Source: Myxococcales bacterium (lineage in GTDB: Bacteria > Myxococcota_A > Polyangia > Polyangiales > Polyangiaceae). Taken from it: 64,000 nucleotides of DNA. Positions 1-64,000 of the stretch are shown here, piece by piece; position 1 is the stretch's first letter; every line of letters begins with the position of its first letter. A program made the translations under genes and the position numbers. The DNA is taken from positions 217,516 to 281,515 of the forward strand of contig JADKKK010000003.1 in NCBI GenBank assembly GCA_016720545.1. Direction: 5' to 3'. Under the pieces are notes generated by a model, which made no database searches, was not told the DNA's origin, and saw nothing but the letters and a program-made list of their open reading frames with translations.

Positions 1-1104
1 CCCCCGGGCGGCGGGCTCAGCAACCCGGTCCAGTTCCGCGTCCAGTACGCCGCGCCGAACCTCGTCTCGCTCGCGCCCTCGAGCGCGATCGCGGGCTCGG
101 GCCCGGTGGTGGTCTCGCTGAACGGCTCGGCCTTCTACTCCGCGTCGCAGGTCTCGTTCGACGGCGTCGCGAGCACCACGACCTTCGTGTCGTCGAGCCA
201 GCTCCGCGCGACGCTCACGGCGGCGCAGCTCGCCACCGGGAAGGTCATCGCCGTGCGCGTGTCGACCCCGGCGCCCGGCGGCGGCACCTCCGCGGTGCAG
301 TCGTTCACGGTCCAGAACCCAGGGCCCACGCTCACGGGGCTCTCGCCGAGCACCGTCGCGGCGCGCTCCGCGGCGACCACCGTCACGCTCACGGGCAACG
401 GCTTCGTCACGGCGAGCCAGGTCCGCGCGAACGGCGCCGACATCGCCACCACGTTCGTCTCCGGGACTTCGCTCACCGCGCTCGTGCCGGCGAGCTTCCT
501 CCTGAACCCGGGGGCGGTGTCGATCACGGTGGCGAACCCGAACCCCGGCGGCGGGACGAGCGGCGCGTTCAACTTGAACGTCGCCTGCAACACGGCGGGC
601 GTGGACGTGGCCCTCGGCGCGATCGGGAACACCACTACGCTGAGCACGTCGTTCGCGGCGGCGCCCACCGCGGCGCGGCTCTTGGGCGCGGGCACCTGCC
701 CGGCTTCTCTCGCCACGACGAACCCCCAACCCGCCCGCTACTGGGTCGTGCAGAACACGGCGGGCGTGCCCATCGTGCTCTCGAGCTGGGCGGTATGCAC
801 CTCGGACGCCACCCGTGAGGACGACGCGTTCCTCACGTACTACCGGCGCAGCACGCGCCCGGCCACCGACGCCGAGCGCCAGGCGTGCACCGGCTTCATC
901 AGCGAGGGGCTCAGCGGCAACGGCGGCTACACGAGCCCAGAGGCCGGCGGCTCGGACTGGTGCCCAGGGCTCACGAAGTCGAACGGTGGAGCCATCGCGC
1001 TCGGCGTGTGCGAGACGGCCGTGGTGCACATTCAGCCGTGGAGCCTCACCAGCACGACCTACTCGCCGCCCGCGAGCGTCCGCCTCCGCCCCGAGGCCCC
1101 GTAG
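1..1104 (+). CDS. IPT/TIG-repeat (cell-surface Ig-like) domain protein, 5' partial
   Basis: The reading frame is open from base 1 and the annotated ATG at 106 is internal. It contains repeated ~80-aa units ('PTLTGLSPSTVAA...VTLTGNGF') typical of IPT/TIG repeats and a Cys-containing C-terminal domain. The stop is TAG at 1102-1104. Confidence 0.55.
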   Translation, partial: PPGGGLSNPVQFRVQYAAPNLVSLAPSSAIAGSGPVVVSLNGSAFYSASQVSFDGVASTTTFVSSSQLRATLTAAQLATGKVIAVRVSTPAPGGGTSAVQSFTVQNPGPTLTGLSPSTVAARSAATTVTLTGNGFVTASQVRANGADIATTFVSGTSLTALVPASFLLNPGAVSITVANPNPGGGTSGAFNLNVACNTAGVDVALGAIGNTTTLSTSFAAAPTAARLLGAGTCPASLATTNPQPARYWVVQNTAGVPIVLSSWAVCTSDATREDDAFLTYYRRSTRPATDAERQACTGFISEGLSGNGGYTSPEAGGSDWCPGLTKSNGGAIALGVCETAVVHIQPWSLTSTTYSPPASVRLRPEAP

Positions 1105-1136
1105 CGCTCGCGTAGCCCGGCTGCGCTGCCCACCAA

Positions 1137-1156
1137 GCCCGCCAAGCCCGGCGGGC
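1137..1156. terminator. GC hairpin (gcccgcc-N6-ggcgggc) between convergent genes
   Basis: This is a perfect 7-bp inverted repeat in the 150-bp gap between the convergent CDS 1..1104(+) and 1257..2276(-). Confidence 0.3.
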
Positions 1157-1256
1157 GGCGCAGGCGTGCGTCGCCGGGGTCGCGCCACGGCGGGCACACG
1201 CCGGACAGCGGCAAGTCGCTGGAACTACGTCACTATTCGGACCGCGGCGGACGGGC

Positions 1257-2276
1257 TCAGAACGTGCCGCCCACGCCGACCGAGCCCGGACCGAGGAGCG
1301 GGTGCCACTCGCGCGCGGGCGCCTTCGCCGCCTTCGGGGCCGGGCCGCGCTCCGGCTCCTGACCCGAGGTCATCACATAGGCCACCACGGTGAGCCCGCC
1401 CGCCAGGAGCGTGGCGCCCGCGAAGATGTCGGCCACGAGCGCCATGGTCTTCGTGCCGCTTCGCTGGCTGTCGATGTCGGCCTTCGTGGCGTTGGGCGTG
1501 GCGAGGGTCTTCTCGAAGGTCGAGTGCTTCGACGAGGTGACGATCGCGAACACCGCGGTCCCACCCGCCATGACGCCAGTCGCCGCGAGGCCTATGTAGA
1601 AGGGCGTGCGGCTCTTGGGCCGCATCACGGGCGCCTCGGGCGTGGGTCCCTTCGTGGCCACCACGCCACCGATCGGCTTCAGATCGAACTTCACCTCGAT
1701 CTGCTTTGCGCCGGCCACGTCGATCACCTTGGTCTCCGTCTGGTAGCCGGAGGCGGTCACCGAGATGCGCCGGCGCCCCGCGCTGACCAGCAGCGGCTGC
1801 GGCTCGGTGCGTGCCTCGTCGTCGACGGTGATCTCGACGGGCGACGTGGTGACCGCCACCGTGATCGTGAGCTGCGCCACGCGCTGCCTCAGCTTCGCCA
1901 GCTCGCCTTCGACCTCTTTGCGGCGCTCCGCGTCGATCTTGTCGCCACCCTCACGGAGGTACCGCTCGAACGAGCGCACCGCTCGCGCGTAGTCCTGGAG
2001 CTGGTAGAGGGTCTGTCCGAGGTTGTACTCGATGCGGTAGGACGGCGCCGCGGCGTTGGCGGCGCGGAACTCCGCGAGCGCCGCGTGAAAGTTCCCTTCC
2101 TTGTAGAGCTCGATGCCGCGTGCGAAGCGTGTGCGTCCCTCGTCGAGCCCGGCCGCCTGCGCGTGCGCAGAGCCCTCGGTGAGGGCGGCGTCGGCGAGGC
2201 CTCCCAGCACCCCAACCGTGGTGATCAGCATGGCCGCTGTGGCGGCGCGGCGCAGGCTGCGCGGGCGAGGCATCAT
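1257..2276 (-). CDS. TPR + PEGA-domain membrane-anchored protein
   Basis: It has an N-terminal signal ('MLITTVGVLGGLADA') and a TPR-like motif ('ELYKEGNFHAALAEFRAA...YNLGQTLYQLQDY'). A PEGA-like beta-sandwich follows ('ITVDDEARTEPQ...ISVTASGYQTETKVIDV') and then a TM segment. Its start codon overlaps the stop of the upstream kinase (ATGA at 2273-2276). Confidence 0.6.
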   Translation of the reverse strand: MMPRPRSLRRAATAAMLITTVGVLGGLADAALTEGSAHAQAAGLDEGRTRFARGIELYKEGNFHAALAEFRAANAAAPSYRIEYNLGQTLYQLQDYARAVRSFERYLREGGDKIDAERRKEVEGELAKLRQRVAQLTITVAVTTSPVEITVDDEARTEPQPLLVSAGRRRISVTASGYQTETKVIDVAGAKQIEVKFDLKPIGGVVATKGPTPEAPVMRPKSRTPFYIGLAATGVMAGGTAVFAIVTSSKHSTFEKTLATPNATKADIDSQRSGTKTMALVADIFAGATLLAGGLTVVAYVMTSGQEPERGPAPKAAKAPAREWHPLLGPGSVGVGGTF

Positions 2277-3904
2277 GGCGCGTAGGGGTCTTTCTCGTCG
2301 AGCGCCCTCGCCGACGGCTTCGTCGTGGGCGTGGGCGCGGCGACCGTGGTTGCGGCGGGGCCGGAATGCGCGACGGTGGGGGCCGGAGCGCCGACCCGCG
2401 GCACGCCCGCACCGGGCACGAACACGTGCCCGTGCGGAGTCGCGGGGGCGGCCTGGGCCGCGACCGAGGCCGACGGTGTGGGCGTGGGCGCCGCCGTCAG
2501 CGCCGACGCCGGCGTCGCCGGCACAGTCGCGGGCGCCGCCGAGGGGGGGGGCGGTGCGGGCGGCTGCGTCGCAGCCTGGGGACCACCCGCGCGGCCCTGC
2601 GCGTGCACCACGTAGGCGGCGACGCCGAAGCCCACCGCGACGGCCGCGGCGACGGCGACCACGACCGGCAGCGAGCGGCCGGGCCGCGGCTCGGGCAGCG
2701 AGATGCGCGAGGTGGCGTCCGACGGCACGACGACGGGTGGCTGCGCGAACGTGCGCGACTCGCCGCTCGTGGGGGCCGGCTCCGCGGGCTCGGTCGAGAT
2801 GCGAGGCACGGAGTGCGGGCCGGAGCTCGAGACCGCGTGCGACCCCGTGGTGAAGAGCGAGCTGCGGATGCCGCTCATGCCGTTGTCCGTCACGCGCTGC
2901 TCGATGAGCGCACGGAGCTGCTCACGCTCGGGCGCGAACGCATCGCGCAGCGCCTTCGCCCACGTCTTGCGCGGCGGCTCACCGTGCTTGCGGAGCCAGC
3001 CTTCGAGCGCGATTTGAAACTCCGACGGGGTCGGGAAGCGGTTCGCCGGCTTCGTGGCCATGGCGCGATCGCAAATCGCGGCGAGCTCCGGATCGACCTC
3101 CGGCACGATCTCGGCGATCTTCGGATCGCTGCCGTCGATGCGGCGCGTGAGCACGTCGCGCGCCGACGCGCCCTCGGCGAACCGCCGCCCGGCGATGGCC
3201 TCCCAGAGAATGACGCCCACGGAGAACACGTCGGCGCGTCCGTCGACGGCGCCGAGGCTCGCCTGCTCCGGCGACATGTAGCCGACCTTGCCTTTGAGCA
3301 CGCCGGCCTGGGTCATCTGGCTCGCCGCGGCGCTCTTGGCGATGCCGAAGTCGACGAGCTTCACGCGCCCGTCGTAGCCCACCAGGATGTTGTGGGGTGT
3401 GACGTCGCGGTGGACGATGCCGAGGACGGTGCCGTCGTAGTCGGCGAGGTTGTGGGCGTAGTCGAGACCCTCGAGCACGTCGCAGAGCACGCGCACGTAG
3501 GCGGTCAGCGGGAACTGCTCGGGCGCGACGCGCCGCCGCACCCGCGTGATCGGCTGCCCCTCGACGTACTCCATCGCGAGCATCAGCCGCCCCTGCGTGT
3601 CGTCGACCTCGAAGGTCTGGACCACGTTCGGGTGGTGGATGCGCGCGGCGAGGCGCGCCTCGTCGAGGAACATCGCGCGGAAGTCCTCGTCCTGCTCCAT
3701 GCTCTCTTTGAGCATCTTCAGTACGCAGAGCTTCCGGAAGCCCTCCGGGCCGTCGGCGATCGCGAGGTACACGTCGGCCATGCCGCCGTGGCCGAGCGCG
3801 CCCAACAGGCGGTACTTGCCTAGCGACGCGGCCAGGGACAGATCGAACGCCTCGAGGGGCTTGATCTGACCTGTCTCCTCGGGGCGGCGGTTCGGCTGGC
3901 TCAT
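2273..3904 (-). CDS. Ser/Thr protein kinase (Hanks-type) with C-terminal TM and Ala/Pro-rich extracytoplasmic tail
   Basis: The kinase subdomains are all present ('LGHGGMADVYLA', 'VLK', 'HRDVTPHNILV', 'DFGIAK', 'GYMSPEQ'). The start ATG at 3904 was checked to be in frame. The 253-aa N-terminal extension of track ORF 2273..4663 is rejected because it overlaps the upstream lipoprotein gene in another frame. Confidence 0.8.
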   Translation of the reverse strand: MSQPNRRPEETGQIKPLEAFDLSLAASLGKYRLLGALGHGGMADVYLAIADGPEGFRKLCVLKMLKESMEQDEDFRAMFLDEARLAARIHHPNVVQTFEVDDTQGRLMLAMEYVEGQPITRVRRRVAPEQFPLTAYVRVLCDVLEGLDYAHNLADYDGTVLGIVHRDVTPHNILVGYDGRVKLVDFGIAKSAAASQMTQAGVLKGKVGYMSPEQASLGAVDGRADVFSVGVILWEAIAGRRFAEGASARDVLTRRIDGSDPKIAEIVPEVDPELAAICDRAMATKPANRFPTPSEFQIALEGWLRKHGEPPRKTWAKALRDAFAPEREQLRALIEQRVTDNGMSGIRSSLFTTGSHAVSSSGPHSVPRISTEPAEPAPTSGESRTFAQPPVVVPSDATSRISLPEPRPGRSLPVVVAVAAAVAVGFGVAAYVVHAQGRAGGPQAATQPPAPPPPSAAPATVPATPASALTAAPTPTPSASVAAQAAPATPHGHVFVPGAGVPRVGAPAPTVAHSGPAATTVAAPTPTTKPSARALDEKDPYAP

Positions 3905-3939
3905 GGGGCTCGGTTCGCAGGGCGTTGGGCGGGGAGCGA

Positions 3940-4956
3940 TCAGGGCGGCGAGGGGAACACGGCCACGGAGGTGGCGGCGCCGGCGCGGATGAGGGTTCGC
4001 GTCGAGCCAATGCGCTTCCCGCTGTCGGCCCACTCCGCCGTGAACGTGTGGAACCCCGGCGGAATATTGATGAAGCCGGCGCGCCCGAGCGGATCGGTCT
4101 TCTTGTCCGCGCCAATCTCGGGGGTCGAGCCGATGATGTAGAAAGGCACGAGCAGCGGGTCGAGGGCGGTCGTGGTGAAGCGCACCCCGGAGAGCGGGTT
4201 GTTGTTGCAGTCGCGCGCGAACACGAAGACCAGCGCGTGGTTCACCGAGTCGTACGCGTTCGGTTTCCCGAGCGCCGTGTCGGCCAGATACGAGATCTCC
4301 TGGGGGCGCAGCATGAGCTGGAGGAAGTCGGTCTTGGGGGCCCGCAGCGGGGGCGACGTGTAACGGAACGTCGGCGCGTAGGCGCCGGACTTCACTTCGA
4401 AGAAGCCCTCGAAGCCGTACTCCACAGTCGCCGCAACCCAGCCCTCGGCGGTGGGCACCACGAAGCCCGCGCCCGCCTCGGGGCCGGCGTCCGCGGGGCC
4501 GCCAGCGTCGAGGTTGCGAGGGTTGTTGCACTGGTTGTCGGTCGAGGCGCAGAGACGGACCCCGACGCCCGTGGGCGGGATGCCGTTCGTGTAGTCGAGG
4601 TACTGGATCGACACGTCGACCTTGCGCGACGGATCCGGGTTGATCGCCGGAAGCGTCGCGCACGCGAACGGGTCGATGGCGGCGTCGGCAGCGTCGGGTG
4701 CGGCGTCCGGCGCGGCCGCGTCGGCGGGTGGGGCCGCGTCAACCTCGGGGCCCGCGACGCACAGGCTCTCGAGCGAGCAGCGGGTGTTCTCGAACCCTGC
4801 GCCTCGCGCGCGGCACTCGTCGTCCGACTTGCACTGCTCCTTGCTGGTCGAGAAGAGGAGCGAGCACGCGGAGTTGAGCGTCGCAAACCCAACGAACGCC
4901 GCGGCGAGGGCCGGGACGGTCGCTTTGGAGAGGTGAAGAATCCGACCGCGCACCAT
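3940..4956 (-). CDS. Secreted lipoprotein, hypothetical
   Basis: The internal ATG at 4956 gives a lipobox-containing signal peptide ('MVRGRILHLSKATVPALAAAFVGFATLNSAC'). It is Cys-containing and Asp/Ala-rich, and lies 35 bp upstream of and co-directional with the kinase. Confidence 0.55.
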   Translation of the reverse strand: MVRGRILHLSKATVPALAAAFVGFATLNSACSLLFSTSKEQCKSDDECRARGAGFENTRCSLESLCVAGPEVDAAPPADAAAPDAAPDAADAAIDPFACATLPAINPDPSRKVDVSIQYLDYTNGIPPTGVGVRLCASTDNQCNNPRNLDAGGPADAGPEAGAGFVVPTAEGWVAATVEYGFEGFFEVKSGAYAPTFRYTSPPLRAPKTDFLQLMLRPQEISYLADTALGKPNAYDSVNHALVFVFARDCNNNPLSGVRFTTTALDPLLVPFYIIGSTPEIGADKKTDPLGRAGFINIPPGFHTFTAEWADSGKRIGSTRTLIRAGAATSVAVFPSPP

Positions 4957-5131
4957 TCGTTTTTCGCGCCCGCTTTTCTCGGAGTGAACCGCGCGAGAGA
5001 GTAGAAATCGAATCTCCCCACCCGCGCCTTGAAAAGCATACCTGTCGCGCACGTGGGCCGCCATCATGCAACGTCACTTCCTTGTGACTTCTGTCGCACT
5101 GCGTTGTTACCTGCCTCCGCCAAGGGACCCC

Positions 5132-6016
5132 ATGACCGTGAATCGCGAAGGTTTCCGAGATCCTACGTTTCCCGCGGCGCTCGACGCCGCCGTGGCCGGC
5201 CGCGTTGACGCGCTGTACCACCTGCTCGCGAAGCTCTCGGGGCTGCCCGGGACGCGCATCAACGCGGGCATGGTGGAGGCCTTCGCCGTCGAGGCGGGCG
5301 CGCGCGGCAAGAAGGTGGACGCGCTGCTGCGCGCGATGGTGCTGCTGGACGCTGACGTGGCGCCCGGCGGCTCCGCTCACGAGATCGTCCCCGTGTGCGC
5401 GGTACACGCGCTCGGCGTGCGAGGCGCGACCGACGCGAAGGCGCGGCCCTTCGCGGTCGAGCACCTGCACGCGGCCTGCGACGATCTCCGATTTCGCGTG
5501 CGCGACGCGGTGCCCGTGGCGCTCGCGCGCATCGGCGCGAAGGCGGGCGACGAGCTCGTCGGCGAGCTCGCGCCGTACATGGACGGCTACTTCCACGCCA
5601 CCGCCGCGCTGCTCGCCCTCGCGCTCCCGTCGTTCCTCGACATGACACGCGACGCGGCCACCGTGGTCGCTCGACTGACCGAGGGCTTCGAGCTCGTCCT
5701 GCGCGCGCCACGCTCGGCGTCACGGTACCCGGGCCACAAGGCGCTCATGGAGGCGCTCGCGGCGGTGCCCGTGCGCCTCGCGGCGCGCTACCCGGCCGAG
5801 ACCGTGGCAGAGGTCGATCGGTGGGCCGCGGTGAAAGATCCGGCGCTGCGCGACCTCGCGCTCCGCGTGGCGAAGGGCATCCGGGCGCGGCACGGCGAGG
5901 AGGCGGAGCGCATTCGCGCGTCGCTCGAGCGCACGCGCCCCGCGCCGCGCGACCCCACGATCATCGTGCACGGCACGCGCGGACGCGGGAAGAAGCGCGG
6001 GCTCTCGAGCACGTAG
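5132..6016 (+). CDS. Alpha-helical (HEAT/ARM-like) repeat protein, possibly DNA alkylation repair (AlkD-like) family
   Basis: The start is taken at the ATG giving 'MTVNREGFRDP'. The whole protein is helical repeat with no signal peptide. The functional assignment is a weak pattern-level guess. Confidence 0.45.
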   Translation: MTVNREGFRDPTFPAALDAAVAGRVDALYHLLAKLSGLPGTRINAGMVEAFAVEAGARGKKVDALLRAMVLLDADVAPGGSAHEIVPVCAVHALGVRGATDAKARPFAVEHLHAACDDLRFRVRDAVPVALARIGAKAGDELVGELAPYMDGYFHATAALLALALPSFLDMTRDAATVVARLTEGFELVLRAPRSASRYPGHKALMEALAAVPVRLAARYPAETVAEVDRWAAVKDPALRDLALRVAKGIRARHGEEAERIRASLERTRPAPRDPTIIVHGTRGRGKKRGLSST

Positions 6017-6046
6017 GTCCACGGGCCGGGTCTTCCCGCGCTGCTT

Positions 6047-6763
6047 TCAGCGGAGGATCTCGAGCGCGCGCGCGAGGTGCCCGCCGGCCCTGCGCGCCAG
6101 CGGCCTCGCCGCGAACGCGAGCGCAGCGCCCGCCGGCACGTCGACGAGAAAGTGCCGCTTGCACAGCACGGTCGACGCGGCGATCCCGAGGGCGAGCGCG
6201 ATGGGCACGGGCGACCAGCGCCGCGCGTGGTCCCAGAAGAACGACGCGACGAACACGCTGTAAGCCACATGCATGCTGGGGAACGCGTTGAAGCCCTGGT
6301 CGGAGCGGTACATGAGGTCGAGCGCGGCGCAGTCGGCGCTCGTGCAGGCGGCCAGCGAGGGCTGGGTCATCTGCGAGGGCAAGAGCGCGAAGAACGCGAA
6401 CCCTACGATCGCGAGCGTCAGGTACCCAGCGAACGCCTCGTAGAGCAGCGCGCGGTCGCGGCGCGTGACGAGGTGGATGGAGACCGTGAGCGGGAAGTAC
6501 GCGTAGTAGACCCACACGAGCGGCACCACGAGGGGCAAGGCGGCGTCGAGCGACGTGGCGGGGCGGAAGAGCGCGCTCGGTGCCAGCGCGGCGTTGCGCC
6601 CGTCCAGGCCCGAGTAGAGGCCCACCATCGCCGCCATCGAGAGGACCGTCACCACGAACGCCTCACGGAGCGACGGCCGCGCCCCCTCGCGCGCGAGCGC
6701 CGGGTACTCGGCGGCCTGCGTGAGCGGGATCGTGCGAGGCGCGCGAAGGGAGATGGGCTGCAT
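6047..6763 (-). CDS. PAP2-family membrane phosphatase
   Basis: It has multiple TM segments and the PAP2 motifs 'SMHVAYS' and 'CKRHFLVDV'. Alternative upstream ATGs exist at 6787 and 6799. Confidence 0.6.
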   Translation of the reverse strand: MQPISLRAPRTIPLTQAAEYPALAREGARPSLREAFVVTVLSMAAMVGLYSGLDGRNAALAPSALFRPATSLDAALPLVVPLVWVYYAYFPLTVSIHLVTRRDRALLYEAFAGYLTLAIVGFAFFALLPSQMTQPSLAACTSADCAALDLMYRSDQGFNAFPSMHVAYSVFVASFFWDHARRWSPVPIALALGIAASTVLCKRHFLVDVPAGAALAFAARPLARRAGGHLARALEILR

Positions 6764-6936
6764 GACCTCCCCTGAAGCAGTGACCATGCCGGGCCTCACC
6801 AGGCGACACGAACAAGCAATTTCATACAGTTACAGAAGAGCCTGCGCTCCGATCTGTATAATGGTTGAACCAGTGCAAGTAACCAAGTGTTCGCGCGTAG
6901 CGCGGGTAGCACCTGGGCGGACGCGCCCAAAGCACG

Positions 6937-6965
6937 AAGCCCCGCCCCCTCGAGAGGGGCGGGGC
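6937..6965 (-). terminator. Intrinsic-terminator-like GC hairpin 22 nt downstream of the Tat-protein gene
   Basis: An 11-bp perfect stem ('agccccgcccc...ggggcggggct') with a T-rich tail on the minus strand sits in a low-GC intergenic region, upstream of the PAP2 gene. Confidence 0.35.
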
Positions 6966-6986
6966 TCGGTCGATATCGCCGCGAGC

Positions 6987-8369
6987 TCAGATGACGACGG
7001 TGTTCGTGATGCCGCTCAGATCGCCGCGGAACGGCGAAGCGCGGCTGTCGCCCTTCGCGACCGCGTAGCACACCGCGGCGGCCGCGGCCTGACCCGTCGT
7101 GGCCTCGACATAGGGGGCCGTGTTGCCCGTGGCGGGATCCCACCCGTCCACCTGGTTGTCCGCCGCGCCGAGGCCGCCGAACCAGCCGGTCTTGAGGAAG
7201 CCGGCGCCGTAGGTGATGAGCATGTTGGACGCCATCGCCGTGCCGTCCGGCCAGCCGCTGCGGTTCGTGAACGACTTGCAGGTGTCGCCGTAGACGCACC
7301 ACACGAGGCTGTCGAGGATGGTCTTGGTGCTCGACGCAGGGTCGGGCATCGACTTGGCCATCGTGAACATGCCGTTCAGGATGTCGCTCATCGACTTGGC
7401 GACGAGCTCGGCGTTCGCGTCACCGTTCGCGAACATTTGGTGAGGATCGTTGCGGAAGCCCGAGATGCAGACCCCCGAGCTCAGGCCCAGCGCGAAGGCC
7501 TTCAGCGCGGTGATGGTGGCCTGACCGATGTTCATCGCGGCCGCGGGCAGGCCGGGGTTGTTGAGGCCGAACATCGCGAGGTCCGCGGTCGTCGGCCGGA
7601 GCTGATCGGAGAGGTTCTTCCCGAGGAGGTTCATCGACACCTTGCCGGTGTCGAGCCCTCGCGACATGGTCGCCCGCCCCGCGGCGGCGTTCAGGTTGAG
7701 GAAGGCCTTGTAGTACGACTCCGCGAGGGCGGCGTTCTTCGGGGTGGCCAGCAGGGTCTTCGACGCGTTGCTGTTGAAGAGGTCGACCATGCCGCCCGCG
7801 TTGGCGACGACGGCCGGCGCGGGCGCGCCGTCGGCTGTGCCGAAGGTGATGTTGCCGACCGTGATGAACGGCAGCAGCGTGGGCACCTTCTGCTGGATGG
7901 CGGCCGCGTTGGCGAGCAGGCTGCCCGCGCCGCCGAGGGTGGAGGTCGTGACCGGCGAGCCCGTGTGGGTCTCGTTGCGGCCGGCGAGGAACGCCGTGAA
8001 GGGGAACTTCGCCGACTTGATGGCGTTCGCCATCTCGGGCGCCACGTACATCGGCTTGTTGGACCCGTCGACCTTGAGGGCCTTGCCCATCGCGTGGAAC
8101 GGGAAGGCCGGGTTGTTCCCGGTGGCGATGCGCGTCTGCGGAAACAGGAGCTGCATGTTGGCGAGCCCGCCGTTCGCCTCCAGCTGGAAAATGCTGAACG
8201 CGGTCGGGCGAATGCCCGCCGAGTCGGCGAGCGCGCTACCCGCGGTGTCGTTCAGCACGTCGAGCAGCTTCGAGCGCTCGAGGCCGATGGCCGCGGCGAG
8301 CACCGTCGACCACTTGATGAAATCGCGCCGGCTCGAACCCCGGAGATCTTTGAGTCGTTCATCGATCAT
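6987..8369 (-). CDS. Tat-exported protein, DUF1552/DUF1501-like
   Basis: It has a twin-arginine signal ('SRRDFIKWSTVLAAAIGL') and is ~460 aa. It is the last gene of a four-gene minus-strand operon with the heme-motif lipoproteins upstream. Confidence 0.65.
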   Translation of the reverse strand: MIDERLKDLRGSSRRDFIKWSTVLAAAIGLERSKLLDVLNDTAGSALADSAGIRPTAFSIFQLEANGGLANMQLLFPQTRIATGNNPAFPFHAMGKALKVDGSNKPMYVAPEMANAIKSAKFPFTAFLAGRNETHTGSPVTTSTLGGAGSLLANAAAIQQKVPTLLPFITVGNITFGTADGAPAPAVVANAGGMVDLFNSNASKTLLATPKNAALAESYYKAFLNLNAAAGRATMSRGLDTGKVSMNLLGKNLSDQLRPTTADLAMFGLNNPGLPAAAMNIGQATITALKAFALGLSSGVCISGFRNDPHQMFANGDANAELVAKSMSDILNGMFTMAKSMPDPASSTKTILDSLVWCVYGDTCKSFTNRSGWPDGTAMASNMLITYGAGFLKTGWFGGLGAADNQVDGWDPATGNTAPYVEATTGQAAAAAVCYAVAKGDSRASPFRGDLSGITNTVVI

Positions 8370-8381
8370 GACGGTCCTCCT

Positions 8382-9080
8382 TCACTCGCAGGTGTGCGCG
8401 GCGGCGAGCAGCGCGGCGACGGCGATTCGCTGCCCGTCGGTGGGGTTGTCGGCCTGGGCGACGAGATCGTCGGCCAGCGCCAGGTGCGCGGGCTTCGCGG
8501 GCTTGCCAATGAGGCACGACACGCCGTCTTTCGTGAACTTCCCGTTCTCGAGGAGCTTCACGCCGGGGCAGCCTGGAGGCGCCCAGTCCGGCTTCACGAC
8601 GTCGGCCGAGACCGACGCGTAGATGTCGAACGCCTTCCCCATGGACGAGGTCGACGAGAACGGCGCCTCGGGGATGCGGCCCGTGTAGTTCGGCCCACCG
8701 AGCGCGGCGGCGTTCGCCGCGTTCGTCACGAGCCCTTGGTTCTGCGTGGACGCGCCGCGGCTCTTCAGCAGGTTGCCCATGCCGCGGAGGGTCAGCTTGC
8801 CGCACGCGTGCATCCGCGCGGAGGCGACGGCGCCGCCCGCGGCCGCTGTCTCGAGGGCGCGCTGCCCCGGATCGGGCTGGGGGCCATCGACCACACCCGC
8901 GGGGTCGTTCACGTGGTTGAACGTGCCCTCTTCACCGCCAGCGGCGGTGCGGTTCGGGTCGTTCGCGTAGCCGGCGCCGGCGCCGGGGTTCAGCTGGTCG
9001 CCGGCCTCGCCGCAGCCCGCGAGCGCGAGCGCCGCGAGGACCGTGGTCACGGAGGCAAAGGTGAGTGCGTTTGGCTTCAT
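8382..9080 (-). CDS. Lipoprotein, hypothetical
   Basis: The internal ATG gives 'MKPNALTFASVTTVLAALALAGC' (a lipobox). Track ORF 8382..10415 is a fusion of this gene with an unrelated upstream frame. Confidence 0.55.
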   Translation of the reverse strand: MKPNALTFASVTTVLAALALAGCGEAGDQLNPGAGAGYANDPNRTAAGGEEGTFNHVNDPAGVVDGPQPDPGQRALETAAAGGAVASARMHACGKLTLRGMGNLLKSRGASTQNQGLVTNAANAAALGGPNYTGRIPEAPFSSTSSMGKAFDIYASVSADVVKPDWAPPGCPGVKLLENGKFTKDGVSCLIGKPAKPAHLALADDLVAQADNPTDGQRIAVAALLAAAHTCE

Positions 9081-9097
9081 GGCTGGACTCCTTCCCT

Positions 9098-10363
9098 TCA
9101 CCACATCGTGAAATCGTCGCTCTTGAAGACGCGACCGAGGGTGTCTTTGAACTTGAAGTTGCCGGCCTTGAAGGCCGCCACCTCGTTCTTGGTGACGACC
9201 GCGGGGACGGTCGCGAGATCGCCAACCACGTCGCCGCGAGAGAAGGCGTAGTTCCACGCGCGGGTCACCGCGCAGGCCGCGACGTCGGGGTCCTTCGCCA
9301 TCTCGGCCGCGAAGCCCGCGATGTCGGTGACGGGCTTGCCGAACCGCCAGCCGAACGTCTGCTGGCCGTCGGGCAGCCAGTCCTTCAGGCGCGCACGTGG
9401 GTTGCCGGCCACCGGGACGGTGACCTGGATGTCGGTCATGTAGGCGCCGTTCCCGTCGAAGTTCCCGAACAGCGGCGCCTGGTGGTTGATGGTGCCGTGG
9501 CAGTTCGCGCAGTTGACCGCCGAGGTGTCCTTGAAGTTCACGCGGATGTCGGGGTCGCCGGTGCCGCCCGTGACGCTGTCGAAGGGCCAGGTGTTCGTGT
9601 ACACGGTGAGCCCCATCGGCACCGGCTTGTCGCTGAACTCGGTGGGGAACTTCGCGCAGACGAAGGTCTCCTGGACGAAGCGCACGCGGCGGAAGGCCAT
9701 CGGCGCGAAGTATTGCGCCATGAGCCCGCGGTCGGTGAGCAGGCCCGCGGTCTGGAGGGTGCCGTTCGCTGCGCAGTCGGCCGCGTTGAGCTTGCTCTGC
9801 GCGGCGTCGAACGTGGGGCAAGTGCCGGTCTTCGCGGTGAAGAGGTCCGTGAAGGGGCGCCCCTCGACCGTCACCAGGGCGGCGAAGTTCGCCGCGAAGT
9901 CCTTGTTGGGCTGGTTCTGGCCAATGTTGCCGACCTGCGCGGTGCGGAGCGTGTCGCGCCAAAAGTCGATCATCTTCAGGGTGAAGCGCGGATCGCCGAG
10001 CAGGCGATCGACGTGCGCCTCGTAGACCTTCTTCTGCTCGGCCTCGCTCGGCGCCGAAGCGATGGAGTTTATCTCCGCGAGGGTCGGCACCTCGCCCACG
10101 AGCTTCAGGCTCGCGGCGCGGAGCGACTCGCCGTAGTCGCGCTTGCGCTGCTCGAGCTGCACGGGCGGCCCCTCCTCCGGGGAGGCCCCGGGGCCCGTGC
10201 CCCCACCCGGCACGCCGCCCGGCCCGGGGGTGAAGGGATCGCCGGGGTCGAGCGTCGTCTCCGAGCCGAGCTGGTTCGGATCGCCTTCGCTCGAGCAGCC
10301 GCCGAGGACGGCCACCATGCCGAACCCTGCGAGCGTCCACGCGGTGAGAGTTCGCCTGCGCAT
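9098..10363 (-). CDS. Putative heme-binding (CxxCH) lipoprotein, DUF1585/1588-like
   Basis: It has a lipoprotein signal ('MRRRTLTAWTLAGFGMVAVLGGC') and a CANCH motif. A GGAGAAAGGGAAG Shine-Dalgarno sequence lies before this ATG. An alternative ATG is at 10393. Confidence 0.6.
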   Translation of the reverse strand: MRRRTLTAWTLAGFGMVAVLGGCSSEGDPNQLGSETTLDPGDPFTPGPGGVPGGGTGPGASPEEGPPVQLEQRKRDYGESLRAASLKLVGEVPTLAEINSIASAPSEAEQKKVYEAHVDRLLGDPRFTLKMIDFWRDTLRTAQVGNIGQNQPNKDFAANFAALVTVEGRPFTDLFTAKTGTCPTFDAAQSKLNAADCAANGTLQTAGLLTDRGLMAQYFAPMAFRRVRFVQETFVCAKFPTEFSDKPVPMGLTVYTNTWPFDSVTGGTGDPDIRVNFKDTSAVNCANCHGTINHQAPLFGNFDGNGAYMTDIQVTVPVAGNPRARLKDWLPDGQQTFGWRFGKPVTDIAGFAAEMAKDPDVAACAVTRAWNYAFSRGDVVGDLATVPAVVTKNEVAAFKAGNFKFKDTLGRVFKSDDFTMW

Positions 10364-10444
10364 GTGCTTCCCTTTCTCCATGATCGAAGTCACTTCTTTG
10401 CAAAGACCGGGCCACGCGGACGCGCGCGACCTAGAGCGGCAGGC

Positions 10445-11665
10445 TCAGAAGAAGATGGCCTTGTTGTTCACGAAGAGGTCGATGAACCCCTGCGTGTTCC
10501 CGACCTTGCCGCCGGTGTGCGCGACGCCCGCGGTCGCGGCCTTCTGCAGCAAGACGCTCGTCGGCAGGTTGCCCTCGTTCAGCTTGCCCAGCACCGAGTC
10601 GCACATCGCCTGGTTGTCGTTGCCGTTGAGCGAGAGCCCAGCCAACCCGGCGCCATGGCAGCTCGCGCAGTTGGAGCCCCCGCCCACCCCCTGCCCTCGC
10701 AACGCCGGGAGGATCGTGTTCCCGAACGCATTGGGATCCTTGCACTTTTTAATCTGCGGGGGCGTCTGGTAGGTGCCCTTCTCGAGCTTCACGGCGTCGA
10801 ACCGGAGCTTGTCGGCCGCGATATCGAAGGGCGCCCATCCCTCTCCGGAGAAGAAAACGGCCCCCGGCCCGAGGAGGGCCTCGGTGCCCTGCTGCACGGT
10901 CTGATCGAGGTTCGAGAAGCTCGCGTCGATGAGCTCGGGAGCCGTCGGATCGGGCTTGGCGAGCACCCGCACGAAGCGCGGGGCGTTCACGTGGACGTCG
11001 GTGCCGGCAGGCGCCACGAGCTTGAGGTTCTTCAGCGAGAGGATGCCGCCGATGAGGCTCGCGTCGAACTTGAGCTTCACGCCGGTGAGCCCGCCCTGCG
11101 CCGCCTTCGTGAGATCGATCTCGTTCGGGCCGGTCTTCACGACGAAAGGGTCGGTCCCGGGGAGCTTCGCCGCGGTGATCGCGACGGCCTCGGACTCGAG
11201 CCACTTGCGGGTCTTTTCTTCGAGCTCCGGGGTCGCCGAGATGGACGGTCCGGCGTGGGCGCCGTGGGTGAGCAGGCTGCTCTGGAAGGCGTCGCGGACG
11301 ACGATGCCTGGAAATTTGCGAATAGAAACGTAGGAGTCGGGCCCCTCGAGGAACTTCGCGGGCTCCGGGTTGAACTGCCCGAGCTCGTGGCATTGCTTGC
11401 CACACGCGTTCTTGAGAGCGGGCTCGATCTCCCGATACAGCTTCTCGGCGTAGGCCTGCTTCGCCTGGATGTCCCCGGGCGAGCCCGGCGGGGCGACCCC
11501 CCCGCCGTCGCCCGCGACGGGCGTCCTGCCGCCGGGCGGAAACACCGGGGTATCGTCCGCGCAGGCGGCGAGCGCGCCGGCGGCGAGCGCGAGCCAAGCG
11601 AGGAGGGCGAGGGGGGCGAGGGGGGCGACGAGGGCGGTCCGAATGGACAACGAGCTGCGGTTCAT
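10445..11665 (-). CDS. Putative heme-binding lipoprotein (CASCH motif), DUF1587/1592/1595-like
   Basis: It has a signal/lipobox ('MNRSSLSIRTALVAPLAPLALLAWLALAAGALAAC'), one canonical CxxCH ('CASCHG') and a CGKQCH motif. An alternative start is at 11695. Confidence 0.6.
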   Translation of the reverse strand: MNRSSLSIRTALVAPLAPLALLAWLALAAGALAACADDTPVFPPGGRTPVAGDGGGVAPPGSPGDIQAKQAYAEKLYREIEPALKNACGKQCHELGQFNPEPAKFLEGPDSYVSIRKFPGIVVRDAFQSSLLTHGAHAGPSISATPELEEKTRKWLESEAVAITAAKLPGTDPFVVKTGPNEIDLTKAAQGGLTGVKLKFDASLIGGILSLKNLKLVAPAGTDVHVNAPRFVRVLAKPDPTAPELIDASFSNLDQTVQQGTEALLGPGAVFFSGEGWAPFDIAADKLRFDAVKLEKGTYQTPPQIKKCKDPNAFGNTILPALRGQGVGGGSNCASCHGAGLAGLSLNGNDNQAMCDSVLGKLNEGNLPTSVLLQKAATAGVAHTGGKVGNTQGFIDLFVNNKAIFF

Positions 11666-11917
11666 TTTCGGCCTCGAGAGCGAGACGTTGCACACGGGGG
11701 GCCAGGAGGTGCAGGAGCGAGGCGCACGAAGCGCCTCAGGAAAGGTGTGGGATCTCGGCAGAATAGCAGGCCGGGCGCGGGGCGCTCGGGATGAGCGCTC
11801 GCGCGGGCGTGGGTCGCGCGCCCACGAGGCCCCCCGTGGATCGTCGGCGAGCCATGGGGGCCAGCCCCAACATGCCGAGCGGGTATGGCCCCCAGGGAGG
11901 CTTCGACCACCCCACCC

Positions 11918-13423
11918 TCATGGGGGCGGTGGGGCGGGAGGCGGCGGCGCGCCAGACGCCGGCGCGCCGGGCGGGGCCGCCCCAGCGGCGAGGCGCTCGC
12001 GGAGGATGCGAGCGGCGTACGCGTACGAGGGGTTCTGCGGCTGCTCGCGCGCGAGCTGCTCGTAGGCCTCCGCCGCCTTGGCCAGATCGCCCTTGTGGAC
12101 CTCGTCGACCGCGGTGCGCTCGAGTGTGGGCCCCTTGCCCGCGTCTTTCCCCGCGGCCGCCGACGGATCGGACGTCCCCGAGGGGGCGGGGCCCGGCGTG
12201 GGGTTGGGCGCGTTGGGCGCAGTGCCCGGGGCGGTCGGAGTGGGCGTCGGCGGCGTGCTCGGCGGCGTGGGCGTGGGGACGAGGCCCATCGCCGAGGGCA
12301 CCGGCGCCGGATCGCCCGCCAGCGCACCGGCCTCGGCGCCCGCGTCGGACCGGGCGGCCTTTTTGGGCGGCGGCGGTGGATCGTCGGTGAAGAGGATGAG
12401 CGCCGCCGCGACGAGCGCCAGCGGCAGGATGATGTAGGTGAGCTTGCGGACGGGCGACGCGGTCTTGAAGTCGGCGATCGCCTTCTTCAGCGGGTCGGTC
12501 TCGGCGGGCGGCGCCGCCTGCGGGAGCTGTCCGACGCCAGAGGCCGAGAATCCTTGAGGGAAAAGTTGCTCCTGCCCGGCCGAGAACGAGCCGCCAGCCT
12601 GCATCGGCTGCATGGGGGGGAAGCCACTGCTTCCCCCGCTCATCGACGCGTTCGGGAAGCCGCCGCTCATGCCGGGCATCCCGCCGGGCATTCCCCCCTG
12701 CCCTTGCATCGGGAAGCCGCCGCTCGCGCCGGGCCCTTGCATCGGGAAGCCGCCGCTCGCGCCGGGCCCTTGCATCGGGAAACCGCCGCTCATGCCTGCG
12801 CTGGGCATCCCGGGCGCCTGCATGGGGAAGCCGCCCCCGGCGGGCGGGAAGGCGCCGGTGGGCGGGCGGGTGCCGCTGCGCGACATGGAGAGATCCAGGG
12901 GCGCGACCCGCGTGGACTCGCCGTCGTCGGCCTGGCTCGAGAACGCCCCGGGCTGGAACGGCCGCGACGGCGCGTCGGTGGGCACCGCCGGAGCGCCCCC
13001 CGAGATTTGCGCGGTGCGGGCAGCGGGTGGCTGGCCAGCCGCAGGAATAGGGGCTGCGGTCGGCGCCTTCGGGGGCGCAGCGGGCGCAGGCGGCGGACCG
13101 GCCGCGGCCCGCTCTTCGGCGCGGTACTCCAAGCGCGCGCCACCGATGTCGATGCTGCAAGGCGGGCGCACCTCGGTCCACTCGGTGCCGATGGGGAAGC
13201 CGTCGACACACGCCGCGTTGTCGGGGTCGGTGGTCTGAAGGAAGAGCGCGTAGCCGTCAAAGTACGCGTACGCGTGCACGTCGAGCATGCGCGCGCCGTC
13301 GATCCGCCACTGGCCGCGGCGGCCGATGCTCAGCGTGGGGGACTCCTTCCCGGAGGTGAGCGGGATGAACCCGGGCTCCCCGATTCCGTTCACGATCTCG
13401 ATGACGTGGGTGGAGGCCGCCAT
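11918..13423 (-). CDS. FHA-like domain protein with Pro/Gly-rich repeats, TM segment and C-terminal TPR-like region
   Basis: The N-terminus is FHA-like ('TLSIGRRGQWRIDGARMLDVHAYAYFDGYALFLQ'). It is followed by three 33-nt in-frame tandem repeats encoding 'GPGASGGFPMQ', then a TM segment ('LTYIILPLALVAAALILF'). The ATG at 13423 is in frame. Confidence 0.55.
   Translation of the reverse strand: MAASTHVIEIVNGIGEPGFIPLTSGKESPTLSIGRRGQWRIDGARMLDVHAYAYFDGYALFLQTTDPDNAACVDGFPIGTEWTEVRPPCSIDIGGARLEYRAEERAAAGPPPAPAAPPKAPTAAPIPAAGQPPAARTAQISGGAPAVPTDAPSRPFQPGAFSSQADDGESTRVAPLDLSMSRSGTRPPTGAFPPAGGGFPMQAPGMPSAGMSGGFPMQGPGASGGFPMQGPGASGGFPMQGQGGMPGGMPGMSGGFPNASMSGGSSGFPPMQPMQAGGSFSAGQEQLFPQGFSASGVGQLPQAAPPAETDPLKKAIADFKTASPVRKLTYIILPLALVAAALILFTDDPPPPPKKAARSDAGAEAGALAGDPAPVPSAMGLVPTPTPPSTPPTPTPTAPGTAPNAPNPTPGPAPSGTSDPSAAAGKDAGKGPTLERTAVDEVHKGDLAKAAEAYEQLAREQPQNPSYAYAARILRERLAAGAAPPGAPASGAPPPPAPPPP
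12700..12798 (-). repeat. 33-bp in-frame tandem repeat x3 (encodes GPGASGGFPMQ)
   Basis: The unit 'ccttgcatcgggaagccgccgctcgcgccgggc' is repeated directly. Confidence 0.7.
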
Positions 13424-13485
13424 GAAGGGACAACACGCGGGGGGGGAAGGAGGTTGGAGGATCGACCGACCGAGAACCGGGGACG

Positions 13486-14601
13486 TCAGCGCCGACGCTG
13501 CGCGGCTTCGTAGACCGAGGCCGGCAGGTCGAGCCCGTGCTCGTGCAGTTGCTCGATGCAACGAGGGATGATCCCGGTCGGGCCGATCGTGCTCTCGATC
13601 TTTCCGGACGGGTCGAACCCTTGGTACTCGCGCACGAAGATGTCCTGCATCTGATACGAGCTCGTGGTCGCATCATACCCCAAGACCTCGGTCACGTGCG
13701 TGATCTTGCGGCTGCCGTCCTGGAGGCGCGACACCTGAACGATGAGGTTCACGGCCGAGGCGATCTGCACGCGGAGCGCGTGGAGCGGCATGTCGACGTC
13801 GCTCATCATGCCCATGGTCTCGAGGCGGGTGATGGTGTCGCGCGGGTACGTGGCGTGGAGCGTGGACATACAGCCGCCGTGGCCCGAGGTCATGGCTTGC
13901 ACGAGGTCGAGCGCCTCGCCGCCGCGGATCTCGCCCACGACGATGCGGTCGGGGCGGAGGCGGAGGGTCGCGCGGAACAGGTCGCGGATCTTCACCTCGC
14001 CCTTGCCCTTTGGATCGGGCGGGCGCGCTTCGAGCTGGCACACGTGCACGCGCTGGAGCTGCAGCTCGCGGGAGTCTTCGATGATGACGACGCGCTCTTC
14101 GTCGGGGATGAAGGACGAGAGCGCGTTCAACATCGAGGTCTTGCCAGACCCCGTGCCGCCGGCGATGAGCACGTTGAGCTTCGACGCGACGAACACCTTC
14201 AGCGCCTCGGCGACCTCGTCGGTCATGGCGCCGAAGTTGATGAGGCGCTGGACGGTGAGGGTCTCCTTGAAGAACCGGCGGATCGACACGCAGGGGCCGT
14301 CGGGGGCCGCCGGCGGAAGCACGGCCTCGATACGCGATCCGTCGGGCAGGCGCCCCTCGAGGATCGGTCGCTCTTCGTCGATGTGCTTGCCGACGTACTG
14401 CGCGGCGTTGCGGAGCGCCGCGGTGAGGTGCTCGACGCTCTCGAACTTCGAGTCGGAGAGGTGGAGCGTCCCCTTCTTCTCGAAGTAGATCTGCCCCGGC
14501 CCGTTGATCATGATGTCGCTGACGCCCGGATCCTCGAGGAGGGGCCGGATGGGGCCGAAGAACTGGAGGAGCGTCTCTTCGAATATTTCCTTCGGAATCA
14601 T
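13486..14601 (-). CDS. CpaF/TadA-family secretion ATPase (short form, no FHA)
   Basis: It has a Walker A ('[10 protein letters not shown]') and the conserved CpaF/VirB11 core ('RIVVGEIRGGEALDLVQAMTSGHGGCMSTLHA'). The ATG at 14601 overlaps the stop of the upstream TPR lipoprotein (ATGA). Confidence 0.8.
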   Translation of the reverse strand: MIPKEIFEETLLQFFGPIRPLLEDPGVSDIMINGPGQIYFEKKGTLHLSDSKFESVEHLTAALRNAAQYVGKHIDEERPILEGRLPDGSRIEAVLPPAAPDGPCVSIRRFFKETLTVQRLINFGAMTDEVAEALKVFVASKLNVLIAGGTGSGKTSMLNALSSFIPDEERVVIIEDSRELQLQRVHVCQLEARPPDPKGKGEVKIRDLFRATLRLRPDRIVVGEIRGGEALDLVQAMTSGHGGCMSTLHATYPRDTITRLETMGMMSDVDMPLHALRVQIASAVNLIVQVSRLQDGSRKITHVTEVLGYDATTSSYQMQDIFVREYQGFDPSGKIESTIGPTGIIPRCIEQLHEHGLDLPASVYEAAQRRR

Positions 14602-15230
14602 GGCGTATCGCCCTCGACGCGGTGAAGGATGGAGGCCCGCGCTTCCTCGACGTGAGAGCCCTTCGGGTCGAGCCGGAGGTACTCGCGAAAATGAGCGTCC
14701 GCGGCCACGAGATCTTGCTCCGCGTCCCGCAGCAGCACGGCGAGCGCGTAGTGCGCTTGGGCGTCGTTGGGGCGCGCCGCGAGCACGCGCTCGAACTCGA
14801 CGCGGGCGAGCTTGGGCTCCTCGGTCGCCGAGTACAGCGACGCGAGCACGAGGCGCACGCGCACGTCGTTCGGGTGTTTCACGAGGTGCTCGCGCGCGTA
14901 CTTCGCCGCGAGCCGAAAGCGCGACTCCTTGATGCACACCTCGAGCAGCAGCGGCATGATCTGCCGAGGGTCGCCGCCTTGGGCGAGCGCGTCGGCCAGG
15001 TACTCCTCCGCGCGCACGTAGTCGCCCACCGCCGCGAAGCCGCGCCCACGCGAGATGAGCTTGTCGACGGTGTGCTCGCGGCTGTACGTGGCCACGTCTG
15101 CCTTGATGGTCTCCGACACGGAGGGCGGCCCGCACGCAGCGGCACCGAGCGCCACGAGCGTCGCCGTCAGCGCGCGCGCGTGTATTATGCACGAGTTTAG
15201 GAGGGCGGCTCCCCGGCGCGCGGCGCTCAC
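14598..15230 (-). CDS. TPR-repeat lipoprotein
   Basis: It has a lipobox ('LVALGAAAC') and TPR repeats. The proposed GTG start at 15230 overlaps the TGA of the upstream FHA gene (GTGA). An alternative ATG at 15290 would overlap that gene by 64 nt. Confidence 0.5.
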   Translation of the reverse strand: MSAARRGAALLNSCIIHARALTATLVALGAAACGPPSVSETIKADVATYSREHTVDKLISRGRGFAAVGDYVRAEEYLADALAQGGDPRQIMPLLLEVCIKESRFRLAAKYAREHLVKHPNDVRVRLVLASLYSATEEPKLARVEFERVLAARPNDAQAHYALAVLLRDAEQDLVAADAHFREYLRLDPKGSHVEEARASILHRVEGDTP

Positions 15231-16102
15231 GTCTTCTTGGCGGCCTCGCCGATTTTCAGCTTCAGCTTTCTGTCGAGGTTCGAGAGCCATGTCACGTACT
15301 CGCCCGTCTTTCCGCTGGTGAACTGCTGAAGAATGCGGACCTGCCGCTGGGCGAGCGCCCAGTCTTCCACGGAGAGCGCGTGGTCGAGCCGCACCTGCTG
15401 TGTGCGGTAGTCGTCGTTGAGCTCGGCGCGCATGGCCCGGGCCGCCTGGTCGGCGATGCCCGCCGAGACAGCGTCGCCACCGACACGGTAGCACGCGGCC
15501 GCTTCCTCGAACAAAGGGACCGCGTGGACGCCATCGGCGACGTGGAAGGGCCGGCGCTCGCGCTTCGCGTCGGCGATGGCCATGCGCTCCTGCGCGCGGG
15601 CGAGGCCCTGCGCGCCGCTCACGGGGCAGGCCGCGATGGGCGGCCCCCAGAGGACGGGCGCCTCCTTCTTGCCGAGCACCGGCCCGGTGGCCTCGTCAGG
15701 GGCGAGGAACAGGTAGCCGGCCGCCGGGAGCATGAGCGCGAGGCCGATGAAGGCCAGCGGGCTCTGCCCTTTCTTCTTCTGCTGGGTCTGGCCACCGAGG
15801 CCAGCCGAGTCCGCGATCGCGACGGCGATCTGGGTCTGGTTGACGCCGAGCACCGCGTCCGGCGGGAGCGGCGACTGCATGAAAGGGACGTTGTTGATCG
15901 TCGGCGAGGGCTGGAAGTTCAGCGCCTTCGCGAAGACGCCCGCCGGGCCGAGCTCGATGAGGAGGTGCTCGACGGCCGCCTGATCGAGCGGCAAGCGGAT
16001 CTCGCAGTGCGCGCCGCTGCCGATGAGCACGCGCTCGGACTCGATGTTGAGCTGCTCGATCTGCCCGGTGGGGAGTCGGATCTGGAAGCGTAGGACGCGC
16101 AC
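15227..16102 (-). CDS. FHA-domain membrane protein
   Basis: The N-terminus is FHA-like ('ERVLIGSGAHCEIRLPLDQAAVEHLLIELGP...PTINNVP') and there is a central TM segment ('LAFIGLALMLPAAGYLFLA'). Confidence 0.6.
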   Translation of the reverse strand: MRVLRFQIRLPTGQIEQLNIESERVLIGSGAHCEIRLPLDQAAVEHLLIELGPAGVFAKALNFQPSPTINNVPFMQSPLPPDAVLGVNQTQIAVAIADSAGLGGQTQQKKKGQSPLAFIGLALMLPAAGYLFLAPDEATGPVLGKKEAPVLWGPPIAACPVSGAQGLARAQERMAIADAKRERRPFHVADGVHAVPLFEEAAACYRVGGDAVSAGIADQAARAMRAELNDDYRTQQVRLDHALSVEDWALAQRQVRILQQFTSGKTGEYVTWLSNLDRKLKLKIGEAAKKT

Positions 16103-16123
16103 TCAACAACCTTTCTACACCGG

Positions 16124-17035
16124 CTAGAGGCCGCCCGTGATGTTCATCATGGCGGGGCCAAGGATGAGCCCCATGATGGCGAAGAAGACGAGCATCAGCG
16201 GGCCGACCATGGCCACGCCCGCCTTCGCCGCCGACTCCTCCGCGCGAACGGAGCGGCGCTGACGCGACACGCCCGCTTGGATGCTGAGCACCTCCGAGAC
16301 CGGGTTGCCGCGCTCCTCCGCTTGGACAAGCGAGTTGACGAACTCGATCACGGCCTCGCAGGGGCAACGGTTCATGAACTCGATGAGCGCGTCCTTGCGG
16401 GTGCGCCCGAGGTTCATGGTCTGGAGGAGGAGAGTGAACTCCTCGACGATGGGGTCGGCCGGGTTGCTGGACTTCTCGACCACTTGGCGAACGGCCCCGG
16501 GGAAGTCGAGGCCCGCACCCATGGAAAGCGCCATGAGATCGATGACATACGGCAAGCCCCGGCTGACCGACTTGAGTCGCTCTTGGGCCTCGCCGCTGAT
16601 CTGCATGTAGGGCATCGACCCGCCGAGCGCGAGGCCGGCGATGAGCGTGATCTGCCCGAGGTCCATCATCCAGCCGAAGATGCCGCCCACGACGCCGCCA
16701 GCGACCGTCGCGAGGATGGTGAGCGCGATGTACTCGTCGGCGCTGATGCCCATGAAGTCGCCGGCGAGGCCGATCTGCTTGTCGAGGGCCGCGCGCTGCT
16801 CGTCGGTGGGCAGGCCGCTGACCCGGAGGCCGAGCCAGCGCACGATGGGCTCGATGCTGGCCCAGGTCTCGTTGTTCGCCAACGCGCGCTGGCGCTTCAG
16901 GCCGCGGAGGCCGAAGCGGCTCGCCACGCGGCTCGGCGCGCTGCCGATCGTGTAGAGGGCCAGGGCGGCTGCGAAGCTGATGAGGACCGGCACCGAGTAG
17001 CGGAGGGTGAGGAGCTGCCAGGAGTAGGTGGGCAT
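16124..17035 (-). CDS. TadC-like pilus-assembly inner-membrane platform protein (T2SSF family)
   Basis: It is a polytopic membrane protein with GspF/TadC-like sequence ('GLPYVIDLMALSMGAGLDF'), located directly downstream of the TadB-like gene. Confidence 0.7.
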   Translation of the reverse strand: MPTYSWQLLTLRYSVPVLISFAAALALYTIGSAPSRVASRFGLRGLKRQRALANNETWASIEPIVRWLGLRVSGLPTDEQRAALDKQIGLAGDFMGISADEYIALTILATVAGGVVGGIFGWMMDLGQITLIAGLALGGSMPYMQISGEAQERLKSVSRGLPYVIDLMALSMGAGLDFPGAVRQVVEKSSNPADPIVEEFTLLLQTMNLGRTRKDALIEFMNRCPCEAVIEFVNSLVQAEERGNPVSEVLSIQAGVSRQRRSVRAEESAAKAGVAMVGPLMLVFFAIMGLILGPAMMNITGGL

Positions 17036-17036
17036 G

Positions 17037-17921
17037 TCAGAGGTCCACCGCGAGCACCTTGCGGGCGATGATGATGGAGCTGGCCCAACACGCGACGCAG
17101 CCCGTGCTGATGAGGTACCCGGTGACGCTCTTGGTGAGCGGGTCGAAGTAGCCGGGCCAGAGCGAGTTCAGGCCGACGAGCAAGCCGAACGGCATGACCG
17201 CGATGACCCAGAGCTGCATCTTGCCCTCGGCGGTCTTGGTGCGGACGACGCCCTCGAGGCGGCGCATCTCGCGGAGCGTGTTGGCCGTCGCCTCGAGCAC
17301 CTTCGGGAGATTGCCGCCGACCTGCCGACCGATGAGCACGGACGAGAGCGCCGAGTCGAGCTGGCGGCTGCCGACCCGCGCAGCCATGTGGAGCAGCGCC
17401 TGATCGAGCGTGCTGCCGACCTTCATCTCCTTCAGCGCGAGGTCGACCTCCTGACGCATCGGATCGGTGATGACCGACGCGACCGAGTTGAGCGCGCCGC
17501 CGATGCTCGGCGTGGTCTTCAGGGCGTTCGCGAGCGCGAGCATGAAGTTGTCGAGCTGCTCTTCGATGAGCTCGACCCGCTTGCGGCGCATGGCCTCGAT
17601 GTAGACGAGCGGCACCACCGCGATGAGGAGCAGGCCCGCCCACCACATGGGGATGGAGAACAGCACGTTCGCCGTGATGAGGAAGAACGCCACGCCGAGC
17701 TGCCCGAGCGTGATGTTCTGCCCCGGGATGAAGATGAACATCGGCCGCAGGCGCTGCTCGAGCAGCGAGTTGTAGCGGGCCCAGTAGCGGTACACGGGAC
17801 CCGACTGATCGGCCGCGGCGGCCCACGTGCCAGCGAAGAGCGCGAGCCCGGTGACCCCGGCGCTCGCCCACTTCAGCACCTCCGTCACGGGGGACACGTC
17901 CCCCATTCTGCCGCTCATCAT
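17037..17921 (-). CDS. TadB-like pilus-assembly inner-membrane platform protein (T2SSF family)
   Basis: It is a polytopic T2SSF-family protein. Its ATG overlaps the stop of the upstream ATPase (ATGA at 17918-17921). Confidence 0.7.
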   Translation of the reverse strand: MMSGRMGDVSPVTEVLKWASAGVTGLALFAGTWAAAADQSGPVYRYWARYNSLLEQRLRPMFIFIPGQNITLGQLGVAFFLITANVLFSIPMWWAGLLLIAVVPLVYIEAMRRKRVELIEEQLDNFMLALANALKTTPSIGGALNSVASVITDPMRQEVDLALKEMKVGSTLDQALLHMAARVGSRQLDSALSSVLIGRQVGGNLPKVLEATANTLREMRRLEGVVRTKTAEGKMQLWVIAVMPFGLLVGLNSLWPGYFDPLTKSVTGYLISTGCVACWASSIIIARKVLAVDL

Positions 17922-19789
17922 ACGTAGGGCTCCCCGGGCTTCACGAGCCCCATCACGATGAACGTATCGAGGAACGACGGCAAGTAGCCCGTGGCGCGGA
18001 ACTCACCCACGACCTTGCCGCCTGGGCCCGTGCCCGTGCGCACGAAGGCGAAGATGTGGCGCAGCTCGATGTCGCCCGATTCGCGATCGAGGCCGGTCAC
18101 CTCGCTTATCGCGGTCACCTTGCGCGAGCCGTCGGAGAGGCGGCTCTGCTGGACGATCATGTTCACGCTCCCCGCGATCTGCTCGCGGATCGCGCGGACC
18201 GGCAGGTCGAGGCCCGACATGAGCACGAGCGTCTCGAGGCGGTTGATGGCCTCGCGCGGGGAGTTCGCGTGGGTCGTGGTCATCGACCCGTCGTGTCCCG
18301 TGTTCATGGCCTGGAGCATGTCGAGCGCCTCGCCGCCGCGGCACTCGCCGACGACGATGCGGTCGGGGCGCATACGCAGGGCGTTCTTCACGAGGTCGCG
18401 GATGGTGTACTCGCCGCGCCCCTCGAGGTTCGGCGGGCGGGTCTCGAGCGAGACGACGTGCGGCTGCTGCAGCTGGAGCTCGGCCGCGTCTTCGATGGTG
18501 ACGATGCGATCTTCCTCGGGGATCGAGGCGGAGAGCACGTTGAGCAGCGTGGTCTTCCCGCTGCCCGTGCCGCCCGAGATGACGATGTTCTTCTTCGCGA
18601 CCACGCAGCGCGTGAGGAAGCGGCCCATCTGCGTGGTCATCGAGCCGTAGTTGACGAGCTTCTCGAGCGTGAGCGGCACCTTCGAGAACTTGCGGATGGT
18701 GATGCACGCACCGCGGAGCGCGATGGGCTTGATGACCGCGTTCACGCGGGAGCCGTCTTTGAGGCGCGCGTCGACGAGCGGCGACGACTCGTCGATGCGT
18801 CGGCCGAGCGGCGTGACGATGCGCTCGATGACCGCGCGCACGCGCTCGTCGTCGGTGAACCGAGCCTCCGACAGCATGAGCTTGCCGCTGTTCTCGATGT
18901 AGATCGTGTTGGGATCCACGACCATGATCTCGCTGACCTTGGGGTCGGAGAGGAAGCGCTCCAGCGGCCCAAGGCCCAGGGCCTCGTCGGAGAGCTCGCC
19001 GATGAGCGTGTCGCGGTCGATCTCGGGCGGGATCTTCAGCGCCATGTTCGCCACGATCTGGCGGAGCGCGGTGAGCACCTTCGGGCGCATCGAGGGGTCG
19101 TCGAGCTTCTTCGCGTCGATGGTGGCGAGATCGAGGTGCTCGAGGAGCGCCTTGTGGATCTCGCGGCGCATTTCGACGTCTTTTCTTCGCTCTTCGTCGC
19201 GGGGCCGCGACGGCATGAGCTGCGCCTGCATCGCCGGGTTCTGCCCGAGCGCCTGGGGAGGGAGCGGGGGCGCCACGCCGCGCGTCTGCGCGTGGTGCTG
19301 CTGCATGTGCGCGGGCACCTGCCCCGACATGCCCATGTGACCCTGCTGGCCGCCGTGCTGCCCGTGCTGCCCTCCGTGCGCCCCCGGCTGACCCATGTGC
19401 GGGGGCATCTGCGAGGGCATCGGCGGCGGCGCCATCGGCGGCAGGCCCGTCCGCGGGCGGGTCTGCGGCGGCGGCGGCGCCTGCGGCGCGTCGCCCGGGA
19501 AGAACGCGACCGTGAAGTCGCCGAGCACCACCGGTGTGCCGAACGGCACCTCGATCGCCTCGCGCTTCAGCAGAATGCCGCCGGCGAGCGTGCCGTTCGT
19601 GGAGACGTCCTCGACGAGGATCGACTGCGGCCCAATCTGCACGACCGCGTGCTGCCGGGACACGAGATCGCTCTCGAGCCGGAGCACGCACTGCGCGTGA
19701 CGCCCGATGGAGATGGGTCCGGTGACGGCCATCGTCTCCTGACGCTGGCCCTGAGACTCCGACTGGATGAGGACCCGAACCGAGGTCAT
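17918..19789 (-). CDS. FHA-domain-fused CpaF/TadA-family secretion ATPase
   Basis: The N-terminus is a canonical FHA ('[30 protein letters not shown]...DVSTNGT'). A ~170-aa Pro/Gln/His/Met-rich low-complexity linker follows. The CpaF core comes next, with Walker A ('[10 protein letters not shown]') and '[32 protein letters not shown]'. An AGGAG ribosome-binding site lies 6 nt before the ATG. Confidence 0.85.
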
Positions 19790-19828
19790 GCCCTGCTCCT
19801 CGCAGTTTCGGCGGCGGCGGCCATGGCC

Positions 19829-19888
19829 GCTACTTGGCCGCTTACTTGGCCGCTTACTTGGCCGCTTACTTGGCCGCTTACTTGGCCG
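19829..19888. repeat. 12-bp tandem direct repeat (cttacttggccg) x~5
   Basis: Four perfect units plus one degenerate unit lie immediately 3' of the secretin gene. The rightmost unit supplies the secretin stop codon (TAA), and each further unit carries TAA in the same frame. The repeats are in the intergenic space before the FHA-CpaF gene. Confidence 0.75.
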
Positions 19889-21206
19889 ATGGGGGAGCCT
19901 TCGGGAAGGCCTCCACGTTGTCGATGTCCCCCGAGTAGTCCTTGAAGCTGTTCAAGGCGTTGTTGATGATCTCGAGCGAGCTCTTCGGCACCGAGTCCAC
20001 GACGCTGGGGATGATGAACACAGCGCCTTCGGTCTCGGCGTTGTCCCAGCGCTGGCTCCCGAAGAGCGCCCCGACGACGGGCAGCTGCGCGAGGCCCGGC
20101 AGGCCCGCGCTGTCGCGGCGACGGGTCTGGGTCTTGATTCCCGAGAGGACGAGCGCTTGGCCAAGCTTCAGCGTGACGAGGGTCTCGAGCTTGGTGGTCG
20201 AGCGCCCCGGCACCGTGCCCGAGGCCGCCGGCGTGAGGTCGGCCACATCGGCCGCGAGCTTGATCTCGACGTCCTTCGAGTTGACGTCGTACCGCGGCAG
20301 CACGGTCACGTTCGTGCCGAACTGCACCTTGACGAGGCCTACCGAGTTCGCGGTGACCTGCTGGAAGTTCTGCTCGCCGCCGCTCTGGAAGGTGGCCTCG
20401 GAGCCGTTCGACGTGATGACCGTCGACTGCTTCATGATGCGCACCCAGCCGTAGCGCGACCCGATGTCGAGGCGCGGCATGGGCTGGTTCACGATGTTCG
20501 CCTCGGCGCGCGTGGCGGTCTTGGCGATGAAGTCGAAGTCGATGCGCGTGGCGACGATCTGCTGGCCTTGGCCGGAGACGCCGCCGATGGCGTCGGGCCA
20601 CCCGATGCCCACCGTGTAGTTCCAGCTCTTCTCGTACTGGACGAAGTAAAAGTCGAGTCGCATCAACAGCTTACGGTCGGCGGCGCCCTGCCCCACCGTG
20701 ACCACCGACTCGACCTGCCCTTGATACAGCGAGGCGATCTGCTGGATGCGCTTGGAGTCGGATTCGCTCGAGACGCCGCCCTCGATGAACACGCGGCCGC
20801 CCACTCGACGCACCCGAATGCCCGGGATGCCCTCGAGGAGCTGCACGAGCTCCTTCTCGACCACCTGCGGCGGGCGCTGAGCCACCGAGATGTCGTACGT
20901 CACCTGCGACTTGTCCTTGCGGATGAGGAGCAGCGTGGTGGAGCCGGGCTTCACGGCGCGGAGCACGAACTGCGACTTGTCGTCGGTGAGCTGCACGCTC
21001 ACGATGCCGGCCTGACCCTCGGTGTACTGGTCGATGCCGGACGCGGGGATGGTCTTGGTCTCGCCGATGGCGAGCGCGATGTCCTCGCGCTTCTGCGAGC
21101 CCTGCGCCGCGGCGGCGCGAGGCACGATGGAGAGCGAGATCGCCGAGGCGACCCCCATCGCCCCCGCGAGCCAGAAGATACGTGTGGAGCGCTTCAAGCT
21201 AAGCAT
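19878..21206 (-). CDS. Secretin, CpaC/RcpA-like outer-membrane channel
   Basis: The internal ATG gives a signal peptide ('MLSLKRSTRIFWLAGAMGVASA'). The C-terminal secretin domain reads '...LVLSGIKTQTRRRDSAGLPGLAQLPVVGALFGS...AVFIIPSVV'. Its start overlaps the CpaB stop (TGATG). The upstream 170 aa of the track ORF are rejected. Confidence 0.75.
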   Translation of the reverse strand: MLSLKRSTRIFWLAGAMGVASAISLSIVPRAAAAQGSQKREDIALAIGETKTIPASGIDQYTEGQAGIVSVQLTDDKSQFVLRAVKPGSTTLLLIRKDKSQVTYDISVAQRPPQVVEKELVQLLEGIPGIRVRRVGGRVFIEGGVSSESDSKRIQQIASLYQGQVESVVTVGQGAADRKLLMRLDFYFVQYEKSWNYTVGIGWPDAIGGVSGQGQQIVATRIDFDFIAKTATRAEANIVNQPMPRLDIGSRYGWVRIMKQSTVITSNGSEATFQSGGEQNFQQVTANSVGLVKVQFGTNVTVLPRYDVNSKDVEIKLAADVADLTPAASGTVPGRSTTKLETLVTLKLGQALVLSGIKTQTRRRDSAGLPGLAQLPVVGALFGSQRWDNAETEGAVFIIPSVVDSVPKSSLEIINNALNSFKDYSGDIDNVEAFPKAPPSAK

Positions 21207-22033
21207 CACGGGTTCTGTCCTCCGCCACCGATCACGGTGGGCCCCCTGGGTGTACGCACGCCAGGGATGGTGGCCCGCTGCTCGGGCTTCAAGATTGCGT
21301 CCATGTTGATGTCGACCAGACCGACCGTGGTCTTGTTGTCCTCGGGGTTGCGGACCGCGACCGCGAGGCGGCCACGCTCGGCGGCGAGGGCGAGGATCTG
21401 GGCCTCCGGGAGCGTGAGGCTCAGCGTGAGGAGGTTCTCGCGATCGGCCGACTTGTCGCGGCTCTCGCTCGCCTCGACCGACGTGTCGACGCCCGTCGCG
21501 AGCACGAGGACGCGCTGGAGGAGCACCACCGCGTTCTTCGCCTCGCTGATGCCGCCGGCGCCGAGGACGCCGATGACGTCGACGTAGTCGCCCGGGCGGA
21601 TGAGCGCGATGCTCGAGTCGTCGCGGGCGGTGCGGATCGACACCGCGCGGTAGCCCGGCTGCACGAGCACGCTGAGCTCCTTGCGGTCCTCGTTCGCCGT
21701 GGCGAGGTCGGTCCACATGAGGGTCTGACCGGCCTTCACGGTGGTGCCCACGCGGAGGTTCAAGATCTTCGACTTCTCGGCCTCCTTCACGGAGCGCTCT
21801 TCGACGTAAGCGATCGGGATCTCGCGCGTCGCGATGTTGTCTTCGCTCAGCGCCTTGCCGCGATCGACCTGCTTGACGACGGTGAGCACGCGCACGCGCT
21901 CACCGCCGGAGGCCTCGACCTCGAAGCGGCGCTGGTACAGAAAGAGCAGGAAGATCCCGAGGATGCCGACCACGACGGCGATGGCGAGGGCGCGACGATT
22001 CACGAAGTGGCCTCCGCGTGGGCGTCCGAGCAC
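21206..22033 (-). CDS. CpaB-like Flp pilus assembly protein (SAF domain)
   Basis: It has an N-terminal TM ('ALAIAVVVGILGIFLLFLY') and CpaB/RcpC-like sequence, and lies immediately upstream of the secretin. Confidence 0.65.
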   Translation of the reverse strand: MLGRPRGGHFVNRRALAIAVVVGILGIFLLFLYQRRFEVEASGGERVRVLTVVKQVDRGKALSEDNIATREIPIAYVEERSVKEAEKSKILNLRVGTTVKAGQTLMWTDLATANEDRKELSVLVQPGYRAVSIRTARDDSSIALIRPGDYVDVIGVLGAGGISEAKNAVVLLQRVLVLATGVDTSVEASESRDKSADRENLLTLSLTLPEAQILALAAERGRLAVAVRNPEDNKTTVGLVDINMDAILKPEQRATIPGVRTPRGPTVIGGGGQNP

Positions 22034-22249
22034 AGGCTCGTGTTCGTCATGGGGATCTCCTCACCCTCCGGGCGGCGACGCCGTACTGTGGCGCGCGAGG
22101 CGCTCGCTTGCGGTTTCATGAGTTTGTCCACGGTAGCGACAATTCCGCGACGCAGGAAGCCTCATCGCGCGCGTCCCGACGCGGCGACCGCGACGCAGCG
22201 CGCGGTTCCATCCCCACGGCACGAATCCGCTGCGGGCGTCCGCGCGGCC

Positions 22250-25177
22250 TCAGAAGCTCACGCTCACGTTCGCGAGGAAGCTGCGCCCGTTCTGCAGGAT
22301 CGTGCGCTGGCGGAACTCGCGGCTCGGAATCGATTCGTAGCGGGAATCCGCGAGGTTGTACGCGCCCACGGCGTACCGAGCGTTCAGGCGCTCGATCTCG
22401 CCGGAGAACACGAGGTCGCCGACGATGCCCGCGCGCGACGAGCCCTGGGGCGGGTCGGTCACTTCGTTGTCCGAGTCGAAGCGCGGCCCCTCGACCGAGA
22501 CGCGCATCATGGCCATCAGCGATCTCCCCACGATCGGCGCCGCGCCCTTCACCGAGCCGAGCACCACCGGCGAGTTGGGGACCTGGCGGAGCGTTGGAGC
22601 GTCGAGGTACCGCGCCTTCTGCACCGAGACGGTGGCGCTGGCCATGAAGCCCTGACGCCACTCGCGTCGCAGCTCCGCCTCGCCACCCGCGACGAGGACG
22701 GGCGAGTCGCTGTTCTCGTAGCGGAGCTTGCCCGCCGAGATCTCCTTCAGCTCGATCAGGCCGCTGACGTAGTTCGTGTATCCTGCAAGGAGCGCGACGA
22801 GCGTCGGCGAAATTCGCTGCGACACCTCGACCTCGCCCGAGGTGACCTGCTCGGGCTTCAGGTCCGCGGCGGCGGCCCGATCGGAGCCGTTCGAGAAGAG
22901 CTCGTAGACGCTCGGCGAGCGGAACGCCTTGCCGCCGAGCAGCTTGATCTTTCCGCCCTTCCACGTGTCGAAGATCAGCGCGAGGCGCGGGTTCGTCGCG
23001 CCGAGCGGATCGAAGGCGACGTTCGAGTAGTAGTCGACGCGGGCGCCCGCGGAAATCTTCACGGCCTTCACGGGCGTGATGTCGCCGACCAGGTAGCCGG
23101 CGGCGTTCATGTAGGGGTCGTTGCGGTTCGTGTAGACCTGCGACGCGTCGGCCGCGAACTGCCTCGCCTGGAGGTGCCCGATGAGCTCGGCGCCGACGGT
23201 GATGCGCAGGGAGTCGGCGGGCTTCAGGACGAGGCGCTGCTCGCCGCCGATCCACTTCCCGTAGAACACCTCGGTCTCGAGGCTCGGGCGCGGATCAGAC
23301 CCGTAGGTGCCGTAGTAGTTGTAGAGGTTCAGGTGCACGCGCGAGAGGCTCTCCACGCGCTTGCCGAGGTTGGGCTCGACGCGCAGCTCGACGAGCCCGC
23401 GTGTGTCGCGGACCTTGCTGCGCGGGTCGCCGAGGACCGACTCGTACGCGCCGGTGGGGATGCTCTTGGTCCGATGCGACAGCATCCACTGCACCGTGAT
23501 GAAGCGCCACCAGGCACGCCCCCCGATCGAGCCGGCGCTGAAGCCATCCGCGTTGCGGACGTTGCCGTCGGACGGGAGGCCGTCGGCCCCGAGCTCGGGG
23601 TCCGTCGCGCGGGGGTCGTTCCGGTACTCGGGGAAGTAGAAGTCCCGGCCGCCGCTCCGGGCGATCGCGAGGGAGGTCCACACGCCCCCGTCTTCGCCTA
23701 GCCGCAGAACCCCGGTCGCGCGCGCACGACCGACGCCGTCGAGCGCGGTGCCTCCGGCGACCTCTCCGTGCGTGCGCACCTGACGGCTGCGAGTGACGAG
23801 GTTGATGACACCGAAGAACGCACCGGTACCGTAGAGGACGGACCCCGGGCCTCGGACCACCTCGATGCGGTCGATGTCGTCGAGGTCCACACGGGCGTGG
23901 AACCCCACCAGGGACGAGCCGGCGTAGTTGTCGTTCGTGGACTGCCCGTCGATCGTCACCAGGATGCGATTGCCATAGTCGCCGGGCCTCGAGAAGCCAC
24001 GCACGCCGACCGCTTCGTAGTTTCGATCGTCGCTCAGGTACATGCCGCGCACACCACGCACGGCCTCCGAGATGGTGGGGTAGCCCATCGCGCGGAGCTC
24101 GGCGCCGGTGATGATGGTGACCGACGCGGGCGCGTCCTCCACCGACTCGAGCGAGCGCGAAGCCGCGGCGACCTCGTCGAGCTCGAGCAGCTCGGCCTCC
24201 ACCTTGGCCTGAGTCTGCTTCCGCACCCTGACCTTGCGGACCACGGCGCGGTAGCCGCCCTTCTCGACGCGCACCTCATGTTCACCTTCGGTGATCGACA
24301 GCACGGCGGGGGTGAATCCGCTCGCGTTGCCGTCGACCGTCACCAGCGCTTCGCGGACGTCAGCGGACACGAGGAGCGTGCCGAACACGGCGGCGAGGCG
24401 CGGACGCACGACGGTGGTCGCGTTCGCGGCGATCTCGGCCGCCACCTCGACTCCCTGAAATCCGTTCTTCGTGACGTACAGCGTCCGGCGGCCCATCGGC
24501 AGGCGCTCCGTGCACGGGATCACGCAGAGCGGCTTCGCGTCCTCCGGAGCGAGCCGAACTTCCGCGCCGGTCGGGTCGCCCTCGACCCGAAGAGTCCCGA
24601 AGATTGGCGCGAGCGGGATTCGAACGGTCGTGTCGGTGCCGAGCTTCAGCTCGACCCCCTCGACCTTGCCGGGCTCGTGGGCCGCTCGCTCGCCGAGGAA
24701 GGTGTAGCGGCCGGCAGGCAGCGCGAGGACCATGGGCGTCTGCCCGCGCGCTCCGAGGTCCTTGCGGTCGATGAAGAGCGTCGCGCCTGGCGGGGTCGAC
24801 TCCACGCGGACGACCGCGACGAGCGGCCTGATGCGCGCGATGGCGTCGCCGATGCGAGTCCGGATCGCGGGGTCGGGCTCTCCGTCCAGCGCGCGCTGGT
24901 AGTAGCGGTACGCGTCCGCCGGCTGCTTCAGCTGCTCGTAGGTCCGCGCGATGTTGAAGAGCACGTTCTTGTTGGGAACGAGCCTGTTGGAGGCCAGAAA
25001 ATGCTCGAGCGCGCCGTTGAAGTCGCCGACCTCGTAGCGCTTCGCTGCGAGCCGAAACTGGAAGTCCGCCTCGTCGGCGACGTCGTCGGCGTAGGCCACG
25101 GCGGACACGCCGAAGAGGCCCACCAGTGAGAGGGCTGTCAGTCCGAGGCGGAGAACGCGCGGAGCCTTGCGGAACAT
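22250..25177 (-). CDS. TonB-dependent-receptor-like outer-membrane barrel with N-terminal TPR and three PEGA-like domains
   Basis: It has a signal peptide, then TPR ('YEVGDFNGALEHFLASN...YEQLKQPADAYRYYQRAL') and three PEGA/carboxypeptidase-regulatory-like repeats. A TonB-dependent-receptor plug follows ('DAPASVTIITGAELRAMGYPTISEAVRGVRGMY...RGFS') and then a long beta-barrel ending in Phe. Confidence 0.75.
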   Translation of the reverse strand: MFRKAPRVLRLGLTALSLVGLFGVSAVAYADDVADEADFQFRLAAKRYEVGDFNGALEHFLASNRLVPNKNVLFNIARTYEQLKQPADAYRYYQRALDGEPDPAIRTRIGDAIARIRPLVAVVRVESTPPGATLFIDRKDLGARGQTPMVLALPAGRYTFLGERAAHEPGKVEGVELKLGTDTTVRIPLAPIFGTLRVEGDPTGAEVRLAPEDAKPLCVIPCTERLPMGRRTLYVTKNGFQGVEVAAEIAANATTVVRPRLAAVFGTLLVSADVREALVTVDGNASGFTPAVLSITEGEHEVRVEKGGYRAVVRKVRVRKQTQAKVEAELLELDEVAAASRSLESVEDAPASVTIITGAELRAMGYPTISEAVRGVRGMYLSDDRNYEAVGVRGFSRPGDYGNRILVTIDGQSTNDNYAGSSLVGFHARVDLDDIDRIEVVRGPGSVLYGTGAFFGVINLVTRSRQVRTHGEVAGGTALDGVGRARATGVLRLGEDGGVWTSLAIARSGGRDFYFPEYRNDPRATDPELGADGLPSDGNVRNADGFSAGSIGGRAWWRFITVQWMLSHRTKSIPTGAYESVLGDPRSKVRDTRGLVELRVEPNLGKRVESLSRVHLNLYNYYGTYGSDPRPSLETEVFYGKWIGGEQRLVLKPADSLRITVGAELIGHLQARQFAADASQVYTNRNDPYMNAAGYLVGDITPVKAVKISAGARVDYYSNVAFDPLGATNPRLALIFDTWKGGKIKLLGGKAFRSPSVYELFSNGSDRAAAADLKPEQVTSGEVEVSQRISPTLVALLAGYTNYVSGLIELKEISAGKLRYENSDSPVLVAGGEAELRREWRQGFMASATVSVQKARYLDAPTLRQVPNSPVVLGSVKGAAPIVGRSLMAMMRVSVEGPRFDSDNEVTDPPQGSSRAGIVGDLVFSGEIERLNARYAVGAYNLADSRYESIPSREFRQRTILQNGRSFLANVSVSF

Positions 25178-25251
25178 ACGGGAGACACGTTACGCGGACG
25201 GGCGACCGCGCCGGCGATGAAAAGCGCGCGGCCCGAGCGAATCGGACGGCG

Positions 25252-26775
25252 TCACCGCTGGAGGATGATGTCCCCGGTCGCGGGCGGCTTCACGGCGGGC
25301 ACCGGCGAGGACGGCGCCGCCTTGGGGTGCCCCGCCGCGTTCGTGTGAGCGCCCTTGGTAGGCGACGCGGATGCGGTGGGCGCGGCGCTCGCCGAGGCGA
25401 GGGCGCTCGCGGACGGTGCGGACGCCAAGGCGACCGGCAGGGCAGTCGCGCTCGGCGGGCTCACGAGGGTGGCCGCCGGCGGCGGGGCGGGCGCGGTGGC
25501 CTGCGTCGCACGCCAGACGAGGACGATCGCGAGCGAAAGCAGCCCGAGCGCCGTGGCGCTGGTCGAGATCACGAGGGCGATGTTGCGGCTCGGTGGCGGG
25601 GCGCCGTGGACCTCGGGGCCGGTCGCGGAGGCCATCGAGAGCCCGGTGCCAGGGGTCGAGCTGCGCTCCTGGCCGGCGAGCGTCACGCCCACGACAGGGG
25701 CGGCGGCGGAGGCCACCAGGCTAGGCTGCGGCCCGCCCGTGGGAAGCGACGCGTCGGCGGTGGGCAACTGCGGGAGGTCGAGCGGGGCGAGCTCGCCCGT
25801 GACCATGAGCGGGCCCCTCGAGAGCTGTCGCTCGATGACGGCGCGGATACGCGCGCGCTCCTCCGCGAAGTGCTCGGCGACCGCCGTGCCCACTGGGCGA
25901 AGCTGCGGGGGCGGGTCGAGCGTCGCCAAGTACGCGTCGATCGGGGCGCGCATCGCGGCCGCGGTGGAGAACCGGTCGTCCGGCTTGGGCGCGAGCGCGC
26001 GAGCGCACACCTCAACCAGCGCCGGTGGCGCGTCTGGGGCGAACTCGGTGAGCTTCGGCAGCTCGCCCATCGCGAGGTAGTGGATGATCCCTGCGTCCGG
26101 GAGATCCTTCCACATGCGTCGGCCCGCGACGGCCTCCCACAGCATGATGCCCACGGCGAAGATGTCCGCGCGGCGATCCACCTTACGGCCCAGCGCCTGC
26201 TCGGGCGCCATATAGGAAATTTTTCCTTTGATGACGCCGGTTTGCGTCTTCTGCGACGACGTCGCCGCCTTCGCGACGCCGAAGTCGACGACCTTCACCT
26301 GGCCGTCGAAGGTGACGAAGACGTTGTGCGGGCTCACGTCGCGATGCACGACGTTGAGCGGCGTCCCGTCCCAGTCGACCGCCTCGTGCGCGGCGTGGAG
26401 GCCCTCGAGCACCTCGGCGAGGACACGGACGTGAGAGTCGACCGAGAGCGCTCCTTTGCGAATGAGGCGGGAGCGCACGTTGGAGAGGGGCTGCCCCTCC
26501 AGGTACTCCATGACCAGCATGTACTTCCCGTCGCCGTCCATGACCTCGTAGGTCTGGACGATGTTCGGGTGGTTTAGGCGCGCCGCGAGCCGCGCCTCGT
26601 CGAGGAACATCTCGCGAAACTCGTACTCCTCCGCGAGCTCTGCCTTCAGCTGCTTGACGACGACGAGCTTGGTGAAGCGGCTCGGCCCCTCGGCGGCGGC
26701 GAGGTAGACCGTCGCCATGCCTCCCCGCCCAAGCTCCCCCAGGAGGCGGTATTTTCCAAGGGTAGGCTCCGTCAT
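25252..26775 (-). CDS. Ser/Thr protein kinase with TM segment and Ala/Pro-rich extracytoplasmic tail
   Basis: The kinase motifs are present ('LGRGGMATVYLA', 'VVK', 'HRDVSPHNVFV', 'DFGVAK', 'YMAPEQ'), followed by a TM ('IALVISTSATALGLLSLAIVLV'). Confidence 0.85.
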   Translation of the reverse strand: MTEPTLGKYRLLGELGRGGMATVYLAAAEGPSRFTKLVVVKQLKAELAEEYEFREMFLDEARLAARLNHPNIVQTYEVMDGDGKYMLVMEYLEGQPLSNVRSRLIRKGALSVDSHVRVLAEVLEGLHAAHEAVDWDGTPLNVVHRDVSPHNVFVTFDGQVKVVDFGVAKAATSSQKTQTGVIKGKISYMAPEQALGRKVDRRADIFAVGIMLWEAVAGRRMWKDLPDAGIIHYLAMGELPKLTEFAPDAPPALVEVCARALAPKPDDRFSTAAAMRAPIDAYLATLDPPPQLRPVGTAVAEHFAEERARIRAVIERQLSRGPLMVTGELAPLDLPQLPTADASLPTGGPQPSLVASAAAPVVGVTLAGQERSSTPGTGLSMASATGPEVHGAPPPSRNIALVISTSATALGLLSLAIVLVWRATQATAPAPPPAATLVSPPSATALPVALASAPSASALASASAAPTASASPTKGAHTNAAGHPKAAPSSPVPAVKPPATGDIILQR

Positions 26776-26867
26776 CGGGTCACCGAGCCCAGAGCGCGAC
26801 GGTCCGCCGGGAGCGCATCACAGGAGCATACCCCACGCCGCGCGACGAGAGAAGCGCGAGCTTGCCT

Positions 26868-27260
26868 TCAGGGAGACGGGCACTTCCCGCGGCAGGCGGC
26901 CCGAACCGCGTGGCACTTGTCGATGCAGGGCTTCAGCTTGTCGGCGCACTTGCTGAGGCACTTGTTGTCGTTCAGCGTCTTCTGCTTCTTCGCCTCTTCC
27001 TCGGTCGTCTTGCAGGCCTTGAAGCAGGGCTCTTCCTTCTTCAGACAGAGCGACGAACAGTAGGTGCTGCCCTGGTCGCAGCGCTGCCCGCACGCCGTGG
27101 CCTGCTCGGCGTCGGCGCAGGCCTGCTCGACCAGCTCCACGCCCTCGGACGACAAGTCAGCCGACCCCGCACAGCGCACCGAGCTCGAGGGGGAGAAGGC
27201 GAGCAGCCAGGCGCCGAAGAAGGTCGCGACCGAGCCGCTGATCCGCGCGAGGGAGCTCAT
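26868..27260 (-). CDS. Small secreted Cys-rich protein (about 14 Cys, repeated CX3C pairs)
   Basis: The internal ATG gives a signal peptide ('MSSLARISGSVATFFGAWLLAFS'). The mature ~105 aa contain paired CX3C motifs ('PCFKAC', 'KCLSKC', 'PCIDKC', 'ACRGKC'). The ATG overlaps the upstream gene's stop (ATGA). Confidence 0.5.
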   Translation of the reverse strand: MSSLARISGSVATFFGAWLLAFSPSSSVRCAGSADLSSEGVELVEQACADAEQATACGQRCDQGSTYCSSLCLKKEEPCFKACKTTEEEAKKQKTLNDNKCLSKCADKLKPCIDKCHAVRAACRGKCPSP

Positions 27261-28237
27261 TGGAGATCGAGGTCCTGGGGCTTGACGCCGGGGACCACTT
27301 CCATGATCGACATGGCGGTGGTTCCAGAGCCGGCCGCGCGCCGCGCGGTGATGATCACCTGGGTGCCGCCGTTGAAGTACGCCCGCATCGTGCCTTCGGG
27401 GTGCTCGGGGGCGATCGAGCGCCAGTCGCCCGTGCTGGCGGCCCACTTGTCGTAGAAGACGCCCACGTCCTCTGGCGCCAGCGAGGTCTCGTAGATGCGC
27501 ACGCCATACGGGCTGCCGACGACCTCGGCCGTCATGAGGCGCTTGGCGCCGTTGGGGCGCGGGAGGAGCGAGTCGCTGCCGGGAGCGGTGCCGTCCGTGT
27601 TGGCGATCTTCGCGAAACTAAAGGAGTTGTCGGTCCAGGCGGTGACCACGCGGGTGCCGTGGGTGGTCTCCCGCGCATAGACGTACCGAAGCTTGCCGAG
27701 GTCGCCAAGGTCCTGCGACTCGGCGAAATTCTTGAGGGCGTCCGTGGCGCTGTTGGACGTGCGCTCTCCCTTGATGAGGCACATCACCGCGCCCTCGCCC
27801 GTGCTCCCCTGGGTGCGGAGGATGCCCGAGTGCATCGTCTTCGGCAGCTTGTGCCCGTCGACCACCATGTTCGCCTTGGGCACCTGCGACCAGAGCTCTC
27901 CAAGGGCGCCTTTGTCTTGCTCGCAGCGGCCCTCATAGTCGTCCAGAATCGACTTCACCGTCGCGTCGGTCATGCCTTCGCGAAGGAAGAAGCTCTGGCC
28001 GTTGAGGCGGACTTCACTGGCGCCGTCGCTCGCGAGCGGCGCGATCTCGCGGCCAAACTTGAGGGTCGCCTTGCCGATATCGGCCTTAGCGGTGTGGGTC
28101 GCGAACAGGCCAACGCCGAGACCCGCCACGAGCACGACCGCAGCTGCGCGGCCCGCGCCGCGGATTTGCTGTGCGCGGGCGCTGTTGAAGCCCTTGGCGT
28201 TTCGCCAGGCGATGAGCAGGGGGCCGAGCATGTTCAT
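27257..28237 (-). CDS. Hypothetical N-terminally anchored membrane/periplasmic protein
   Basis: It has a TM near the N-terminus ('AAVVLVAGLGVGLFA') and is co-operonic with the pseudopilin genes. No recognisable domain was found. Confidence 0.5.
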   Translation of the reverse strand: MNMLGPLLIAWRNAKGFNSARAQQIRGAGRAAAVVLVAGLGVGLFATHTAKADIGKATLKFGREIAPLASDGASEVRLNGQSFFLREGMTDATVKSILDDYEGRCEQDKGALGELWSQVPKANMVVDGHKLPKTMHSGILRTQGSTGEGAVMCLIKGERTSNSATDALKNFAESQDLGDLGKLRYVYARETTHGTRVVTAWTDNSFSFAKIANTDGTAPGSDSLLPRPNGAKRLMTAEVVGSPYGVRIYETSLAPEDVGVFYDKWAASTGDWRSIAPEHPEGTMRAYFNGGTQVIITARRAAGSGTTAMSIMEVVPGVKPQDLDLQ

Positions 28238-28280
28238 GGCGACCGCCCCTGGCCTCACTTCGGTTCATGGGACCAAACTC

Positions 28281-28796
28281 CTAGTTCGCCGCGCCAGCGA
28301 TCTTACCCTTAACGTAGCCGAACATGCCGCTGAAGCTGCCGTCTTCCGGTGTCTCGTTGCACACGGCGGTCGACGTGAGACTGTTGACCTTGAGCGAGAG
28401 CCCCATCCCCCGGGTGGAGGTGTTGGGCTTCGGATTGATGACGGTGGTCGAGGCGTACGTGACCTGGGTCTTCGCCATGAAGCCGCTGGTCTTCGCCTGC
28501 CCTGGAGCGTTCGCGAGGGCCTCGGCCGACTGGCTGTCGGCGGCGCCGACGCCGCCTCCCACCCCCGCGGAGCCCTGCGAGCGGCTCGTGTTTCCGTACT
28601 GAATCACCTGCCGCTGGCACTGGTGAGAGGCGTAGTCGAGCGCCATGGAGCGCGCCTGCTGGTTCTGCGTGAGCTTCACCGTGTACGCGTTGCCCATCAT
28701 CATGGTGAGTCCGAGGAAGGAGACCATCACCGGCAGCACCACCGCCGCTTCCACCATCGCCGCTCCCCGAAGGGAGAATTTGCGGGACTTCTTCAT
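28281..28796 (-). CDS. TadE-like pseudopilin
   Basis: The N-terminus ('RGAAMVEAAVVLPVMVSFLGLTMMMG') is the TadE/TadF signature. The ATG at 28796 is in frame. Confidence 0.65.
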   Translation of the reverse strand: MKKSRKFSLRGAAMVEAAVVLPVMVSFLGLTMMMGNAYTVKLTQNQQARSMALDYASHQCQRQVIQYGNTSRSQGSAGVGGGVGAADSQSAEALANAPGQAKTSGFMAKTQVTYASTTVINPKPNTSTRGMGLSLKVNSLTSTAVCNETPEDGSFSGMFGYVKGKIAGAAN

Positions 28797-28812
28797 GGTT
28801 GGGTCCTGGGTT

Positions 28813-30273
28813 CTAGTGGAGCATCTGGGGGATGACCGGGCCCGTGGGGTCGATGCCGAGCGCGCCGTTGATTGCGCCGCTGGCCGCCGCGGTGCCCTTC
28901 TTGATGGTGTCGTCCACGATGGCGCCAGCGAACGGACCGCCCTTACCGATGGCGCCTTCAATCGACTTGTACGCGTCGCTGCCCTTGATGGAGTCGCCGA
29001 GCTTGCCGCCGAGGAAGTCGGCCACCGGGCCGATGAAGAGGTCGGCGAGGGCGCCGCCGAGCAGCGAGCCGAGCGACGGAGACTTCACGTGGCGGATACG
29101 GGCCATCCACCGCATGTTGAAGGTGACCTCGGTCGAGCTGTCCCCATTGCACTTGGCGTCGGCAAACTTCGCGTCGCAGTCGTAGTAGAACTCGGCCTGG
29201 GCGGAGTAGATGGGGGCCTGGGGGACGCGGCCGCGAGCGGCGACCGCTTGGGAGTACACGGCGCCCTTGCTCCCGATGGCGAGCGCCACCTTGCTCTCCG
29301 CGAAGCCTTCGTCGTACTTCGTAGGCGTGAGAATCGACCAGATTTGCAGCCAGTCGTTGCCATTCGACGCGGGGCCGTACCACTTCTTCCAGCCGAGGTT
29401 CTGGTTCTTCCACACACCTCCGTTGCAGTAGCCGCGCCCTTCGACGAAGCGCCCGCCGACCCAGGAGATGATGGAGCCGAGGAAGCTCGGGAAGAAGCTG
29501 CCCACTGAGTCGGTGACGCGCAGGCAGAGCTCTGCGTTTTCGGCGAGCGTGACCGGAAGGCCGAGCTTCATGCCGAAGGTGGTGGGCTTCGCGCCGCCGG
29601 CCGCTGGGGCGCCGGCCGCGCCGGTCGCGGGCACCGACGGAGGCTTGCCGCCGCCAAAGTACTTGTCGAGGTTCATCGAGAAGTTGAACCCCGGGATATT
29701 CGACGGCCCGATCGCGAGCCCGGTCGTCTTGTAGTCGGACCCCACGCTGTAGCCAGCGTAGGTGCCGTACCACGGGTAGCCGATGGCCACCGCGGTGCCG
29801 GTCAGGCTGAGCGCCGGCAGGCCAATGTTCACGGCCGAGGCCTCGTAGGCGTTCTTCGCGACGGTGACCGCGCGGTCGGCCGCGGTGGCGACCGGCAAGG
29901 CTTCGCAGCAGAAGGCGCACCCGACGATGGTGGCAGCGCAGGTGGTGAGCAGCGTGACGGCGAGATCGAGCAGGTCCTTCAGGACGCACAGGATCACCCA
30001 GATCAGCGCGATGACGTACATCACGATGTTGATCACGCTGATGATGTTCATGCCGCGGGCGTGGACGACGGCCGACGTGAAGGCCACGTGGTCCGCGCTC
30101 TCTTGCATGCGGTCTTTGAAGACGACGGCGTCGCCGATGCCCTTCATGAACCACATCGCGCCGATGAGGAACGTGGCCATGAAGAGGCCCATCACCATCA
30201 CGGCGCCGCGCGTGTCCTCGCGCAGGTCACGCACGTCGCGAGTTCCGAGCTGGTCGAAGGTTGCGGTTGTCAT
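28813..30273 (-). CDS. TadG-like / large membrane-anchored pilus-associated protein
   Basis: It has N-terminal TM helices and a Gly-rich C-terminus, and lies between the two TadE-like genes. Its start overlaps the stop of the upstream TadE-like gene (TGATG). Confidence 0.5.
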   Translation of the reverse strand: MTTATFDQLGTRDVRDLREDTRGAVMVMGLFMATFLIGAMWFMKGIGDAVVFKDRMQESADHVAFTSAVVHARGMNIISVINIVMYVIALIWVILCVLKDLLDLAVTLLTTCAATIVGCAFCCEALPVATAADRAVTVAKNAYEASAVNIGLPALSLTGTAVAIGYPWYGTYAGYSVGSDYKTTGLAIGPSNIPGFNFSMNLDKYFGGGKPPSVPATGAAGAPAAGGAKPTTFGMKLGLPVTLAENAELCLRVTDSVGSFFPSFLGSIISWVGGRFVEGRGYCNGGVWKNQNLGWKKWYGPASNGNDWLQIWSILTPTKYDEGFAESKVALAIGSKGAVYSQAVAARGRVPQAPIYSAQAEFYYDCDAKFADAKCNGDSSTEVTFNMRWMARIRHVKSPSLGSLLGGALADLFIGPVADFLGGKLGDSIKGSDAYKSIEGAIGKGGPFAGAIVDDTIKKGTAAASGAINGALGIDPTGPVIPQMLH

Positions 30274-30818
30274 CAGTCCACCTTGTACCTTGCGCCTTGA
30301 TTGGGCATCGTCGCTTCGGCCGTGAGGATCTTGCGAGAGCCGGGACAGATGAGTCGACCCATGGGGACCGTGCAGCTGTAGGTCGCCTGCACGCGCACCC
30401 GAACGGGTCCGTAGACGTCGGACATGCTCGAACCGTCTTGGACCGAGACGCTGACGTTCGAGACGGAGCCGCTCGTGATCCAGGGGCTCAGCGCGAGGCC
30501 GGCGGCCTGCTTGACGTCGGTGTTGCTGCCCTTTTCGCCGGGGTTGGTGGGCTTCTTCACCATCACGATGGCCGCGCGCGCCGCGGTGATCGCCGCGTGC
30601 TGAACGCCGAGGTTGACGGTGTAGATCTTCGCCACCTGTACGAAGGAGAAGAACGTGGTGAGCAAAGGCACGACGGCGATGACGAACTCGACCAGGGCCG
30701 CTCCGCGACGATCGTGGAGGAGCGACGCGGGCGCAGAAGCCGAGTCGGAGCTGCCGGAGTCGGCGGAGCCTGACTCATGCGGCGCAGGATTAAAAAATAC
30801 CGACCTGAGCGACTTCAT
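30273..30818 (-). CDS. TadE-like pseudopilin
   Basis: It carries the TadE signature 'RRGAALVEFVIAVVPLLTTFFSFVQV'. The ATG at 30818 was checked. Confidence 0.65.
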   Translation of the reverse strand: MKSLRSVFFNPAPHESGSADSGSSDSASAPASLLHDRRGAALVEFVIAVVPLLTTFFSFVQVAKIYTVNLGVQHAAITAARAAIVMVKKPTNPGEKGSNTDVKQAAGLALSPWITSGSVSNVSVSVQDGSSMSDVYGPVRVRVQATYSCTVPMGRLICPGSRKILTAEATMPNQGARYKVD

Positions 30819-31357
30819 TTCGACCCCCAATGGAAGGCGGTGGTCACGGCGACGCCGATAAAAATACACGGCCCCAGGCGAAACCACGTCATGGCCTCGG
30901 GCTCGACCGCCTTGCGCTTTTCTTTGGGCAAGACGGGATTGAACATCAGATAGATGGTGTTCTTCAGTGTCCTGAAGAGCTTGCCGTCGTAGGCGAGCCG
31001 CGCCGGCGCGATCACGAGCGCCGCCATGAAGGCGTACATCTCGAGCTCGAGGCCGAGCGACGGGTGGCAGAGCGCGCCAAGCGCCGCGAGGAGCTTCAAG
31101 TCGCCGCCGCCGATCGCGTTCTGGCGATAGAGGACCAGCGGGACGACCGCGGTCACACAGGCCCCTGCGACGGAGAAGCCGCCTTCAAAGGCAGCTTCGT
31201 CCGAGGCTATGCCCTGCGCAGAGGCAGCGACGAAGTGGGCGATGGGGGCGAGAAACAGCGCCGGTAGCGTCACCCAATTGGGTATCTGGCCCGACTTCAT
31301 GTCGTACACCGCAGCGATGCCACTTACGATGACCGCTGCGATGAGAAAGGGAATCAT
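30815..31357 (-). CDS. Prepilin peptidase, CpaA/TadV type (A24 family, no methyltransferase domain)
   Basis: It is a polytopic membrane protein with the two catalytic Asp regions ('AAVYDMKSGQIPN' and 'GGGDLKLLAALGA'). Confidence 0.7.
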   Translation of the reverse strand: MIPFLIAAVIVSGIAAVYDMKSGQIPNWVTLPALFLAPIAHFVAASAQGIASDEAAFEGGFSVAGACVTAVVPLVLYRQNAIGGGDLKLLAALGALCHPSLGLELEMYAFMAALVIAPARLAYDGKLFRTLKNTIYLMFNPVLPKEKRKAVEPEAMTWFRLGPCIFIGVAVTTAFHWGSK

Positions 31358-31484
31358 GGCACCATGGCTACCGAATACGGGCGCTTTTTTTTCGCGTGGC
31401 GTGTGGGTCGTGCGCGTGTCCGCGAGGACGCGGGGGCCTGCTCGGTCACCCAAGCCGAGCAGGCCGCACACACGCGCAAGCGGA

Positions 31485-31640
31485 TCAGAGCTGCTGGGTC
31501 GCGTTCGTGGCCGAGCGACCGACGACGGGGCCGAGCGCCTTGAAGGCCGCAGCGGCGAGCAGCAGGACGGCGACGAGGAGGAGCGCGTACTCGACCATGG
31601 AGGCGCCGCGGGACTTCATGCGAAGGATCTGCTTGTTCAT
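31485..31640 (-). CDS. flp: Flp/Fap-family pilin (51 aa)
   Basis: The manual translation is MNKQILRMKSRGASMVEYALLLVAVLLLAAAAFKALGPVVGRSATNATQQL. It carries the Flp motif 'G/ASMVEYAL' and has a GGAGAAG ribosome-binding site. It is absent from the ORF track only because it is short. Confidence 0.75.
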   Translation of the reverse strand: MNKQILRMKSRGASMVEYALLLVAVLLLAAAAFKALGPVVGRSATNATQQL

Positions 31641-31700
31641 GTTCTTCTCCGAGAGGGGTTGCAGGCAGTTGAGGGTGCAGTTGAGGGTGAACGGGGCCTA

Positions 31701-31896
31701 TCAGGGGATAGGCGCCATGAGTGTGGTACGTGACGAACGATAGTCTGCGAGCATCTTCACGCCGCCGGCGGTGATCCCCACCATGGTGGGGACGGCGACG
31801 AACGTGAGGAGGAGAGCGTACTCTACCAGGACGGCGCCGCGGGCTGCGCGCGATGCGCGAGGCGGTAGGGCGGGTCGTGCGAACGCGCTTCGTCAT
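31701..31896 (-). pseudogene. flp: Second flp pilin gene with apparent +1 frameshift in the leader
   Basis: An ATG at 31896 opens 'MTKRVRTTRPTASRIARS...'. The pilin body ('RGAVLVEYALLLTFVAVPTMVGITAGGVKMLADY...') is in the +1 frame with no start codon of its own. Deleting one C in the run 'AGCCCGCGG' restores an intact Flp prepilin. The span is 196 nt, which is not a multiple of 3. Confidence 0.5.
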
Positions 31897-32227
31897 GGAA
31901 GTTCCTCCCGTAGCGGAGCCGGGGAGCTCAAGGTGGAGGGGCGAGGAGGCTTGCACGATGAGGGTATATCCAAGACTCGTGCCATGCCACAAGCCGAGGT
32001 CTCGGAGCGCCGACTTTCGAGCGTTTCACGAAATCATTGGAGAATTCTTCAGGGAAGGCGGGCGGCTCGCACATGTAGGACACTTCCGCAGGATCCGAAT
32101 GGATTCACCATGGTGCGGAGAGGATCCAGCTGGAGTGGATCGTTACCGCGTATGTGGAATATGCAGCGAGGCTCGAAGCGGTGGCGCTGCGCTTGACGAG
32201 ACGCGCTCCGTACGGAACGCTTGAGGC
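31897..32227. promoter_or_regulatory. Divergent low-GC promoter region (flp operon to the left, lipoprotein gene to the right)
   Basis: This is 330 bp with no credible ORF and locally reduced GC. On the minus strand, 'TGGCACGagtcTTGGA' at about 31966-31983 is near the sigma-54 -24/-12 consensus (GG-N10-GG instead of GG-N10-GC). It is roughly 70 nt from the flp2 ATG. Confidence 0.3.
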
Positions 32228-32923
32228 ATGCCACGCACGTTGACCTCTCGGCTTCTCTGGTTGAGCGTCGGCCTCGCCGGCGCGATCACCGCGCTCGGCT
32301 GCGGCAAGCAGCTCGAGCCCGCGCCGGTGCCAGCGTTCAAGTTCTCGCTGCGCGTCGACTCCGACCCGAACCGCCCGCTCGCGGGGGCGAAGGTGCTCCA
32401 CCAGGACAAGGAGGTGGGGGTCACCCAGGCCGACGGGCGCGCGCTCGTCGCGCTGCGCGGCAACGAGGGCGATCAGGCCCAGCTCGTGGTGAAGTGCCCC
32501 GAGACCAACCAGCAGCCCGCGCCCATCGTCGTGGCGCTGCGACGCCTGGCCGACGGGCGGGTCCCCGAGTACGCGATCGCGTGCCCGCCCCTCGTGCGTC
32601 GCGTGGTGGTCGGCATCCGCGCCGACGGCGGCGGGAACCTGCCTGTGGTGTTCCTAGGGAACGTGGTCGCGCGGACCGACAGCTCGGGGGCCGCGCACTT
32701 CGCGCTGGACGTGAAGCCGGGCGAGCAGTTCGAGGTGCAGCTCAAGACCGACGAGAACCCGAAGCTGCTCCCCAAGAACCCGGGGCGGAGCTTCGTGATG
32801 CCGGCGCGAGACGACGTGGTGGTGTTCAACCAAACGTTCTCGCTCGAGAAGACCAAGAAGGTCTACCACTTCGTCGCGAAGCCGCGCGGGCCGCGGCCCG
32901 TCGGCGGCCCCGCGAAGCTGTAG
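32228..32923 (+). CDS. Lipoprotein, hypothetical
   Basis: It has a signal/lipobox ('MPRTLTSRLLWLSVGLAGAITALGC') and coding-like composition throughout. Confidence 0.55.
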   Translation: MPRTLTSRLLWLSVGLAGAITALGCGKQLEPAPVPAFKFSLRVDSDPNRPLAGAKVLHQDKEVGVTQADGRALVALRGNEGDQAQLVVKCPETNQQPAPIVVALRRLADGRVPEYAIACPPLVRRVVVGIRADGGGNLPVVFLGNVVARTDSSGAAHFALDVKPGEQFEVQLKTDENPKLLPKNPGRSFVMPARDDVVVFNQTFSLEKTKKVYHFVAKPRGPRPVGGPAKL

Positions 32924-32932
32924 CGGGCGCGG

Positions 32933-33724
32933 CTACCGGCCTTCGAAGCGGGGCGGGCGCTTGGCCGCGAAGGCCTCGAGCGCCTCGCGGCGATCGGCGC
33001 TCACGAGCACCTTGTCGTAGCTCACCTTCTCGAGCTCGAGCCCCAACGCGAGCGTGGTGTCGAACGAGCGATCGATCGCTTCGAGCGCGGCCGCTTGCGC
33101 GATGGGCGCGCCCTCGGCGATGGGGTGGAGCCACGCGACGGTGTCGTCGACCACGTCGGTGGCCGCGGGAGAGACGCGGTTCACGAGGCCCCACGCGAGC
33201 GCCTCGGGCGCCTCGACGCGGCGGCCGAGGAGGATCATTTCTTTCGCCCGCGCCTCGCCCACCACGCGCGGGAGGCGCTGCGTGCCACCGGCACCCGGGA
33301 TGATGCCGAGGGTGGTCTCGGGGAGCGCGAGCACCGCGTGAGGCGCGGCGACGCGGAGATCGCACATGAGCGCGAGCTCGAGGCCGCCGCCGAAGGCCAC
33401 GCCGTTGATCGCGGCGACGACCGGCTTCGGCGAGCGATCGAGCACGCCGAGCTCTTCGCGATAGAGCTCGACCTGGAGGCGCACGTCGTTCTCCGACATG
33501 CCCTGCCGCTCTTTTAGGTCGGCGCCCGCGCAGAAGGCCTTCTGGCCGGCGCCCGTCAGGACGATCGCGCGCACCGACGGGTTGGCGATCGCCTCGCGTG
33601 TGAGCTTGCCGAGGGCGCGGAGGGTGCCTCGGGATAGGCTGTTCATGCGCTCGGGGCGCGTGATCGTGAAGACCGCGACGGTGCCGCGCTGGTCGACCTC
33701 GACGGGGAAGCTCTCGTCTGCCAT
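32933..33724 (-). CDS. Enoyl-CoA hydratase/isomerase (crotonase fold)
   Basis: It carries crotonase signatures ('AIVLTGAGQKAFCAGADLKE' and 'INGVAFGGGLELALMCDLRVAA'). The ATG at 33724 was checked. The upstream part of track ORF 32933..34393 is rejected. Confidence 0.8.
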   Translation of the reverse strand: MADESFPVEVDQRGTVAVFTITRPERMNSLSRGTLRALGKLTREAIANPSVRAIVLTGAGQKAFCAGADLKERQGMSENDVRLQVELYREELGVLDRSPKPVVAAINGVAFGGGLELALMCDLRVAAPHAVLALPETTLGIIPGAGGTQRLPRVVGEARAKEMILLGRRVEAPEALAWGLVNRVSPAATDVVDDTVAWLHPIAEGAPIAQAAALEAIDRSFDTTLALGLELEKVSYDKVLVSADRREALEAFAAKRPPRFEGR

Positions 33725-33785
33725 GGGCGGCAGTGTCGTGATTCGCTCGCCGGAACTCAAGGCGGAACTCACGCTGGGCGTGCGC

Positions 33786-36509
33786 CTACTTCGTGCGTGG
33801 CTCGCGCGGCGGGAGGGCGGGCGCCTTTGCCTTGGTGGCCTTGGTGGCCTTGGTGGCCTTGGTGGCCTTGGTGGCCTTGGTGGCCTTGGTGGCCTTGGTG
33901 GCCTTGGCTGAGTCGCGGGTCGGCTTCGCTGCGCGGAGCTTCGTGGGGCGCTCGGGCCCGACGCGCGCCTCGAGCTTCCGGAGGCGTGTCTCGAGGTCGT
34001 GCGCGTGGGCGCGGAGCTTCTCGAGCTCCGCCTCAGCTTCGTGTGCGCCCGCTTTGCGGTCGCCCGTGAGGTCGCGGAGGACCTCGCGGAGACGGCGGCG
34101 CACACGCACGTCGTCTTCGACGCCCTCGCGGGCACGGAGGGCGCCTCGCGCGCGCGGATCGCCCATGAGCTGGAGGGCGCGCGCGACGTCTTGGCGCAGC
34201 AGCGGGTCGCGATCGTCGAGCAGCTCCTCGAGCAGCTCGCGATCGTCGCGCGCCTCGGAGAGCCTACCGATCGCGAGCGCGGCGGCTCGGCGCGCCCTCG
34301 GCGCCTGCCCGTAGCGGGTCTTGGCGCGGAGGTGGGGCAACGCGCGCGGATCGCGCAGCGACGCGAGCCCGTCGATCGCGCCGGTCCGCACAACCTCGGC
34401 CCACGAGGGGCGATCGAGGAGCTCTACGAGGTCGTCGAGGGCGCCGCCTTGGCGCGTCTTGCCGAGCGAGCGCGCTGCTTCCGCGCTGACGAAGTAGCTC
34501 GCGTCGGAGCGCGCGACGTGGGCGAGGAGCGTCGCCGCCGCCGCGGTGCGGCTCGCGCCCAGCGCCTCTGCGACGGCACGGCGGACCTTCGGCGAGGTCA
34601 CGCCGAGCGCGCGCTCGAGGGCCTCGAACGCGTCCGGCGCGCGTGAGCGGCCGAGCGCCGTGGCGCACTCGGCGCGGACACCCCAGAACTCGTGCTCGTC
34701 GTGGAGGCGCGCCGCGAGCGCGGCTCGCGTGGGGGGGTCGTCGACCCGGGAGAGGCTGCCCGCGGCGAGCCACCGACCCCGCGCCGTGGGCGCGTGGGCG
34801 AGCTGCTCGCGGAGCATGTCGAGCGGACCGCGGACGCTCACCTCGCCGAGCACCCGCAGGTCGGGATCGACGACGACGAAGCGAGGGCGACGCGGCGAAG
34901 GGAGCGCGAACACCTGGTGGCGCTGCGTGAGCTCGACTTCGAGGCGCTTCACCACCGGGCGACCGCGCTCGGTCGCGGTCGCGCAGTCGAGCACGAGCGG
35001 CGCGTGGAAGACGGAGGGCACTCCGTCGGTCGCCGCCTGCCCCTGCTTGACCGTGACGAGCAAGATGCCCTCGTCCCACGCGAACGACACCTCGAGCTCG
35101 ACGTGACCGGCCCGGTGCACGAGCTCCTCGAAGGCGCGCCCGAGGCTGCGACCCGACACGCGCTCGAGAGCGCGCTGGAGATCGCGCGTCTCGACGAGGC
35201 CCTTCGCGTGCGCGCGAAGGTAGTGCGCGACGCCGGCGAAGAAGCCGTCGTCCCCGACGGTGCGGCGCAGCACGTGGAGCACGAGCCCGCCCTTCTCGTA
35301 GAGGTGGCGGTCGAACAGATCGAGCGGGGCGTCGTAGTCGAGGCAGACCAGGGGGCGGCGGTAGCGGCCGCGCGCCTCCGCCACGTAGTTGGCGAGGTCG
35401 GTCTTGAGCCCGTACTCGTACTCGTCGAGCCCGAGGCGGTGCTCGCGGAAGAGGTGCTCGCAGAACGTCGCGAAGCCTTCGTTGAGCCACGCCTCCGACC
35501 AGTCGCGGCACGTGACCAGATCGCCGAACCACTGGTGGGCGAGCTCGTGCGCGATGAGGTCGTCGCTCGTGCCGTCGAGCGCGGCGCGCTCGTCGAGCAG
35601 CACGTGCTCGTAGAGCGTCGTCGCGGTGGTGTTCTCCATTCCCCCGAAGAAGAAGTCGGAGACGACCGCCTGCGCGTACTTGCTCCAGGGATACGGCGAC
35701 GCGAAACGATGGCCAAAGAAACGCATCATTTCCGCGGTTTGCGCGAACGTACGGCGGGCGTCGGCGGCGCGCCCCGGCGGCACGTAATACGTGAGGGGCG
35801 CGGGGCCGTCGTCCTCGAGCACCTCGAGCTCGCCGACCACCAGCGTGAGCAGGTAGCTCGGGTGAGGCTCGCTCATCTTCCAATGGAAGAGGACGCCGTC
35901 GGGGCGCGGCTCGCGCGCCGCGAGGTGCCCGTTCGAGAGCGCCGTGTAGCCCGGCGGGACGACCACCGACAGCTCGGTGGTCATCTTCACGTGGGGCTTG
36001 TCGTGGGAGGGGAAGAAGTGCCGCGCGTCCTCCTCTTGGCACTGAGTCCACGCCTGGCGTGGCAGGTGCGGGCGGTGCTCGTCGGGCTCGATGAAGTAGA
36101 GCCCGCGGCGCGGCGTGCAGGTGTACACGACGCGCACGATGGCCTCTTCGAGGTCGCCCAGCTCCACCCGGAGCGCGCAGCCGTCGTAGATGAAGTCGGC
36201 GCGGGCGCCTCCCACCTCGACCGCCGAGAGCGTGAAGCCCACGGCGTCGAGGGTGATCGCCGACGCCGTCGGGCTCACCCGGCGGACGTGCAGCGTCGCC
36301 GTGCCAGCGACCTCGTGTTTCTCGAACGAGAGGCCGAGGTCGAGCGCGAGGTGCTCGATGACGAAGGGGCGATCACGCTCGAAGTTGCGAGGGCTCGTCG
36401 CGAACGCGAACGCGAACGGGCGGCCTTGCGCGGCTTGGCTCCGCTGCTCCGTGTGTTCGGTGCCCCCGGAGAGGCACCGGCAGCGGGCGTGGAGGCGGTG
36501 CTCTCCCAT
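33786..36509 (-). CDS. pepN: M1-family aminopeptidase N with C-terminal HEAT-like repeats and (KAT)n tail
   Basis: It has the GAMEN-like motif 'GGMENTT', the zinc motif 'HELAHQWFGD' and 'WLNEGFATF'. The C-terminus ends in KATKATKAT..., encoded by a 9-bp tandem repeat. Confidence 0.8.
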   Translation of the reverse strand: MGEHRLHARCRCLSGGTEHTEQRSQAAQGRPFAFAFATSPRNFERDRPFVIEHLALDLGLSFEKHEVAGTATLHVRRVSPTASAITLDAVGFTLSAVEVGGARADFIYDGCALRVELGDLEEAIVRVVYTCTPRRGLYFIEPDEHRPHLPRQAWTQCQEEDARHFFPSHDKPHVKMTTELSVVVPPGYTALSNGHLAAREPRPDGVLFHWKMSEPHPSYLLTLVVGELEVLEDDGPAPLTYYVPPGRAADARRTFAQTAEMMRFFGHRFASPYPWSKYAQAVVSDFFFGGMENTTATTLYEHVLLDERAALDGTSDDLIAHELAHQWFGDLVTCRDWSEAWLNEGFATFCEHLFREHRLGLDEYEYGLKTDLANYVAEARGRYRRPLVCLDYDAPLDLFDRHLYEKGGLVLHVLRRTVGDDGFFAGVAHYLRAHAKGLVETRDLQRALERVSGRSLGRAFEELVHRAGHVELEVSFAWDEGILLVTVKQGQAATDGVPSVFHAPLVLDCATATERGRPVVKRLEVELTQRHQVFALPSPRRPRFVVVDPDLRVLGEVSVRGPLDMLREQLAHAPTARGRWLAAGSLSRVDDPPTRAALAARLHDEHEFWGVRAECATALGRSRAPDAFEALERALGVTSPKVRRAVAEALGASRTAAAATLLAHVARSDASYFVSAEAARSLGKTRQGGALDDLVELLDRPSWAEVVRTGAIDGLASLRDPRALPHLRAKTRYGQAPRARRAAALAIGRLSEARDDRELLEELLDDRDPLLRQDVARALQLMGDPRARGALRAREGVEDDVRVRRRLREVLRDLTGDRKAGAHEAEAELEKLRAHAHDLETRLRKLEARVGPERPTKLRAAKPTRDSAKATKATKATKATKATKATKATKATKAKAPALPPREPRTK
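33822..33910 (-). repeat. 9-bp in-frame tandem repeat (cttggtggc) x8-10 encoding (KAT)n
   Basis: There are eight perfect units at 33831-33902 plus degenerate flanking units. Confidence 0.8.
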
Positions 36510-36530
36510 CGGGCGGGGGCGTCCGCGGGC

Positions 36531-38873
36531 TCAGCGCCCGAGCGCTTCGGCGCGGTTCACGATCCGGGGGGTGAGGAAGATCACCAGCTCGTTGCGGGTG
36601 TCGCTGGCGCGACGACGCTGGAAGAGCACGCCGAGGATCGGGATGTCGCCGAAGAACGGGACCTGGTCGAGGTTGCGACCCGTGTTGCGGGTGTAGATGC
36701 CGCCGATGACGGCCGTGTGGCCGTCCATCACGAGCAGGTCGGTCTCGGCCTCGCGCTTGAGGATCGTGGGATCGCCGCGCGCCGAGGTCTGGTTGAAGTC
36801 GGGCTCGTCGCGGTTGATCTTGACGTGCATCGACACCGACCCGTCGGCGGTGACGTGCGGGCGCACCAGGAGCTGCAGCTTCGCCTCCTGGAAGGTGGTC
36901 TGGACGCCCTGGGCAGAGAGCTGCGCGAACGGGATGAGCGTGCCCTGATTGATGCGCGCCTCGCGGTTGTCGAGGGTGAGGATGCGCGGGCTCGACACGA
37001 TGCGCAGCAGACCGCTCGCCTCGGCCGCCGAGAGGCGGACGCCGAGGTTGAACGCGTTGTTGATGGAGCCGAGGGAGATGCCGAGCGCGCCGCCTTGCCC
37101 GGTACCGACCGCGGCCGGGAGGTTGACCGCGTAGTTCGGGGCGTCGATGACGGGCTGAGTGGGCGAGAGACCCTGCGTGGGCGACTGGCCGTCATAGTTA
37201 CCGCCGGCGACGCCGACGCTGGACGGGAACGCGATGCCCGTGGGGTTGCCGGTGGCCTCGGAGAAGGACGCGTCGCCGCCCCACTGGATACCGATGTCGC
37301 GCTGGTAGCGGCTCGTGGCCTCGACGATGCGCGCCTCGATGAGCACCTGCGGGGTCTGCGTGTCGAGGGCGCGGACGAGCTGCTCGATGTTGTCGAGGCC
37401 GCCCGAGATGTCGCGGGCGATGAGCACGTTCGTGCGCTCGTCGACCGCGATCGAGCCGCGCGGCGAGAGCAGGTCCTTGGCGCGGGCCTGAATTTCGTCG
37501 GCCCGCGCGTAACTTACCGGAATCAATCGAGTTTCGAGCGGGGTAAGCTCGTACTCTTGGCGGGCTGCGGCGAGGCGGAGCTCGCGCTCTTTCTGCAGCG
37601 CGGCGAGCGGCGCGACGCGGATGAGATTGCCCGACCGCACCATGCCGAGGCCCTTCGCCTGGAGCACGACGTCGAGCGCTTGATCCCACGGCACGTTGCG
37701 CATGCGGATGGTGACGCTGCCGGACACGTCGTCGGCGGTCACGATGTTCACCCGGCCGACGTCGGCCAGCAGGCGCAGGATGTTGTGGATGTCCGCGTCC
37801 TTCAGGTCGAGATCGATGCGACGACCCGAGTAGCGACCCGCCTGCGCGTTCATCGTGGAGGTGAAGCCAGCCTCGCCACCGCCCGACACTTCGGCGTCCA
37901 CGCCTTCGTGTCCGGGCTCGACGGGGCGAATGCTGGTCTCGACGCGCGGCCCCTCGGCGAGCGGGCGCTCACGCGCGACGGTCACGGTCTTCGACGTGTC
38001 GCGAGCGGGGCCCTTCGCGTGCGCGGCGGGGGCCGCGTCGAACGACCAGACGATCTGCTTGCCCTCGACGGAGAGCACTCCCTGGTCGTCGCCGGCTCGC
38101 TCGAGCTCGATGACGGCGGAGTGGGTCTGCGCGTCGAACGACGTGGACACCTTGCGGACCGGGCCGCCGAACGCGCCGAGCTCGAGCGCGCGCGCGAGGT
38201 TCGCGGGCACGCGGACGTTCTTCATGGTGAGGCGCAGGCGGCCATCGTGCCCTGCGGCGAGCTGGTACGAGGGGACCTCGCTCGCCTGGATGATGACGCG
38301 ATCGGTCTGGCCCTTGCCAACCTTGCGACGCTCGAAGCGGACGTCGGCCAGCTCGGGAGAAGCCACGGCCTGCGCCGCAGCGGGCGCAGGAAAGAGCGAC
38401 GGCGCGCCTGGGGCGGTCTGCGCGGCTGGCGCGAGCTGGACGCGGAGGTCGTTCCCGTCCGCGAAGACCCGGTAGCTCGCGGGCTTCAAGAGGTTCACGG
38501 TCAGGCGGGTCATGGTGCCCGCCGAGGTCTTGAAGGTCTGCGTGAGCGCACCGCCCACGAGGCCCACGGGGCTGGTGATAGGCTCGCCCCCGCCCGACAG
38601 GTCCGCGTTCGCGATGTCGACGACGAGGCGCTTGCCTCCGGACTCGACGCGGAGCGAGAACGCCGGGGCGCTGGTGCCGCGAAGAACGAGCTCCGTGCCC
38701 GGTCCGGCCGTCGACTCGAGCGCGTGGGCCACCACGTCGCGCACGTGGTTGCCTTCACCCGCCGCGAGCGCCACGCCGGGGTGCAGGAACATCACGTGTG
38801 CGAAGGCCGCCGCGAGCAGGAGCGGCGTTCCACTCCCGAGGATTCGGCGCGTTCGCGATTTCGACCGGTGCAT
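36531..38873 (-). CDS. pilQ: Type IVa pilus secretin PilQ (AMIN domains + secretin)
   Basis: It has a signal peptide, N-terminal AMIN-like repeats and the secretin C-terminus ('GVLFQRRRASDTRNELVIFLTPRIV'). It is the last gene of the pilMNOPQ operon. Confidence 0.85.
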   Translation of the reverse strand: MHRSKSRTRRILGSGTPLLLAAAFAHVMFLHPGVALAAGEGNHVRDVVAHALESTAGPGTELVLRGTSAPAFSLRVESGGKRLVVDIANADLSGGGEPITSPVGLVGGALTQTFKTSAGTMTRLTVNLLKPASYRVFADGNDLRVQLAPAAQTAPGAPSLFPAPAAAQAVASPELADVRFERRKVGKGQTDRVIIQASEVPSYQLAAGHDGRLRLTMKNVRVPANLARALELGAFGGPVRKVSTSFDAQTHSAVIELERAGDDQGVLSVEGKQIVWSFDAAPAAHAKGPARDTSKTVTVARERPLAEGPRVETSIRPVEPGHEGVDAEVSGGGEAGFTSTMNAQAGRYSGRRIDLDLKDADIHNILRLLADVGRVNIVTADDVSGSVTIRMRNVPWDQALDVVLQAKGLGMVRSGNLIRVAPLAALQKERELRLAAARQEYELTPLETRLIPVSYARADEIQARAKDLLSPRGSIAVDERTNVLIARDISGGLDNIEQLVRALDTQTPQVLIEARIVEATSRYQRDIGIQWGGDASFSEATGNPTGIAFPSSVGVAGGNYDGQSPTQGLSPTQPVIDAPNYAVNLPAAVGTGQGGALGISLGSINNAFNLGVRLSAAEASGLLRIVSSPRILTLDNREARINQGTLIPFAQLSAQGVQTTFQEAKLQLLVRPHVTADGSVSMHVKINRDEPDFNQTSARGDPTILKREAETDLLVMDGHTAVIGGIYTRNTGRNLDQVPFFGDIPILGVLFQRRRASDTRNELVIFLTPRIVNRAEALGR

Positions 38874-39118
38874 CAGGGACTCCCTAGGCCGCGGATGAGC
38901 TCCGCGCAGGCTCGCGATCGCCGGCTCGGCTCTCGCGCGGCGCACCTGGAGGTGCGCGCTATCAACGAACGTAGAACGAGGCCGCTCGAAGAGGCCAGTT
39001 TGTCGTGCGCTATTTCGCTGTTGTCTCGCATCGCGTGCCCCGCCCGTCCCGGAGGGACCTCGCCAGCGTCACCAGTATCACGCTTCGCTCTCCGGGCTCG
39101 CCAGCATTTCGCCGCCCC

Positions 39119-39733
39119 TCAGTCGAGCTGCAGCTTGGGTTCGCCTTCAGGGTGGAGCGCGAGCACCCTCGTCGAGGGCGGGAGGTTCGGCTGGGCCGGG
39201 TCCTCACGCACCAGGACGACGTCGGTGGCCCGGACCCGGTCTACGCGCCAGTTGAGCTGGTAGTCGGCCCCGTTCGCGCCCCCGACGTGCACGGTGTCGG
39301 GACGGCCGAGGAAGTCGCCGCGCTTCAGAACCCACCCCTTGCCGCCCGGATCGATGAGCATCGCGCGCGGGTAGTCTCCCCCGGTCACGATGGCAGCGAG
39401 CTTCAGCTCGTCGAGGCTGTACTGCCCCAGGAGCACCTTGCGCTGGTTCGCGGGCTTGGGACCCTTCCGGGTCTCGTCCAGCGTCGCGGCGAACGAGCGG
39501 AACGGATCGCGGTTCTGGTCAGCCTCGACGAAGTCGCCCTCGGAGTAGTCGACCTTCACGACCTGGCTGGGGGGGAGCGCGGCGGCGTCGAGCGCGGCGA
39601 CGCCCGCGTCCGCCACGGTGGGTCCCGTATTGAGCACCGCGTCGAAGCGCTTGGGCTCCTTGCAGCCGGCTCCGACGACCAAGCTGAGGGCCGCGAGCCC
39701 CACGAGGGCGATCCCCTTGGAGAGGCGGCTCAT
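39119..39733 (-). CDS. pilP: PilP lipoprotein
   Basis: It has a lipobox ('MSRLSKGIALVGLAALSLVVGAGC'). Its ATG overlaps the pilO stop (ATGA at 39730-39733). Confidence 0.75.
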   Translation of the reverse strand: MSRLSKGIALVGLAALSLVVGAGCKEPKRFDAVLNTGPTVADAGVAALDAAALPPSQVVKVDYSEGDFVEADQNRDPFRSFAATLDETRKGPKPANQRKVLLGQYSLDELKLAAIVTGGDYPRAMLIDPGGKGWVLKRGDFLGRPDTVHVGGANGADYQLNWRVDRVRATDVVLVREDPAQPNLPPSTRVLALHPEGEPKLQLD

Positions 39734-40377
39734 TTCGGCGCCCCCGCCTGGCCAGGCGCGCCAGGCGCACCAGGCGCACCAGGCGCACCAGGCGTACCAG
39801 GTGCGGCGGCGGGCTTGATGAGATGGAACGTCGTCGCGAGGCACATGGCCTTCAGCACCACGTCTTCGCCCTCGACCTTGGGATCGCTCAGCTCGACGTT
39901 CTCGAGGTTGATGATGCGGTCCTGTTTGCCGATCTCGAACATGAACTTGCCGATCTGGTGGAACTTGCCCGACAGCTCGAGGCGCATCGGGACCTTCGCG
40001 TAGAAGGTTGCGGGGACCTCTTCTTGGGGCTGCCACGCCTTCAGGTTGGTGCCGCTGATGTTCGAGACCTGTTGGATGGCCGACAGGAACGCCGCGGCCT
40101 CGGTCTCGGCAGGCAGGATCTTGTTGAGCTCACGCTGCTTCTGCTGGCGCATGGCGAGCTCTTCGCGGTCTTGGATGTAGCTGGCCTCCGCCTGGCGGAG
40201 GCTCACGATTTGGGCCTCGAGCTCCTTCGAGCGGCGGCCCTCCTGCTCGATCTTCGCGACGACGTCGGTGTGGAGCACCACGTAGTAACCGACGGCGACG
40301 AGCACGACGAGGAAGAGTCCGAAGCCTACCTTCGCGGGGAGCGAGAGCTTGGAGAGGCTGATCGACGCGGCGGCCAT
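39730..40377 (-). CDS. pilO: PilO inner-membrane pilus alignment protein
   Basis: It has a single N-terminal TM followed by a coiled coil. The C-terminal (PGA)n is encoded by the 9-bp repeat 'ccaggcgca' x~5 at about 39755-39805. Confidence 0.75.
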   Translation of the reverse strand: MAAASISLSKLSLPAKVGFGLFLVVLVAVGYYVVLHTDVVAKIEQEGRRSKELEAQIVSLRQAEASYIQDREELAMRQQKQRELNKILPAETEAAAFLSAIQQVSNISGTNLKAWQPQEEVPATFYAKVPMRLELSGKFHQIGKFMFEIGKQDRIINLENVELSDPKVEGEDVVLKAMCLATTFHLIKPAAAPGTPGAPGAPGAPGAPGQAGAPK

Positions 40378-41088
40378 TTAGTACCTCACCATGGCGCTGA
40401 ACTCGAACTTGACGAGCTCGAGCTTGGTCGTCGGGTCAATCTCCTTCGAAGCCGGGAGCAGCTTGACGTCGTAGAAGAAGTCGCTGAGGGCGAGGCGGCG
40501 CAAGAGCTCCGAGACGTCTTCGCCGTCGCGCGCGAGGCCGCCGACCTTCACCACGCGGTCCTTCTCCGCGTACGTGGTCAGCCAGAGGCGATGCGTGTCC
40601 CAGTTCGGGTTGGGCACGGCCAGCGGGTTGTCGCGCCGCAGCTGCTCGAGCTTGTCGCGATCGACGGTCGGCCCGCGGCCGGGGCTCAGGATCTTGGAGA
40701 GCTCGAGGAGCGTAGCGGTGGGGCCCGTGCGCGCCGCCTGGAGCTTCGCGATCGCGTTCTCGCGTTCGCGTAGCTCGGTAAGCTGCGCCTTGAGCTGCTC
40801 GTGCTGAGAGATGTTCGCCTGGATGGAGGTGATCGTCGCCGTGTGGGCGAGGTTTCTGTCCTTCGCCTTGGTGAGCTGATCGCCCTTGGTCTTGTAGACC
40901 ACGAGGAGAATGAGCACCTCGAGGACCACGACCCCCAAGAGAACACCGAGCCACGCTTGGCTGCCCTCGCTGTCGCTCGAGGACGACGAGCCGCCGCCGC
41001 CGCTGGTCATGCTGGTGAAGCGCGACAGGAACGACAGATCGGTCCGCCGAGACTGCTTCTTGTTCGGCAGGAGGTTGACGCGAATCAT
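40378..41088 (-). CDS. pilN: PilN inner-membrane pilus alignment protein
   Basis: It has the PilN N-terminus 'MIRVNLLPNKK' and a TM. Its start overlaps the pilM stop (ATGA). Confidence 0.75.
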   Translation of the reverse strand: MIRVNLLPNKKQSRRTDLSFLSRFTSMTSGGGGSSSSSDSEGSQAWLGVLLGVVVLEVLILLVVYKTKGDQLTKAKDRNLAHTATITSIQANISQHEQLKAQLTELRERENAIAKLQAARTGPTATLLELSKILSPGRGPTVDRDKLEQLRRDNPLAVPNPNWDTHRLWLTTYAEKDRVVKVGGLARDGEDVSELLRRLALSDFFYDVKLLPASKEIDPTTKLELVKFEFSAMVRY

Positions 41089-42140
41089 ACCCTTCGCTCC
41101 TTGTCGCAGCGCAGCGCGAGGCCGAGGGCGACGACCATCTGCGCAGAGCGCGATCGCATCTCGGCTTCGTTGACGAATTTCGTGTCGACCGCCAGCCCAC
41201 TGAGCGGGTCGAACACCTGGACGGGCACCCGCGCGCGCCTCTCGATCGCCTTGCAGAGCGGCGCGAGATAGGCGGTCCCCCCGGAGATGCAGATCTTGGT
41301 GATCTCGGCCTCACCGCTGGTGGCCAGGTAGAAGTCGAGCGAGCGCTGGATCTCGCCGGCGAGACCGTCGCACGCGGACTGGATCACCTCATGCACCTCT
41401 TGCGGCACGATCTGCGTCGGCCCGCCACCGCACTTGTAGGCCTCAGCCTGCTCGAACGGGACGTTGCACTGCTTCTGGATCTCTTCTGTGATCGACGAGC
41501 CCGCGTTCGCGATCTCGCGCGTGAACGCCGAGATGCCACCCGAGATGATGTTGAGCGACGAGACGGCGGCCCCCACGTTGAGCAGCGCGACGGTGCCCGC
41601 CTCGGGCAGCCCCTGCTGCTGCTCGAAGATGTTCTGGACGGTGAACGCGTTGATGTCGACGACGATGGGCCGGAGGTTGGCCTCGCGTAGGATCGACGCG
41701 AAATCGTTGATTTCGTCCTTCTTGGCGGCGACCAGGACGAGGTCCATCTGGCCGGCCTCGGGGCGCTTGCGGAGCACCTCGTAGTCGATCGACATGACCT
41801 TGATGTCGAACGGGATGTGCTGCTCGGCCTCCCATCCGATCTGCTCGTCGAGCTCCGCCGCCGTCATCATCGGGACGGTGATCTTGCGGACGATGACCGA
41901 CTGGCCGTAGACGCCGATCGCCACGTCTTTCTGAGAGATCTTCTGCTCTTCGAAGATCTTGAGGAGGCTGTCGACGATGACGCCCGAGCTCATGACGTGG
42001 CCATCCACGATGGTCTGCGGAGGCAGTGGCGCGTAGCCCGCGCGGATGACCTGGAACTTCTTCCGCGACTCCTTGAGCTGGACGACTTTGATGGAGCTCG
42101 CCCCGATGTCGACGCCGACCAGGTTCTTGCCCTCACCCAT
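41085..42140 (-). CDS. pilM: PilM actin-like ATPase of type IVa pilus
   Basis: It reads 'LVGVDIGASSIKVVQL' and has an FtsA/actin-like fold. The ATG at 42140 was checked. The upstream 440 aa of track ORF 41085..43463 are rejected. Confidence 0.85.
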   Translation of the reverse strand: MGEGKNLVGVDIGASSIKVVQLKESRKKFQVIRAGYAPLPPQTIVDGHVMSSGVIVDSLLKIFEEQKISQKDVAIGVYGQSVIVRKITVPMMTAAELDEQIGWEAEQHIPFDIKVMSIDYEVLRKRPEAGQMDLVLVAAKKDEINDFASILREANLRPIVVDINAFTVQNIFEQQQGLPEAGTVALLNVGAAVSSLNIISGGISAFTREIANAGSSITEEIQKQCNVPFEQAEAYKCGGGPTQIVPQEVHEVIQSACDGLAGEIQRSLDFYLATSGEAEITKICISGGTAYLAPLCKAIERRARVPVQVFDPLSGLAVDTKFVNEAEMRSRSAQMVVALGLALRCDKERRV

Positions 42141-42350
42141 AGATACTTCCTTACTTCGCGCTCGAAGGTGGCTCGCGGACCGAGCCGGCCGTGGTCCTAC
42201 CCCGGCGGCGGGGAGGGAGACCATGAGAATCCTTTCATTGTGGCGGCACAACGTCAAAAAATGCGCCGGCACCCACACATTTTGGCGGGTTTCGCGGTCC
42301 GGTGCCCCGGAGCGGTGGCCTTCGGCGCGAGATGCGCTAAGCAGGGCCGG

Positions 42351-43520
42351 ATGGGGCCCCTCTCTCTCGCTCGCTCTCGCTCGCTCGTCGCCGCGCTCCT
42401 CGTCGTCGGCGCCACCTTGGCGCCAGGCTCCGCCGCAGCCGACGTGACGCACGTCATCGGGAAGGGTCACACGCTCAACACCATCGCCGGGCGGTACCAC
42501 GTGACGGCGAGGGCCATCCTCGCCGCGAACCCGAACCTGAACCCCAAGCGCCTCCGCGTAGGCGACAGCATCACCATCCCCGGCGTCGCGCCCAAGGCCG
42601 AGAAGGGCAAGCCCAGCACGGCCGACAAGGGCGCGAAGCCCGCGAAGCCCGCGGCGGAGGCGAAGCCCAAGGAAGCGGAGAAGGCCGCGAAGGTCGGCGA
42701 CAAGAAGGGTGCGGAGCGCGAGGCCGCGCAGGCGAAGGCGGCTCCCCCAGGCCCCGCGGTCAAGGGCGCGGGCGCGGCCCCGACCGCGTTCGCGGGCAAG
42801 CCCAAGCACCCGAACGTGGTGCAGTTCGTAAGGTTTGGCACGAGCGAGGAGGCCACCGTTCGGGTCAGCGCCGGTGGCCGCGTCCCGCCGGCGGCGCTCG
42901 CGAAGGTGAAGCAGATCATGCACTCGTCGGGCGGGGCGACCCATGCCCCCGACCCGCGCCTCGTGGCCTTGCTCGGCATCGTGTCGAACCACTTTGGTGG
43001 CCGCAAGCTCGAGGTGGTGAGCGGCTTCCGGCCGTTCTCGCCCAAGCAGTACACGCCGCACTCCAACCACAACCACGGCAAGGCGATGGACTTCCGCGTG
43101 CAAGGGGTGCCGAACACCGCCGTGCGAGACTTCTGCCGCACGCTGCACAACGTGGGCGTGGGTTACTACCCGAACAGCGTGTTCGTGCACCTCGACGTGC
43201 GCGCGGCGCCGGCGTTCTGGATCGACTACTCGCGGCCCGGTGAGGCGCCGCGGTACCACGCGCCGAACACCGACGCCGACGAGGGGACCAGCGACGTCCA
43301 CGCCGAGCTGCCCGCGGGCATGGGCGCGGCCGCCCCAGAGCCTGGCGCCGAGGGGACGACGCCGGCCGCCCCGGGTGCCGCCTCTCCGAGCGCGGGCACC
43401 GCGGGCACCGTGGCCCCGCCGGCCGTCACCGCTCCCGGGGCGCCCGCGAAGCAGCCCGATCACCCCGCGCCCAAGGGTCCGGCGCTCCCCGCGCCGTCGC
43501 CCGGCGCGCCCACGCCCTGA
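42351..43520 (+). CDS. Secreted LysM-domain protein with DUF882/M15-like peptidase domain
   Basis: It has a signal peptide and a LysM ('HVIGKGHTLNTIAGRYHVTARAILAANP'). A Lys/Ala-rich linker follows, then a DUF882-like domain ('HSNHNHGKAMDFRVQGV...YYPNSVFVHLDVR'). Confidence 0.7.
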   Translation: MGPLSLARSRSLVAALLVVGATLAPGSAAADVTHVIGKGHTLNTIAGRYHVTARAILAANPNLNPKRLRVGDSITIPGVAPKAEKGKPSTADKGAKPAKPAAEAKPKEAEKAAKVGDKKGAEREAAQAKAAPPGPAVKGAGAAPTAFAGKPKHPNVVQFVRFGTSEEATVRVSAGGRVPPAALAKVKQIMHSSGGATHAPDPRLVALLGIVSNHFGGRKLEVVSGFRPFSPKQYTPHSNHNHGKAMDFRVQGVPNTAVRDFCRTLHNVGVGYYPNSVFVHLDVRAAPAFWIDYSRPGEAPRYHAPNTDADEGTSDVHAELPAGMGAAAPEPGAEGTTPAAPGAASPSAGTAGTVAPPAVTAPGAPAKQPDHPAPKGPALPAPSPGAPTP

Positions 43521-43554
43521 TCCGCGCCACCCGACGCGAGCTCGTGCCTGACCT

Positions 43555-43596
43555 CGCCTGGCCTGGCCTGGCCTGGCCTCGCCTGGCCTCGCCTGG
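43555..43596. repeat. Pentanucleotide microsatellite (cctgg/cctcg) x8
   Basis: It lies in the 117-bp convergent intergenic gap. Confidence 0.6.
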
Positions 43597-43637
43597 CCGC
43601 GCGGCTCTCGCGCGGGACTGGCGGTGTGCGCTCGACG

Positions 43638-46286
43638 CTACCTCTTGGTGGGCGGCGGTACGGGGCTCGTGGGCAAGAACCGGAAGCCCCGCGGGGCCAG
43701 CGGCTTGGCGACCGCGTAGAGCGTGGTCGCGTCGTAGCTCGCGTGGGGCGGCGCAGACGTGCCGCTCCGGTGCCAGGACACGGGCTCGGCCACGCCCCGC
43801 TCGAGCTGCACCACCCGCTCACAGCCGAGCGCGACGAGCGCCTCCACCGGCCCTCGGCCGGCGGCGGACGCGCGTGCAATATACACATTGCCGCTGGCGA
43901 TCCCGAGCGCTGCGCGCGCGGGGCGATCACCGACGGCGCGCCCCTCGTCGGCGAGGAGGGGGAGCTCGGCGTAGTCGTGGTGAGCGAGGTCGGCGGGGAG
44001 CTCGCGGGCGAGCTGGATGGCGAGCGCGCCGTCTTCGCGCGCGACCAGGAGGGCGCGTCCTTCCCCGCTCGCGGCGGCGGTAGGCGCCGCGGCGTGCGGC
44101 GAGTGCACGACGCGGCCGTCGGTCGCGAGCCCCCACGGCCGCTTCTCCGGCGACGTGCCCAGCGTGAGCGCGAAGAGGGCGCGCTTCGCGTCGGCCTCCC
44201 CGAGCTCGTGGAGCGCCTCGCCCGAGGCGCCCGAGGGCTCTCGTTTTCCGCCGCGAATTCGATAGGTTGCGCGACCGGAAGACACGAGCGAGACCTCGAC
44301 CCCGAGGGCGGTGCGCGTGGACCAGACCCCCGGGTGCCACGCGGGGGCGGGCTGCGTGCCCGCCTCGGGCGCCCACGGGCGCGCGCCCTCGAGCGGGGGC
44401 GGCGTGGGGTCGCTCACCATCATGTAGAAGAAGTCCTTCGGGGAGAACTCGATGAAGCGGTCGGGTGAGATCTCCATCTGGTTCGTGAGCAGCTCGGTCT
44501 TGTAGGCCTTGCCCTTGATCTCGGTGATGTTGGTGAACACGAGCCCGGTGTGGTGCGGGTTCATGTCGAGGTGCATGCCGTAGACGCAGCCGGCCATCTT
44601 CATGGCCTTGCCGAGGGTGTTCGCGGAGACGTCGTCGCCCCACGCGTAGAGCATGTGCCCGGCGGGCGTGACGCAGATGCCCGAGCGCTCGGTCTGCATG
44701 CTGGTGCCGGGGAGCGTGAACCCCCACAGCGAGCGACCGGTAGGGTTCACCTTGTCGCCGTCGAGGAGCGGGTCGAGGTTCTGGCGGAAGGAGAGGATGT
44801 CCCCGTCGTCGATCCCGGCGAGCCCCGAGACCTTGGTCGTGTTGCCCCAAGAGCCCATCCCCACGCGGCCGTCCTTCAGGAGGACGACGGCGGCCGCACC
44901 CGGCTGGGGCGGCAGCAGCACGCGCCGACGGACCATCATGCCGTAGCTGCCGTGCTCGGTCTTGAAGCCGCCGTTGAACGCGGCGGCGACGCGCCCGAAC
45001 ACCGCCTTCTCGCGCGGAATGCGGCCCGCGCCCGGTGGACCGACGGCCGGCTTGGGGTCCTCCATGCCGCCCTCCATGCCGAGGTCGAGTTGGCGCATGT
45101 CCATCGCGACGAGGAGCACCTTCGCGTAGGGGCGCTCCTCGTCCGAGCGGACGAACGTGCGGTAGAACATGCTCGGCGCCGTGGCCTGGCCGGGCACCCC
45201 CGGAAAGCTGGGGAAGCGCTTCAGCCAGGCCTGCGTGGGGACCACCCAGGCGCCCTCGCCCTCCTGCGGGTTCTTCCAGATCGACGGGATGTCCGCGGGA
45301 GGAAAGCCCGCGCCTCCCTCCCCCGCTTCGGCGGCATCGAGGAGCTTCGGAGGGGGCGGCGCGGCCTTCGCGAGCTCGCTGCCCTCGGCGCCACCGCCGA
45401 CCTTGAACGACAAGCGGCGGGCCTGATCACGCGCGTAGAACGCGCGCTCCTCGAGCCACGCGATGGGCGCAGGCCCGATCTCGGGCATCGCGCGGACGGT
45501 GTCGACCGCCCAGAAGATGGGGCGCTTCGGGAGGTGCTGGACGGCCTGCGCGTGGACGCCCTCGGCCTCGGGGACGACCTCGCGCGTGGCGCCGTCGAGG
45601 CGCGCGCTGCGGGCGCTCGCGCCGTCGGCGAGGGACACCCGGAGCCCTCCCTCGTCGAGCGCGAGCCCGAGACGCGGAGTGGGCAACTCGAGGGTCAGAT
45701 CGACGCGACCGATGCCTGCGAAAGAGCCGGTCTGCTGGTAGTTCGTGACCGCCGACATGACGCGGTCAGCGGCGTGCGTGGCGAGGTTCTGTGGGCCTTC
45801 GCCGGCGAGGTCGAGGTAGCTGACGCTCTGCTCCTGGCCAAACGCGTACGTGGCGTAGGCCGCCTTGTCTCCGAGGAGGACGAGCGCGTGGTCGTCGCCG
45901 AGGTCCGTGGCGGTGAGGTTCCTCGCGTCCACCACCTCGAGCACGCGCCCCTCGGGAGTGACGCGAACGCGCGCGCGAAAGAGGTCGCGCGGAGCGTCCT
46001 TGGCGGCACCGGCGAGGAACAGCACGCGGCGCCCGAACAGCGCGTCGAGCGCGGCGCCGCGGCTCGCCTCCCAGCGGTAGTCTCCGCTCCCGACGACCCG
46101 ACCCGTCGCGCGGCCGAGGAGCAGCGCGACGCCCGCAGAGGAGGCCTCGACGGGCGAGGGGCGGGCCAGGGCCACGACGACGCCGAGCGCCGAGAACGCC
46201 GCGAGGGCGGCGCGGCGGCTAGCGAGGGCGGCGGTCGGCGAGGCGGGCGGAGCGGTCACGGCGTGCCTACATTGGACACGTTGCAT
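43638..46286 (-). CDS. Large secreted protein with phosphodiester-glycosidase-like (DUF2233/NAGPA-like) C-terminal region
   Basis: It has an N-terminal hydrophobic signal region and consistent coding composition over 882 aa. The domain call is pattern-level only. Confidence 0.5.
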   Translation of the reverse strand: MQRVQCRHAVTAPPASPTAALASRRAALAAFSALGVVVALARPSPVEASSAGVALLLGRATGRVVGSGDYRWEASRGAALDALFGRRVLFLAGAAKDAPRDLFRARVRVTPEGRVLEVVDARNLTATDLGDDHALVLLGDKAAYATYAFGQEQSVSYLDLAGEGPQNLATHAADRVMSAVTNYQQTGSFAGIGRVDLTLELPTPRLGLALDEGGLRVSLADGASARSARLDGATREVVPEAEGVHAQAVQHLPKRPIFWAVDTVRAMPEIGPAPIAWLEERAFYARDQARRLSFKVGGGAEGSELAKAAPPPPKLLDAAEAGEGGAGFPPADIPSIWKNPQEGEGAWVVPTQAWLKRFPSFPGVPGQATAPSMFYRTFVRSDEERPYAKVLLVAMDMRQLDLGMEGGMEDPKPAVGPPGAGRIPREKAVFGRVAAAFNGGFKTEHGSYGMMVRRRVLLPPQPGAAAVVLLKDGRVGMGSWGNTTKVSGLAGIDDGDILSFRQNLDPLLDGDKVNPTGRSLWGFTLPGTSMQTERSGICVTPAGHMLYAWGDDVSANTLGKAMKMAGCVYGMHLDMNPHHTGLVFTNITEIKGKAYKTELLTNQMEISPDRFIEFSPKDFFYMMVSDPTPPPLEGARPWAPEAGTQPAPAWHPGVWSTRTALGVEVSLVSSGRATYRIRGGKREPSGASGEALHELGEADAKRALFALTLGTSPEKRPWGLATDGRVVHSPHAAAPTAAASGEGRALLVAREDGALAIQLARELPADLAHHDYAELPLLADEGRAVGDRPARAALGIASGNVYIARASAAGRGPVEALVALGCERVVQLERGVAEPVSWHRSGTSAPPHASYDATTLYAVAKPLAPRGFRFLPTSPVPPPTKR

Positions 46287-46296
46287 GGCTCGTCAA

Positions 46297-46734
46297 GTTC
46301 ATCGCGACACCTCGCCTTCGGCTCGGGGTCGCCATCGACCTTCGTTCGCCCCTTCGGGGCTCACTTCGAGGTTCATCGCGACACCTCGCCTTCGGCTCGG
46401 GGTCGCCATCGACCTTCGTTCGCCCCTTCGGGGCTCACTTCGAGGTTCAGCGCGACACCTCGCCTTCGGCTCGGGGTCGCCATCGACCTTCGTTCGCCCC
46501 TTCGGGGCTCACTTCGAGGTTCATCGCGTCACCTCTCCTTCCGCTCGGGGTCGCCATCGACCTTCGTTCGCCCCTTCGGGGCTCACTTCGAGGTTCATTG
46601 CGACACCTCTCCTTCGGCTCGGGGTCGCCATCGACCTTCGTTCGCCCCTTCGGGGCTCACTTCGAGGTTCATCGCGTCACCTCTCCTTCCGCTCGGGGTC
46701 GCCATCGACCTTCGTTCGCCCCTTCGGGGCTCAC
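46297..46734. repeat. 74-bp tandem repeat array, ~6 copies, each with a GCCCC-TTC-GGGGC hairpin
   Basis: Unit starts at 46297, 46371, 46445, 46519, 46593 and 46667 give an exact 74-bp period with a few substitutions between copies. It sits in the divergent promoter region between the 882-aa gene (ATG 46286) and the FIST gene (ATG 46832). The period is not a multiple of 3. Confidence 0.85.
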
Positions 46735-46831
46735 GTGCCGGTTCTGCGGCCGCGCGCTCAGCCGTAACCAAACGGAGACGCAGCAGCGCTTGCCTCGGGC
46801 GCCGGTCCTTGCTCTCTTGCCAGCGGGGGAC

Positions 46832-48031
46832 ATGACGCTCTTTTCGTCCGCAGTTTCCTGCGCACCGATCCTCGTTGACGCGCTCGACGAGGCCATGGCG
46901 CGCGCGCGCGCCGACCTCGGCGATCACACGCCGTCGCTCGCGATCGTGTTCGCCAGCGATGGCTATGCTTCGCTCGAGGCGGTCGCGGGGCGTGTCGCTG
47001 AGCACCTCCCGGGGGTGCCCTTCGTCGGCGGCACGTCGGGCGGGTGCGTGTTCGACACGACGCGCTTCGGCTACATGGGCGTGTGCGTGGCGCTCCTCGC
47101 CGGGGGCGACCTGCGCGTCGAGACGCGCGCCGTGCCGATCGTGAGCGGGGAGCTGCTCGAGGTCGCGACGGCCGCCGAAGAGCTGCGCCTCCTCGCCGAC
47201 GCGCACGCAGAGGAGGGGCGCGGGGAGCTCACGTGCCTCGCCTTCGCGCCGAGCCGCGGCATCGTCGGCGACGCGCTCGTCGCGGCGCTCAAGAAGGGCG
47301 CGACCGCGCGCGCTCAGCTCGTCGGCGGCCTGCTGGCGCAAGAGGGGAGCATGTCGGGCGGTCGCGTCTGGTCCAGCGGGGGCGTGAGCGAGGCCCACGT
47401 GGTGCTCGCGGGCCTCTACACGGAGCGCCCGCTCGGCGTCGCGGTGCGGCACGGCTGGACGCCCATCGGCGACACCCACCGCGTGACCCGCGCCGACGGG
47501 GCGCGCCTGCACGAGCTCGACGGGCGCCCGGCGCTCGACGTGTGGCTCGAAGAGGCGACCCGCCACGGGGGGGAGCCGCTTCCTGGTGAAGCCGGCTCGC
47601 TCGCTCTCCATCTCGCGGCTCGCTACGAGCTCGCGATCTTGGGCACCGAGGCGCACCTGGACGGCGAGCCGATCGTGCGCGGCTCGCGCGTGATCCACGA
47701 CGACCGCACCGTCGAGCTGTTCGGGAGCGTGCCCGAGGGCGCCCAGGTGCGCTTCGTCACGGCCACCGAGGGGTCGCTGTTCGCCGCCGCGAAGTACGCG
47801 GCGGAGCACGCGCTCGGGAAGGTCGCCCGCGCGTCGGGTGCGCTGGCGCTCACCTGCGCGGGGCGCGCGTTCGTGCTCGGCGACCGGTACCGCCTCGAGC
47901 CCGAGCTCCTCGCCGCGACGCTCGGGGTCCCGGTGGGTGGCACCACCGTGACCGGCGAGATCGCGCTCGCGCGCCGCGCCGCGGACGGCTTCTACAACTC
48001 GACGGCCGTCTTGCTCGTGTTCCCTCGCTAA
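46832..48031 (+). CDS. FIST-domain sensory protein
   Basis: It has FIST N- and C-domain-like sequence and no TM. The ATG at 46832 is in frame. The upstream part of the track ORF is a translation of the 74-bp repeats. Confidence 0.65.
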   Translation: MTLFSSAVSCAPILVDALDEAMARARADLGDHTPSLAIVFASDGYASLEAVAGRVAEHLPGVPFVGGTSGGCVFDTTRFGYMGVCVALLAGGDLRVETRAVPIVSGELLEVATAAEELRLLADAHAEEGRGELTCLAFAPSRGIVGDALVAALKKGATARAQLVGGLLAQEGSMSGGRVWSSGGVSEAHVVLAGLYTERPLGVAVRHGWTPIGDTHRVTRADGARLHELDGRPALDVWLEEATRHGGEPLPGEAGSLALHLAARYELAILGTEAHLDGEPIVRGSRVIHDDRTVELFGSVPEGAQVRFVTATEGSLFAAAKYAAEHALGKVARASGALALTCAGRAFVLGDRYRLEPELLAATLGVPVGGTTVTGEIALARRAADGFYNSTAVLLVFPR

Positions 48032-48079
48032 ATCAGCGGTCATGAAAACGAGGGGGGCGAACGGGGAGAAGGCGCGCCG

Positions 48080-49162
48080 TCAGCCGCGAAGCAGCGCGCG
48101 GAGCTCGGCCGGCAGCTCGCTCGACACGTCGAACGAGAGCCCCACCGTCGCGGTCTCGAGCGACAGCCTCGACGCGTGCAGCGCGTGACGGGCAAGCCCC
48201 GGCACGGGCTCGCCGCCGTAGAGCACGTCGCCGACGAGCGGGTGCTCGATGGATGCAAAATGCACGCGAATTTGGTGCCGCAGCGCCTTCGACACGGTCA
48301 CCCGCACGAGCGCATAGGGTCCGGCTCGCTCGACCACGACGTAGTCGGTCGACGCCGGGCGGGGCGCGTAGCGGATGACGTCGCGCGGATGAACACACGC
48401 GTAGACACGACGCTGGTCCTTGGGGTGGTTCGCGAGCGGGAAGGCGATGGTGCCTTCGTCCGGCAAGTGCTCGCCTCGACAGACCAGCAAGTACTCCTTC
48501 ACGAGCGCCTCGCCGTCGAGCGCGGCCTTGAGCTCGTTGAACGCCTCGCGGGTCCGCGCGACGACGAGCAGGCCCGAGGTGTCGTTGTCGAGCCGGTGGA
48601 GCAGGCCCGGATCCCGCGGCGAGTAGCCCAGCGTCGCGGTCTCGGGGTAGCGAAACACGAGGGCGTTCGCGAGCGTGCCCGTCTCGCCCGCGCGGAGCGG
48701 CGCCGTGGGTTGTCCCGCGGGCTTGTCCACGACCACCACGTGGGCGGACTCGAAGCGCACGTCGAGCGGGGTGTCCTCGGGCACGGCGGGCGCGTCGGGG
48801 CTGGCGAGGTCGGCGAGCTCCATCGAGAGCCGGTCACCGGCGGCGACCACGCCGCCCTTCGGGACGTGCCGGCCGTTGACCCGCACCGCGCCGTCGGCGA
48901 TCGCGGACTTGACCCTCGCGCGTGATGCGCCGGGGATCAGCGCGACAAGCGCCTTGTCGAGGCGCGCGCCGCCGAGCCTCGTCTGGGACCGTGACTTCGT
49001 GGGTGGGCACCGCGCACTCGTACCACGGTTTGCGAGCCACGCCGCTCCGGGAGGCGCTCGACGAGCGCGACGCGCGACGGCCGCGGCCGTCGCGCTCCTT
49101 CTCGAAGGCGAGGGGTGCCGGCGTTGGGCTCCGAAGAGCGACGCACAAACACAACAAATCAT
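48080..49162 (-). CDS. RluA-family pseudouridine synthase with N-terminal S4 domain (RluD-like)
   Basis: The S4 domain reads 'RLDKALVALIPGASRARVKSAIADGAVRVNG'. The catalytic motif is 'HRLDNDTSGLLVVA'. The start is uncertain. The only in-frame ATG (49162) lies in an AT-rich stretch with atypical codons, and a non-ATG start nearer 49040 is possible. Confidence 0.65.
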   Translation of the reverse strand: MICCVCASLFGAQRRHPSPSRRSATAAAVARRARRAPPGAAWLANRGTSARCPPTKSRSQTRLGGARLDKALVALIPGASRARVKSAIADGAVRVNGRHVPKGGVVAAGDRLSMELADLASPDAPAVPEDTPLDVRFESAHVVVVDKPAGQPTAPLRAGETGTLANALVFRYPETATLGYSPRDPGLLHRLDNDTSGLLVVARTREAFNELKAALDGEALVKEYLLVCRGEHLPDEGTIAFPLANHPKDQRRVYACVHPRDVIRYAPRPASTDYVVVERAGPYALVRVTVSKALRHQIRVHFASIEHPLVGDVLYGGEPVPGLARHALHASRLSLETATVGLSFDVSSELPAELRALLRG

Positions 49163-49185
49163 TCGCGATTTATCCTCCGCTGCTG

Positions 49186-50184
49186 CTAGGGCCCGGCGGA
49201 GACCCATGTGCGGAGCGCCCGATCGTCTTCCGGATGCAGGAACGGCGCGACCTCGTCGATGCTTCCCGCGCGCGAGGTGGGCGCGCCGAGCCCAAGGGCC
49301 GCCTGCTTCGCGATCGCGGCGAGGAGTGGGTGCGGCGACTGCACGAGCTCGAGGAGCTCCCGCACGAGCTCGGTAGCGCCAAGCTCCGCCGCCAAGACCG
49401 CGGCGAAGGCGCGCGGATCGGCCTCGGCGCGCGGCGCCCCCCGCAGCGCGGCCCGCAGGACCTCCACCGCGGGGCGCGTAGCGACGCGGGCGGAAGCCCG
49501 CCGGTACCCCGCGCCGTGAAGCCCGAGCCGCCTGTGCGCCTCGGCGGTGTCGAGCCACGCTCGCGCGGCGCCCACGAGGCGCTCCCACTCCGGCTCGGTG
49601 ACGTCGCCCGCGGTCGTACCCTCGAGGTCGAAAGCGAGCGGGGTGGACTGTTCGTCGGCGTAGGCGGTGTGGTAGGCCTCGAGCCTGTCGAGCGGGGCCG
49701 CGCCGGCGGTGCGCCCGTGGAAGGTCTCGCGACCGGTCTCGACGGTGACGAAGCTCGCGAGGGTGTCGGTGTTCCCTCCGTCGCGGGTGTGCGCCATGCG
49801 GACGCGGATGCTGCGCACCGACGACCACATGAGGGCCCGCAGGCCGTCGTGGGCCTCGACGAGGACGCCCCAGGGCACGATCGCGAACGACGCCTGATCG
49901 CCACCGTCGGGGCTCGTGCTCGCGGCGCGACGGAGGAGGAGCCCCGACAAGCCGCCTACGGTGAGCGCGGCGGCGAGACGCACGCCAACGCCCGAAGCGA
50001 GCGCGACGCCGAGGCCCGCCGCCGATCCGGCCAGGAGGAGCGGCCAGGCCCGACGCGAGCTGTAAGGCATCAGTGCGACATAGCGAAAATCGGGCGCCGG
50101 CGGCCTCCGCGCAGGCGCCGAGGGCCCCGCAGACTCGGCGGGAGCCTCGCTCGGAGGGCCGTCGTCTCCCGAAGCCGGTACCAT
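49186..50184 (-). CDS. Hypothetical membrane protein
   Basis: The internal ATG at 50184 was checked. It has TM segments ('AWPLLLAGSAAGLGVALASGVGVRLAAALTVGGLSGLLL'). The upstream 279 aa of the track ORF are antisense to the kinase gene. Confidence 0.45.
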   Translation of the reverse strand: MVPASGDDGPPSEAPAESAGPSAPARRPPAPDFRYVALMPYSSRRAWPLLLAGSAAGLGVALASGVGVRLAAALTVGGLSGLLLRRAASTSPDGGDQASFAIVPWGVLVEAHDGLRALMWSSVRSIRVRMAHTRDGGNTDTLASFVTVETGRETFHGRTAGAAPLDRLEAYHTAYADEQSTPLAFDLEGTTAGDVTEPEWERLVGAARAWLDTAEAHRRLGLHGAGYRRASARVATRPAVEVLRAALRGAPRAEADPRAFAAVLAAELGATELVRELLELVQSPHPLLAAIAKQAALGLGAPTSRAGSIDEVAPFLHPEDDRALRTWVSAGP

Positions 50185-50283
50185 GACGCAAATGTAGCGA
50201 CGCGCGGAGCGGAGGCCAGGCGCGGGCGCAGAATTCGACGATTGCGCCGATACCCCACGCGCGAAGGCGCTAAAATTGCCGTA

Positions 50284-51441
50284 GTGAACTGCGCTCGCTG
50301 CCAGACGCCGCTCGCTCCGGGCACGGCGGTGTGCCCTCAGTGCCGCTCTTTGCAGCGGCGGCGCAGCGCGGGCGTCGGGCCGGGGACGCGGATCGATCGA
50401 GGCTTCGGCACCTACGTGGTGGACGCCCGGCTCGGGGCCGGCGCGATGGGCGTCGTGTGGCGCGCGTGGCTCTTCTTCGCTCCGGACGGTCCCCACGCGG
50501 GCAAACCACCGCAGCTCTTGGCGTTGAAGCAGCTCCGCCATCAGGGGAGCCTCCAGGCGCAGTTTCAGACCTTTTTTCTGCGCGAGGCGGAGGCCCTGCG
50601 GCGGCTCTCCCACCCCAACGTCGTGGCCTTCCACGAGCTCTTCGAGTGGGTCCCCTCGGCGGAGTCGGGGCCTCCCTCGAGCGGGGGGGCAACGCTGACG
50701 CTCGTGCTCGAGTACGTCGAGGGCTCGACGCTCGAGGACGTGATCGTTCGACACGTCGCGCGGGCGCGCCTCGCGGGCCCGGGCGCCCTCCCGGGCGTGC
50801 CATTCCGGCGCGCGTGGTACTACTTCGAGCAGCTCCTCGGCGCGCTCAGCGCGACCCACGCGCTCGACATCGTCCACCGCGACGTGAAGCCGGCGAACCT
50901 GCTCCTTCGCAACGACGGCATCGTGAAGCTGACCGATTTCGGCATCGCGCGGGTGACCGCGCCCACCCCGGAGGAGGCGAAGACCGCGCCCGGCACCGGC
51001 GCCTACATGTCGCCCGAGCAAGTGCTGGGGCAGCCCCTCGACGGCCGCAGCGATCTGTACTCCGCGGCGATCGTGCTGTTCGAGACCCTCACGGGCGTGC
51101 TGCCCTTCCCCACCACCGATCGAACCGAATACGAGGTGCGACGCGACCAGGTCGAGGCGCCGCCGCCACCCCTGCGCGCCTACCTCCCGCAGGCGCCGCG
51201 CGTCCTCGACGACCTCTTCGCCCGCGCGCTGGCCAAGCAGGCAAGCGACCGCTTCCCCACCGCCGAGGCCATGGGCGAGGCCTTCCGTGGCGCGCTTGGG
51301 CTACCCGCCAGCTCGACCTGGGCAGCCCAACGCGAGATGTCCGCGCTCGCGCGGCCCGGCGGCTCGACCGTGAGGCTCGAGCAGGTGCGGGCCGCCCTCG
51401 TGCAGGGCTACCGCACGGCCATGCTCCAGCAGGCGCCCTAG
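50284..51441 (+). CDS. Ser/Thr protein kinase with N-terminal zinc-ribbon
   Basis: It has an N-terminal 'CARCQTPLAPGTAVCPQC' and a Hanks kinase ('HRDVKPANLLL', 'DFGIAR', 'YMSPEQ'). The start is probably the GTG at 50284, since there is no in-frame ATG before the zinc ribbon. Confidence 0.7.
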   Translation: MNCARCQTPLAPGTAVCPQCRSLQRRRSAGVGPGTRIDRGFGTYVVDARLGAGAMGVVWRAWLFFAPDGPHAGKPPQLLALKQLRHQGSLQAQFQTFFLREAEALRRLSHPNVVAFHELFEWVPSAESGPPSSGGATLTLVLEYVEGSTLEDVIVRHVARARLAGPGALPGVPFRRAWYYFEQLLGALSATHALDIVHRDVKPANLLLRNDGIVKLTDFGIARVTAPTPEEAKTAPGTGAYMSPEQVLGQPLDGRSDLYSAAIVLFETLTGVLPFPTTDRTEYEVRRDQVEAPPPPLRAYLPQAPRVLDDLFARALAKQASDRFPTAEAMGEAFRGALGLPASSTWAAQREMSALARPGGSTVRLEQVRAALVQGYRTAMLQQAP

Positions 51442-51490
51442 AGCGCCTTCGATTTGCGGACGTGTGCCGGCGAAGGGCGTCGGTCGCGAG

Positions 51491-54400
51491 CTACCGACGC
51501 GCGCGGAGGACGCGCACCTCGATGGAGGCGCCGCGGTGGTCGGGGTTCAGCGCGAGGACGTCCTCGAACGCCGCGAGGGCGTCCATCTGCCGGCCGAGCG
51601 CCTTCAGGAGCTTGCCTCGGTAGAAGTGCGCGGTCTCACACACGGGGTCGTCGGCGATGATGAGATCGAACTCGCCCACGAACTCGAGCGCCTCGTTCGG
51701 CCGGCTCTGCGAGCGCACCCAGGTGAGCAGCGCGCGGTACTCCGCTTGAGACGGATCCCCCTCGACGGCCTTCTCGGCGAGCACCTCCGCCGACGGGATG
51801 TCGCCGCGCTTCAACGCGGCCTCCGCGAGGCGGAAGTCGGTGACGGCACCGAGCGCGCGCTCCGCGTCGGCGACGCCCTCTTCCTCGATCTCGACCTCGC
51901 CGAGGTCGACCGGGGCGGACTGCTCGGGCCGCGAGGCGAAGGCCGTCGGGCTCGCGGCGACCTGAGGCCGCGGCGCGGGCCGGGGAGGCGCGAAGACGGG
52001 GCGAGCCGCGATCGCGGTCTTCTCGTCGTCGTCGTCGTCGGGTGGCGGCTCCGCGTGCCGGAGGTTCTCACGCGACGGCGGCGGTGGCGGCGGTGGCGGC
52101 GGTGCCGGTGCCTCGGCGGCCGCTGGGCGGATGGGGCGGATCATCGGGCGGCGCCCGCCGGCCGGCAGAGGCGCTCGCACGGCGGGCTGCGCAGGCTGCG
52201 CAGACTGGACAGACTGGACAGACTGGACAGGGGCCGCAGGCGGCGGCGGTGGCGCGGGCGGCGCGGGCTGCACACGCGGGGCGACGGGAGGCGCGGCATG
52301 GACCGGAGGCGCGACCGGCGCGGCGACCGGTGCCGGCGCAGCGTTCGCGGCGCGGGCGGCCATCGGGCCCTTCTTCTGACCCTTGAACGCGAACTGGCGC
52401 GTCACCGCGAAGGTGTAGACAAGAGAGTTGACCACTTCCTCGTCGGTCACCCCTCGATCGATGAGCTCCGCGTACGTGAGGCTCTCCGTGCGCAGCAGGG
52501 CCATGACGGCCTCCTCTTCGCCCGTGAGCACCAGCGACTCGAACGCGCACTCCTCGAAGAAGACGAGCGGGTGCTTCGAGATACGGAGCAGCGTGGCGCG
52601 GATGCGGTCGCGATCGCGCCACTGGCGAGTGGCGGTGAGGATCGCGTTGAGCGCGCCCTGCAGCTCGATGTTCGCAGCGCCCCAGTCGGCGAGCGAGTTG
52701 ACGTTGTAGAAGTACGAGTACGTCGACTCGACGGGCAGGTTCGTGAGGGTCGCGAGGTTCTCGAGCAGCTGCAGCTCGAGGCCGAGACCCACCACCGACT
52801 CGGGCATGCCGACGTTCGCGACGAGGTGCTGCCCGAAGAGGAGCCCAGCCTGCTTCGCCTCGGCCGACAGCGCGTCGAGGCCGGCGCCGTCGAGCTGCTC
52901 GAGCCGCGCGAGCGCCTCGCCCAGCTTGATCCCCCCGTAGGCCAGCCGCACCTTCGCGGGTACGCCAGCGACGAAATAGACCGCGTGCTCGAACTCGCCC
53001 TCCATGAACACCACGGTGCCCGTGAGCGCGTGGTCGAGCATGTACACGAGCACGTGGACCAGCGGGGTCGTCGACAGCACGCCCTCGGCCGTGGGGGTGA
53101 CTCCCTCGGGGCGCATGCGAGCCGCGGGCGCAGGGCGCGGCGGGCGCGCGGCGGGCGCGGCGGGCGCCCGCGCGAAGTCCTGCCCTACGCGCGACGGCGT
53201 AGTGCCGATCGAGGGGCTCGAGCGCTTCAAGTCGCCGCTGCTCGGGCGCATGTTGGCGCTCGAGGTCTTCATGTTGGCGCTCGAGGCCTTCTGGCTGCTC
53301 GGGCTCGACCAGCCGGAGTAGTCCGGTGGAGCGACGGGCGGAGGCGCCGGCGAGACGTCGACGCCGAGCGCGATCGGCGGCCGGTTGGCGCGCGGATCGG
53401 GGAGCGCACTCCGCGCCTCCGCGGGCGGCGGCTCCGGCGCGGGCGCCTGCTGCGGCGGTGTCCAGGCCGCGACCGGGGGTGGCGCTGGCGGCGGCGGCGG
53501 CTCTGGCGGGGGATCCGAGCCGCCTCCTGCGTTGGCCTCTTCCTGGGGGAAGCCCTCGAGGCCCTTCTTCCACCCGTCGATGCTCACCACGCGGTTGATT
53601 TGCCGAGGCGGCTCGCGGGGGTTCGGCTTGCCGAGGTCGATCTCGGCGCCGTTCGCGATCACGCCGCCGCGCGCGTCCATGACGATCTTGAGCTTCGGCT
53701 TGTCGAGCGAGCCCGCGGCGCCACGCGTGACCTCGGCCACTTCGCCTGTCGAGAGCTGCACCACCGTGCCGATGGGGATGAGCCCGAGCGCGGCGACCGC
53801 CATTCGCAGCACGGTCTTGTCGGACGGATCGGTGAGCTCGGCGTCGAGGCTGGCTACCGCGAAGTCGGTGGTGGGCGGCGGGAGGCCGGGCTCCGGCGTG
53901 AGGAGGTCGTTGTAGCGCCGCGCGATGCGCATGATGCGCGCGTGCACCGTCGGCTGGCGCTGCCCGCGGTAGAGCGGCCCAAGCCACTGCTGCCTGCGCA
54001 TCCACTGGGCCTCGTAGGCGACGACGGTGCGCGTGATGGTGGGCTCGTTGACGCGACCGAGGGCCGTAAGGACCGCCGCGGTGCCGGCGGCGAGGCGGTC
54101 TTCCTGGTCCTCCGACAGGGTGGTGGTCGTCATCATCGCGGCGAACTCGCCGGCGTTGGCCTTGCTGAGGGCGAACGCGCGCGGCCTCGCGACGTCATGC
54201 ATCATGGCGGCCATCGCCACCTGGGCGAGCACCACGCGATCGGACGTGACCTCACGCGCGATCGCCACGGCGAGGATCGCCGAGTTGACCGCGCGGCCCG
54301 CTTCGTCGTGGTTCGCGTTACGCACCTCGGTGACCCCCAGGAACGCCGGCGTGGTGCCGTCGGAGAGGTCGACGAGGCTCTGCGCGACGCGTTTGATGCG

Positions 54401-55000
54401 CCGCGGGAGCATGTAGTGACTGGACTCCAAGTCCTCGAAAAACCTACGCAAAACGACGACAGCCGACGCATAGGTGCGGCGAATTCGCTGCTCTTGATCG
54501 AGCTTCTCGACGTCGATGCCGCGCATGCGCGCCGCGTCAGCCACCTGGCGCAAGCGGATCTTCGCCGTGGGCGAGCGGAAGTTGCCTCGCTCGCTGCGCA
54601 TGCACCGCGAGATCTCCTCGGCGAAGGCGAGCATCTCTTCGCGCGAGATGTCGCGCTGCATGATGAGCTCGGAGCCGCCGAGCCACTCGAAGATCTCGCC
54701 GAGCTCCGTGGCGAGCTGGTAGGTCCCGCGCGAGCCTTTCAGGAGCTGCCCGCCGACGAACGCGGCGCGGTGCGCGAAGAGGATGTTGAGGTTGGTCCCC
54801 GATCGCAGGCAGTAGTCGGCGACGATGTTGACGGTCTGATCGAGCTGCTGGAGGAACGCCTGGTTCGTCAGGTTGTGCACCTGCGCCAGCTTCGCGAGCT
54901 TGTAGACCGCCATGAGGGCGTTCGAGCCCTGGTCGCGCGCGTGCTCACGACGGACGAGCTCGCCCGCGTCGTTCGTCACGATATCGAGCCGCATCGTCAT
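51491..55000 (-). CDS. Large multidomain regulatory protein: HD-like domain + Pro-rich linker + DUF4388-like domain + C-terminal TPR
   Basis: The HD-like region reads 'AAMMHDVARP'. Low-complexity Pro/Ala linkers follow, including a 9-bp repeat giving (VQS)n. The DUF4388-like region reads 'PLVHVLVYMLDHALTGTVVFMEGEFEHAVYFVAGVP'. The ATG at 55000 overlaps the upstream kinase stop (ATGA). Confidence 0.65.
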   Translation of the reverse strand: MTMRLDIVTNDAGELVRREHARDQGSNALMAVYKLAKLAQVHNLTNQAFLQQLDQTVNIVADYCLRSGTNLNILFAHRAAFVGGQLLKGSRGTYQLATELGEIFEWLGGSELIMQRDISREEMLAFAEEISRCMRSERGNFRSPTAKIRLRQVADAARMRGIDVEKLDQEQRIRRTYASAVVVLRRFFEDLESSHYMLPRRIKRVAQSLVDLSDGTTPAFLGVTEVRNANHDEAGRAVNSAILAVAIAREVTSDRVVLAQVAMAAMMHDVARPRAFALSKANAGEFAAMMTTTTLSEDQEDRLAAGTAAVLTALGRVNEPTITRTVVAYEAQWMRRQQWLGPLYRGQRQPTVHARIMRIARRYNDLLTPEPGLPPPTTDFAVASLDAELTDPSDKTVLRMAVAALGLIPIGTVVQLSTGEVAEVTRGAAGSLDKPKLKIVMDARGGVIANGAEIDLGKPNPREPPRQINRVVSIDGWKKGLEGFPQEEANAGGGSDPPPEPPPPPAPPPVAAWTPPQQAPAPEPPPAEARSALPDPRANRPPIALGVDVSPAPPPVAPPDYSGWSSPSSQKASSANMKTSSANMRPSSGDLKRSSPSIGTTPSRVGQDFARAPAAPAARPPRPAPAARMRPEGVTPTAEGVLSTTPLVHVLVYMLDHALTGTVVFMEGEFEHAVYFVAGVPAKVRLAYGGIKLGEALARLEQLDGAGLDALSAEAKQAGLLFGQHLVANVGMPESVVGLGLELQLLENLATLTNLPVESTYSYFYNVNSLADWGAANIELQGALNAILTATRQWRDRDRIRATLLRISKHPLVFFEECAFESLVLTGEEEAVMALLRTESLTYAELIDRGVTDEEVVNSLVYTFAVTRQFAFKGQKKGPMAARAANAAPAPVAAPVAPPVHAAPPVAPRVQPAPPAPPPPPAAPVQSVQSVQSAQPAQPAVRAPLPAGGRRPMIRPIRPAAAEAPAPPPPPPPPPSRENLRHAEPPPDDDDDEKTAIAARPVFAPPRPAPRPQVAASPTAFASRPEQSAPVDLGEVEIEEEGVADAERALGAVTDFRLAEAALKRGDIPSAEVLAEKAVEGDPSQAEYRALLTWVRSQSRPNEALEFVGEFDLIIADDPVCETAHFYRGKLLKALGRQMDALAAFEDVLALNPDHRGASIEVRVLRARR

Positions 55001-57807
55001 GACGGCGAGCCCTCCACGCGCGCTGCGATCTTGGAGAGCGCCGTGGTGGCGGCCTGGCGGGTCTCCTCGGCCGTGCCCCACCGCGACTGAAACACCTCGT
55101 TGAGCGCGGCGATCGCGCCGCGTGAGCGCGCGTACTCGCCTAGCACCTCGCACGCGATCGCGCGGGTCGACTCGCGCGACTCGGACGCGAGCATGCCGCC
55201 CTTCCGAGCCAGGTCGAGCAGGAGCGGTTCGCCACGCTCGGGGCCGAGCAGGTAGAGCGCTCGCAGGACCTCTCGGCGCTCGTCGGCGCCGAGCTCGAAG
55301 AAGTTCTTCGCCTGGGTCATGCGCTGCACGGGCAGCCACGCGCCACGCAAGCCGTAGCGAATGATGGCGCGGAGCGACGCCATTCGCACGAGCGCCGACG
55401 GGTTCTCGAGCATGCGAGAGACCTCGTTCACCGCCTGGTCGGGCGAGCCCATCATCAGGATGCGCGCCTCGACGCGCACGTTGACGTCGTCGGTCTGGGC
55501 GAGGCTGGAGAGCGCCTGCCGAGCGGCGGGGGTGCCCGTGCGCCCGAGCAGCGCCACGATGGCGGCGGCGAGGTCGCTGTCGGCGCCGAGCGCGACCTGC
55601 GCGACCTCGGCCTCGCGGCCCGTGAGGTGCCGCTCGAGGAAGCCGATGAGCAGGGCGCGCACGGGCGGCGGCGACGGCTCGCGGAGCGCGTTTTGTACGC
55701 CCGTGAACTCGTTCGCAGGGAGGAGCGCCATGATGGGGGCGAACGCCTCGACGCGCGCCGGATCTTCCCGGAGGGTGCGCACGATGAGATCGAGGGTCTC
55801 TCCGCCAAAGAGCGCGCTCGTGAGGACGCTCACGAGCTTCCGGTGGCTCTCCGCGCTCGGCACCCGCGGCGCGAGGCGCTCGCAGACGGCCGAGTAGAGC
55901 TGGACGAGGACGTCCACCCTGCCGGCGACCACGAGGTCCTGCCCCGACTTGCGGAGCGAGGCGAGGACGAGGGGCGCGTCGCGATTGGCCGCGGCGTCGA
56001 GGAAGCCGTCGACGAGGGCGTCGACGAAGCGCTCGGCCCACTGATCGCGGCCGACCTCGAACTGGGCGAGCATGGCGCCCTTCACCACGTCGTCGAGGCC
56101 GAGGACGCTGGCCACCTTCGGGGCCGTGAGCGCGGTCTTGTCCGTGGAGAGCGCCATCGTGCGCGTCTCGAGGCGGCTGATGTTCTCGCGGTTGGCCGAC
56201 TCGGCCATGGCCTCGAGGCGATCGGACTCTTCGAAGAAGGCCTCGCGCGCGCCGGCGTCGCCTTCGGCGAAGGCCTCGGCGCACTCGTAGGTGATGCTCG
56301 GGAGCGCGCGCTCCCAGAACGCCGCCGCGAGGTCGTCCTCGGGGGGCAGGTCCCGCGCGGGGTCGAGCATGAAGAGCGTGAGCGTCTCCCTCAGCTCGTC
56401 GATGGAGATGCCCGGACCTAGCCGCATGCTGCGGATCCCGCACGCGAAGAGGTTGTAGGGGATGGAGTCGTAGGGGGCTTGGGGCTCCCACACGTTGTGG
56501 CCCAACGTGACGAACGAGTACGGGCGCACCGAGAACTGCAGGAGCTCGGGGTCGCGGCCGAGCGCCTCGCGGAAGGCGTCGTGGGCCGTGCGCAGCGAGC
56601 GATCGGTCGCGGGGTGCGCCCAACCGAACTGCCTCACGCTCGGGAGCACCCGGTCGAGGTGACGCAGGACGTCGCGGGCCCCTTGAACCCGCGGATCGTT
56701 CTCTGGCACCTCGGGGGCGGGGGGCGCAGCCTGGACGGGCGGCTTGGGGACCGCGCGCGCGCCCGACGCGGCGTCGGTGTGCGACCCCGAGGGGAGCTGG
56801 GCGTTCGCCTTTGGCGAGGACCCGCTGCTCGAGACCTCCTGAGGTGACGGGGCGGCCGCTTGAGGCTGCGCGACCGGCGCGGGCGCCGGCGCGGGCGCTG
56901 CCCGTCGACCACCGTACGAGAGCGGCTCGCCGCCCGCGTTCTTGAGCGCCTCGAGCACGGCCGCCTGCATCTCGCGCGCATCGGCGAAGCGGTTGCGTCG
57001 GTCCCACTGGAGCGACTTGTCCGTGAGCGCGATGACGTCGATGGGCAGATTCGGCGCAAGACGGGCCACGGAGGGCACCGGCTTCGTGGCCGCCATCACG
57101 AGCGCCTCTTGCTCGGTGCGGCCGTTGTTGATGCGGTGCCCCGTCACGAGCGCGTGGAGCATGGCGCCCACGGAGAAGATGTCGGCGCGGCCGTCGAGCT
57201 GATCGACGAGCCCCATCGCCTGCTCCGGGGACATGTAGGCCGGCGTGCCGAGCGCGGTGCCGGTCGCGGTGCGTTCGCTCGTGGCGTCGCGCATCTGGGC
57301 GACGCCGAAGTCGAGCACCTTGATGTCACCGGTGTCGGTGATGAAGATGTTCGCGGGCTTGAGGTCGCGGTGGATGACGTTGATGGCGTGGCAGGCGACG
57401 AGACAGTCGAGCACGCGCTCGCAGATTTGAAGGACGCGTACGACGGGCATCGTGCGGCCCGACTTCTTCCACGCGTCGCGGACCGTCTCGCCCTCGAGGA
57501 GCTCCATCACGAGGAACGGCTCGCCGTTCTCGGTCTCGTCGTCGTCCTGGACCTGAACCGTCGCCGGATGCCCGACCTTGTTCGAGACGTACGCCTCGCG
57601 GAGAAAGCGCTCGACCACCGTGCGCTCTCGCGCGAAGTCGGCGTGGAGGATCTTCAACGCGGCGCGCGTGCTGTTGCGGTGGACGGCCGCGTACACGGCG
57701 GCCATTCCTCCGACTCCAAGGAGGGACTCGATGGTCCACTTGCCTTTGATGACCTGCCCAACCCTGGCTGCCGGGTTGGCCGCGTCGGTCTGGTTCTTCG
57801 CCGCCAC
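54997..57807 (-). CDS. Ser/Thr protein kinase (936 aa) with long C-terminal HEAT/ARM-like region
   Basis: The kinase motifs are 'LGVGGMAAVYAA', 'HRDLKPANIFI', 'DFGVAQ' and 'YMSPEQ'. The C-terminal half is helical repeats. Confidence 0.85.
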   Translation of the reverse strand: MAAKNQTDAANPAARVGQVIKGKWTIESLLGVGGMAAVYAAVHRNSTRAALKILHADFARERTVVERFLREAYVSNKVGHPATVQVQDDDETENGEPFLVMELLEGETVRDAWKKSGRTMPVVRVLQICERVLDCLVACHAINVIHRDLKPANIFITDTGDIKVLDFGVAQMRDATSERTATGTALGTPAYMSPEQAMGLVDQLDGRADIFSVGAMLHALVTGHRINNGRTEQEALVMAATKPVPSVARLAPNLPIDVIALTDKSLQWDRRNRFADAREMQAAVLEALKNAGGEPLSYGGRRAAPAPAPAPVAQPQAAAPSPQEVSSSGSSPKANAQLPSGSHTDAASGARAVPKPPVQAAPPAPEVPENDPRVQGARDVLRHLDRVLPSVRQFGWAHPATDRSLRTAHDAFREALGRDPELLQFSVRPYSFVTLGHNVWEPQAPYDSIPYNLFACGIRSMRLGPGISIDELRETLTLFMLDPARDLPPEDDLAAAFWERALPSITYECAEAFAEGDAGAREAFFEESDRLEAMAESANRENISRLETRTMALSTDKTALTAPKVASVLGLDDVVKGAMLAQFEVGRDQWAERFVDALVDGFLDAAANRDAPLVLASLRKSGQDLVVAGRVDVLVQLYSAVCERLAPRVPSAESHRKLVSVLTSALFGGETLDLIVRTLREDPARVEAFAPIMALLPANEFTGVQNALREPSPPPVRALLIGFLERHLTGREAEVAQVALGADSDLAAAIVALLGRTGTPAARQALSSLAQTDDVNVRVEARILMMGSPDQAVNEVSRMLENPSALVRMASLRAIIRYGLRGAWLPVQRMTQAKNFFELGADERREVLRALYLLGPERGEPLLLDLARKGGMLASESRESTRAIACEVLGEYARSRGAIAALNEVFQSRWGTAEETRQAATTALSKIAARVEGSPS

Positions 57808-57954
57808 GTTCTATTCCACCGGAGGTCGGGCCACACTAGAAGACGGCGGGAGCGCCGGACTCAGGCGTCGACGAGCTACAGAATAGCGAGCCTCGCGCTA
57901 CGTTCCCAGGAAGTTTTGGCATTTCGCTCGGTCGCCGCGCCGTCAGCCGCGGGC

Positions 57955-57980
57955 ATCCTGGCATGCGACGTGCGAGCGCT
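57955..57980 (+). promoter_or_regulatory. Candidate sigma-54-type promoter upstream of the copZ-like gene
   Basis: 'cTGGCATgcgacgtGCg' has GG-N10-GC spacing. It lies about 35 nt upstream of the copZ-like ATG, which is preceded by a GAGAGGTAGGA ribosome-binding site. Confidence 0.25.
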
Positions 57981-58007
57981 CGCTCACCACCCGAGAGGTA
58001 GGACACC

Positions 58008-58241
58008 ATGCCGACGATCGTGCTGAATATCGAGGGGATGACGTGCGGGGGCTGCGTGAAGGCGGTGCAAAATGTGCTGGGCCGGCTAGAAGGTGCCGAG
58101 GTCGTCGAAGTGAGCGTCGGCCGCGCAGTACTGCGTTTCGGTTCAGCGTGGGGAGGTGATTCGAGCCCGGCGGTCGCGGCGATCGCCAAGGCAGGCTTCA
58201 CCGCGCGCGTCGCGGAACCTGCGGGGGACGCTACGCGCTGA
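58008..58241 (+). CDS. copZ: Heavy-metal-associated (HMA) copper-chaperone-like protein
   Basis: It carries the 'GMTCGGC' metal-binding motif, is 77 aa long and has a good ribosome-binding site. Confidence 0.75.
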   Translation: MPTIVLNIEGMTCGGCVKAVQNVLGRLEGAEVVEVSVGRAVLRFGSAWGGDSSPAVAAIAKAGFTARVAEPAGDATR

Positions 58242-60696
58242 GGCGACGCACCGCGAGCAGGCCGAGCACGGCCGCGGCGAGGCCCGCGAGCGGCGCGAGC
58301 GGCGTGGGGATAACGCCGAACGCGAGCCCGAGCACGGCCACGACCGTGGGCGCTACGCCGAACACGAGGCCACGCCGCACTCGCTCGCGCAGGCTCCGGG
58401 CGAGGCTCAGGGCGAGCGCCGCGGCGCGCACGTCGTCGGTGGCGAGGAGCACGGCGAAGTCACCGGGGAGGCCGATCGAGCCGAGCGCGATCGACACGTC
58501 GGCCGCGGCAAGCGCGGCGTCGTCGGCCACCGCGCGCCCCACCACCGCCACGACGTGGCCTCCCTCGGCGAGGGCTCGCACCTCGGCGGCGCGGTCCTGC
58601 GGGAGCACCTCGGGCCTCACGTGGTCGATGTCGAGCGCCCGCGCGAGGGTATCGCAGGCCTCGCGCGTCTCGCCGCTCACGAGCACGGGCTCGACGCGAG
58701 CCTCGAGCAATCGCTGGATCGCGGCGCGCGCCCCGGGTCGCAGCGCGTCTTGGAGGGCGACGAGACCGGCGAGCTTGCCCGAGAGCGCGACGAGCACGAC
58801 GCTCGCCCCCTGGGCCTCGAGCTCGCGGACGCGCTCCTCCGAGGCGGCGACGCTCACGCGCTCCTTCAACAGGTGGGCGCGGCTCCCGACGATGAGCGGC
58901 TCGCCGTTGGCGAGGAGCGCCGTCACGCCGAGGCCCTCGTGTGTGAGGACGCTGCGAAGCGACTCGGCCACCACGCCCTCGCCCGCCGCGGCCCCTAGGA
59001 GCGCCTTGCCGGCGGGCGTGCCACGCGAGCCCTCGGCGCCCGCGGCGAGCGCCAAGATGCGCTTTCGATCGTAGACGCGCGCGCCGAGCGGATCGATCGC
59101 GATGACCTCGGGCTCGCCCATGAGGACGGTGCCGCGGGAGCACAGGACGGCCACGTCGCTCATGCCCGCGAGCTCCAGCGCGCGGGCGTCGCGGAAGGCG
59201 ATGCCCGCGGTCAGGGCGTCCTGCTGGGTCGCCGCCGTGGCGAGCGTGAGCGTGGCGACCACTCCGACCACCGAGAGGGATGTCCCCGCCGCGAAGGCGG
59301 CCGACAGTACGCCGAGCCAGGGCGCGTTGCTCGCGAACTCGGCCGCGCCGACGAGCGCGCACACGATGGGCAGCGCGCGGGGTGTCCACACACGCACGAG
59401 GCCGAAGAGGCCGGCGGTCTCGCGCCCCGCGAACCGTCGCGTCGCGAGGCGCTCTCGCCCCACGGCGCTGGCCTCCACGACGAGCTCGCCCTCGAGCACG
59501 GTGAGGCCCGCCAGGACCGCGTCGCCGGCGGCCTTGGTGGCCTCAGTGCCCGCGAACGCCCATGGGATCACCGTGGCCCGGCCGCGAACCACGACCCCGT
59601 CCACGCGCAGAACCTCGCCAGCCGCGACGGCCACGCGATCGCCGAGGCGGAGGTCGGAGGAAGGGAGCGTCACCGTGGTCGATCCGACGACCCGCCGCGC
59701 ACCTCCGCCCAAGTGGGCGGCGAGTTCCTCTGTATATCCAAGCACTTCCGCTTCTGCCCTGAGCGCCGCGAGCTGCGACAACACGAGCGCCGCGACCGCG
59801 AGCCCGGCCGCGGAGACCACGCCTCCCGCCTGGTCGACGCGGAGCGCGGCCGCCACGACCGCGACCGCGACCAGGCCGAGCGTGGGCGCGCCCGCGATCC
59901 ATGGCGAGGGCTCGCCAAGGACCCGCGGCTTTCGCACGAACCACGGCACCAGCAGCGCCGCGCCGAGCAGCACGAGGCCCGCGCGGAGCCGCGGCTCGGG
60001 GACGCCCGCCAGGGCCAAGGCGAACGCCCCCGCGCCCGCCACCACCGCGGCGAGAGGTAGCCAGAGTCGCGCGAAGGGCGCGCGGGTCACCTGCCCGGAC
60101 GCGGGCGACGGTTCGTCGAGCGACCGCTGGGTGTGCGGCGCCGGCAGCGACGCGGGCTCCTCCTCCGCCCACCGGGCGTAGTCTACGGAGGGCGCGAGGT
60201 ACGGCTCGTCGACGGCGCTCTGCGACGCGGGCGCCGGCGGCGGCGCGGAGGGCGCGAGCTCCTCGAGCGGCGGCGTGGAGGCCCACGAGCGGAGGGTGGG
60301 GTGGGAGGGCGGGTCGGTGTCGCGCCGGGCCCCGTCGTCGGCGGGGTCATCGACATCGATCGAGACCTCGGGCGCTGCCGGCGTGCGCGGGCGTGTGCGC
60401 GGCCCCGACTCGACGGCCTGGTCGCGCGGCGACGGCGCCACGCCCGGCGGCCTCGCCGACGGCGCCACGCCCGGCGGCCTCGCCGAGCGAGTGAGCGACG
60501 CCACCCGCGGGGGCTCCGCGGTGAGGTCGAACGACCGCTCCGCCGACGGCGAGCTCTCGACGTACGCAGCCTTGCAGCTCGCGTCGCAGAAGTAGCGGAA
60601 GCGCCCGTCGAGGATCGCCACGTGCCCCGCGCGCAGCGGATCGGTCGGCCTCCCACAGCCGAGGCACTGCACGGGGTCTTGTGCGGCTTGACTCAT
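58231..60696 (-). CDS. P1B-type (heavy-metal) ATPase-like membrane protein with degenerate catalytic motifs and N-terminal Cys-rich zinc-ribbon
   Basis: The topology and length fit a P1B ATPase, with 8 TM helices. However DKTGT is replaced by 'CSRGT', TGES by 'GTEAT', GDGxND by 'GRAVADD', and no CPC is seen in the TM6 region. The N-terminus has 'CLGCGRP...FCDASC'. It overlaps the copZ-like gene convergently by 11 bp. Confidence 0.65.
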   Translation of the reverse strand: MSQAAQDPVQCLGCGRPTDPLRAGHVAILDGRFRYFCDASCKAAYVESSPSAERSFDLTAEPPRVASLTRSARPPGVAPSARPPGVAPSPRDQAVESGPRTRPRTPAAPEVSIDVDDPADDGARRDTDPPSHPTLRSWASTPPLEELAPSAPPPAPASQSAVDEPYLAPSVDYARWAEEEPASLPAPHTQRSLDEPSPASGQVTRAPFARLWLPLAAVVAGAGAFALALAGVPEPRLRAGLVLLGAALLVPWFVRKPRVLGEPSPWIAGAPTLGLVAVAVVAAALRVDQAGGVVSAAGLAVAALVLSQLAALRAEAEVLGYTEELAAHLGGGARRVVGSTTVTLPSSDLRLGDRVAVAAGEVLRVDGVVVRGRATVIPWAFAGTEATKAAGDAVLAGLTVLEGELVVEASAVGRERLATRRFAGRETAGLFGLVRVWTPRALPIVCALVGAAEFASNAPWLGVLSAAFAAGTSLSVVGVVATLTLATAATQQDALTAGIAFRDARALELAGMSDVAVLCSRGTVLMGEPEVIAIDPLGARVYDRKRILALAAGAEGSRGTPAGKALLGAAAGEGVVAESLRSVLTHEGLGVTALLANGEPLIVGSRAHLLKERVSVAASEERVRELEAQGASVVLVALSGKLAGLVALQDALRPGARAAIQRLLEARVEPVLVSGETREACDTLARALDIDHVRPEVLPQDRAAEVRALAEGGHVVAVVGRAVADDAALAAADVSIALGSIGLPGDFAVLLATDDVRAAALALSLARSLRERVRRGLVFGVAPTVVAVLGLAFGVIPTPLAPLAGLAAAVLGLLAVRRLSA

Positions 60697-60754
60697 GGGT
60701 CTGCGAGTCGCCTTGTGCCGCGCCCTCGCGCGGAACGCAAGCGACGCTGGCCGA

Positions 60755-61969
60755 TCACCCGCCGCGCTCGCTCGCCATGGCTCGGAGCGTGGCCTTCAGC
60801 AGGCCGACGGCGTCGGTCAGCTGGGCCTCTGTCACCACGAGAGGCGGCACGAAGCGTATGACGCGTGCGCCCGCGCCCGTGAGCAGCAGCCCAGCGACAG
60901 CGGCACGAGCCACGACGTCGCGTGCGACCCACCCTGGCGCCAGCACCAGGCCTCGCAGGAGCCCCACGCCGCGCTCCGCCTCGCACACGCTCGGGAGCTC
61001 GGCGACGAGACCGCGCAGCCCCGCCGCGAGGTGCTCACCCTTGGCGCGGGCACCCTCCACGAGCCCCTCCGTCGCGACGGCCGAAAGCACGGCGCGCGCC
61101 GCGGCGCAGCCAAGCGGGTTGCCCGCATAGGTGGAGCCGTGCGTGCCCGGGGGCAGCGCCTCGGCGAGGGCCTCCCGCGTGAGGATCGCGCCTATCGGGA
61201 AGCCCCCGCCGAGCCCCTTCGCGAGCGCCACGGCGTCCGGCGCGACGCCGGCCCGCTGGAAGCCGAACCACGCGCCCGTGCGACCCACCCCCGTCTGCAC
61301 CTCGTCGAACAGCAGCAGCGCGCCGCGCGCGTCGCAGGCCGCGCGGAGGCCCGCGAGGAAGCCCTCCGGCGCAGGCAGCACCCCGCCCTCGCCTTGAATG
61401 GGCTCGACCACGACCGCGGCGAACTCGTCGGTCAGGGCCGCGCGCACCGCTTCGAGGTCGCCGTAGGGCACGTGCGTGACACCGGCGACCTCTCCGAAGC
61501 CTTCCCGATACTTGGGCGTCCCCGTGAGGCTGAGGGCGCCCATGGTGCGACCGTGAAACGCGTTGTCGAACGCGAGAAAACGCGTGCGCGAGAGCTGGCC
61601 TCTGCCGAAGAAATGATGGCGCGCGAGCTTGAACAGCGCCTCGAGCGCCTCCGCGCCCGAGTTGCAGAACATGGCCCGATCGAAGCCCGACAGACGGCAG
61701 AGCTCGTCGGCCAGCAGCACGTTCTCTTCGTTGTAGAACCAGTTCGACACGTGCCCGAGCTTCGCGACCTGCGCCGATACGGCGGCCACATACGCGGGGT
61801 GGGCGTGCCCGAGCGTGCACACAGCGACCCCGGCCGCCATGTCCAGGTAGCGCGCGCCCTCCACGTCCCACACCTCGCAGCCCTTGCCGCGCGAGAGCAC
61901 GAACGGCGCGGGCCGATAGTTCGGGTAGAGGCGCTGGCTGGCGAGGGCGAGGAGCTCGGCGTTGTTCAT
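60755..61969 (-). CDS. argD: Class-III PLP aminotransferase, acetylornithine aminotransferase-like
   Basis: It carries 'LLFDEVQTGVGRTGAWFGFQ' and 'GSTYAGNPLGCAAA', and is 404 aa. Confidence 0.8.
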   Translation of the reverse strand: MNNAELLALASQRLYPNYRPAPFVLSRGKGCEVWDVEGARYLDMAAGVAVCTLGHAHPAYVAAVSAQVAKLGHVSNWFYNEENVLLADELCRLSGFDRAMFCNSGAEALEALFKLARHHFFGRGQLSRTRFLAFDNAFHGRTMGALSLTGTPKYREGFGEVAGVTHVPYGDLEAVRAALTDEFAAVVVEPIQGEGGVLPAPEGFLAGLRAACDARGALLLFDEVQTGVGRTGAWFGFQRAGVAPDAVALAKGLGGGFPIGAILTREALAEALPPGTHGSTYAGNPLGCAAARAVLSAVATEGLVEGARAKGEHLAAGLRGLVAELPSVCEAERGVGLLRGLVLAPGWVARDVVARAAVAGLLLTGAGARVIRFVPPLVVTEAQLTDAVGLLKATLRAMASERGG

Positions 61970-62030
61970 GGCGGTGACGCGCAGCTTAGCAGCCCCGAGT
62001 AGCGAGGCGATCTCCCTCCCCCCTCGAGGG

Positions 62031-63729
62031 TCAGCGGAGACGCGCCACGACCGAGCCCGTCGCGGGCAGCTCGAGGGTGATCTTCGCCCCCTCGCGGCGC
62101 GCGATCCCCGCGCCGAGCGCCCGCTCGGTGAGCGTGCCCTCCACCTCGGCCACGCCGGACTGAGCCGCCTCGGTGAGGTTCTCGGCGACCAGCCACGCCT
62201 CCGAGGCGTCGGAGCGCACGAAGGCGAACACGCTCGGGTTCCCCACGTCGACGAGCTTCATGTCGCCCGCGCCGAACACCCGCCGGCCGCGCCGCAGCGC
62301 GAGGAGCTGCTTGTAATGTACATACATCGACCCGGGCTCGGCTCGCTCGGCCTCGACGTTCGTCACGTCGGCGTCGGGGGCGAGGGCGAGCCAGGGCTTC
62401 CCCGTGGAGAAGCCGTGGTTCTGCCCGCCGCGCGTCCAGGGCATGGGGGTGCGCGCCGAGTCGCGATTGTCGACCACCTTCTCGGCGCCGGGGCGGAGGC
62501 CGAGCTCCTCGCCGTAATAGATGTAGGGAGTGCCCCGCGCGAGCAGCTGGATCTCCACCGCGCGCCGGTGCCGCCACTCCTTCCCCTGCGCCACCGCGTA
62601 CGCGCGCCCGACGTCGTGCGAGCCGATGACGAGGGCGCTTTGGGCACCGGCCGGGAACGTGGCGGCCGACTCGAACGCGCGGTCGATCTGGGCGCGGCTC
62701 TCCGACTGGAAGGCGAGCGGCCACAGGTATCCATAGTCGAACAGGAAGGCCATCTGGAACATGTCGGAGCCAGAGCCGAAGTAGGCCTTCGGGCTCTCGA
62801 ACAGCACCGACTCGGCGACCATCGCGCGGTCCGGGAACGTGTCGAGCACGCCGCGGAGCTTCCGTAGGTACTCGCCGGTCTTGGGCTGGAGCGCGCCGCA
62901 ATCCTTCGCGACGGGCGACTCGTAGAGCAATCCGATCACGTCGCAGCGGAAGCCATCGACGCCCTTCTCGAGCCACCTCCGCGCGACGCCGAGGGTGTCG
63001 GAGACCACGGCCGGATCGTCGAAGTTGAGGTCGGGCTGACCCAGGGTAAAACCTATGAAAATAATACTGATTTCGGGTCGGATCGAGCGTCCACGGCGTG
63101 GTCCCGAACTGCGCGTTGAAGGGGCCACACGCGTTCGTCGGCGAGGAGGCCGTGTCCGACCACACGTACGTGTTCGCGCGGGGGCCGGTCTTGTCCTTGC
63201 GCGACTCTTGGAACCAGGGGTGCGCCTCCGAGGTGTGGTTGAACACGAGGTCGAGGAACACGCGCATCTTGCGGTTGTGGGCTTCGTCCAGCAGCTCCTT
63301 CAGGTCGGCGTCGGTGCCGTACTCCGGCGCGATCGCGTCGTAGTCGGCGACGTCGTAGCCCGAGTCCTTGAAGGGGCTCTTGAAGATCGGCATGAGCCAC
63401 AGAGCATCGACCCCGAGGCGCTGCAGATCGTCGAGCCGCGAGGTGAGGCCCTTCAGGTCGCCGATGCCGTCGCCGTTCGAGTCCTGGAACGAGCGGACCA
63501 TCACCTCGTAGAACACCGCGTGGCGGTACCAGTCGGGCCCCGTGAGGAGCGCCGCGGCCCTGGCCTGCTGCTCCGCGGTGGGCTCGGTGGGCGCCGCGGG
63601 CGCGGGCGCGGGCGCGGGGGCAGGCGTCGTGGCCGCGCTGCATGCGGCCGCGAGGAGCCCGAGGGCCGCCGCGAGGCGCGCGAGCGCGGTCAGGGGTCGC
63701 GTGGTTCGGCGAGGTACGGGCGCGCTCAT
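62031..63729 (-). pseudogene. GH13 alpha-amylase-family lipoprotein (trehalose-synthase/oligo-1,6-glucosidase-like) with a +1 frameshift
   Basis: The N-terminal part, up to '...NQYYFHRFYPG', runs from ATG 63729 and has a lipobox ('LLAAACS'). The remainder, '...GQPDLNFDDPAVV...GVDGFRCDV...YYGEELG', is in another frame. Deleting one G near 63040-63046 joins the two frames to give 'FYPGQPDLNFDDP'. Confidence 0.7.
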
Positions 63730-63843
63730 GAGCCCATGGGAGGGGAGAACTCGGCGGACGGCAAGCGGCCCGATCCTGCGGCGCCTCGCGGCCATGGCTG
63801 AGCGGACCGAACCGCGGGCAAGGCGCGATGCGAGCGCCGCTGC

Positions 63844-64000
63844 TACGCCAACACGCCGAGGCGCTTGCCCGCGCGCGCGAACGCCGCGATCGCCTGGTCG
63901 ACCTGGGCCTCCGAGTGGTCGGCGGAGAGCTGCACCCGGATGCGCGCCTCCCCCTTCGGAACGACGGGAAAGTAGAACCCAATCACGTAGATACCCTCTT
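63844..64000 (-). CDS. C-terminal fragment of 2-amino-3-ketobutyrate CoA ligase / 8-amino-7-oxononanoate synthase family (PLP enzyme), 5' end outside window
   Basis: The translation '...[50 protein letters not shown]' matches the conserved Kbl/BioF C-terminus. The stop is TAG at 63844-63846. Confidence 0.55.

Follow-up and report, generated by a model that had tools for sequence, protein, structure and literature searches.

A copy-variable 12-nt tandem repeat at the secretin–ATPase junction of a Kil-like Tad gene run in an uncultured Polyangiaceae-like bacterium

The secretin–ATPase junction and its tandem array

The window analysed was a 64,000-nt stretch of contig JADKKK010000003.1, assigned to a Myxococcales bacterium. 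Two genes on its minus strand, separated by a gap of 88 nt (19790..19877), flanked a short tandem array. The upstream gene (19878..21206) encoded a CpaC/RcpA-type (KilC-like) secretin of 442 aa ending in ...PKAPPSAK-stop (Pfam Secretin, 4.8e-25; T2SS-T3SS_pil_N, 7e-05), and the downstream gene (17918..19789) encoded an FHA-CpaF (KilF-like) Tad ATPase of 623 aa (Pfam T2SSE, 8.1e-64; FHA, 1.5e-09). These are the two flanking genes named in an earlier reading of this DNA, made from the sequence only and referred to below as the sequence-only reading, but they lie on the minus strand. The CpaF ATPase, with an FHA domain fused at its N-terminus, lay beside the short secretin together with RcpC/CpaB and TadB/TadC homologues (Pfam domains and gene order). 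By domains and gene order, this context appears Kil-like and fits the Kil-type Tad apparatus of Myxococcota; KilF and KilC have been described (PMC8460266).

The exact 442-aa secretin product was recorded in other assemblies, and a 443-aa form of the secretin had no match on record. The C-terminus PPSAK was common to nearly all of the 120 secretin homologues listed, down to 56% identity, and the ATPase N-terminus MT(S/A)VRVLIQSE was conserved in relatives. The neighbouring gene junctions, read in the conspecific contig L001, measured −4, +1, +21, −4, and −4 nt; the secretin–ATPase gap was the one sizeable gap in a gene run that is otherwise tightly packed.

Tandem Repeats Finder (TRF) reported positions 19824..19888 as one array with a period of 12, 5.5 copies, 98% matches, and a score of 123. 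The unit GCGGCCAAGTAA, with at most one mismatch allowed, occurred five times in the window, every time within the array; dinucleotide shuffles gave a mean of 0.18 occurrences, and none of 100 reached five. The 12-bp tandem repeat reported in the sequence-only reading between the secretin and FHA-CpaF genes was therefore real. On the minus strand, the array ran as tcggccaagTAA, three copies of gcggccaagTAA, gcggccaagTA-, and gcggcca, with three perfect units and two near-perfect ones. Unit 1 (19878..19889; tcggccaagTAA, given also as tcggccaagtaa) comprised the Ser-Ala-Lys codons and the functional stop codon at 19880-19878. Units 2–4 (19842..19877) were the three perfect copies, each with an in-frame TAA, and these were the units that differed between strains. 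Unit 5 (19831..19841) was an 11-nt copy that had lost one A; with the next G it formed a TAG (19832-19830). The partial unit 6 (gcggcca) lay inside a perfect 14-bp palindrome, GCGGCCATGGCCGC (19817..19830), read from the sequence.

Read in the secretin frame, the array gave SAK* AAK* AAK* AAK* AAK*, with TAA at 19880-78, 19868-66, 19856-54, and 19844-42 and TAG at 19832-30. Five consecutive in-frame stops were thus present, as had been proposed, except that the fifth, in the 11-nt unit, was TAG and not TAA. The array had also been placed exactly at the secretin stop codon and described as filling the 88-nt gap, and both statements needed correction. It started 8 nt upstream of the stop, overlapping the last codons of the secretin, with unit 1 made of the last three codons and the stop, and it occupied 54 of the 88 nt. 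The other 34 nt (19790..19823) were a non-repeat spacer carrying a Shine-Dalgarno (SD) sequence, GAGGAG (19801-19796), 6 nt before the ATPase ATG. This spacer was identical in all conspecific contigs, and its gcgaggagcagggcATG motif was kept in the sister lineages L008 and L021.

Beyond the first stop, the array lay outside the translated frame; its units had no start codon, and each closed with a stop in the secretin frame. The (LLGR)n encoded on the plus strand belonged to shadow ORFs that run antisense, in a genome of 70% GC; the earlier view was likewise that no supported gene is there. A mini-ORF of 12 codons (19824..19786), whose TGA overlapped the ATPase ATG, was attributed to chance, its start codon being GTG in L008 and ATC in L021. 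Ribosome hopping between the repeated AAG-UAA sites was set aside, because a stop follows every landing site and no product would result. The AAGTAA core was compositionally unusual for a 70% GC genome.

Copy number among conspecific assemblies and relatives

The conspecific set consisted of nine independent assemblies, the window included, which were ~0.3–7 SNPs/kb apart and carried the identical 623-aa ATPase or the identical 442-aa secretin. The gap was 88 nt in the window, L001, and L005; 76 nt in L002, L004, L007, and L044, the last of which was found via its exact 442-aa secretin record; and 64 nt in L003 and L006. The number of stop-containing units was 3, 4, or 5, in steps of exactly 12 nt, and the flanks were identical across the aligned 190 nt. 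The deletions fell in units 2–4, covering 12 nt in L002, L004, and L007 and 24 nt in L003 and L006. The variability expected of a slippage-prone, copy-variable spacer, one of the roles suggested in the sequence-only reading, was thus found.

In pairwise comparisons of 3.8–14 kb between the window and L003, L004, L006, or L007, the array was the sole indel. The other indels fell in tandem repeats at 12247-12269 and 12700-12791 and in a short stretch at 28243-28261. Copy number already differed in pairs only 0.26–0.4 SNP/kb apart (L003-L004, window-L004, and L004-L006), and the 3-unit allele was present on two SNP haplotypes, an assignment that is approximate because the contigs of metagenome-assembled genomes (MAGs) are population consensus sequences. 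The differences between near-identical pairs, together with the two haplotypes, point to recurrent change in copy number. With its exact 12-nt steps and its changes between such close pairs, the array is a hypermutable VNTR, with a mutability well above the background substitution rate.

The array and its length differences are almost certainly not an assembly or sequencing artefact. Assemblers can collapse tandem repeats, and the k=31 Logan contig L043 broke inside the array; however, all three alleles were found in two or more independent assemblies each, made in different projects with different assemblers, k127 and k141 contigs with a k-mer exceeding the 65-nt array were included, and the length differences were exact multiples of 12 with nothing else changed.

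The sister lineage L008-L017 (94.4% nt identity) had ~1.75 imperfect units and one stop, and its gap was 49 nt without variation in all 10 contigs read; this invariance is consistent with instability being governed by how many perfect units an array has. L021 (92.4% nt) had three decayed units, in which the 11-nt unit was still recognisable and the palindrome was broken. Its extra stops were changed from TAA to CAA and from TAG to CAG, so the extra stops were not conserved. L018 (85.6%) had only a proto-repeat, cggccaagTAAcggccaaag. No nearby extra stop was found in L008, L018, L022, L032, or L033. The secretin–ATPase gap was ~8–49 nt in most relatives; in the more distant ones it was mostly ~8–45 nt and, apart from L040, had no repeat. 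In the L045 lineage (~60% identity), the same terminal codons were duplicated in frame (PPSAK-PPSK), which indicates that the 3' end of the secretin gene was duplicated more than once. The sequence-only reading had held that a regulatory role would be unlikely if copy number were identical and unconserved in all relatives; copy number in fact varied, and the lack of conservation in relatives was found.

Three wider searches were made. A scan of one genome per species for two perfect units returned only two unrelated alphaproteobacterial gene ends and no conspecific genome. A secretin-based search of metagenome contigs returned four loci, none of which was a new conspecific junction. An exact-match scan of the metagenome contig collection with the 35-nt 3' flank gave no matches, though the JGI contig L004, evidently missing from that collection, carries this flank.

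Regulatory signals and competing explanations

Several roles can be considered for such an array. Termination or attenuation of transcription at the secretin–ATPase junction, the latter raised in the sequence-only reading, is extremely unlikely. The palindrome could form a weak RNA hairpin at the 3' end of the array (GCGGC-CAUG-GCCGC, −10.2 kcal/mol), but it was indistinguishable from shuffles (z −0.82), and no U-tract followed it. No sigma-70 promoter or terminator-like site was found on the coding (minus) strand at the junction, the only terminator-like match being within the secretin gene, on the other strand. Folding energies were equal to those of shuffles for all three alleles (5, 4, and 3 units) and for two sister lineages (z −0.04 to +0.37). 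A search of the whole window against Rfam 15 at gathering score returned no family, leader and riboswitch families included, and in the local search (E<=1) the best score was 22-23 bits against a threshold of 56. Two further candidates at the junction were rejected. The predicted pairing of GGCUCC at the 3' end of the secretin gene with the SD was no better than chance. A plus-strand TGGCCG-N5-TTGGCC, seen by eye, was not accepted as a sigma-54 −24/−12 element because GG replaces the invariant GC, the spacing is off by one, and the site is antisense to the operon.

It is likewise very unlikely that the units are iterated recognition sites, whether bound by a regulator, as had been suggested earlier, here a DNA-binding one with sites about one helical turn apart, or cut or bound as A/U-rich AAGUAA islands by an RNase or an RNA-binding protein. 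The regular direct repeats, the composition of the AAGTAA core, and the perfect palindrome adjoining the array would suit this role. Against it, the unit was confined to the array within 64 kb, the closest sister lineages (92–94% nt identity) had either a decayed array or none, the palindrome was broken in L021, and the scan of one genome per species for two units found them only at the two unrelated alphaproteobacterial loci. UAA is the least leaky stop codon, which counts against a further explanation, namely that the tandem stops were selected as a fail-safe that halts read-through and keeps the invariant PPSAK of the secretin intact, the read-through product ending in ...AAK. Five in-frame stops spaced four codons apart and the near-invariance of PPSAK among the homologues listed are in line with such a function. 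Its probability is nevertheless very low: L021 has lost the extra stops, L008, L018, and every more distant relative lack them, a single extra stop would suffice, copy number varies freely, and published genome-wide work found additional in-frame stops not to be under selection in bacteria (PMC6764699).

The array might instead act as a contingency locus, in which added units shift the terminating ribosome away from the ATPase start or change the processing of the transcribed spacer, and in which copy-number changes adjust the secretin:ATPase ratio of the Kil-like Tad machine heritably but reversibly. The recurrent polymorphism among near-identical strains is consistent with this, as are the position in a tightly packed operon whose other junctions are overlapping or at most 21 nt and the shorter gaps of relatives, mostly 8–49 nt. 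The efficiency of coupling drops with stop-start distance (PMC12548453), and there are precedents in the 7-bp SSR of hmw1A (PMC12721329) and the promoter tandem repeats of Mycobacterium tuberculosis (PMC12817950). We consider this explanation rather unlikely. A strong SD, GAGGAG, precedes the ATPase start at optimal spacing in every allele, so that coupling is not a requirement for the ATPase; the RNA structure and promoter searches gave nothing above background; sister lineages do without a variable array; and copy number spans a narrow range of 3 to 5 units. Because other tandem repeats of this genome vary too, the variability of this one calls for no special explanation. A more specific version, which we regard as unlikely, is a heritable and reversible spacer rheostat: spacer length would set coupling and, through it, the stoichiometry of secretin and ATPase in a Tad machine that is Kil-like and possibly predatory. 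On this version, the stop in each unit would let spacer length change with the PPSAK C-terminus untouched, and activated-sludge populations would keep mixed expression states.

Probable origin and relation to known repeat systems

The array is probably a VNTR that began when the final 12 nt of the secretin gene were duplicated in tandem, with replication slippage now altering its length and the stops as a by-product. The last two to three codons and the TAA would have been duplicated head-to-tail, after which slippage would lengthen and shorten the array. Because the unit includes the native stop codon, every added copy brings another in-frame stop; the ladder of stops would then reflect which 12 nt were duplicated and would not be a device. 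However many copies there are, the first stop terminates translation, so the PPSAK C-terminus is never altered, and this would explain why such a duplication is tolerated here. The untranslated stop-to-start spacer lengthens in 12-nt steps (64, 76, and 88 nt). We infer slippage as the mechanism and near-neutrality of the changes from these features, and the array looks like an ordinary slippage-prone repeat and not like a dedicated regulatory device. Against the neutral reading, three alleles at comparable natural frequency are also what fluctuating selection on a contingency locus could produce.

The array has just one demonstrable effect, which is to lengthen the spacer ahead of the ATPase ribosome-binding site. 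Increases of less than 20 nt in stop-start distance can reduce translational coupling substantially (review PMC12548453). As the junction is the only sizeable gap in the packed run, a change of 12–24 nt could matter for coupling; it is plausible that each added unit mildly weakens secretin-to-ATPase coupling, and tuning of this coupling is possible by analogy with the published effects of distance.

VNTR or minisatellite loci that change by slipped-strand mispairing form the class used for MLVA typing. The array resembles such bacterial loci: its units are perfect and head-to-tail, conspecific strains differ by whole units while the flanks are conserved, it mutates at a rate far exceeding that of point substitution, and imperfect arrays in relatives are stable or decayed. 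It differs in that the host is an uncultured, Polyangiaceae-like MAG of the Myxococcota and not a typed pathogen. The MIRU-VNTR of M. tuberculosis senX3-regX3 is likewise a copy-variable repeat between co-oriented operon genes in a high-GC genome (PMC4213456; PMC12548453). However, MIRUs are 53–77 bp long and dispersed over many loci, whereas the unit here is 12 nt and confined within 64 kb to a single locus. The MIRUs contain short ORFs that are coupled to the adjacent genes at −4 nt, in a region with promoter activity, whereas the array has neither a start codon nor a promoter-like site. It therefore falls outside the MIRU definition (units of ~40–100 bp, many intergenic loci, and a coupled short ORF).

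In the 5'-UTR of the Haemophilus influenzae adhesin genes hmw1A/hmw2A, a heptanucleotide SSR is also transcribed before the start codon of an envelope or surface-machinery gene and varies naturally in copy number, expression being inversely proportional to repeat number (PMC12721329). Those repeats form an arm of a long hairpin processed by RNase III, whereas no comparable hairpin was predicted here (z near 0), and the array has few units (3–5). The promoter tandem repeats of M. tuberculosis, which are easily missed by short-read assemblies, are similar in their polyphyletic expansion and contraction in non-coding DNA upstream of genes (PMC12817950). They duplicate promoter elements, whereas the array lies downstream of a stop inside an operon and has no promoter-like hexamers. 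Fail-safe tandem stops share with the array extra in-frame stops shortly past the primary stop, whereas here the stops were unconserved in sister lineages and made en bloc by duplication, not point by point. In a phase-variable contingency locus, the repeat sits where its length alters spacing, folding, or frame, such as a promoter, a structured 5'-UTR, or a reading frame, and the array was in none of these. Its place between the secretin stop and the ATPase SD is compatible with an effect on expression but is not evidence of one.

The array provides a clean natural example of a stop-containing repeat that can expand at the end of a gene while a constrained protein terminus stays the same, and it illustrates that a ladder of stops need not have any meaning. 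If copy number affected ATPase output, this would be a rare case of repeat-length control at an intercistronic junction, in a Tad/Kil-type machine, the usual sites of such control being, by contrast, the promoter or the inside of the reading frame. Assemblies at k=31 break at the array, which calls for caution, and the array is a ready strain marker for this uncultured wastewater myxobacterium.

Structure of the secretin-ATPase junction

The window had a GC content of 70%, and the genes at the array site lay on the minus strand. The secretin gene (21206..19878, minus strand; 442 aa) carried a Pfam Secretin domain (4.8e-25) and a pilus N-terminal domain, and the ATPase gene (19789..17918, minus strand; 623 aa) encoded a T2SSE/CpaF core (8.1e-64) preceded by an FHA domain at the N-terminus. 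In conspecific contigs, the called genes ran from an RcpC/CpaB homologue through the secretin, FHA-CpaF, and two T2SSF (TadB/TadC) genes to further genes and then another T2SSE ATPase. By description, the locus agreed with the published Kil apparatus of Myxococcus, in which KilF is fused to FHA and the KilC secretin is short (PMC8460266).

Of the 120 homologues listed (P0001-P0120), reaching down to 56% identity, nearly all kept the secretin C-terminus PPSAK (19881..19895); PPSAN, PPNAK, PPTAK, PPAAK, and PPSAR were rare variants. Such strong conservation at the very end of the protein suggests that it serves in recognition or anchoring; to our knowledge, no such role has been described for the KilC/CpaC-type secretins of Myxococcota.

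TRF analysis identified an array with a period of 12 nt at 19824..19888 (score 123; 5.5 copies with 98% matches). The 12-nt unit occurred five times in the window, always within the array; shuffled sequences contained 0.18 on average, and 0/100 reached five. On the coding strand, the order was ...ccc cca TCG GCC AAG TAA, GCG GCC AAG TAA (three times), GCG GCC AAG TA-, and GCGGCCAtggccgccgccgccgaaactgcGAGGAGcagggcATG. Unit 1 belonged to the secretin gene, supplying its last codons (Ser-Ala-Lys-stop), units 2-4 were perfect copies (Ala-Ala-Lys-stop), and unit 5 had lost one base, so that its stop became an in-frame TAG. The sequence-only reading had counted five TAA stops; the number five held, with four TAA and one TAG. 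It had also started the array exactly at the secretin stop and let it fill the 88-nt gap before the ATPase, which needed correction: the array started 8 nt before the stop and took up 54 nt of this gap. The remaining 34 nt contained a perfect 14-bp palindrome (GCGGCCATGGCCGC, 19817..19830) at the array's distal end and a strong Shine-Dalgarno sequence 6 nt before the ATPase ATG. Among contigs of related lineages, L008 had a related inverted repeat (CGGCCA-N5-TGGCCG), and the palindrome was broken in L021.

The unit was stop-free in the other two coding-strand frames and in every plus-strand frame. The plus-strand (LLGR)n, noted earlier as lacking a supported gene, fell in antisense shadow ORFs. 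A mini-ORF of 12 codons on the minus strand (19786..19824; ATG GCC GCC GCC GCC GAA ACT GCG AGG AGC AGG GCA TGA) overlapped the ATPase ATG with its TGA in an ATGA coupling arrangement; its start was GTG in L008 and ATC in L021, no Shine-Dalgarno sequence lay upstream, and it is probably due to chance.

Length alleles within the species

Eight further assemblies of the same species were found via exact ATPase/secretin protein matches, giving nine with the window. They came from different projects (NCBI MAGs, ENA, and JGI), several from wastewater, and showed 0.4-3.9 SNPs per kb relative to the window. The gap between the secretin stop and the ATPase start took three lengths: 88 nt (window, L001, and L005), 76 nt (L002, L004, L007, and L044), and 64 nt (L003 and L006). 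The MAG sequences behind these alleles, and behind the haplotypes below, are consensus sequences. Alignment showed that the shorter alleles lacked exactly one or two GCGGCCAAGTAA units, the rest of the 190-nt region being identical. The array was the sole indel in pairwise comparisons of 3.8-14 kb, and copy number already differed in pairs with just 2-3 SNPs in 7.6 kb. The 3.2 kb common to eight sequences had only five SNP sites, yet three length alleles, and the 3-unit allele was present on two different haplotypes.

Two or more independent assemblies carried each length allele, among them k127 and k141 contigs with a k-mer longer than the array; therefore, collapse by the assembler is an unlikely source of the alleles. 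The array is a genuine, hypermutable VNTR, and the earlier suggestion of a copy-number-variable spacer was borne out when copy number was compared between strains. The Logan contig L043 (SRR11673989_43801, k=31) ended 19 nt into the array, at locus position 1948. Systematic breaks at this and similar arrays are expected in Logan-type assemblies and would bias the alleles that can be recovered.

Essentially all indels in about 22 kb were accounted for by the focal array and three other sites: a 12-nt tandem duplication (12247..12269), one copy of which was absent in L003; a length polymorphism, also against L003, in a coding 33-nt tandem repeat (12700..12791); and a short intergenic stretch prone to indels (28243..28261), seen against L001 and L002.

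The junction in related lineages

Secretin homologues were numerous, and the junction DNA was compared in graded relatives. The contigs L008-L017 (94.4% nt secretin identity) carried tccgccaagTAGgcggccaagccgtggcc, about 1.75 imperfect units with one stop, and the gap was 49 nt in 10/10 contigs read. L021 (92.4% nt) carried a decayed array, aaagTAAgcggccaagCAAgcggccaggCA-gcggccatcgcc, which held the 11-nt penultimate unit of the window and in which both extra stops were changed from T to C. L018/L019 (85.6% nt) had a proto-repeat, cggccaagTAAcggccaaag, and a gap of 24 nt. The repeat was absent, with gaps of about 8-45 nt, from L022, L032, and L033 (82.6, 80.2, and 78.8% nt) and from L038 and L039 (80% and 65% aa). 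It was also absent from L020 (79.9% nt), where the conserved ATPase start was about 50 nt away by eye, and from L040 (60% aa), with a longer gap of roughly 100 nt by eye. In the simplest history, a short direct repeat across the secretin stop codon would be old and would have grown to about 3 units before the window species and L021 diverged; afterwards the array would have decayed in L021 and stayed perfect, and hence unstable, in the window species.

In L045 (1676..1723), from a lineage of about 60% identity, the same terminal codons were duplicated in frame without a stop (ccgccgtccgccaag ccgccctcgaag TGA), yielding PPSAK-PPSK and a protein four residues longer; thus, the GC-rich secretin 3' end was duplicated more than once. 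The listed homologue P0033 had a similar end, PPSAKPAGK. The exact two-unit 24-mer GCGGCCAAGTAAGCGGCCAAGTAA was also found at the 3' ends of unrelated genes, in a Rhodobacterales MAG (L036, 5631..5672; a ClpP-like gene, judged by eye, ending TSK* AAK* AAK*) and in Sinorhizobium saheli (L037, 1900..1923; QAAK* AAK* * *), so stop-containing terminal duplications occur sporadically elsewhere.

Probable slippage, spacer length, and other tandem repeats

The array varies by whole units, is recently homogeneous, and is decayed or absent in sister lineages. Units would be gained and lost by slipped-strand mispairing in replication. The native stop is part of the duplicated 12 nt, so the protein ends at PPSAK whatever the copy number, and expansion is invisible to selection on the secretin; the stop ladder would be a by-product of duplication. 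The single physical consequence was a longer untranslated spacer before the ATPase Shine-Dalgarno sequence, 64-88 nt versus about 8-49 nt in most relatives. We consider it probable that the array is a near-neutral slippage VNTR with by-product stops. That array length instead grades ATPase translation as a functional rheostat is rather improbable. The other junctions in the gene run were tight (-4, +1, +21, -4, and -4 nt), and translational coupling declines as the stop-start distance increases (PMC12548453), so a modest graded effect of the spacer on ATPase translation is conceivable; however, the ATPase retained its own strong Shine-Dalgarno sequence in all alleles.

A transcriptional attenuator was not supported: on the coding strand, the array region had no hairpin plus U-tract, and the array-end hairpin was weak (-10.2 kcal/mol, z -0.82). 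All three length alleles (5, 4, and 3 units) and two sister lineages had MFE values equal to those of dinucleotide shuffles (z -0.04 to +0.37), and the array matched no known RNA family. For iterated regulator-binding sites no evidence was obtained, the unit being confined to the array locus in the window and unconserved in sister lineages. No promoter was found at the array; a sigma-54-like match on the antisense strand, noticed by eye, was rejected for its wrong spacing and absent invariant GC. Fail-safe stops are improbable, as the extra stops were unconserved in L021 and L008; published work finds no selection for additional stops in bacteria (PMC6764699).

In the tests run, the array behaved like an ordinary bacterial VNTR. 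By position, its closest named analogue was the MIRU array between senX3 and regX3 of M. tuberculosis (PMC4213456, PMC12548453), from which it differed in unit length, dispersal, and internal ORFs. The hmw1A repeat in the 5'-UTR (PMC12721329) and the tandem repeats of M. tuberculosis promoters (PMC12817950) resembled it only as length-variable, non-coding repeats located before a start codon; the structural and promoter features on which those repeats depend were not found at the array.

The window contained other arrays. A large one (46297..46734; 74-nt unit, 5.9 copies, 96% matches, TRF score 813), whose period is not a multiple of 3, lay between divergent genes, upstream of gene 43638..46286 (minus strand). 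It matched no Rfam family at gathering score, and a single unit on the minus strand formed two hairpins, folding better than shuffles (z -2.86, 2/200). A 9-nt unit was repeated 8.8 times with 100% matches (33829..33907) within the 3' end of gene 33786..36509 (minus strand), another 9-nt unit 5.6 times (39752..39801) 22 nt away from where gene 39730..40377 (minus strand) stops, and GCCTG 10.6 times (43546..43598) between two genes in convergent orientation. Tandem repeats near gene ends appear to be generally abundant in this genome.

Follow-up and report, generated by a model that had tools for sequence, protein, structure and literature searches.

A TonB-dependent-receptor-like barrel and its Ser/Thr kinase partner: a possible trans-envelope signalling pair in a myxobacterial Tad-like locus

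To our knowledge, signalling from the outer membrane to the cytoplasm via TonB-dependent receptors is known only with anti-sigma and ECF sigma factors as partners. In FecA/FecR/FecI and FpvA/FpvR, the receptor, a plug and barrel, has an additional domain in the periplasm, placed after the signal peptide and ahead of the TonB box; its partner is a single-pass inner-membrane protein that crosses the periplasm and governs a regulator in the cytoplasm. In the threonine phosphorylation pathway of the H1-T6SS, with the components TagQRST, PpkA and Fha1, an envelope or outer-membrane cue activates a membrane Ser/Thr kinase, an FHA protein recognises the resulting phospho-threonine, and a contact-dependent machine is assembled. 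This pathway of P. aeruginosa is cited in PMC8460266. Kil, a Tad-like prey-killing apparatus of Myxococcus xanthus (PMC8460266, PMC12075869), belongs to systems without TadD and RcpB (PMC8460266), and the sensor upstream of its assembly is described as unknown (PMC8460266; bioRxiv 2026.07.08.737194). Oar of M. xanthus is a TonB-dependent receptor/transporter (TBDT) required for PopC secretion; its N-terminal extension, one CarboxypepD_reg domain, is dispensable for that secretion (PMC6434023).

The locus described here lies in the window (the whole stretch of 64,000 nt that was analysed, from a Myxococcales bacterium). Its genes are all on the minus strand: Flp pilin, A24 peptidase, TadE-like, kinase, barrel, CpaB, secretin, FHA-ATPase, TadB and TadC. 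The ORF at 22250..25177 is a real gene with a coding GC pattern (GC1/2/3 = 0.68/0.48/0.91), and its 975-aa product has the same sequence as P0001, a database protein of a Myxococcales MAG that is named ‘TonB-dependent receptor’. The parts of the protein, in order from the signal peptide to the barrel (Pfam, AF2), are as follows.

22250..25177, minus strand: gene of an outer-membrane protein, TPR + 3x PEGA + plug + beta-barrel, 975 aa (Pfam, AF2, Foldseek)
25097..25177, minus strand: signal peptide, residues 1-27, cleavage after AYA (AYA|DD) (translation; AF2 helix 8-22)
24821..25096, minus strand: N-terminal TPR domain, residues 28-119 (Pfam TPR_2; AF2 helices 30-119, pLDDT 84-90)
24185..24820, minus strand: three PEGA beta-sandwich domains, residues 120-331 (Pfam PEGA, AF2 strands)
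24155..24181, minus strand: TonB-box-like motif LDEVAAASR, residues 333-341 (alignment to the Cir TonB box region)
23783..24142, minus strand: plug domain, residues 346-465 (Pfam Plug, conservation)
22253..23782, minus strand: ~22-strand beta-barrel, residues 466-975, short loops, C-terminal Phe (Pfam, AF2, Foldseek)

Pfam matched PEGA in three stretches (E 4.5e-27, 94 bits vs. a cut-off of 20.8), Plug (PF07715) at residues 346-457 (E 5e-20, 72 bits vs. 23.9), TonB_dep_Rec_b-barrel (PF00593) at 575-860 (E 1e-14, 55 bits vs. 27) and TPR_2 at 72-98 (28.4 bits vs. 27). The AF2 model (pLDDT 82.4, pTM 0.66) has five TPR-type helices over residues 30-119, beta-sandwiches at 121-190, 193-260 and 265-330, a low-confidence linker at 331-345, the plug at 346-462 and ~22 long strands over 470-975; the chain ends in ...VSVSF, with a final Phe. 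In Foldseek the plug plus barrel aligned with BtuB (TM 0.83) and also with PfeA, FpvA and Cir, with 198 PDB matches at E<=1e-3, and the plug profile matched the Cir plug with E 6e-24. With its plug, 22-strand barrel and C-terminal aromatic residue, the protein belongs to the TonB-dependent receptor/transporter superfamily. The original prediction, made from the DNA letters, of a TonB-receptor-like barrel with a TPR and triple PEGA N-terminus was borne out by these matches, and the structural prediction that it had proposed as a check gave a BtuB-like plug and barrel.

That prediction had named the N-terminal modules PEGA/carboxypeptidase-regulatory-like, and the PEGA half of the name stood. 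CarboxypepD_reg (PF13620) reached 23.6 bits vs. a cut-off of 32.3, with no single stretch passing, on the same residues that PEGA claimed at 94 bits; the modules are therefore PEGA, not Oar-type. Membership in the Oar subclass was rejected, the extension being of the wrong domain type (PEGA, not CarboxypepD_reg PF13620/PF13715). The two proteins are alike in being myxobacterial TBDTs whose N-terminal extension is built of beta-sandwich and which have a region at the TonB box position; they differ in that the barrel protein here has three PEGA domains, a highly conserved TPR and a kinase partner, and that evidence of a secreted substrate exists only for Oar.

The kinase gene lies 74 nt upstream of the barrel gene.

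25252..26775, minus strand: Ser/Thr kinase, 507 aa (Pfam Pkinase E 4.6e-41)
25942-26751, minus strand: kinase domain (Pfam)
25513-25584, minus strand: TM helix (sequence)
25273-25512, minus strand: periplasmic tail, Ala/Pro/Ser-rich (sequence)
25255..25272, minus strand: C-terminal hexapeptide DIILQR-COOH (family motif D/E-I-R-[LMR]-x-R)

Kinases of this family have a catalytic domain, one TM helix (55/58 paired kinases), a Pro/Ala-rich periplasmic tail (79-182 aa, median 142; Ala 17%, Pro 17% in the 58 kinases) and a conserved C-terminal motif. The tail outside this motif is not conserved; the C-terminal Arg is present in 58/58, and nearly all sequences end in D/E-I-x-x-x-R. DFG was found in 57 and HRDxK in 49 of the 58, so the paired kinases look catalytically active. 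We observed that the C-terminal motif is specific to the pair: all 64 motif-bearing kinases were located near a barrel gene, and the motif was absent from 13/13 other kinases in the same loci and the window.

Among relatives, the kinase was directly upstream of the barrel gene and on the same strand in 54 of the 63 loci with enough flank. Clustering of neighbours placed the kinase near the barrel gene in 67/86 loci, compared to 9 for the next cluster, and it was the only conserved neighbour of the family. The pair moves together through unrelated gene contexts; about 5 loci, plus Pajaroellobacter, have a barrel gene without an adjacent kinase. By the same clustering, ECF sigma and anti-sigma factor genes were not conserved next to the barrel gene, and no FHA gene was a conserved neighbour outside the Tad-embedded clade. 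Three apparent natural fusions of the pair, P0108 (1468 aa), P0349 and P0388, were traced to frameshifts or to genes merged in the calling.

The barrel family comprises roughly 200 sequence clusters at 50% identity. Mean conservation was highest for the plug (0.86), followed by the TPR (0.79), the TonB-box-like linker (0.75), the barrel (0.67) and the PEGA domains (0.59-0.69); columns were invariant at 49/117 positions of the plug and 24/92 of the TPR. The TPR, the most conserved part outside the plug, is rich in invariant Asn and Arg (SNRLxPNxNxxFNIAR), and a motif scan picked two TPR peptides as the most conserved patterns of the family. The metagenome search with the family alignment used these TPR patterns, and the TPR is thus present in all 80 loci by construction; a search of genome contigs with the single barrel protein gave one locus.

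A TonB box had also been proposed as a check. The motif LDEVAAASR at residues 333-341 (AF2 pLDDT <50) aligns with the TonB box region ETMVVTASS of Cir, and the family consensus is E-V-[ST]-A-[AV]-S-R (often given as E-V-x-A-A-S-R). In 67 distinct sequences V336 was conserved in 63, A338 in 64, S340 in 66 and R341 in 67. The position is canonical, and the motif is conserved but degenerate, the usual V-V-T core being reduced to V-x-A.

In our estimate, the chances are about even that the barrel protein and the Ser/Thr kinase make up a conserved module of two genes, in which the TonB-dependent-receptor-like barrel is the half in the outer membrane. Because its constant partner across relatives is the kinase and not the pilus genes, the barrel more probably serves in signalling, as the outer component of a membrane-spanning pair, than in export or anchoring for a Tad apparatus. 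Our best reading, by analogy with described transducers, is that the pair may act as a cell-surface-signalling module of the FecA/FecR type in which the kinase replaces the anti-sigma factor. The barrel with its plug would be located in the outer membrane, and the N-terminal extension (three PEGA beta-sandwiches with the TPR domain at the end) would hang into the periplasm, placed just before the TonB-box-like motif, where FecA-type transducers carry their signalling domain. The kinase would be held in the inner membrane by one helix, while its long Pro/Ala-rich TonB-like tail would cross the periplasm and the invariant C-terminal peptide (D-I-R-L-x-R-COOH) would bind the barrel protein, with the TPR groove as the likeliest docking site. 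An event at the surface or the plug, the putative signal, could thereby be relayed inward to the cytoplasmic kinase, possibly in a TonB-dependent manner. The TPR core and EVxAASR are preserved in Pajaroellobacter despite a genome of only 1.8 Mb, which speaks for this reading.

The likeness to FecA and FpvA, the latter being among the best structural matches, has clear bounds. The extension here is TPR plus three PEGA domains (~320 aa) rather than an STN domain (PF07660 gave no Pfam match at E<=1). Where those systems have the anti-sigma factors FecR and FpvR, the barrel here is paired with a Hanks-type Ser/Thr kinase that has a disordered Pro/Ala tail and ends in the conserved hexapeptide, and no ECF sigma gene is conserved near the barrel. 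The periplasmic part of the kinase resembles TonB in having one N-terminal-side TM anchor, a Pro-rich periplasm-spanning spacer and a C-terminal element that presumably binds a TBDT. It differs from TonB in having just six conserved residues instead of the TonB C-terminal domain, a cytoplasmic kinase domain and no adjacent ExbB/ExbD. Full-text literature searches gave no relevant description of a kinase paired with a TonB-dependent receptor, or of a PEGA domain in a TonB-dependent protein. If the signalling module is real, a kinase would be a second type of output for TonB-dependent receptors, TPR and PEGA domains would gain a new role, and a subset of the numerous orphan kinases of myxobacteria would have a function.

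Among the points against such a module, a true transporter would be just as likely to have a highly conserved plug and a TonB-box-like motif, and the adjacency of the genes could mean that the kinase regulates the barrel rather than receives a signal from it. The barrel could then be an ordinary TonB-dependent importer of a conserved substrate, with a kinase that only regulates it or is co-transcribed and with an incidental position among Tad genes. We consider this unlikely, even though the plug and barrel are complete and BtuB- or Cir-like in fold and size, the plug is very conserved, the loops are about as conserved as the strands (as would fit one conserved ligand) and the linkage to Tad is lineage-specific. 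An importer leaves unexplained the 320-aa periplasmic TPR-PEGA extension, the higher conservation of the TPR than of the barrel, and the invariant C-terminal peptide on the TonB-like tail of the partner kinases. Neighbour clustering found no conserved uptake genes (ABC transporter, periplasmic binding protein or TonB-ExbBD). Of the substrate-specific TBDT families in NCBIfam (haem, siderophore, B12, Cir, FhuA, SusC) none reached its cut-off; the best match, TIGR01785, had 87.7 bits vs. 316.85, and all matches ran through the plug only (residues ~320-515). A paralogue of iron or vitamin importers is rejected on this ground, and the clustering with such paralogues that would have weakened the link to the locus was not observed.

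The Tad-like genes on the two sides of the pair are the following.

26868..31640, minus strand: upstream Tad block (longest-ORF bounds)
31485-31640, minus strand: Flp pilin
30815-31471, minus strand: A24 prepilin peptidase
30273-30887 and 28281-28961, minus strand: two TadE-like genes
28813-30273, 27257-28258 and 26868-27446, minus strand: genes without an assigned family (longest-ORF bounds)
13486..22050, minus strand: downstream Tad block (syntenic in relatives' loci)
21206-22050, minus strand: CpaB
19878-~21209, minus strand: secretin
17918-19789, minus strand: FHA-ATPase (PF00498, E 1.5e-9)
17037-17921, minus strand: TadB
16124-17035, minus strand: TadC
15227-16102, minus strand: FHA-like protein
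13486-15192, minus strand: TPR/second ATPase

The position between the CpaB-secretin block and the kinase, as originally described, agrees with these neighbours. The gene order of the upstream block is the same in L003, L087, L088 and L090. Exactly two genes, the kinase and the barrel, are inserted in the window, L002, L003 and L088, and both are absent from L087, L089 and L090, the syntenic Kil-like loci of close relatives. In L087 (ATPase 82% identical) and L090 (78%) a gene of 113-117 aa is directly followed by CpaB, and in L089 (Labilithrix luteola, 70%) there is a 333-aa gene and a small ORF on the opposite strand ahead of CpaB. These three Tad loci are otherwise complete and carry a small TPR protein of their own. 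Conversely, Tad genes were present in only 2/46 barrel homologue loci that had 8 kb or more of flanking sequence, and the other 44 had no Tad gene at all. The pair was thus inserted into an FHA-rich Tad operon in one sublineage, and the co-occurrence with Tad/Kil-like loci that had been suggested as a check failed.

Another explanation, which we judge improbable, is an envelope tether or housekeeping module, in which the barrel arm and the kinase tail link the membranes or bind peptidoglycan and report or maintain envelope integrity, unrelated to predation. It would fit the short extracellular loops and a family that is widespread in varied contexts (with polysaccharide-export genes in L001, for example). 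It would also fit the retention of the barrel gene in the pathogen Pajaroellobacter abortibovis (reduced 1.82-Mb genome), where it adjoins Mla, SecDF and YajC genes. However, the adjacent kinase is missing there, Pfam detected no peptidoglycan-binding domain in the barrel protein, and the insertion into an FHA-rich operon is left unexplained; moreover, a tether overlaps with the signalling module because envelope perturbation could itself be the signal.

The role originally proposed, as an Oar-like exporter or as an anchor of the Tad/Kil-like apparatus in the outer membrane, is very unlikely, and so is one as its pilotin. TadD has a TPR domain, as does the barrel protein, which might replace the TadD or RcpB that Kil systems lack; the gene is directly upstream of CpaB-secretin and co-oriented, with no terminator-like site in the intergenic gaps (the promoter/terminator scan was otherwise uninformative). 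The precedent of Oar, a TBDT that can export a protein, is real (PMC6434023), but the complete Tad loci without the barrel and with their own TPR protein, the 2/46 count, the PEGA/TPR extension and the absence of the words ‘TonB’, ‘receptor’ and ‘plug’ from 22 supplementary files of the study that reported the kil clusters of M. xanthus all argue against it. In annotation and modelling, the barrel should not be treated as a part of the Tad apparatus with a structural, export or iron-uptake function.

A functional link between barrel and Tad locus in the lineage of the window is plausible in another form, as regulation via the co-inserted kinase and the FHA proteins. An active-type Hanks membrane kinase (K, HRD, DFG and APE present) and FHA components occur together in this locus, and in this sublineage the kinase probably controls the assembly or activity of the Kil-like Tad machine, with the FHA proteins as putative targets. 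By its genes for a kinase, an FHA-ATPase and an FHA-like protein, the locus recalls the H1-T6SS pathway. It differs from that pathway in that the outer-membrane part is a TBDT-like barrel instead of the lipoprotein TagQ or periplasmic TagR, and in that the kinase has no folded periplasmic domain. With Kil it shares the FHA-fused ATPase, short secretin, CpaB, TadB/C, Flp and TadE-like pilins and extra FHA proteins; unlike Kil, its genes form one contiguous cluster with a second ATPase and, in the sublineage, the kinase-barrel pair, and for the M. xanthus clusters those 22 supplementary files have no TonB-receptor-type entry. A kinase with an outer-membrane partner in the middle of the operon is a concrete candidate for prey-contact sensing and FHA-mediated triggering of Kil/Tad. 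We tentatively raise a wider possibility, that the pair is a new kind of trans-envelope device, a TBDT-like sensor read directly by a kinase via a Pro-rich tail peptide docked in the TPR, which in the lineage of the window would serve as a contact or envelope sensor that triggers Kil-like Tad assembly via FHA proteins.

Mutual information between the motif positions and the extension was discarded as clade noise, its top columns being in the variable PEGA regions. In a charge-class scan of 820 tests, TPR residues 49 and 46 came out in the top four, level with PEGA columns that mirror clade structure, and the signal goes back to about two independent events. Residue 46 is Lys only where position -3 of the kinase motif is not basic (5/5), and a basic position -2 goes with an acidic residue 49 (7/7), a charge pattern on one TPR helix that is only suggestive of covariation with the kinase motif.

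The ORF at 22250-25177 (-) showed GC1/2/3 values of 0.68/0.48/0.91, the coding signature of genomes with such high G+C (~70% in the window). The 975-aa protein that it encodes has the same sequence as P0001, a MAG protein that the database names 'TonB-dependent receptor [Myxococcales bacterium]'. Pfam searches and an AlphaFold2 model (33 homologues as input; pLDDT 82.4) produced the following features:

N-terminus: signal peptide (AlphaFold2)
Residues 30-119: five TPR-type helices (AlphaFold2)
Single TPR, barely over threshold (Pfam)
Residues 121-330: three beta-sandwiches (AlphaFold2)
Three PEGA domains (Pfam, E 4.5e-27)
Residues 331-345: linker of low confidence (AlphaFold2)
Residues 346-462: plug (AlphaFold2); Plug at residues 346-457 (Pfam, E 5e-20)
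Residues 575-860: TonB-dependent-receptor barrel (Pfam, E 1e-14)
About 22 long strands, up to the C-terminal Phe (AlphaFold2)

CarboxypepD_reg reached only a sub-threshold Pfam score, and no substrate-specific TBDT family was reached in NCBIfam. In Foldseek searches the plug and barrel superposed on BtuB (TM 0.83) as well as on PfeA, FpvA, Cir and other transporters. The architecture of the original prediction, TPR and triple PEGA before a plug and a 22-strand-type barrel, was confirmed.

All-against-all clustering of flank ORFs in 86 loci with barrel homologues (36-83% identity) showed that a Ser/Thr kinase is the sole conserved neighbour of the barrel gene, present in 67 loci, while the next cluster was present in 9. 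In 54 of the 63 loci with enough flank, the kinase gene immediately precedes the barrel gene in the same orientation; in several of the remaining loci it was one gene away or convergent. The pair travels together through unrelated contexts, such as polysaccharide genes in L001 (a Labilithrix sp. locus), VanW and a response regulator in L004, and cobalt transport in L006. Three apparent kinase-barrel fusions (P0108, P0349 and P0388) were rejected, since they stem from frameshifts or merged gene calls in assemblies of low quality, and only re-confirm the adjacency. In L001 (7131-9956), L008 (13816-17180) and L009 (6121-9117), a single barrel gene has two kinase genes in tandem beside it, whose products share the C-terminal motif, which suggests a duplicated partner.

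Partner kinases in most loci are only ~30-35% identical to that of the window, with a design common to all. The catalytic domain looks active, judging from its residues (DFG in 57/58, HRDxK in 49/58). It is followed by a single TM helix and by a periplasmic tail that is 79-182 aa long, of low complexity and rich in Ala and Pro (17% each). The C-terminus is conserved as D/E-I-R-[L/M/R]-x-R-COOH, which in the window reads GDIILQR. Among 69 motif-selected tails, position -5 was Asp/Glu in 64, position -4 was Ile in 62 and position -3 was Arg in 45; all 58 adjacent kinases had the terminal Arg. Thirteen further kinases encoded in the barrel-homologue loci and in the window do not have a D-I-R-x-x-R-type ending. 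Three large Ser/Thr kinases of the window, at 2273-4738 (-), 48913-51441 (+) and 54997-57810 (-), serve as internal negative controls lacking this C-terminus. The design of the partner kinase recalls that of TonB, with an anchor, a proline-rich spacer and a presumed C-terminal binding element.

Within the barrel family, mean conservation was highest in the plug (0.86), followed by the TPR (0.79), the linker (0.75), the barrel (0.67) and the PEGA domains (0.59-0.69). The extracellular loops are short, with a degree of conservation similar to that of the strands. The linker carries a nearly invariant E-V-[ST]-A-[AV]-S-R, which in a profile alignment coincides exactly with the Cir TonB box ETMVVTASS; by this alignment the motif is TonB-box-like, conserved in position and degenerate in sequence. 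The TPR has an invariant Asn/Arg run (S63 N64 R65 L66 ... N69 ... N75 A77). TPR domains clamp C-terminal peptides with such Asn/Arg surfaces (Hop/EEVD, PEX5/PTS1), and the resemblance may be taken as a lead.

The kinase-barrel pair is most likely a cell-surface signalling module that would follow the logic of the TonB-dependent transducers FecA/FecR. The barrel protein has a periplasmic extension between its signal peptide and the TonB-box-like motif that precedes the plug and barrel, and the partner is a single-pass inner-membrane protein whose periplasmic part is a spacer with a conserved tip; the STN domain is replaced here by TPR-PEGA, and the anti-sigma factor by a Ser/Thr kinase. The kinase C-terminal peptide would dock on the extension, most likely on the TPR, and a signal at the barrel or plug, possibly with TonB dependence, would modulate the kinase towards its targets. 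The architecture, the pairing, the kinase motif, the conservation pattern and the insertion into the Tad-like locus are observed directly; the contact, the direction of signalling, the TonB dependence, the targets and the signal itself are inferred. Two positions of TPR helix 1, one helical turn apart, shift charge in complement to motif positions -3 and -2, a weak hint of tail-extension contact (top four of 820 tests, tied with clade-marker columns, ~two independent events). An importer of the usual kind, regulated by the kinase, would account for the conserved plug; it leaves the conserved TPR and the kinase tail motif unaccounted for and appears unlikely.

The full TPR-PEGA extension was found in ~229 clusters (50% identity) at E<=1e-30, nearly always N-terminal in proteins of ~950-1050 aa. 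The bovine pathogen Pajaroellobacter abortibovis (CP016908.1), with a reduced 1.82-Mb genome, has an orthologue (L091, 10001-12922) with TPR core and EVxAASR intact; there is no neighbouring kinase gene, and MlaD/ABC, SecDF and YajC surround the orthologue. This retention is consistent with an envelope-tether or integrity module, a quite improbable reading that also overlaps with the signalling model.

In the window, the pair lies in a Tad-like locus on the minus strand, in transcription order:

31485-31640 (-), Flp pilin
(-), A24 prepilin peptidase
(-), two TadE-like and three unknown genes
25252-26775 (-), Ser/Thr kinase
22250-25177 (-), barrel gene
(-), CpaB/RcpC, then short secretin
17918-19789 (-), FHA-fused T2SSE ATPase
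(-), TadB, TadC, then FHA-like protein
13486-15192 (-), TPR part and second ATPase

The predicted position, between the locus kinase and the CpaB-secretin block, was borne out, and all of these genes are co-oriented. Since the FHA-ATPase, short secretin and extra FHA proteins match the Kil hallmarks of Seef et al. (PMC8460266) for the prey-killing system of M. xanthus, the locus is a Kil-like Tad system, encoded contiguously, in a myxobacterium of the Polyangia type; homologues with organism names came from Polyangiaceae, Labilithrix and 'Myxococcales' MAGs.

Tad genes were present in only 2 of the 46 barrel-homologue loci whose flanks reach at least 8 kb (16 kb on average), L002 (barrel 80% identical) and L003 (72%). 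In the reciprocal test, FHA-ATPase homologues led to four fully syntenic Tad loci. The pair occupies the equivalent position in L088 (ATPase 92% identical). L087 (82%, 9.9-Mb genome, with M1-peptidase/ECH and PSCyt2 flanks matching the window) and L090 (78%) have a 113-117-aa gene and then CpaB, with neither kinase nor barrel between; in L089 (Labilithrix luteola, 70%), CpaB is preceded by a 333-aa gene and a small ORF on the opposite strand, again without the pair. Exactly these two genes distinguish Tad loci with and without the pair, which by parsimony was inserted in the ancestor of the window's sublineage. 'TonB', 'receptor' and 'plug' were absent from 22 supplementary files of the M. xanthus kil-cluster paper. 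The data therefore do not support the barrel as a core part of the apparatus, whether structural, exporting or anchoring, and the Oar-like exporter or anchor of the original prediction, contradicted by the syntenic loci without the gene, is highly improbable.

In the window's lineage, the signalling module would act by phosphorylation, with the FHA-ATPase or the FHA-like protein of the Kil-like machine as its reader, much as PpkA and Fha1 control the T6SS of Pseudomonas. Seef et al. themselves raised the T6SS-control analogy for Kil (PMC8460266). The pair is a concrete candidate for the sought-after sensor that would act upstream of Kil-type machines, and it would give TonB-receptor signalling a new kind of output. 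In the classification of 34,893 TBDTs by Gomez-Santos et al., the five N-terminal architectures are made up of CarboxypepD_reg-type, STN and AMIN domains, TPR/PEGA not being considered (PMC6434023); a full-text literature search found no description of PEGA-TBDTs or kinase-TBDT pairs.

Several further observations concern the region. In L005 (10001-19538), P0103, a barrel homologue without a kinase, is three genes away from an enoyl-CoA hydratase and M1 peptidase/HEAT pair; these landmarks, at 32933-36509 in the window, also flank the Tad-like locus there and in L087, which hints at a recurrent rearrangement site. Two T2SSE ATPases, one FHA-fused, occur in the window, L003 and L087-L090; the second is preceded by a small TPR protein, encoded separately in relatives and possibly in a single ORF in the window. 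For M. xanthus Kil, a single ATPase was stressed (Seef et al., PMC8460266). Directly downstream of the Tad-like locus, a PSCyt2/PSD2/PSCyt3 protein (DUF1549/1585/1588, 'planctomycete cytochrome'-type; 9098-10444 (-)) is syntenic in L087 (19520-20845), L088 (19688-20947) and L090 (16178-17449). A pilM-N-O-(P)-Q type IVa pilus block (36531-43637 (-)) lies ~5 kb off the locus and encodes PilQ with AMIN and STN domains, PilO, PilN and PilM; the PilM frame is open for 850 codons, with the match confined to the last ~340. Downstream of this block, the gene at 46223-48031 (+) encodes a protein with FIST N+C, a domain with a putative sensory role.

Follow-up and report, generated by a model that had tools for sequence, protein, structure and literature searches.

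Genes of the pilus locus

The window (the whole stretch of DNA analysed, 64,000 nucleotides from a Myxococcales bacterium; 68% GC, with many spurious long ORFs) contains a Kil-like Tad pilus locus: besides a Flp pilin and TadB/C, it has the prepilin peptidase, TadE-TadG-TadE triplet, CpaB, secretin, FHA-fused CpaF ATPase and FHA/PrgH-like gene that are also found in the Kil system of Myxococcus xanthus. On the minus strand, the Flp pilin (31485..31640; 51 aa, with a G/ASMVEYALLL motif) is followed by the TadV/CpaA/KilA-like prepilin peptidase (30815..31471; Peptidase_A24, E 7e-15) and by the three minor pilins. The first of these is TadE-like (30273..30887; PF07811, E 3.4e-5); its listed start overlaps tadV, so that translation may in fact begin further downstream. 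The second is a large TadG/KilN-like pilin of 486 aa (28813..30273), which is present in all loci and whose N-terminus weakly matches the Rv3654c-type TadE-like family. The third, KilL/M-like, is again assigned to TadE (28281..28796; PF07811, E 8.4e-5, together with synteny). In M. xanthus, KilL, KilM and KilN form pilus Tips rich in predicted disulfides (Herrou et al. 2025, PMC12075869), and by analogy with that work the 486-aa pilin is predicted to serve as the backbone of the tip.

Next on the same strand lie the two genes of interest, P326 (27257..28237), encoding a protein of 326 aa, and CysRich (26868..27260), encoding a small cysteine-rich protein. The earlier note on this DNA, made from the sequence alone, had taken CysRich for the last gene of the operon. 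This does not hold, as same-strand genes continue past a gap of 92 nt in which no minus-strand terminator-like site was found (a promoter and terminator scan returned nothing exceeding shuffled expectation). They are a Ser/Thr protein kinase (25252..26775) and a protein combining TPR, three PEGA repeats, a Plug domain and a TonB-dependent-receptor-like barrel (22250..25177), which form a variable two-gene cassette, then CpaB/RcpC (KilB-like; 21206..22033; RcpC, E 3e-19), the CpaC secretin (KilC-like; 19878..21716; Secretin, E 1e-24), the FHA-CpaF ATPase and TadB/TadC. The cpaC ORF as listed overlaps cpaB, and its true start is probably internal.

The order TadV-TadE-TadG-TadE-P326-CysRich-[kinase + TonB-like]-CpaB-secretin is conserved in all family members with recoverable context, with CpaB directly 3' of CysRich in several relatives that lack the cassette. 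CysRich follows a P326 homologue directly in every such context except L012, a contig truncated at its 5' end in which CysRich directly precedes CpaB and the secretin. Given this position between P326 and CpaB/secretin, the cluster does not end with CysRich. The search for homologues near other Tad or Kil loci that the earlier note had proposed thus turned up members sharing the same place in a pilus locus, and the association with tip genes that it had suggested became stronger, though not the operon-end placement: the CysRich/P326 pair always lies 3' of the TadE-TadG-TadE (KilM/N/L-like) triplet, and in an orphan tip cluster devoid of CpaB and secretin P326 is still found 3' of the triplet. 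We infer from this that the minor-pilin Tip module in effect has P326 as its fourth gene.

CysRich is a genuine gene coupled to P326

The CysRich ORF encodes a precursor of 130 aa, starting with MSSLARISGS, with an N-terminal hydrophobic leader of the Sec type and a 74-aa core (C57-P130). Its codon usage is that of a coding sequence in GC-rich DNA, with GC3 of 0.93 versus GC2 of 0.55, and the dN/dS ratio against four orthologues is 0.08-0.3 (0.08-0.18 across the cysteine core, residues 48-130), indicating purifying rather than diversifying selection. The corresponding values for P326 are GC3 0.89, GC2 ~0.5 and dN/dS 0.04-0.38. Both are genuine genes whose homologues are held by purifying selection, which excludes the possibility, raised in the earlier note, that CysRich is an open frame produced by the high GC content and wrongly called as a gene. 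The persistence of the cysteine framework at 26-30% identity and the conserved linkage to P326 described below likewise speak against such an artefact, and we regard its probability as practically nil.

The ATG of CysRich (27260-27258) overlaps the TGA of P326 (27259-27257) in an ATGA (27257..27260, minus strand), which indicates translational coupling of the two genes, as had been proposed. The ATGA overlap is retained in 10 of the 11 loci for which DNA was available. The same overlap is found in L001-L005, L011 and L014-L016, and at the P0013 locus the gene calls of P326 and CysRich overlap by 4 nt; in L013 the genes are separated by 11 nt and there is no ATGA overlap.

Cysteine framework and predicted fold of CysRich

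Fourteen cysteines were counted in CysRich, with spacings of 17, 8, 3, 6, 3, 6, 3, 17, 3, 6, 3, 6 and 3, so that the repeated CX3C pattern noticed earlier amounts to six CX3C pairs. Twelve of them form a framework, CX3CX6CX3CX6CX3C-X17-CX3CX6CX3CX6CX3C, that is invariant in all 14 aligned sequences, as is P78, at a mean column identity of 40%; the alignment of these 14 sequences has no conserved His or Met. The two further cysteines, C30 and C48, are specific to the clade of the window. One member (L003/P0005) would have an odd number of cysteines, 13, after signal cleavage, which counts against the six-disulfide tip-cargo model presented below.

Residues 7-24 form a signal-peptide-like hydrophobic stretch. 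Because of this leader, and because family leaders have no conserved twin-arginine motif and distant members no lipobox, we assign CysRich to the Sec route. Only cleavage of the signal peptide at about residues 25-29 would give the mature length of about 105 aa suggested in the earlier note. A role as lipoprotein or pilotin was considered and rejected: C30 is preceded by V-R, which is not a lipobox, and is missing from most distant members.

The two six-cysteine blocks have identical, mirror-compatible 3-6-3-6-3 spacing, as antiparallel pairing requires, and the six cysteines of each block fit in an 80-degree arc on one helix face. The best AlphaFold2 model, built from an alignment of only 6 sequences, is a long helical hairpin in which precursor residues 48-83 and 100-126 are helical, with a pLDDT of ~82-86 in these regions (mean pLDDT 67; the other four models were poor, at 41-54). 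Across the family the core measures 72-86 aa, carries a net charge of +3 to +7 and contains ~12% hydrophobic residues; with so few of the latter, the cysteines themselves must make the helix-helix interface. Block spacing, cysteine arc and, on a shallow alignment, the AlphaFold2 hairpin all support the earlier idea of a disulfide-stapled helical hairpin, and we predict that six disulfides pin it. Whatever its function, this ladder of three nested CX3C units makes an unusual and probably hyper-stable mini-scaffold.

Comparison with known cysteine-rich helical proteins

Alpha-hairpinins share a C1X3C2-Xn-C3X3C4 motif and consist of two antiparallel helices cross-braced by disulfides; they are often cationic (PMC11591084). 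CysRich contains this motif three times in nested form (C79X3C83-X17-C101X3C105, C68X3C72...C112X3C116 and C57X3C61...C123X3C127), and it resembles alpha-hairpinins also in its positive charge and its predicted helix-loop-helix (from the single good AlphaFold2 model, on 6 aligned sequences). In contrast, alpha-hairpinins are short plant peptides with 4 (rarely 6) cysteines and 2-3 disulfides, often released from vicilin or modular precursors, whereas CysRich is bacterial, has 12 framework cysteines with three units nested in one continuous hairpin of 74-86 aa, and is made as a single-copy precursor with a Sec leader from a gene in a pilus locus. Family and PDB sequence searches detected no homology between the two.

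Since alpha-hairpinins with the same motif and fold are antimicrobial or inhibit trypsin (PMC11591084), CysRich might be thought of as a secreted antimicrobial or protease-inhibiting peptide that acts on its own, a cysteine-stabilised helix-loop-helix co-expressed with the pilus and not carried by it; the nested motifs, the charge and the predicted fold would all suit such a peptide. We consider this decidedly unlikely, as a diderm host would need to export it across the outer membrane and the Tad machine is the only route encoded nearby. It would also leave the strict genetic coupling to P326 unexplained, and CysRich has no sequence homology to known antimicrobial peptides.

The other family that comes to mind are the Csp copper storage proteins (DUF326), which likewise carry many cysteines on one side of their helices and some of which are extracytoplasmic (PMC12510493). 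By this comparison CysRich would be a metal-thiolate protein binding Cu(I) or Zn on its cysteine-lined hairpin, possibly as a dimeric four-helix bundle with 24 inward cysteines. The one-sided placement of the cysteines and the scarcity of other core residues fit this idea, as does the existence of exported Csps built as cysteine-lined helical bundles. However, Csps are single-chain four-helix bundles of a detectable family, whereas two helices are predicted for CysRich, which matches no Pfam (DUF326 included) or NCBIfam family at E<=0.1 and, with the family profile, no PDB sequence at E<=10. Exported Csps take a Tat signal and fold before export (PMC12510493), in contrast to the Sec-type leader of CysRich; the lack of conserved His or Met and the location in a pilus locus rather than among copper homeostasis genes also argue against metal binding, and we find this reading very unlikely. 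Structure searches with the CysRich model returned generic helical hairpins only.

The coupled partner P326

P326 has a conserved basic N-terminus followed by one hydrophobic segment at about residues 31-48 (Kyte-Doolittle 15-residue mean 2.47), which by hydropathy bears out the single transmembrane segment assigned to it before. An A50-x-A52 motif is conserved after this segment, and C105 and C153 are invariant. A profile search found 54 proteins, all of them unnamed or annotated as 'hypothetical'. The predicted periplasmic part has alpha/beta domains of the Mog1/PsbP/DcrB type: an alpha/beta sandwich was found, and the fold resembles DcrB, PA1624 and the type VI secretion effector chaperone SciW/EagR. 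Sequence identity to these Mog1p/PsbP-like proteins (DcrB/DUF1795, the N-domain of PA1624, SciW/EagR) is only 4-10%, and P326 is larger than they are: its periplasmic part spans ~270 residues and comprises more than one alpha/beta unit. With 13 members searched, no match to DUF1795, PsbP or any other Pfam family rose above noise at E<=1, NCBIfam gave no match, and the P326 profile gave only noise against PDB sequences. A weak precomputed label, PF27226 (AF_1845), attached to one homologue was set aside, as it was not reproduced with local Pfam.

Neither protein is a pilin. PF07811 matches both flanking TadE genes and neither P326 nor CysRich, and the N-termini of the two proteins have no G/A-x-x-V-E motif and no class III leader.

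Distribution of the CysRich family

A first, word-seeded search brought up only 5 CysRich proteins. Divergent members were recovered by reading the ORFs 3' of P326 homologues and by running an HMM exhaustively over 1.84 billion representative proteins, among which only 8 CysRich clusters were found. CysRich is thus a very small family, built on an unusually regular 12-cysteine hairpin design, and it was found in metagenome-assembled genomes of Polyangia only. The host genomes of CysRich and P326 are mostly uncultured metagenome-assembled genomes.

In the P326 tree, the CysRich-bearing loci group in a single monophyletic clade, within which CysRich is kept down to 36-40% P326 identity. The majority of P326-containing Tad loci have no CysRich, which is therefore dispensable for basic tip function. 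No immunity-like gene was seen beside CysRich, and together with the strong purifying selection this is not typical of polymorphic toxins. The earlier suggestion of a tip adhesin, effector or toxin gained no support from the analysis.

Proposed role of CysRich and P326

Their location directly after the pilus-tip genes makes CysRich and P326 candidates for a pilus-tip accessory or cargo. Our preferred reading, to which we assign a probability of about 0.4, is that CysRich is a Sec-exported hairpin with six disulfides, made together with P326, that the tip of the Kil-like pilus uses as an accessory or carries as cargo. The two proteins would be synthesized in a fixed ratio through the conserved ATGA overlap. 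CysRich, with a mature length of ~80-100 aa, would fold in the oxidising periplasm into a single long antiparallel alpha-helical hairpin whose interface consists of six disulfides arranged as a ladder (C57-C127, C61-C123, C68-C116, C72-C112, C79-C105 and C83-C101), in which a proline-marked hinge may set a distal two-disulfide unit apart from a proximal four-disulfide unit. P326, periplasmic and either membrane-anchored or cleaved, with its Mog1/PsbP/DcrB-like fold, would serve the tip complex as adaptor or chaperone, and one P326 clade would have gained CysRich as its partner or cargo. The resulting hyper-stable cationic rod might then be displayed at the surface of the cell, on the tip of the pilus, or shed with that tip. 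The disulfide pairing, the P326-CysRich complex, the export on the pilus and whatever CysRich may do to target cells are all steps that we infer.

The closest precedents are non-pilin proteins of other pili. TcpF docks on the minor pilin TcpB and CofJ on CofB in type IVb pili, and PilY1 (of the PilC/PilY1 proteins of type IVa pili) docks on minor pilins. Like CysRich and P326, these are Sec-exported non-pilins encoded within a pilus operon beside minor pilins. TcpF, CofJ and PilY1 travel on the tip of the pilus or are released from it, whereas for P326 and CysRich docking at a tip would be purely our extrapolation, and there is neither sequence nor fold similarity between the two sets.

CysRich could also never leave the periplasm and act purely as an assembly cofactor, a scaffold that together with P326 helps to fold, hold or prime the complex of tip pilins, or links this complex with CpaB and the secretin. 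Its gene lies between the tip genes and cpaB-cpaC and is conserved in its coupling to a periplasmic Mog1/PsbP/DcrB-like protein, a family described as associating with membrane-anchored complexes (PMC7716261), and the strong purifying selection is what would be expected of a structural part. Against this, most P326-bearing loci assemble without CysRich, no physical link of CysRich to CpaB or the secretin is known, and six disulfides per 74 residues would seem an unusual investment for a protein retained in the periplasm. We see the cofactor role as possible, if rather unlikely.

A bolder form of the tip-cargo reading would make CysRich the first cargo to be identified for a Kil-like Tad pilus, a cationic "super alpha-hairpinin" with six disulfides that P326 loads on a KilLMN-like tip and that, driven into or onto the envelope of the prey, kills or punctures it on contact. 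This we hold to be doubtful; if true, it would be a bacterial, pilus-delivered counterpart of the cysteine-stabilised hairpin antimicrobials of plants. As to how Kil-like Tad pili act upon their targets, the Myxococcus Kil papers leave open whether a toxin is delivered at all, and consider that some as yet unidentified toxin may be associated with Tip4. Those papers do not describe P326 or CysRich and give the genes at this position only as of "unknown function". The broadly conserved P326 and the tiny CysRich family form an uncharacterised, tightly coupled extracytoplasmic pair, genetically tied to the tip module of Polyangia, that offers concrete candidates for putative tip-associated accessory or cargo proteins.

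In recent work on Tad pili (PNAS 2026), the role of a terminal beta-strand falls to TadG/CpaL itself. In cluster II of M. xanthus, the place after kilL4 that corresponds to that of P326 and CysRich is taken by MXAN_4657 and MXAN_4656, a likeness of position.

Identification of a coupled gene pair beside the minor-pilin genes of a Tad locus

Two coupled genes lie on the minus strand of the window beside the minor-pilin genes of its Tad locus. The first (27257..28237) encodes a 326-aa protein that begins MNMLGPLL (P326), and the second (26868..27260) encodes a 130-aa cysteine-rich protein that begins MSSLARISGS (CysRich); the ATG of the latter and the TGA of the former share an ATGA tetranucleotide. 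GC content at third positions is 0.93 in CysRich and 0.89 in P326 against approximately 0.5 at second positions, a contrast that marks coding sequence in this genome, whose GC content is 68%. Among 5.8 billion proteins, a word-seeded search returned five homologues of CysRich and 12 of P326, and profile search raised the latter to 54, all unnamed or annotated as "hypothetical". In comparison with four orthologous loci, dN/dS was 0.04-0.38 for P326 and 0.21-0.32 for the whole CysRich gene, falling to 0.08-0.18 across residues 48-130. The earlier note had raised the concern that CysRich might be a GC-frame artefact; because homologues exist and dN/dS is low against all four loci, an artefactual gene call is practically excluded, and CysRich is a genuine gene.

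Upstream of P326 are a TadE-like pilin, a 486-aa TadG-like pilin, a second TadE-like pilin, a prepilin peptidase and an Flp pilin. The same note had placed CysRich last in the operon, which proved wrong: genes on the same strand run on, and the 92-nt spacer downstream of CysRich contains no minus-strand terminator-like site. A Ser/Thr kinase, a TPR-PEGA-Plug-TonB-barrel protein, CpaB and the CpaC secretin follow in that order, and further downstream are an FHA-fused CpaF ATPase, TadB and TadC, an FHA/YscD-like protein and a second T2SSE ATPase.

The kinase (507 aa) and the barrel protein (975 aa; TPR, three PEGA domains, Plug and a TonB-dependent-receptor barrel, an odd architecture for such a receptor) occupy 22250-26775 (minus strand) between CysRich and cpaB. 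This pair is found in the window and in the related loci L001, L003 and L014/L015, is missing in L002, L004, L012, L013 and the P0013 locus, and is a separate variable insertion within the Tad locus. Both T2SSE-family ATPases are encoded within the same locus (13486-19789, minus strand), one of them with an N-terminal FHA domain like that of KilF, and the FHA/YscD-cytoplasmic-domain-like protein (15227-16102, minus strand) resembles MXAN_4649. Found here in a member of the Polyangiaceae, these features are hallmarks of the Kil type; the kil genes of M. xanthus, by contrast, are divided between two clusters.

Distribution and comparison with the Kil system

All related loci come from metagenome-assembled genomes of Polyangiaceae, Polyangiales, Labilithrix or unclassified "Myxococcales", whose hosts are for the most part uncultured. 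Gene order across them is TadV-TadE-TadG-TadE-P326-[CysRich]-[kinase + TonB-like]-CpaB-secretin. A P326 homologue directly precedes every CysRich member whose upstream sequence is present; on the 5'-truncated contig of L012, CysRich directly precedes CpaB and the secretin. The ATGA overlap occurs in ten of the 11 loci with DNA, the exception being an 11-nt gap in L013. CysRich is absent in L006-L010, L017 and L018, where CpaB or unrelated genes directly follow P326. Since the CysRich-positive loci form one clade in a neighbour-joining tree of P326, within which P326 identity falls to 36-40%, the pattern points to a single gain of CysRich, which was then stably kept as P326 diverged.

L017 (2533-6996; GCA_023431345.1, contig JAEYWK010000272.1) has an orphan cluster, TadV-TadE-TadG(562 aa)-TadE-P326, after which come unrelated genes but neither CpaB nor secretin; this cluster is similar to the stand-alone clusters of tip genes in Myxococcus. 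Because this cluster keeps P326 without CpaB or secretin, P326 belongs with the minor-pilin tip module and not with the secretin module.

Three features of the window match the gene table of the Myxococcus Kil system: the FHA-ATPase, the FHA/PrgH-like gene and the TadE-TadG-TadE triplet. Genetic work in M. xanthus, supported by modelling, showed that the Tips of the Kil pilus are disulfide-rich heterotrimers of KilL/M/N (TadE/F/G-like), and its authors add that Tip4 may associate with an unidentified toxin (Herrou et al. 2025, PMC12075869). In cluster II of M. xanthus, the place of P326 and CysRich is taken by MXAN_4657 and MXAN_4656, two genes listed without a function that neither Kil paper discusses. 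What is new here is a Kil-like Tad tip module with two extra, undescribed extracytoplasmic components.

Cysteine framework and predicted fold of CysRich

The 14 cysteines and repeated CX3C pairs described in the earlier note were confirmed (positions 30, 48, 57, 61, 68, 72, 79, 83, 101, 105, 112, 116, 123 and 127), with two identical CX3CX6CX3CX6CX3C blocks separated by a 17-residue spacer. Inspection of the ORFs that follow distant P326 homologues brought out divergent relatives missed by the word-seeded search, including those in L011, L004 and L005. When 1.84 billion representative proteins were scanned exhaustively with an HMM, only eight clusters reached E<=1e-3, all with members of 112-133 aa; the family is very small and lineage-restricted. 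In a 14-member alignment (mean column identity 40%), the only invariant residues are the 12 block cysteines and P78, with A47, D98, K108, P111 and R120 nearly so; C30 and C48 are restricted to close relatives of the window protein. The core, from the first block cysteine to the C-terminus, spans 72-86 aa, 12 of them cysteines, with ~11-20% hydrophobic residues, a net charge of +3 to +7 and a pI of 8.3-8.9.

On an ideal helix, the six cysteines of each block are confined to an 80-degree arc. The best AlphaFold2 model of the mature part (6-sequence alignment) is a two-helix hairpin (precursor residues 48-83 and 100-126; pLDDT ~82-86 in the helices, 67 overall); the four other models were poor. 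An antiparallel six-disulfide ladder requires matching 3-6-3-6-3 spacing, which both blocks have, and we infer this pairing. P78 and P111 both separate the distal unit (C79/C83 with C101/C105) from the proximal four-Cys units, and a 14-residue insertion in L011 falls exactly at their level, suggesting a hinge there. The relative in L005 (2572-3180, plus strand; 202 aa), from a more distant "Myxococcales" metagenome-assembled genome, carries a ~90-residue loop insert and departs in part from the cysteine pattern; it keeps the ATGA overlap with its P326 homologue, and its C-terminal CRAKCP resembles CRGKCP of the window.

In alpha-hairpinins, plant cysteine-stabilised peptides, CX3C pairs cross-brace a helix-loop-helix (PMC11591084). 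CysRich is predicted to share this principle, as a threefold nested arrangement within one hairpin, but is set apart from the alpha-hairpinins by its number of cysteines, its size, its origin and the lack of homology. That CysRich acts by itself as a secreted antimicrobial peptide or protease inhibitor of this type is unlikely. A metal-thiolate protein like the copper storage proteins (Csp, DUF326) is quite improbable, being disfavoured by the Sec-type leader, the prediction of two helices and the absence of a match to any family.

Export, P326 and a proposed role at the tip

The N-terminus of CysRich is hydrophobic, no conserved twin-arginine motif was found among member leaders, and the leader looks Sec-like. 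Most members have no cysteine near the leader, so a lipoprotein was rejected.

P326 has a single hydrophobic segment (residues 31-48), preceded by a basic, partly conserved N-terminus and followed by a conserved A50-x-A52 motif, so it may be either an N-in signal-anchored protein or one with a long cleaved signal peptide. Alpha/beta structure is predicted for the other ~270 residues (pLDDT 73, core 80-93), and the invariant C105 and C153 would fit a protein of the periplasm. Searches of Pfam, NCBIfam and PDB sequences detected no family for P326, and neither protein belongs to a described one.

Tentatively (probability about 0.4), we propose that CysRich would be exported by Sec, oxidised to a hairpin with six disulfides and produced in fixed proportion to P326, a putative periplasmic adaptor or chaperone for the tip module; in this clade, CysRich would be an accessory or cargo displayed on the tip or released with it. 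The analysis establishes that the gene is real, together with its cysteine framework, predicted fold, coupling to P326, gene order and phyletic pattern; the disulfide pairing, a P326-CysRich complex, exposure at the surface and any activity are inferred. Precedents are TcpF, which docks on the minor pilin TcpB, and PilC/PilY1, which also dock on minor pilins; all are non-pilin and operon-encoded. That CysRich is instead a purely periplasmic assembly cofactor is possible, if rather doubtful. CysRich and P326 are credible candidates, open to experiment, for the tip-associated factor that the system still lacks.

Other features of the locus

A second Flp-like frame (31701-31892, minus strand; RGAVLVEYALLLTFVAVP) lies upstream of the Flp gene (31485-31640). 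No ATG, GTG or TTG start codon precedes its processing motif; the frame could be a pseudogene or begin at an unusual codon. In L014/L015, two small genes of 55 and 52 aa are called at the corresponding place. Overlaps of the tadV and first tadE ORFs (73 nt; 30815-30887, minus strand) and of cpaB and cpaC (~510 nt; 21206-21716, minus strand) most likely reflect longest-ORF starts set too far upstream; the signal-peptide-like segment of the secretin (MLSLKRSTRIFWLAGAMGVASA) begins well within the listed ORF. Upstream of the Tad locus (33786-36530, minus strand) are genes for a HEAT-repeat M1 peptidase and a ~231-aa product, a neighbourhood conserved in distant relatives (L014/L015 and the P0013 locus), which also have an enoyl-CoA hydratase there; this conservation suggests that the locus is chromosomally stable, not mobile.
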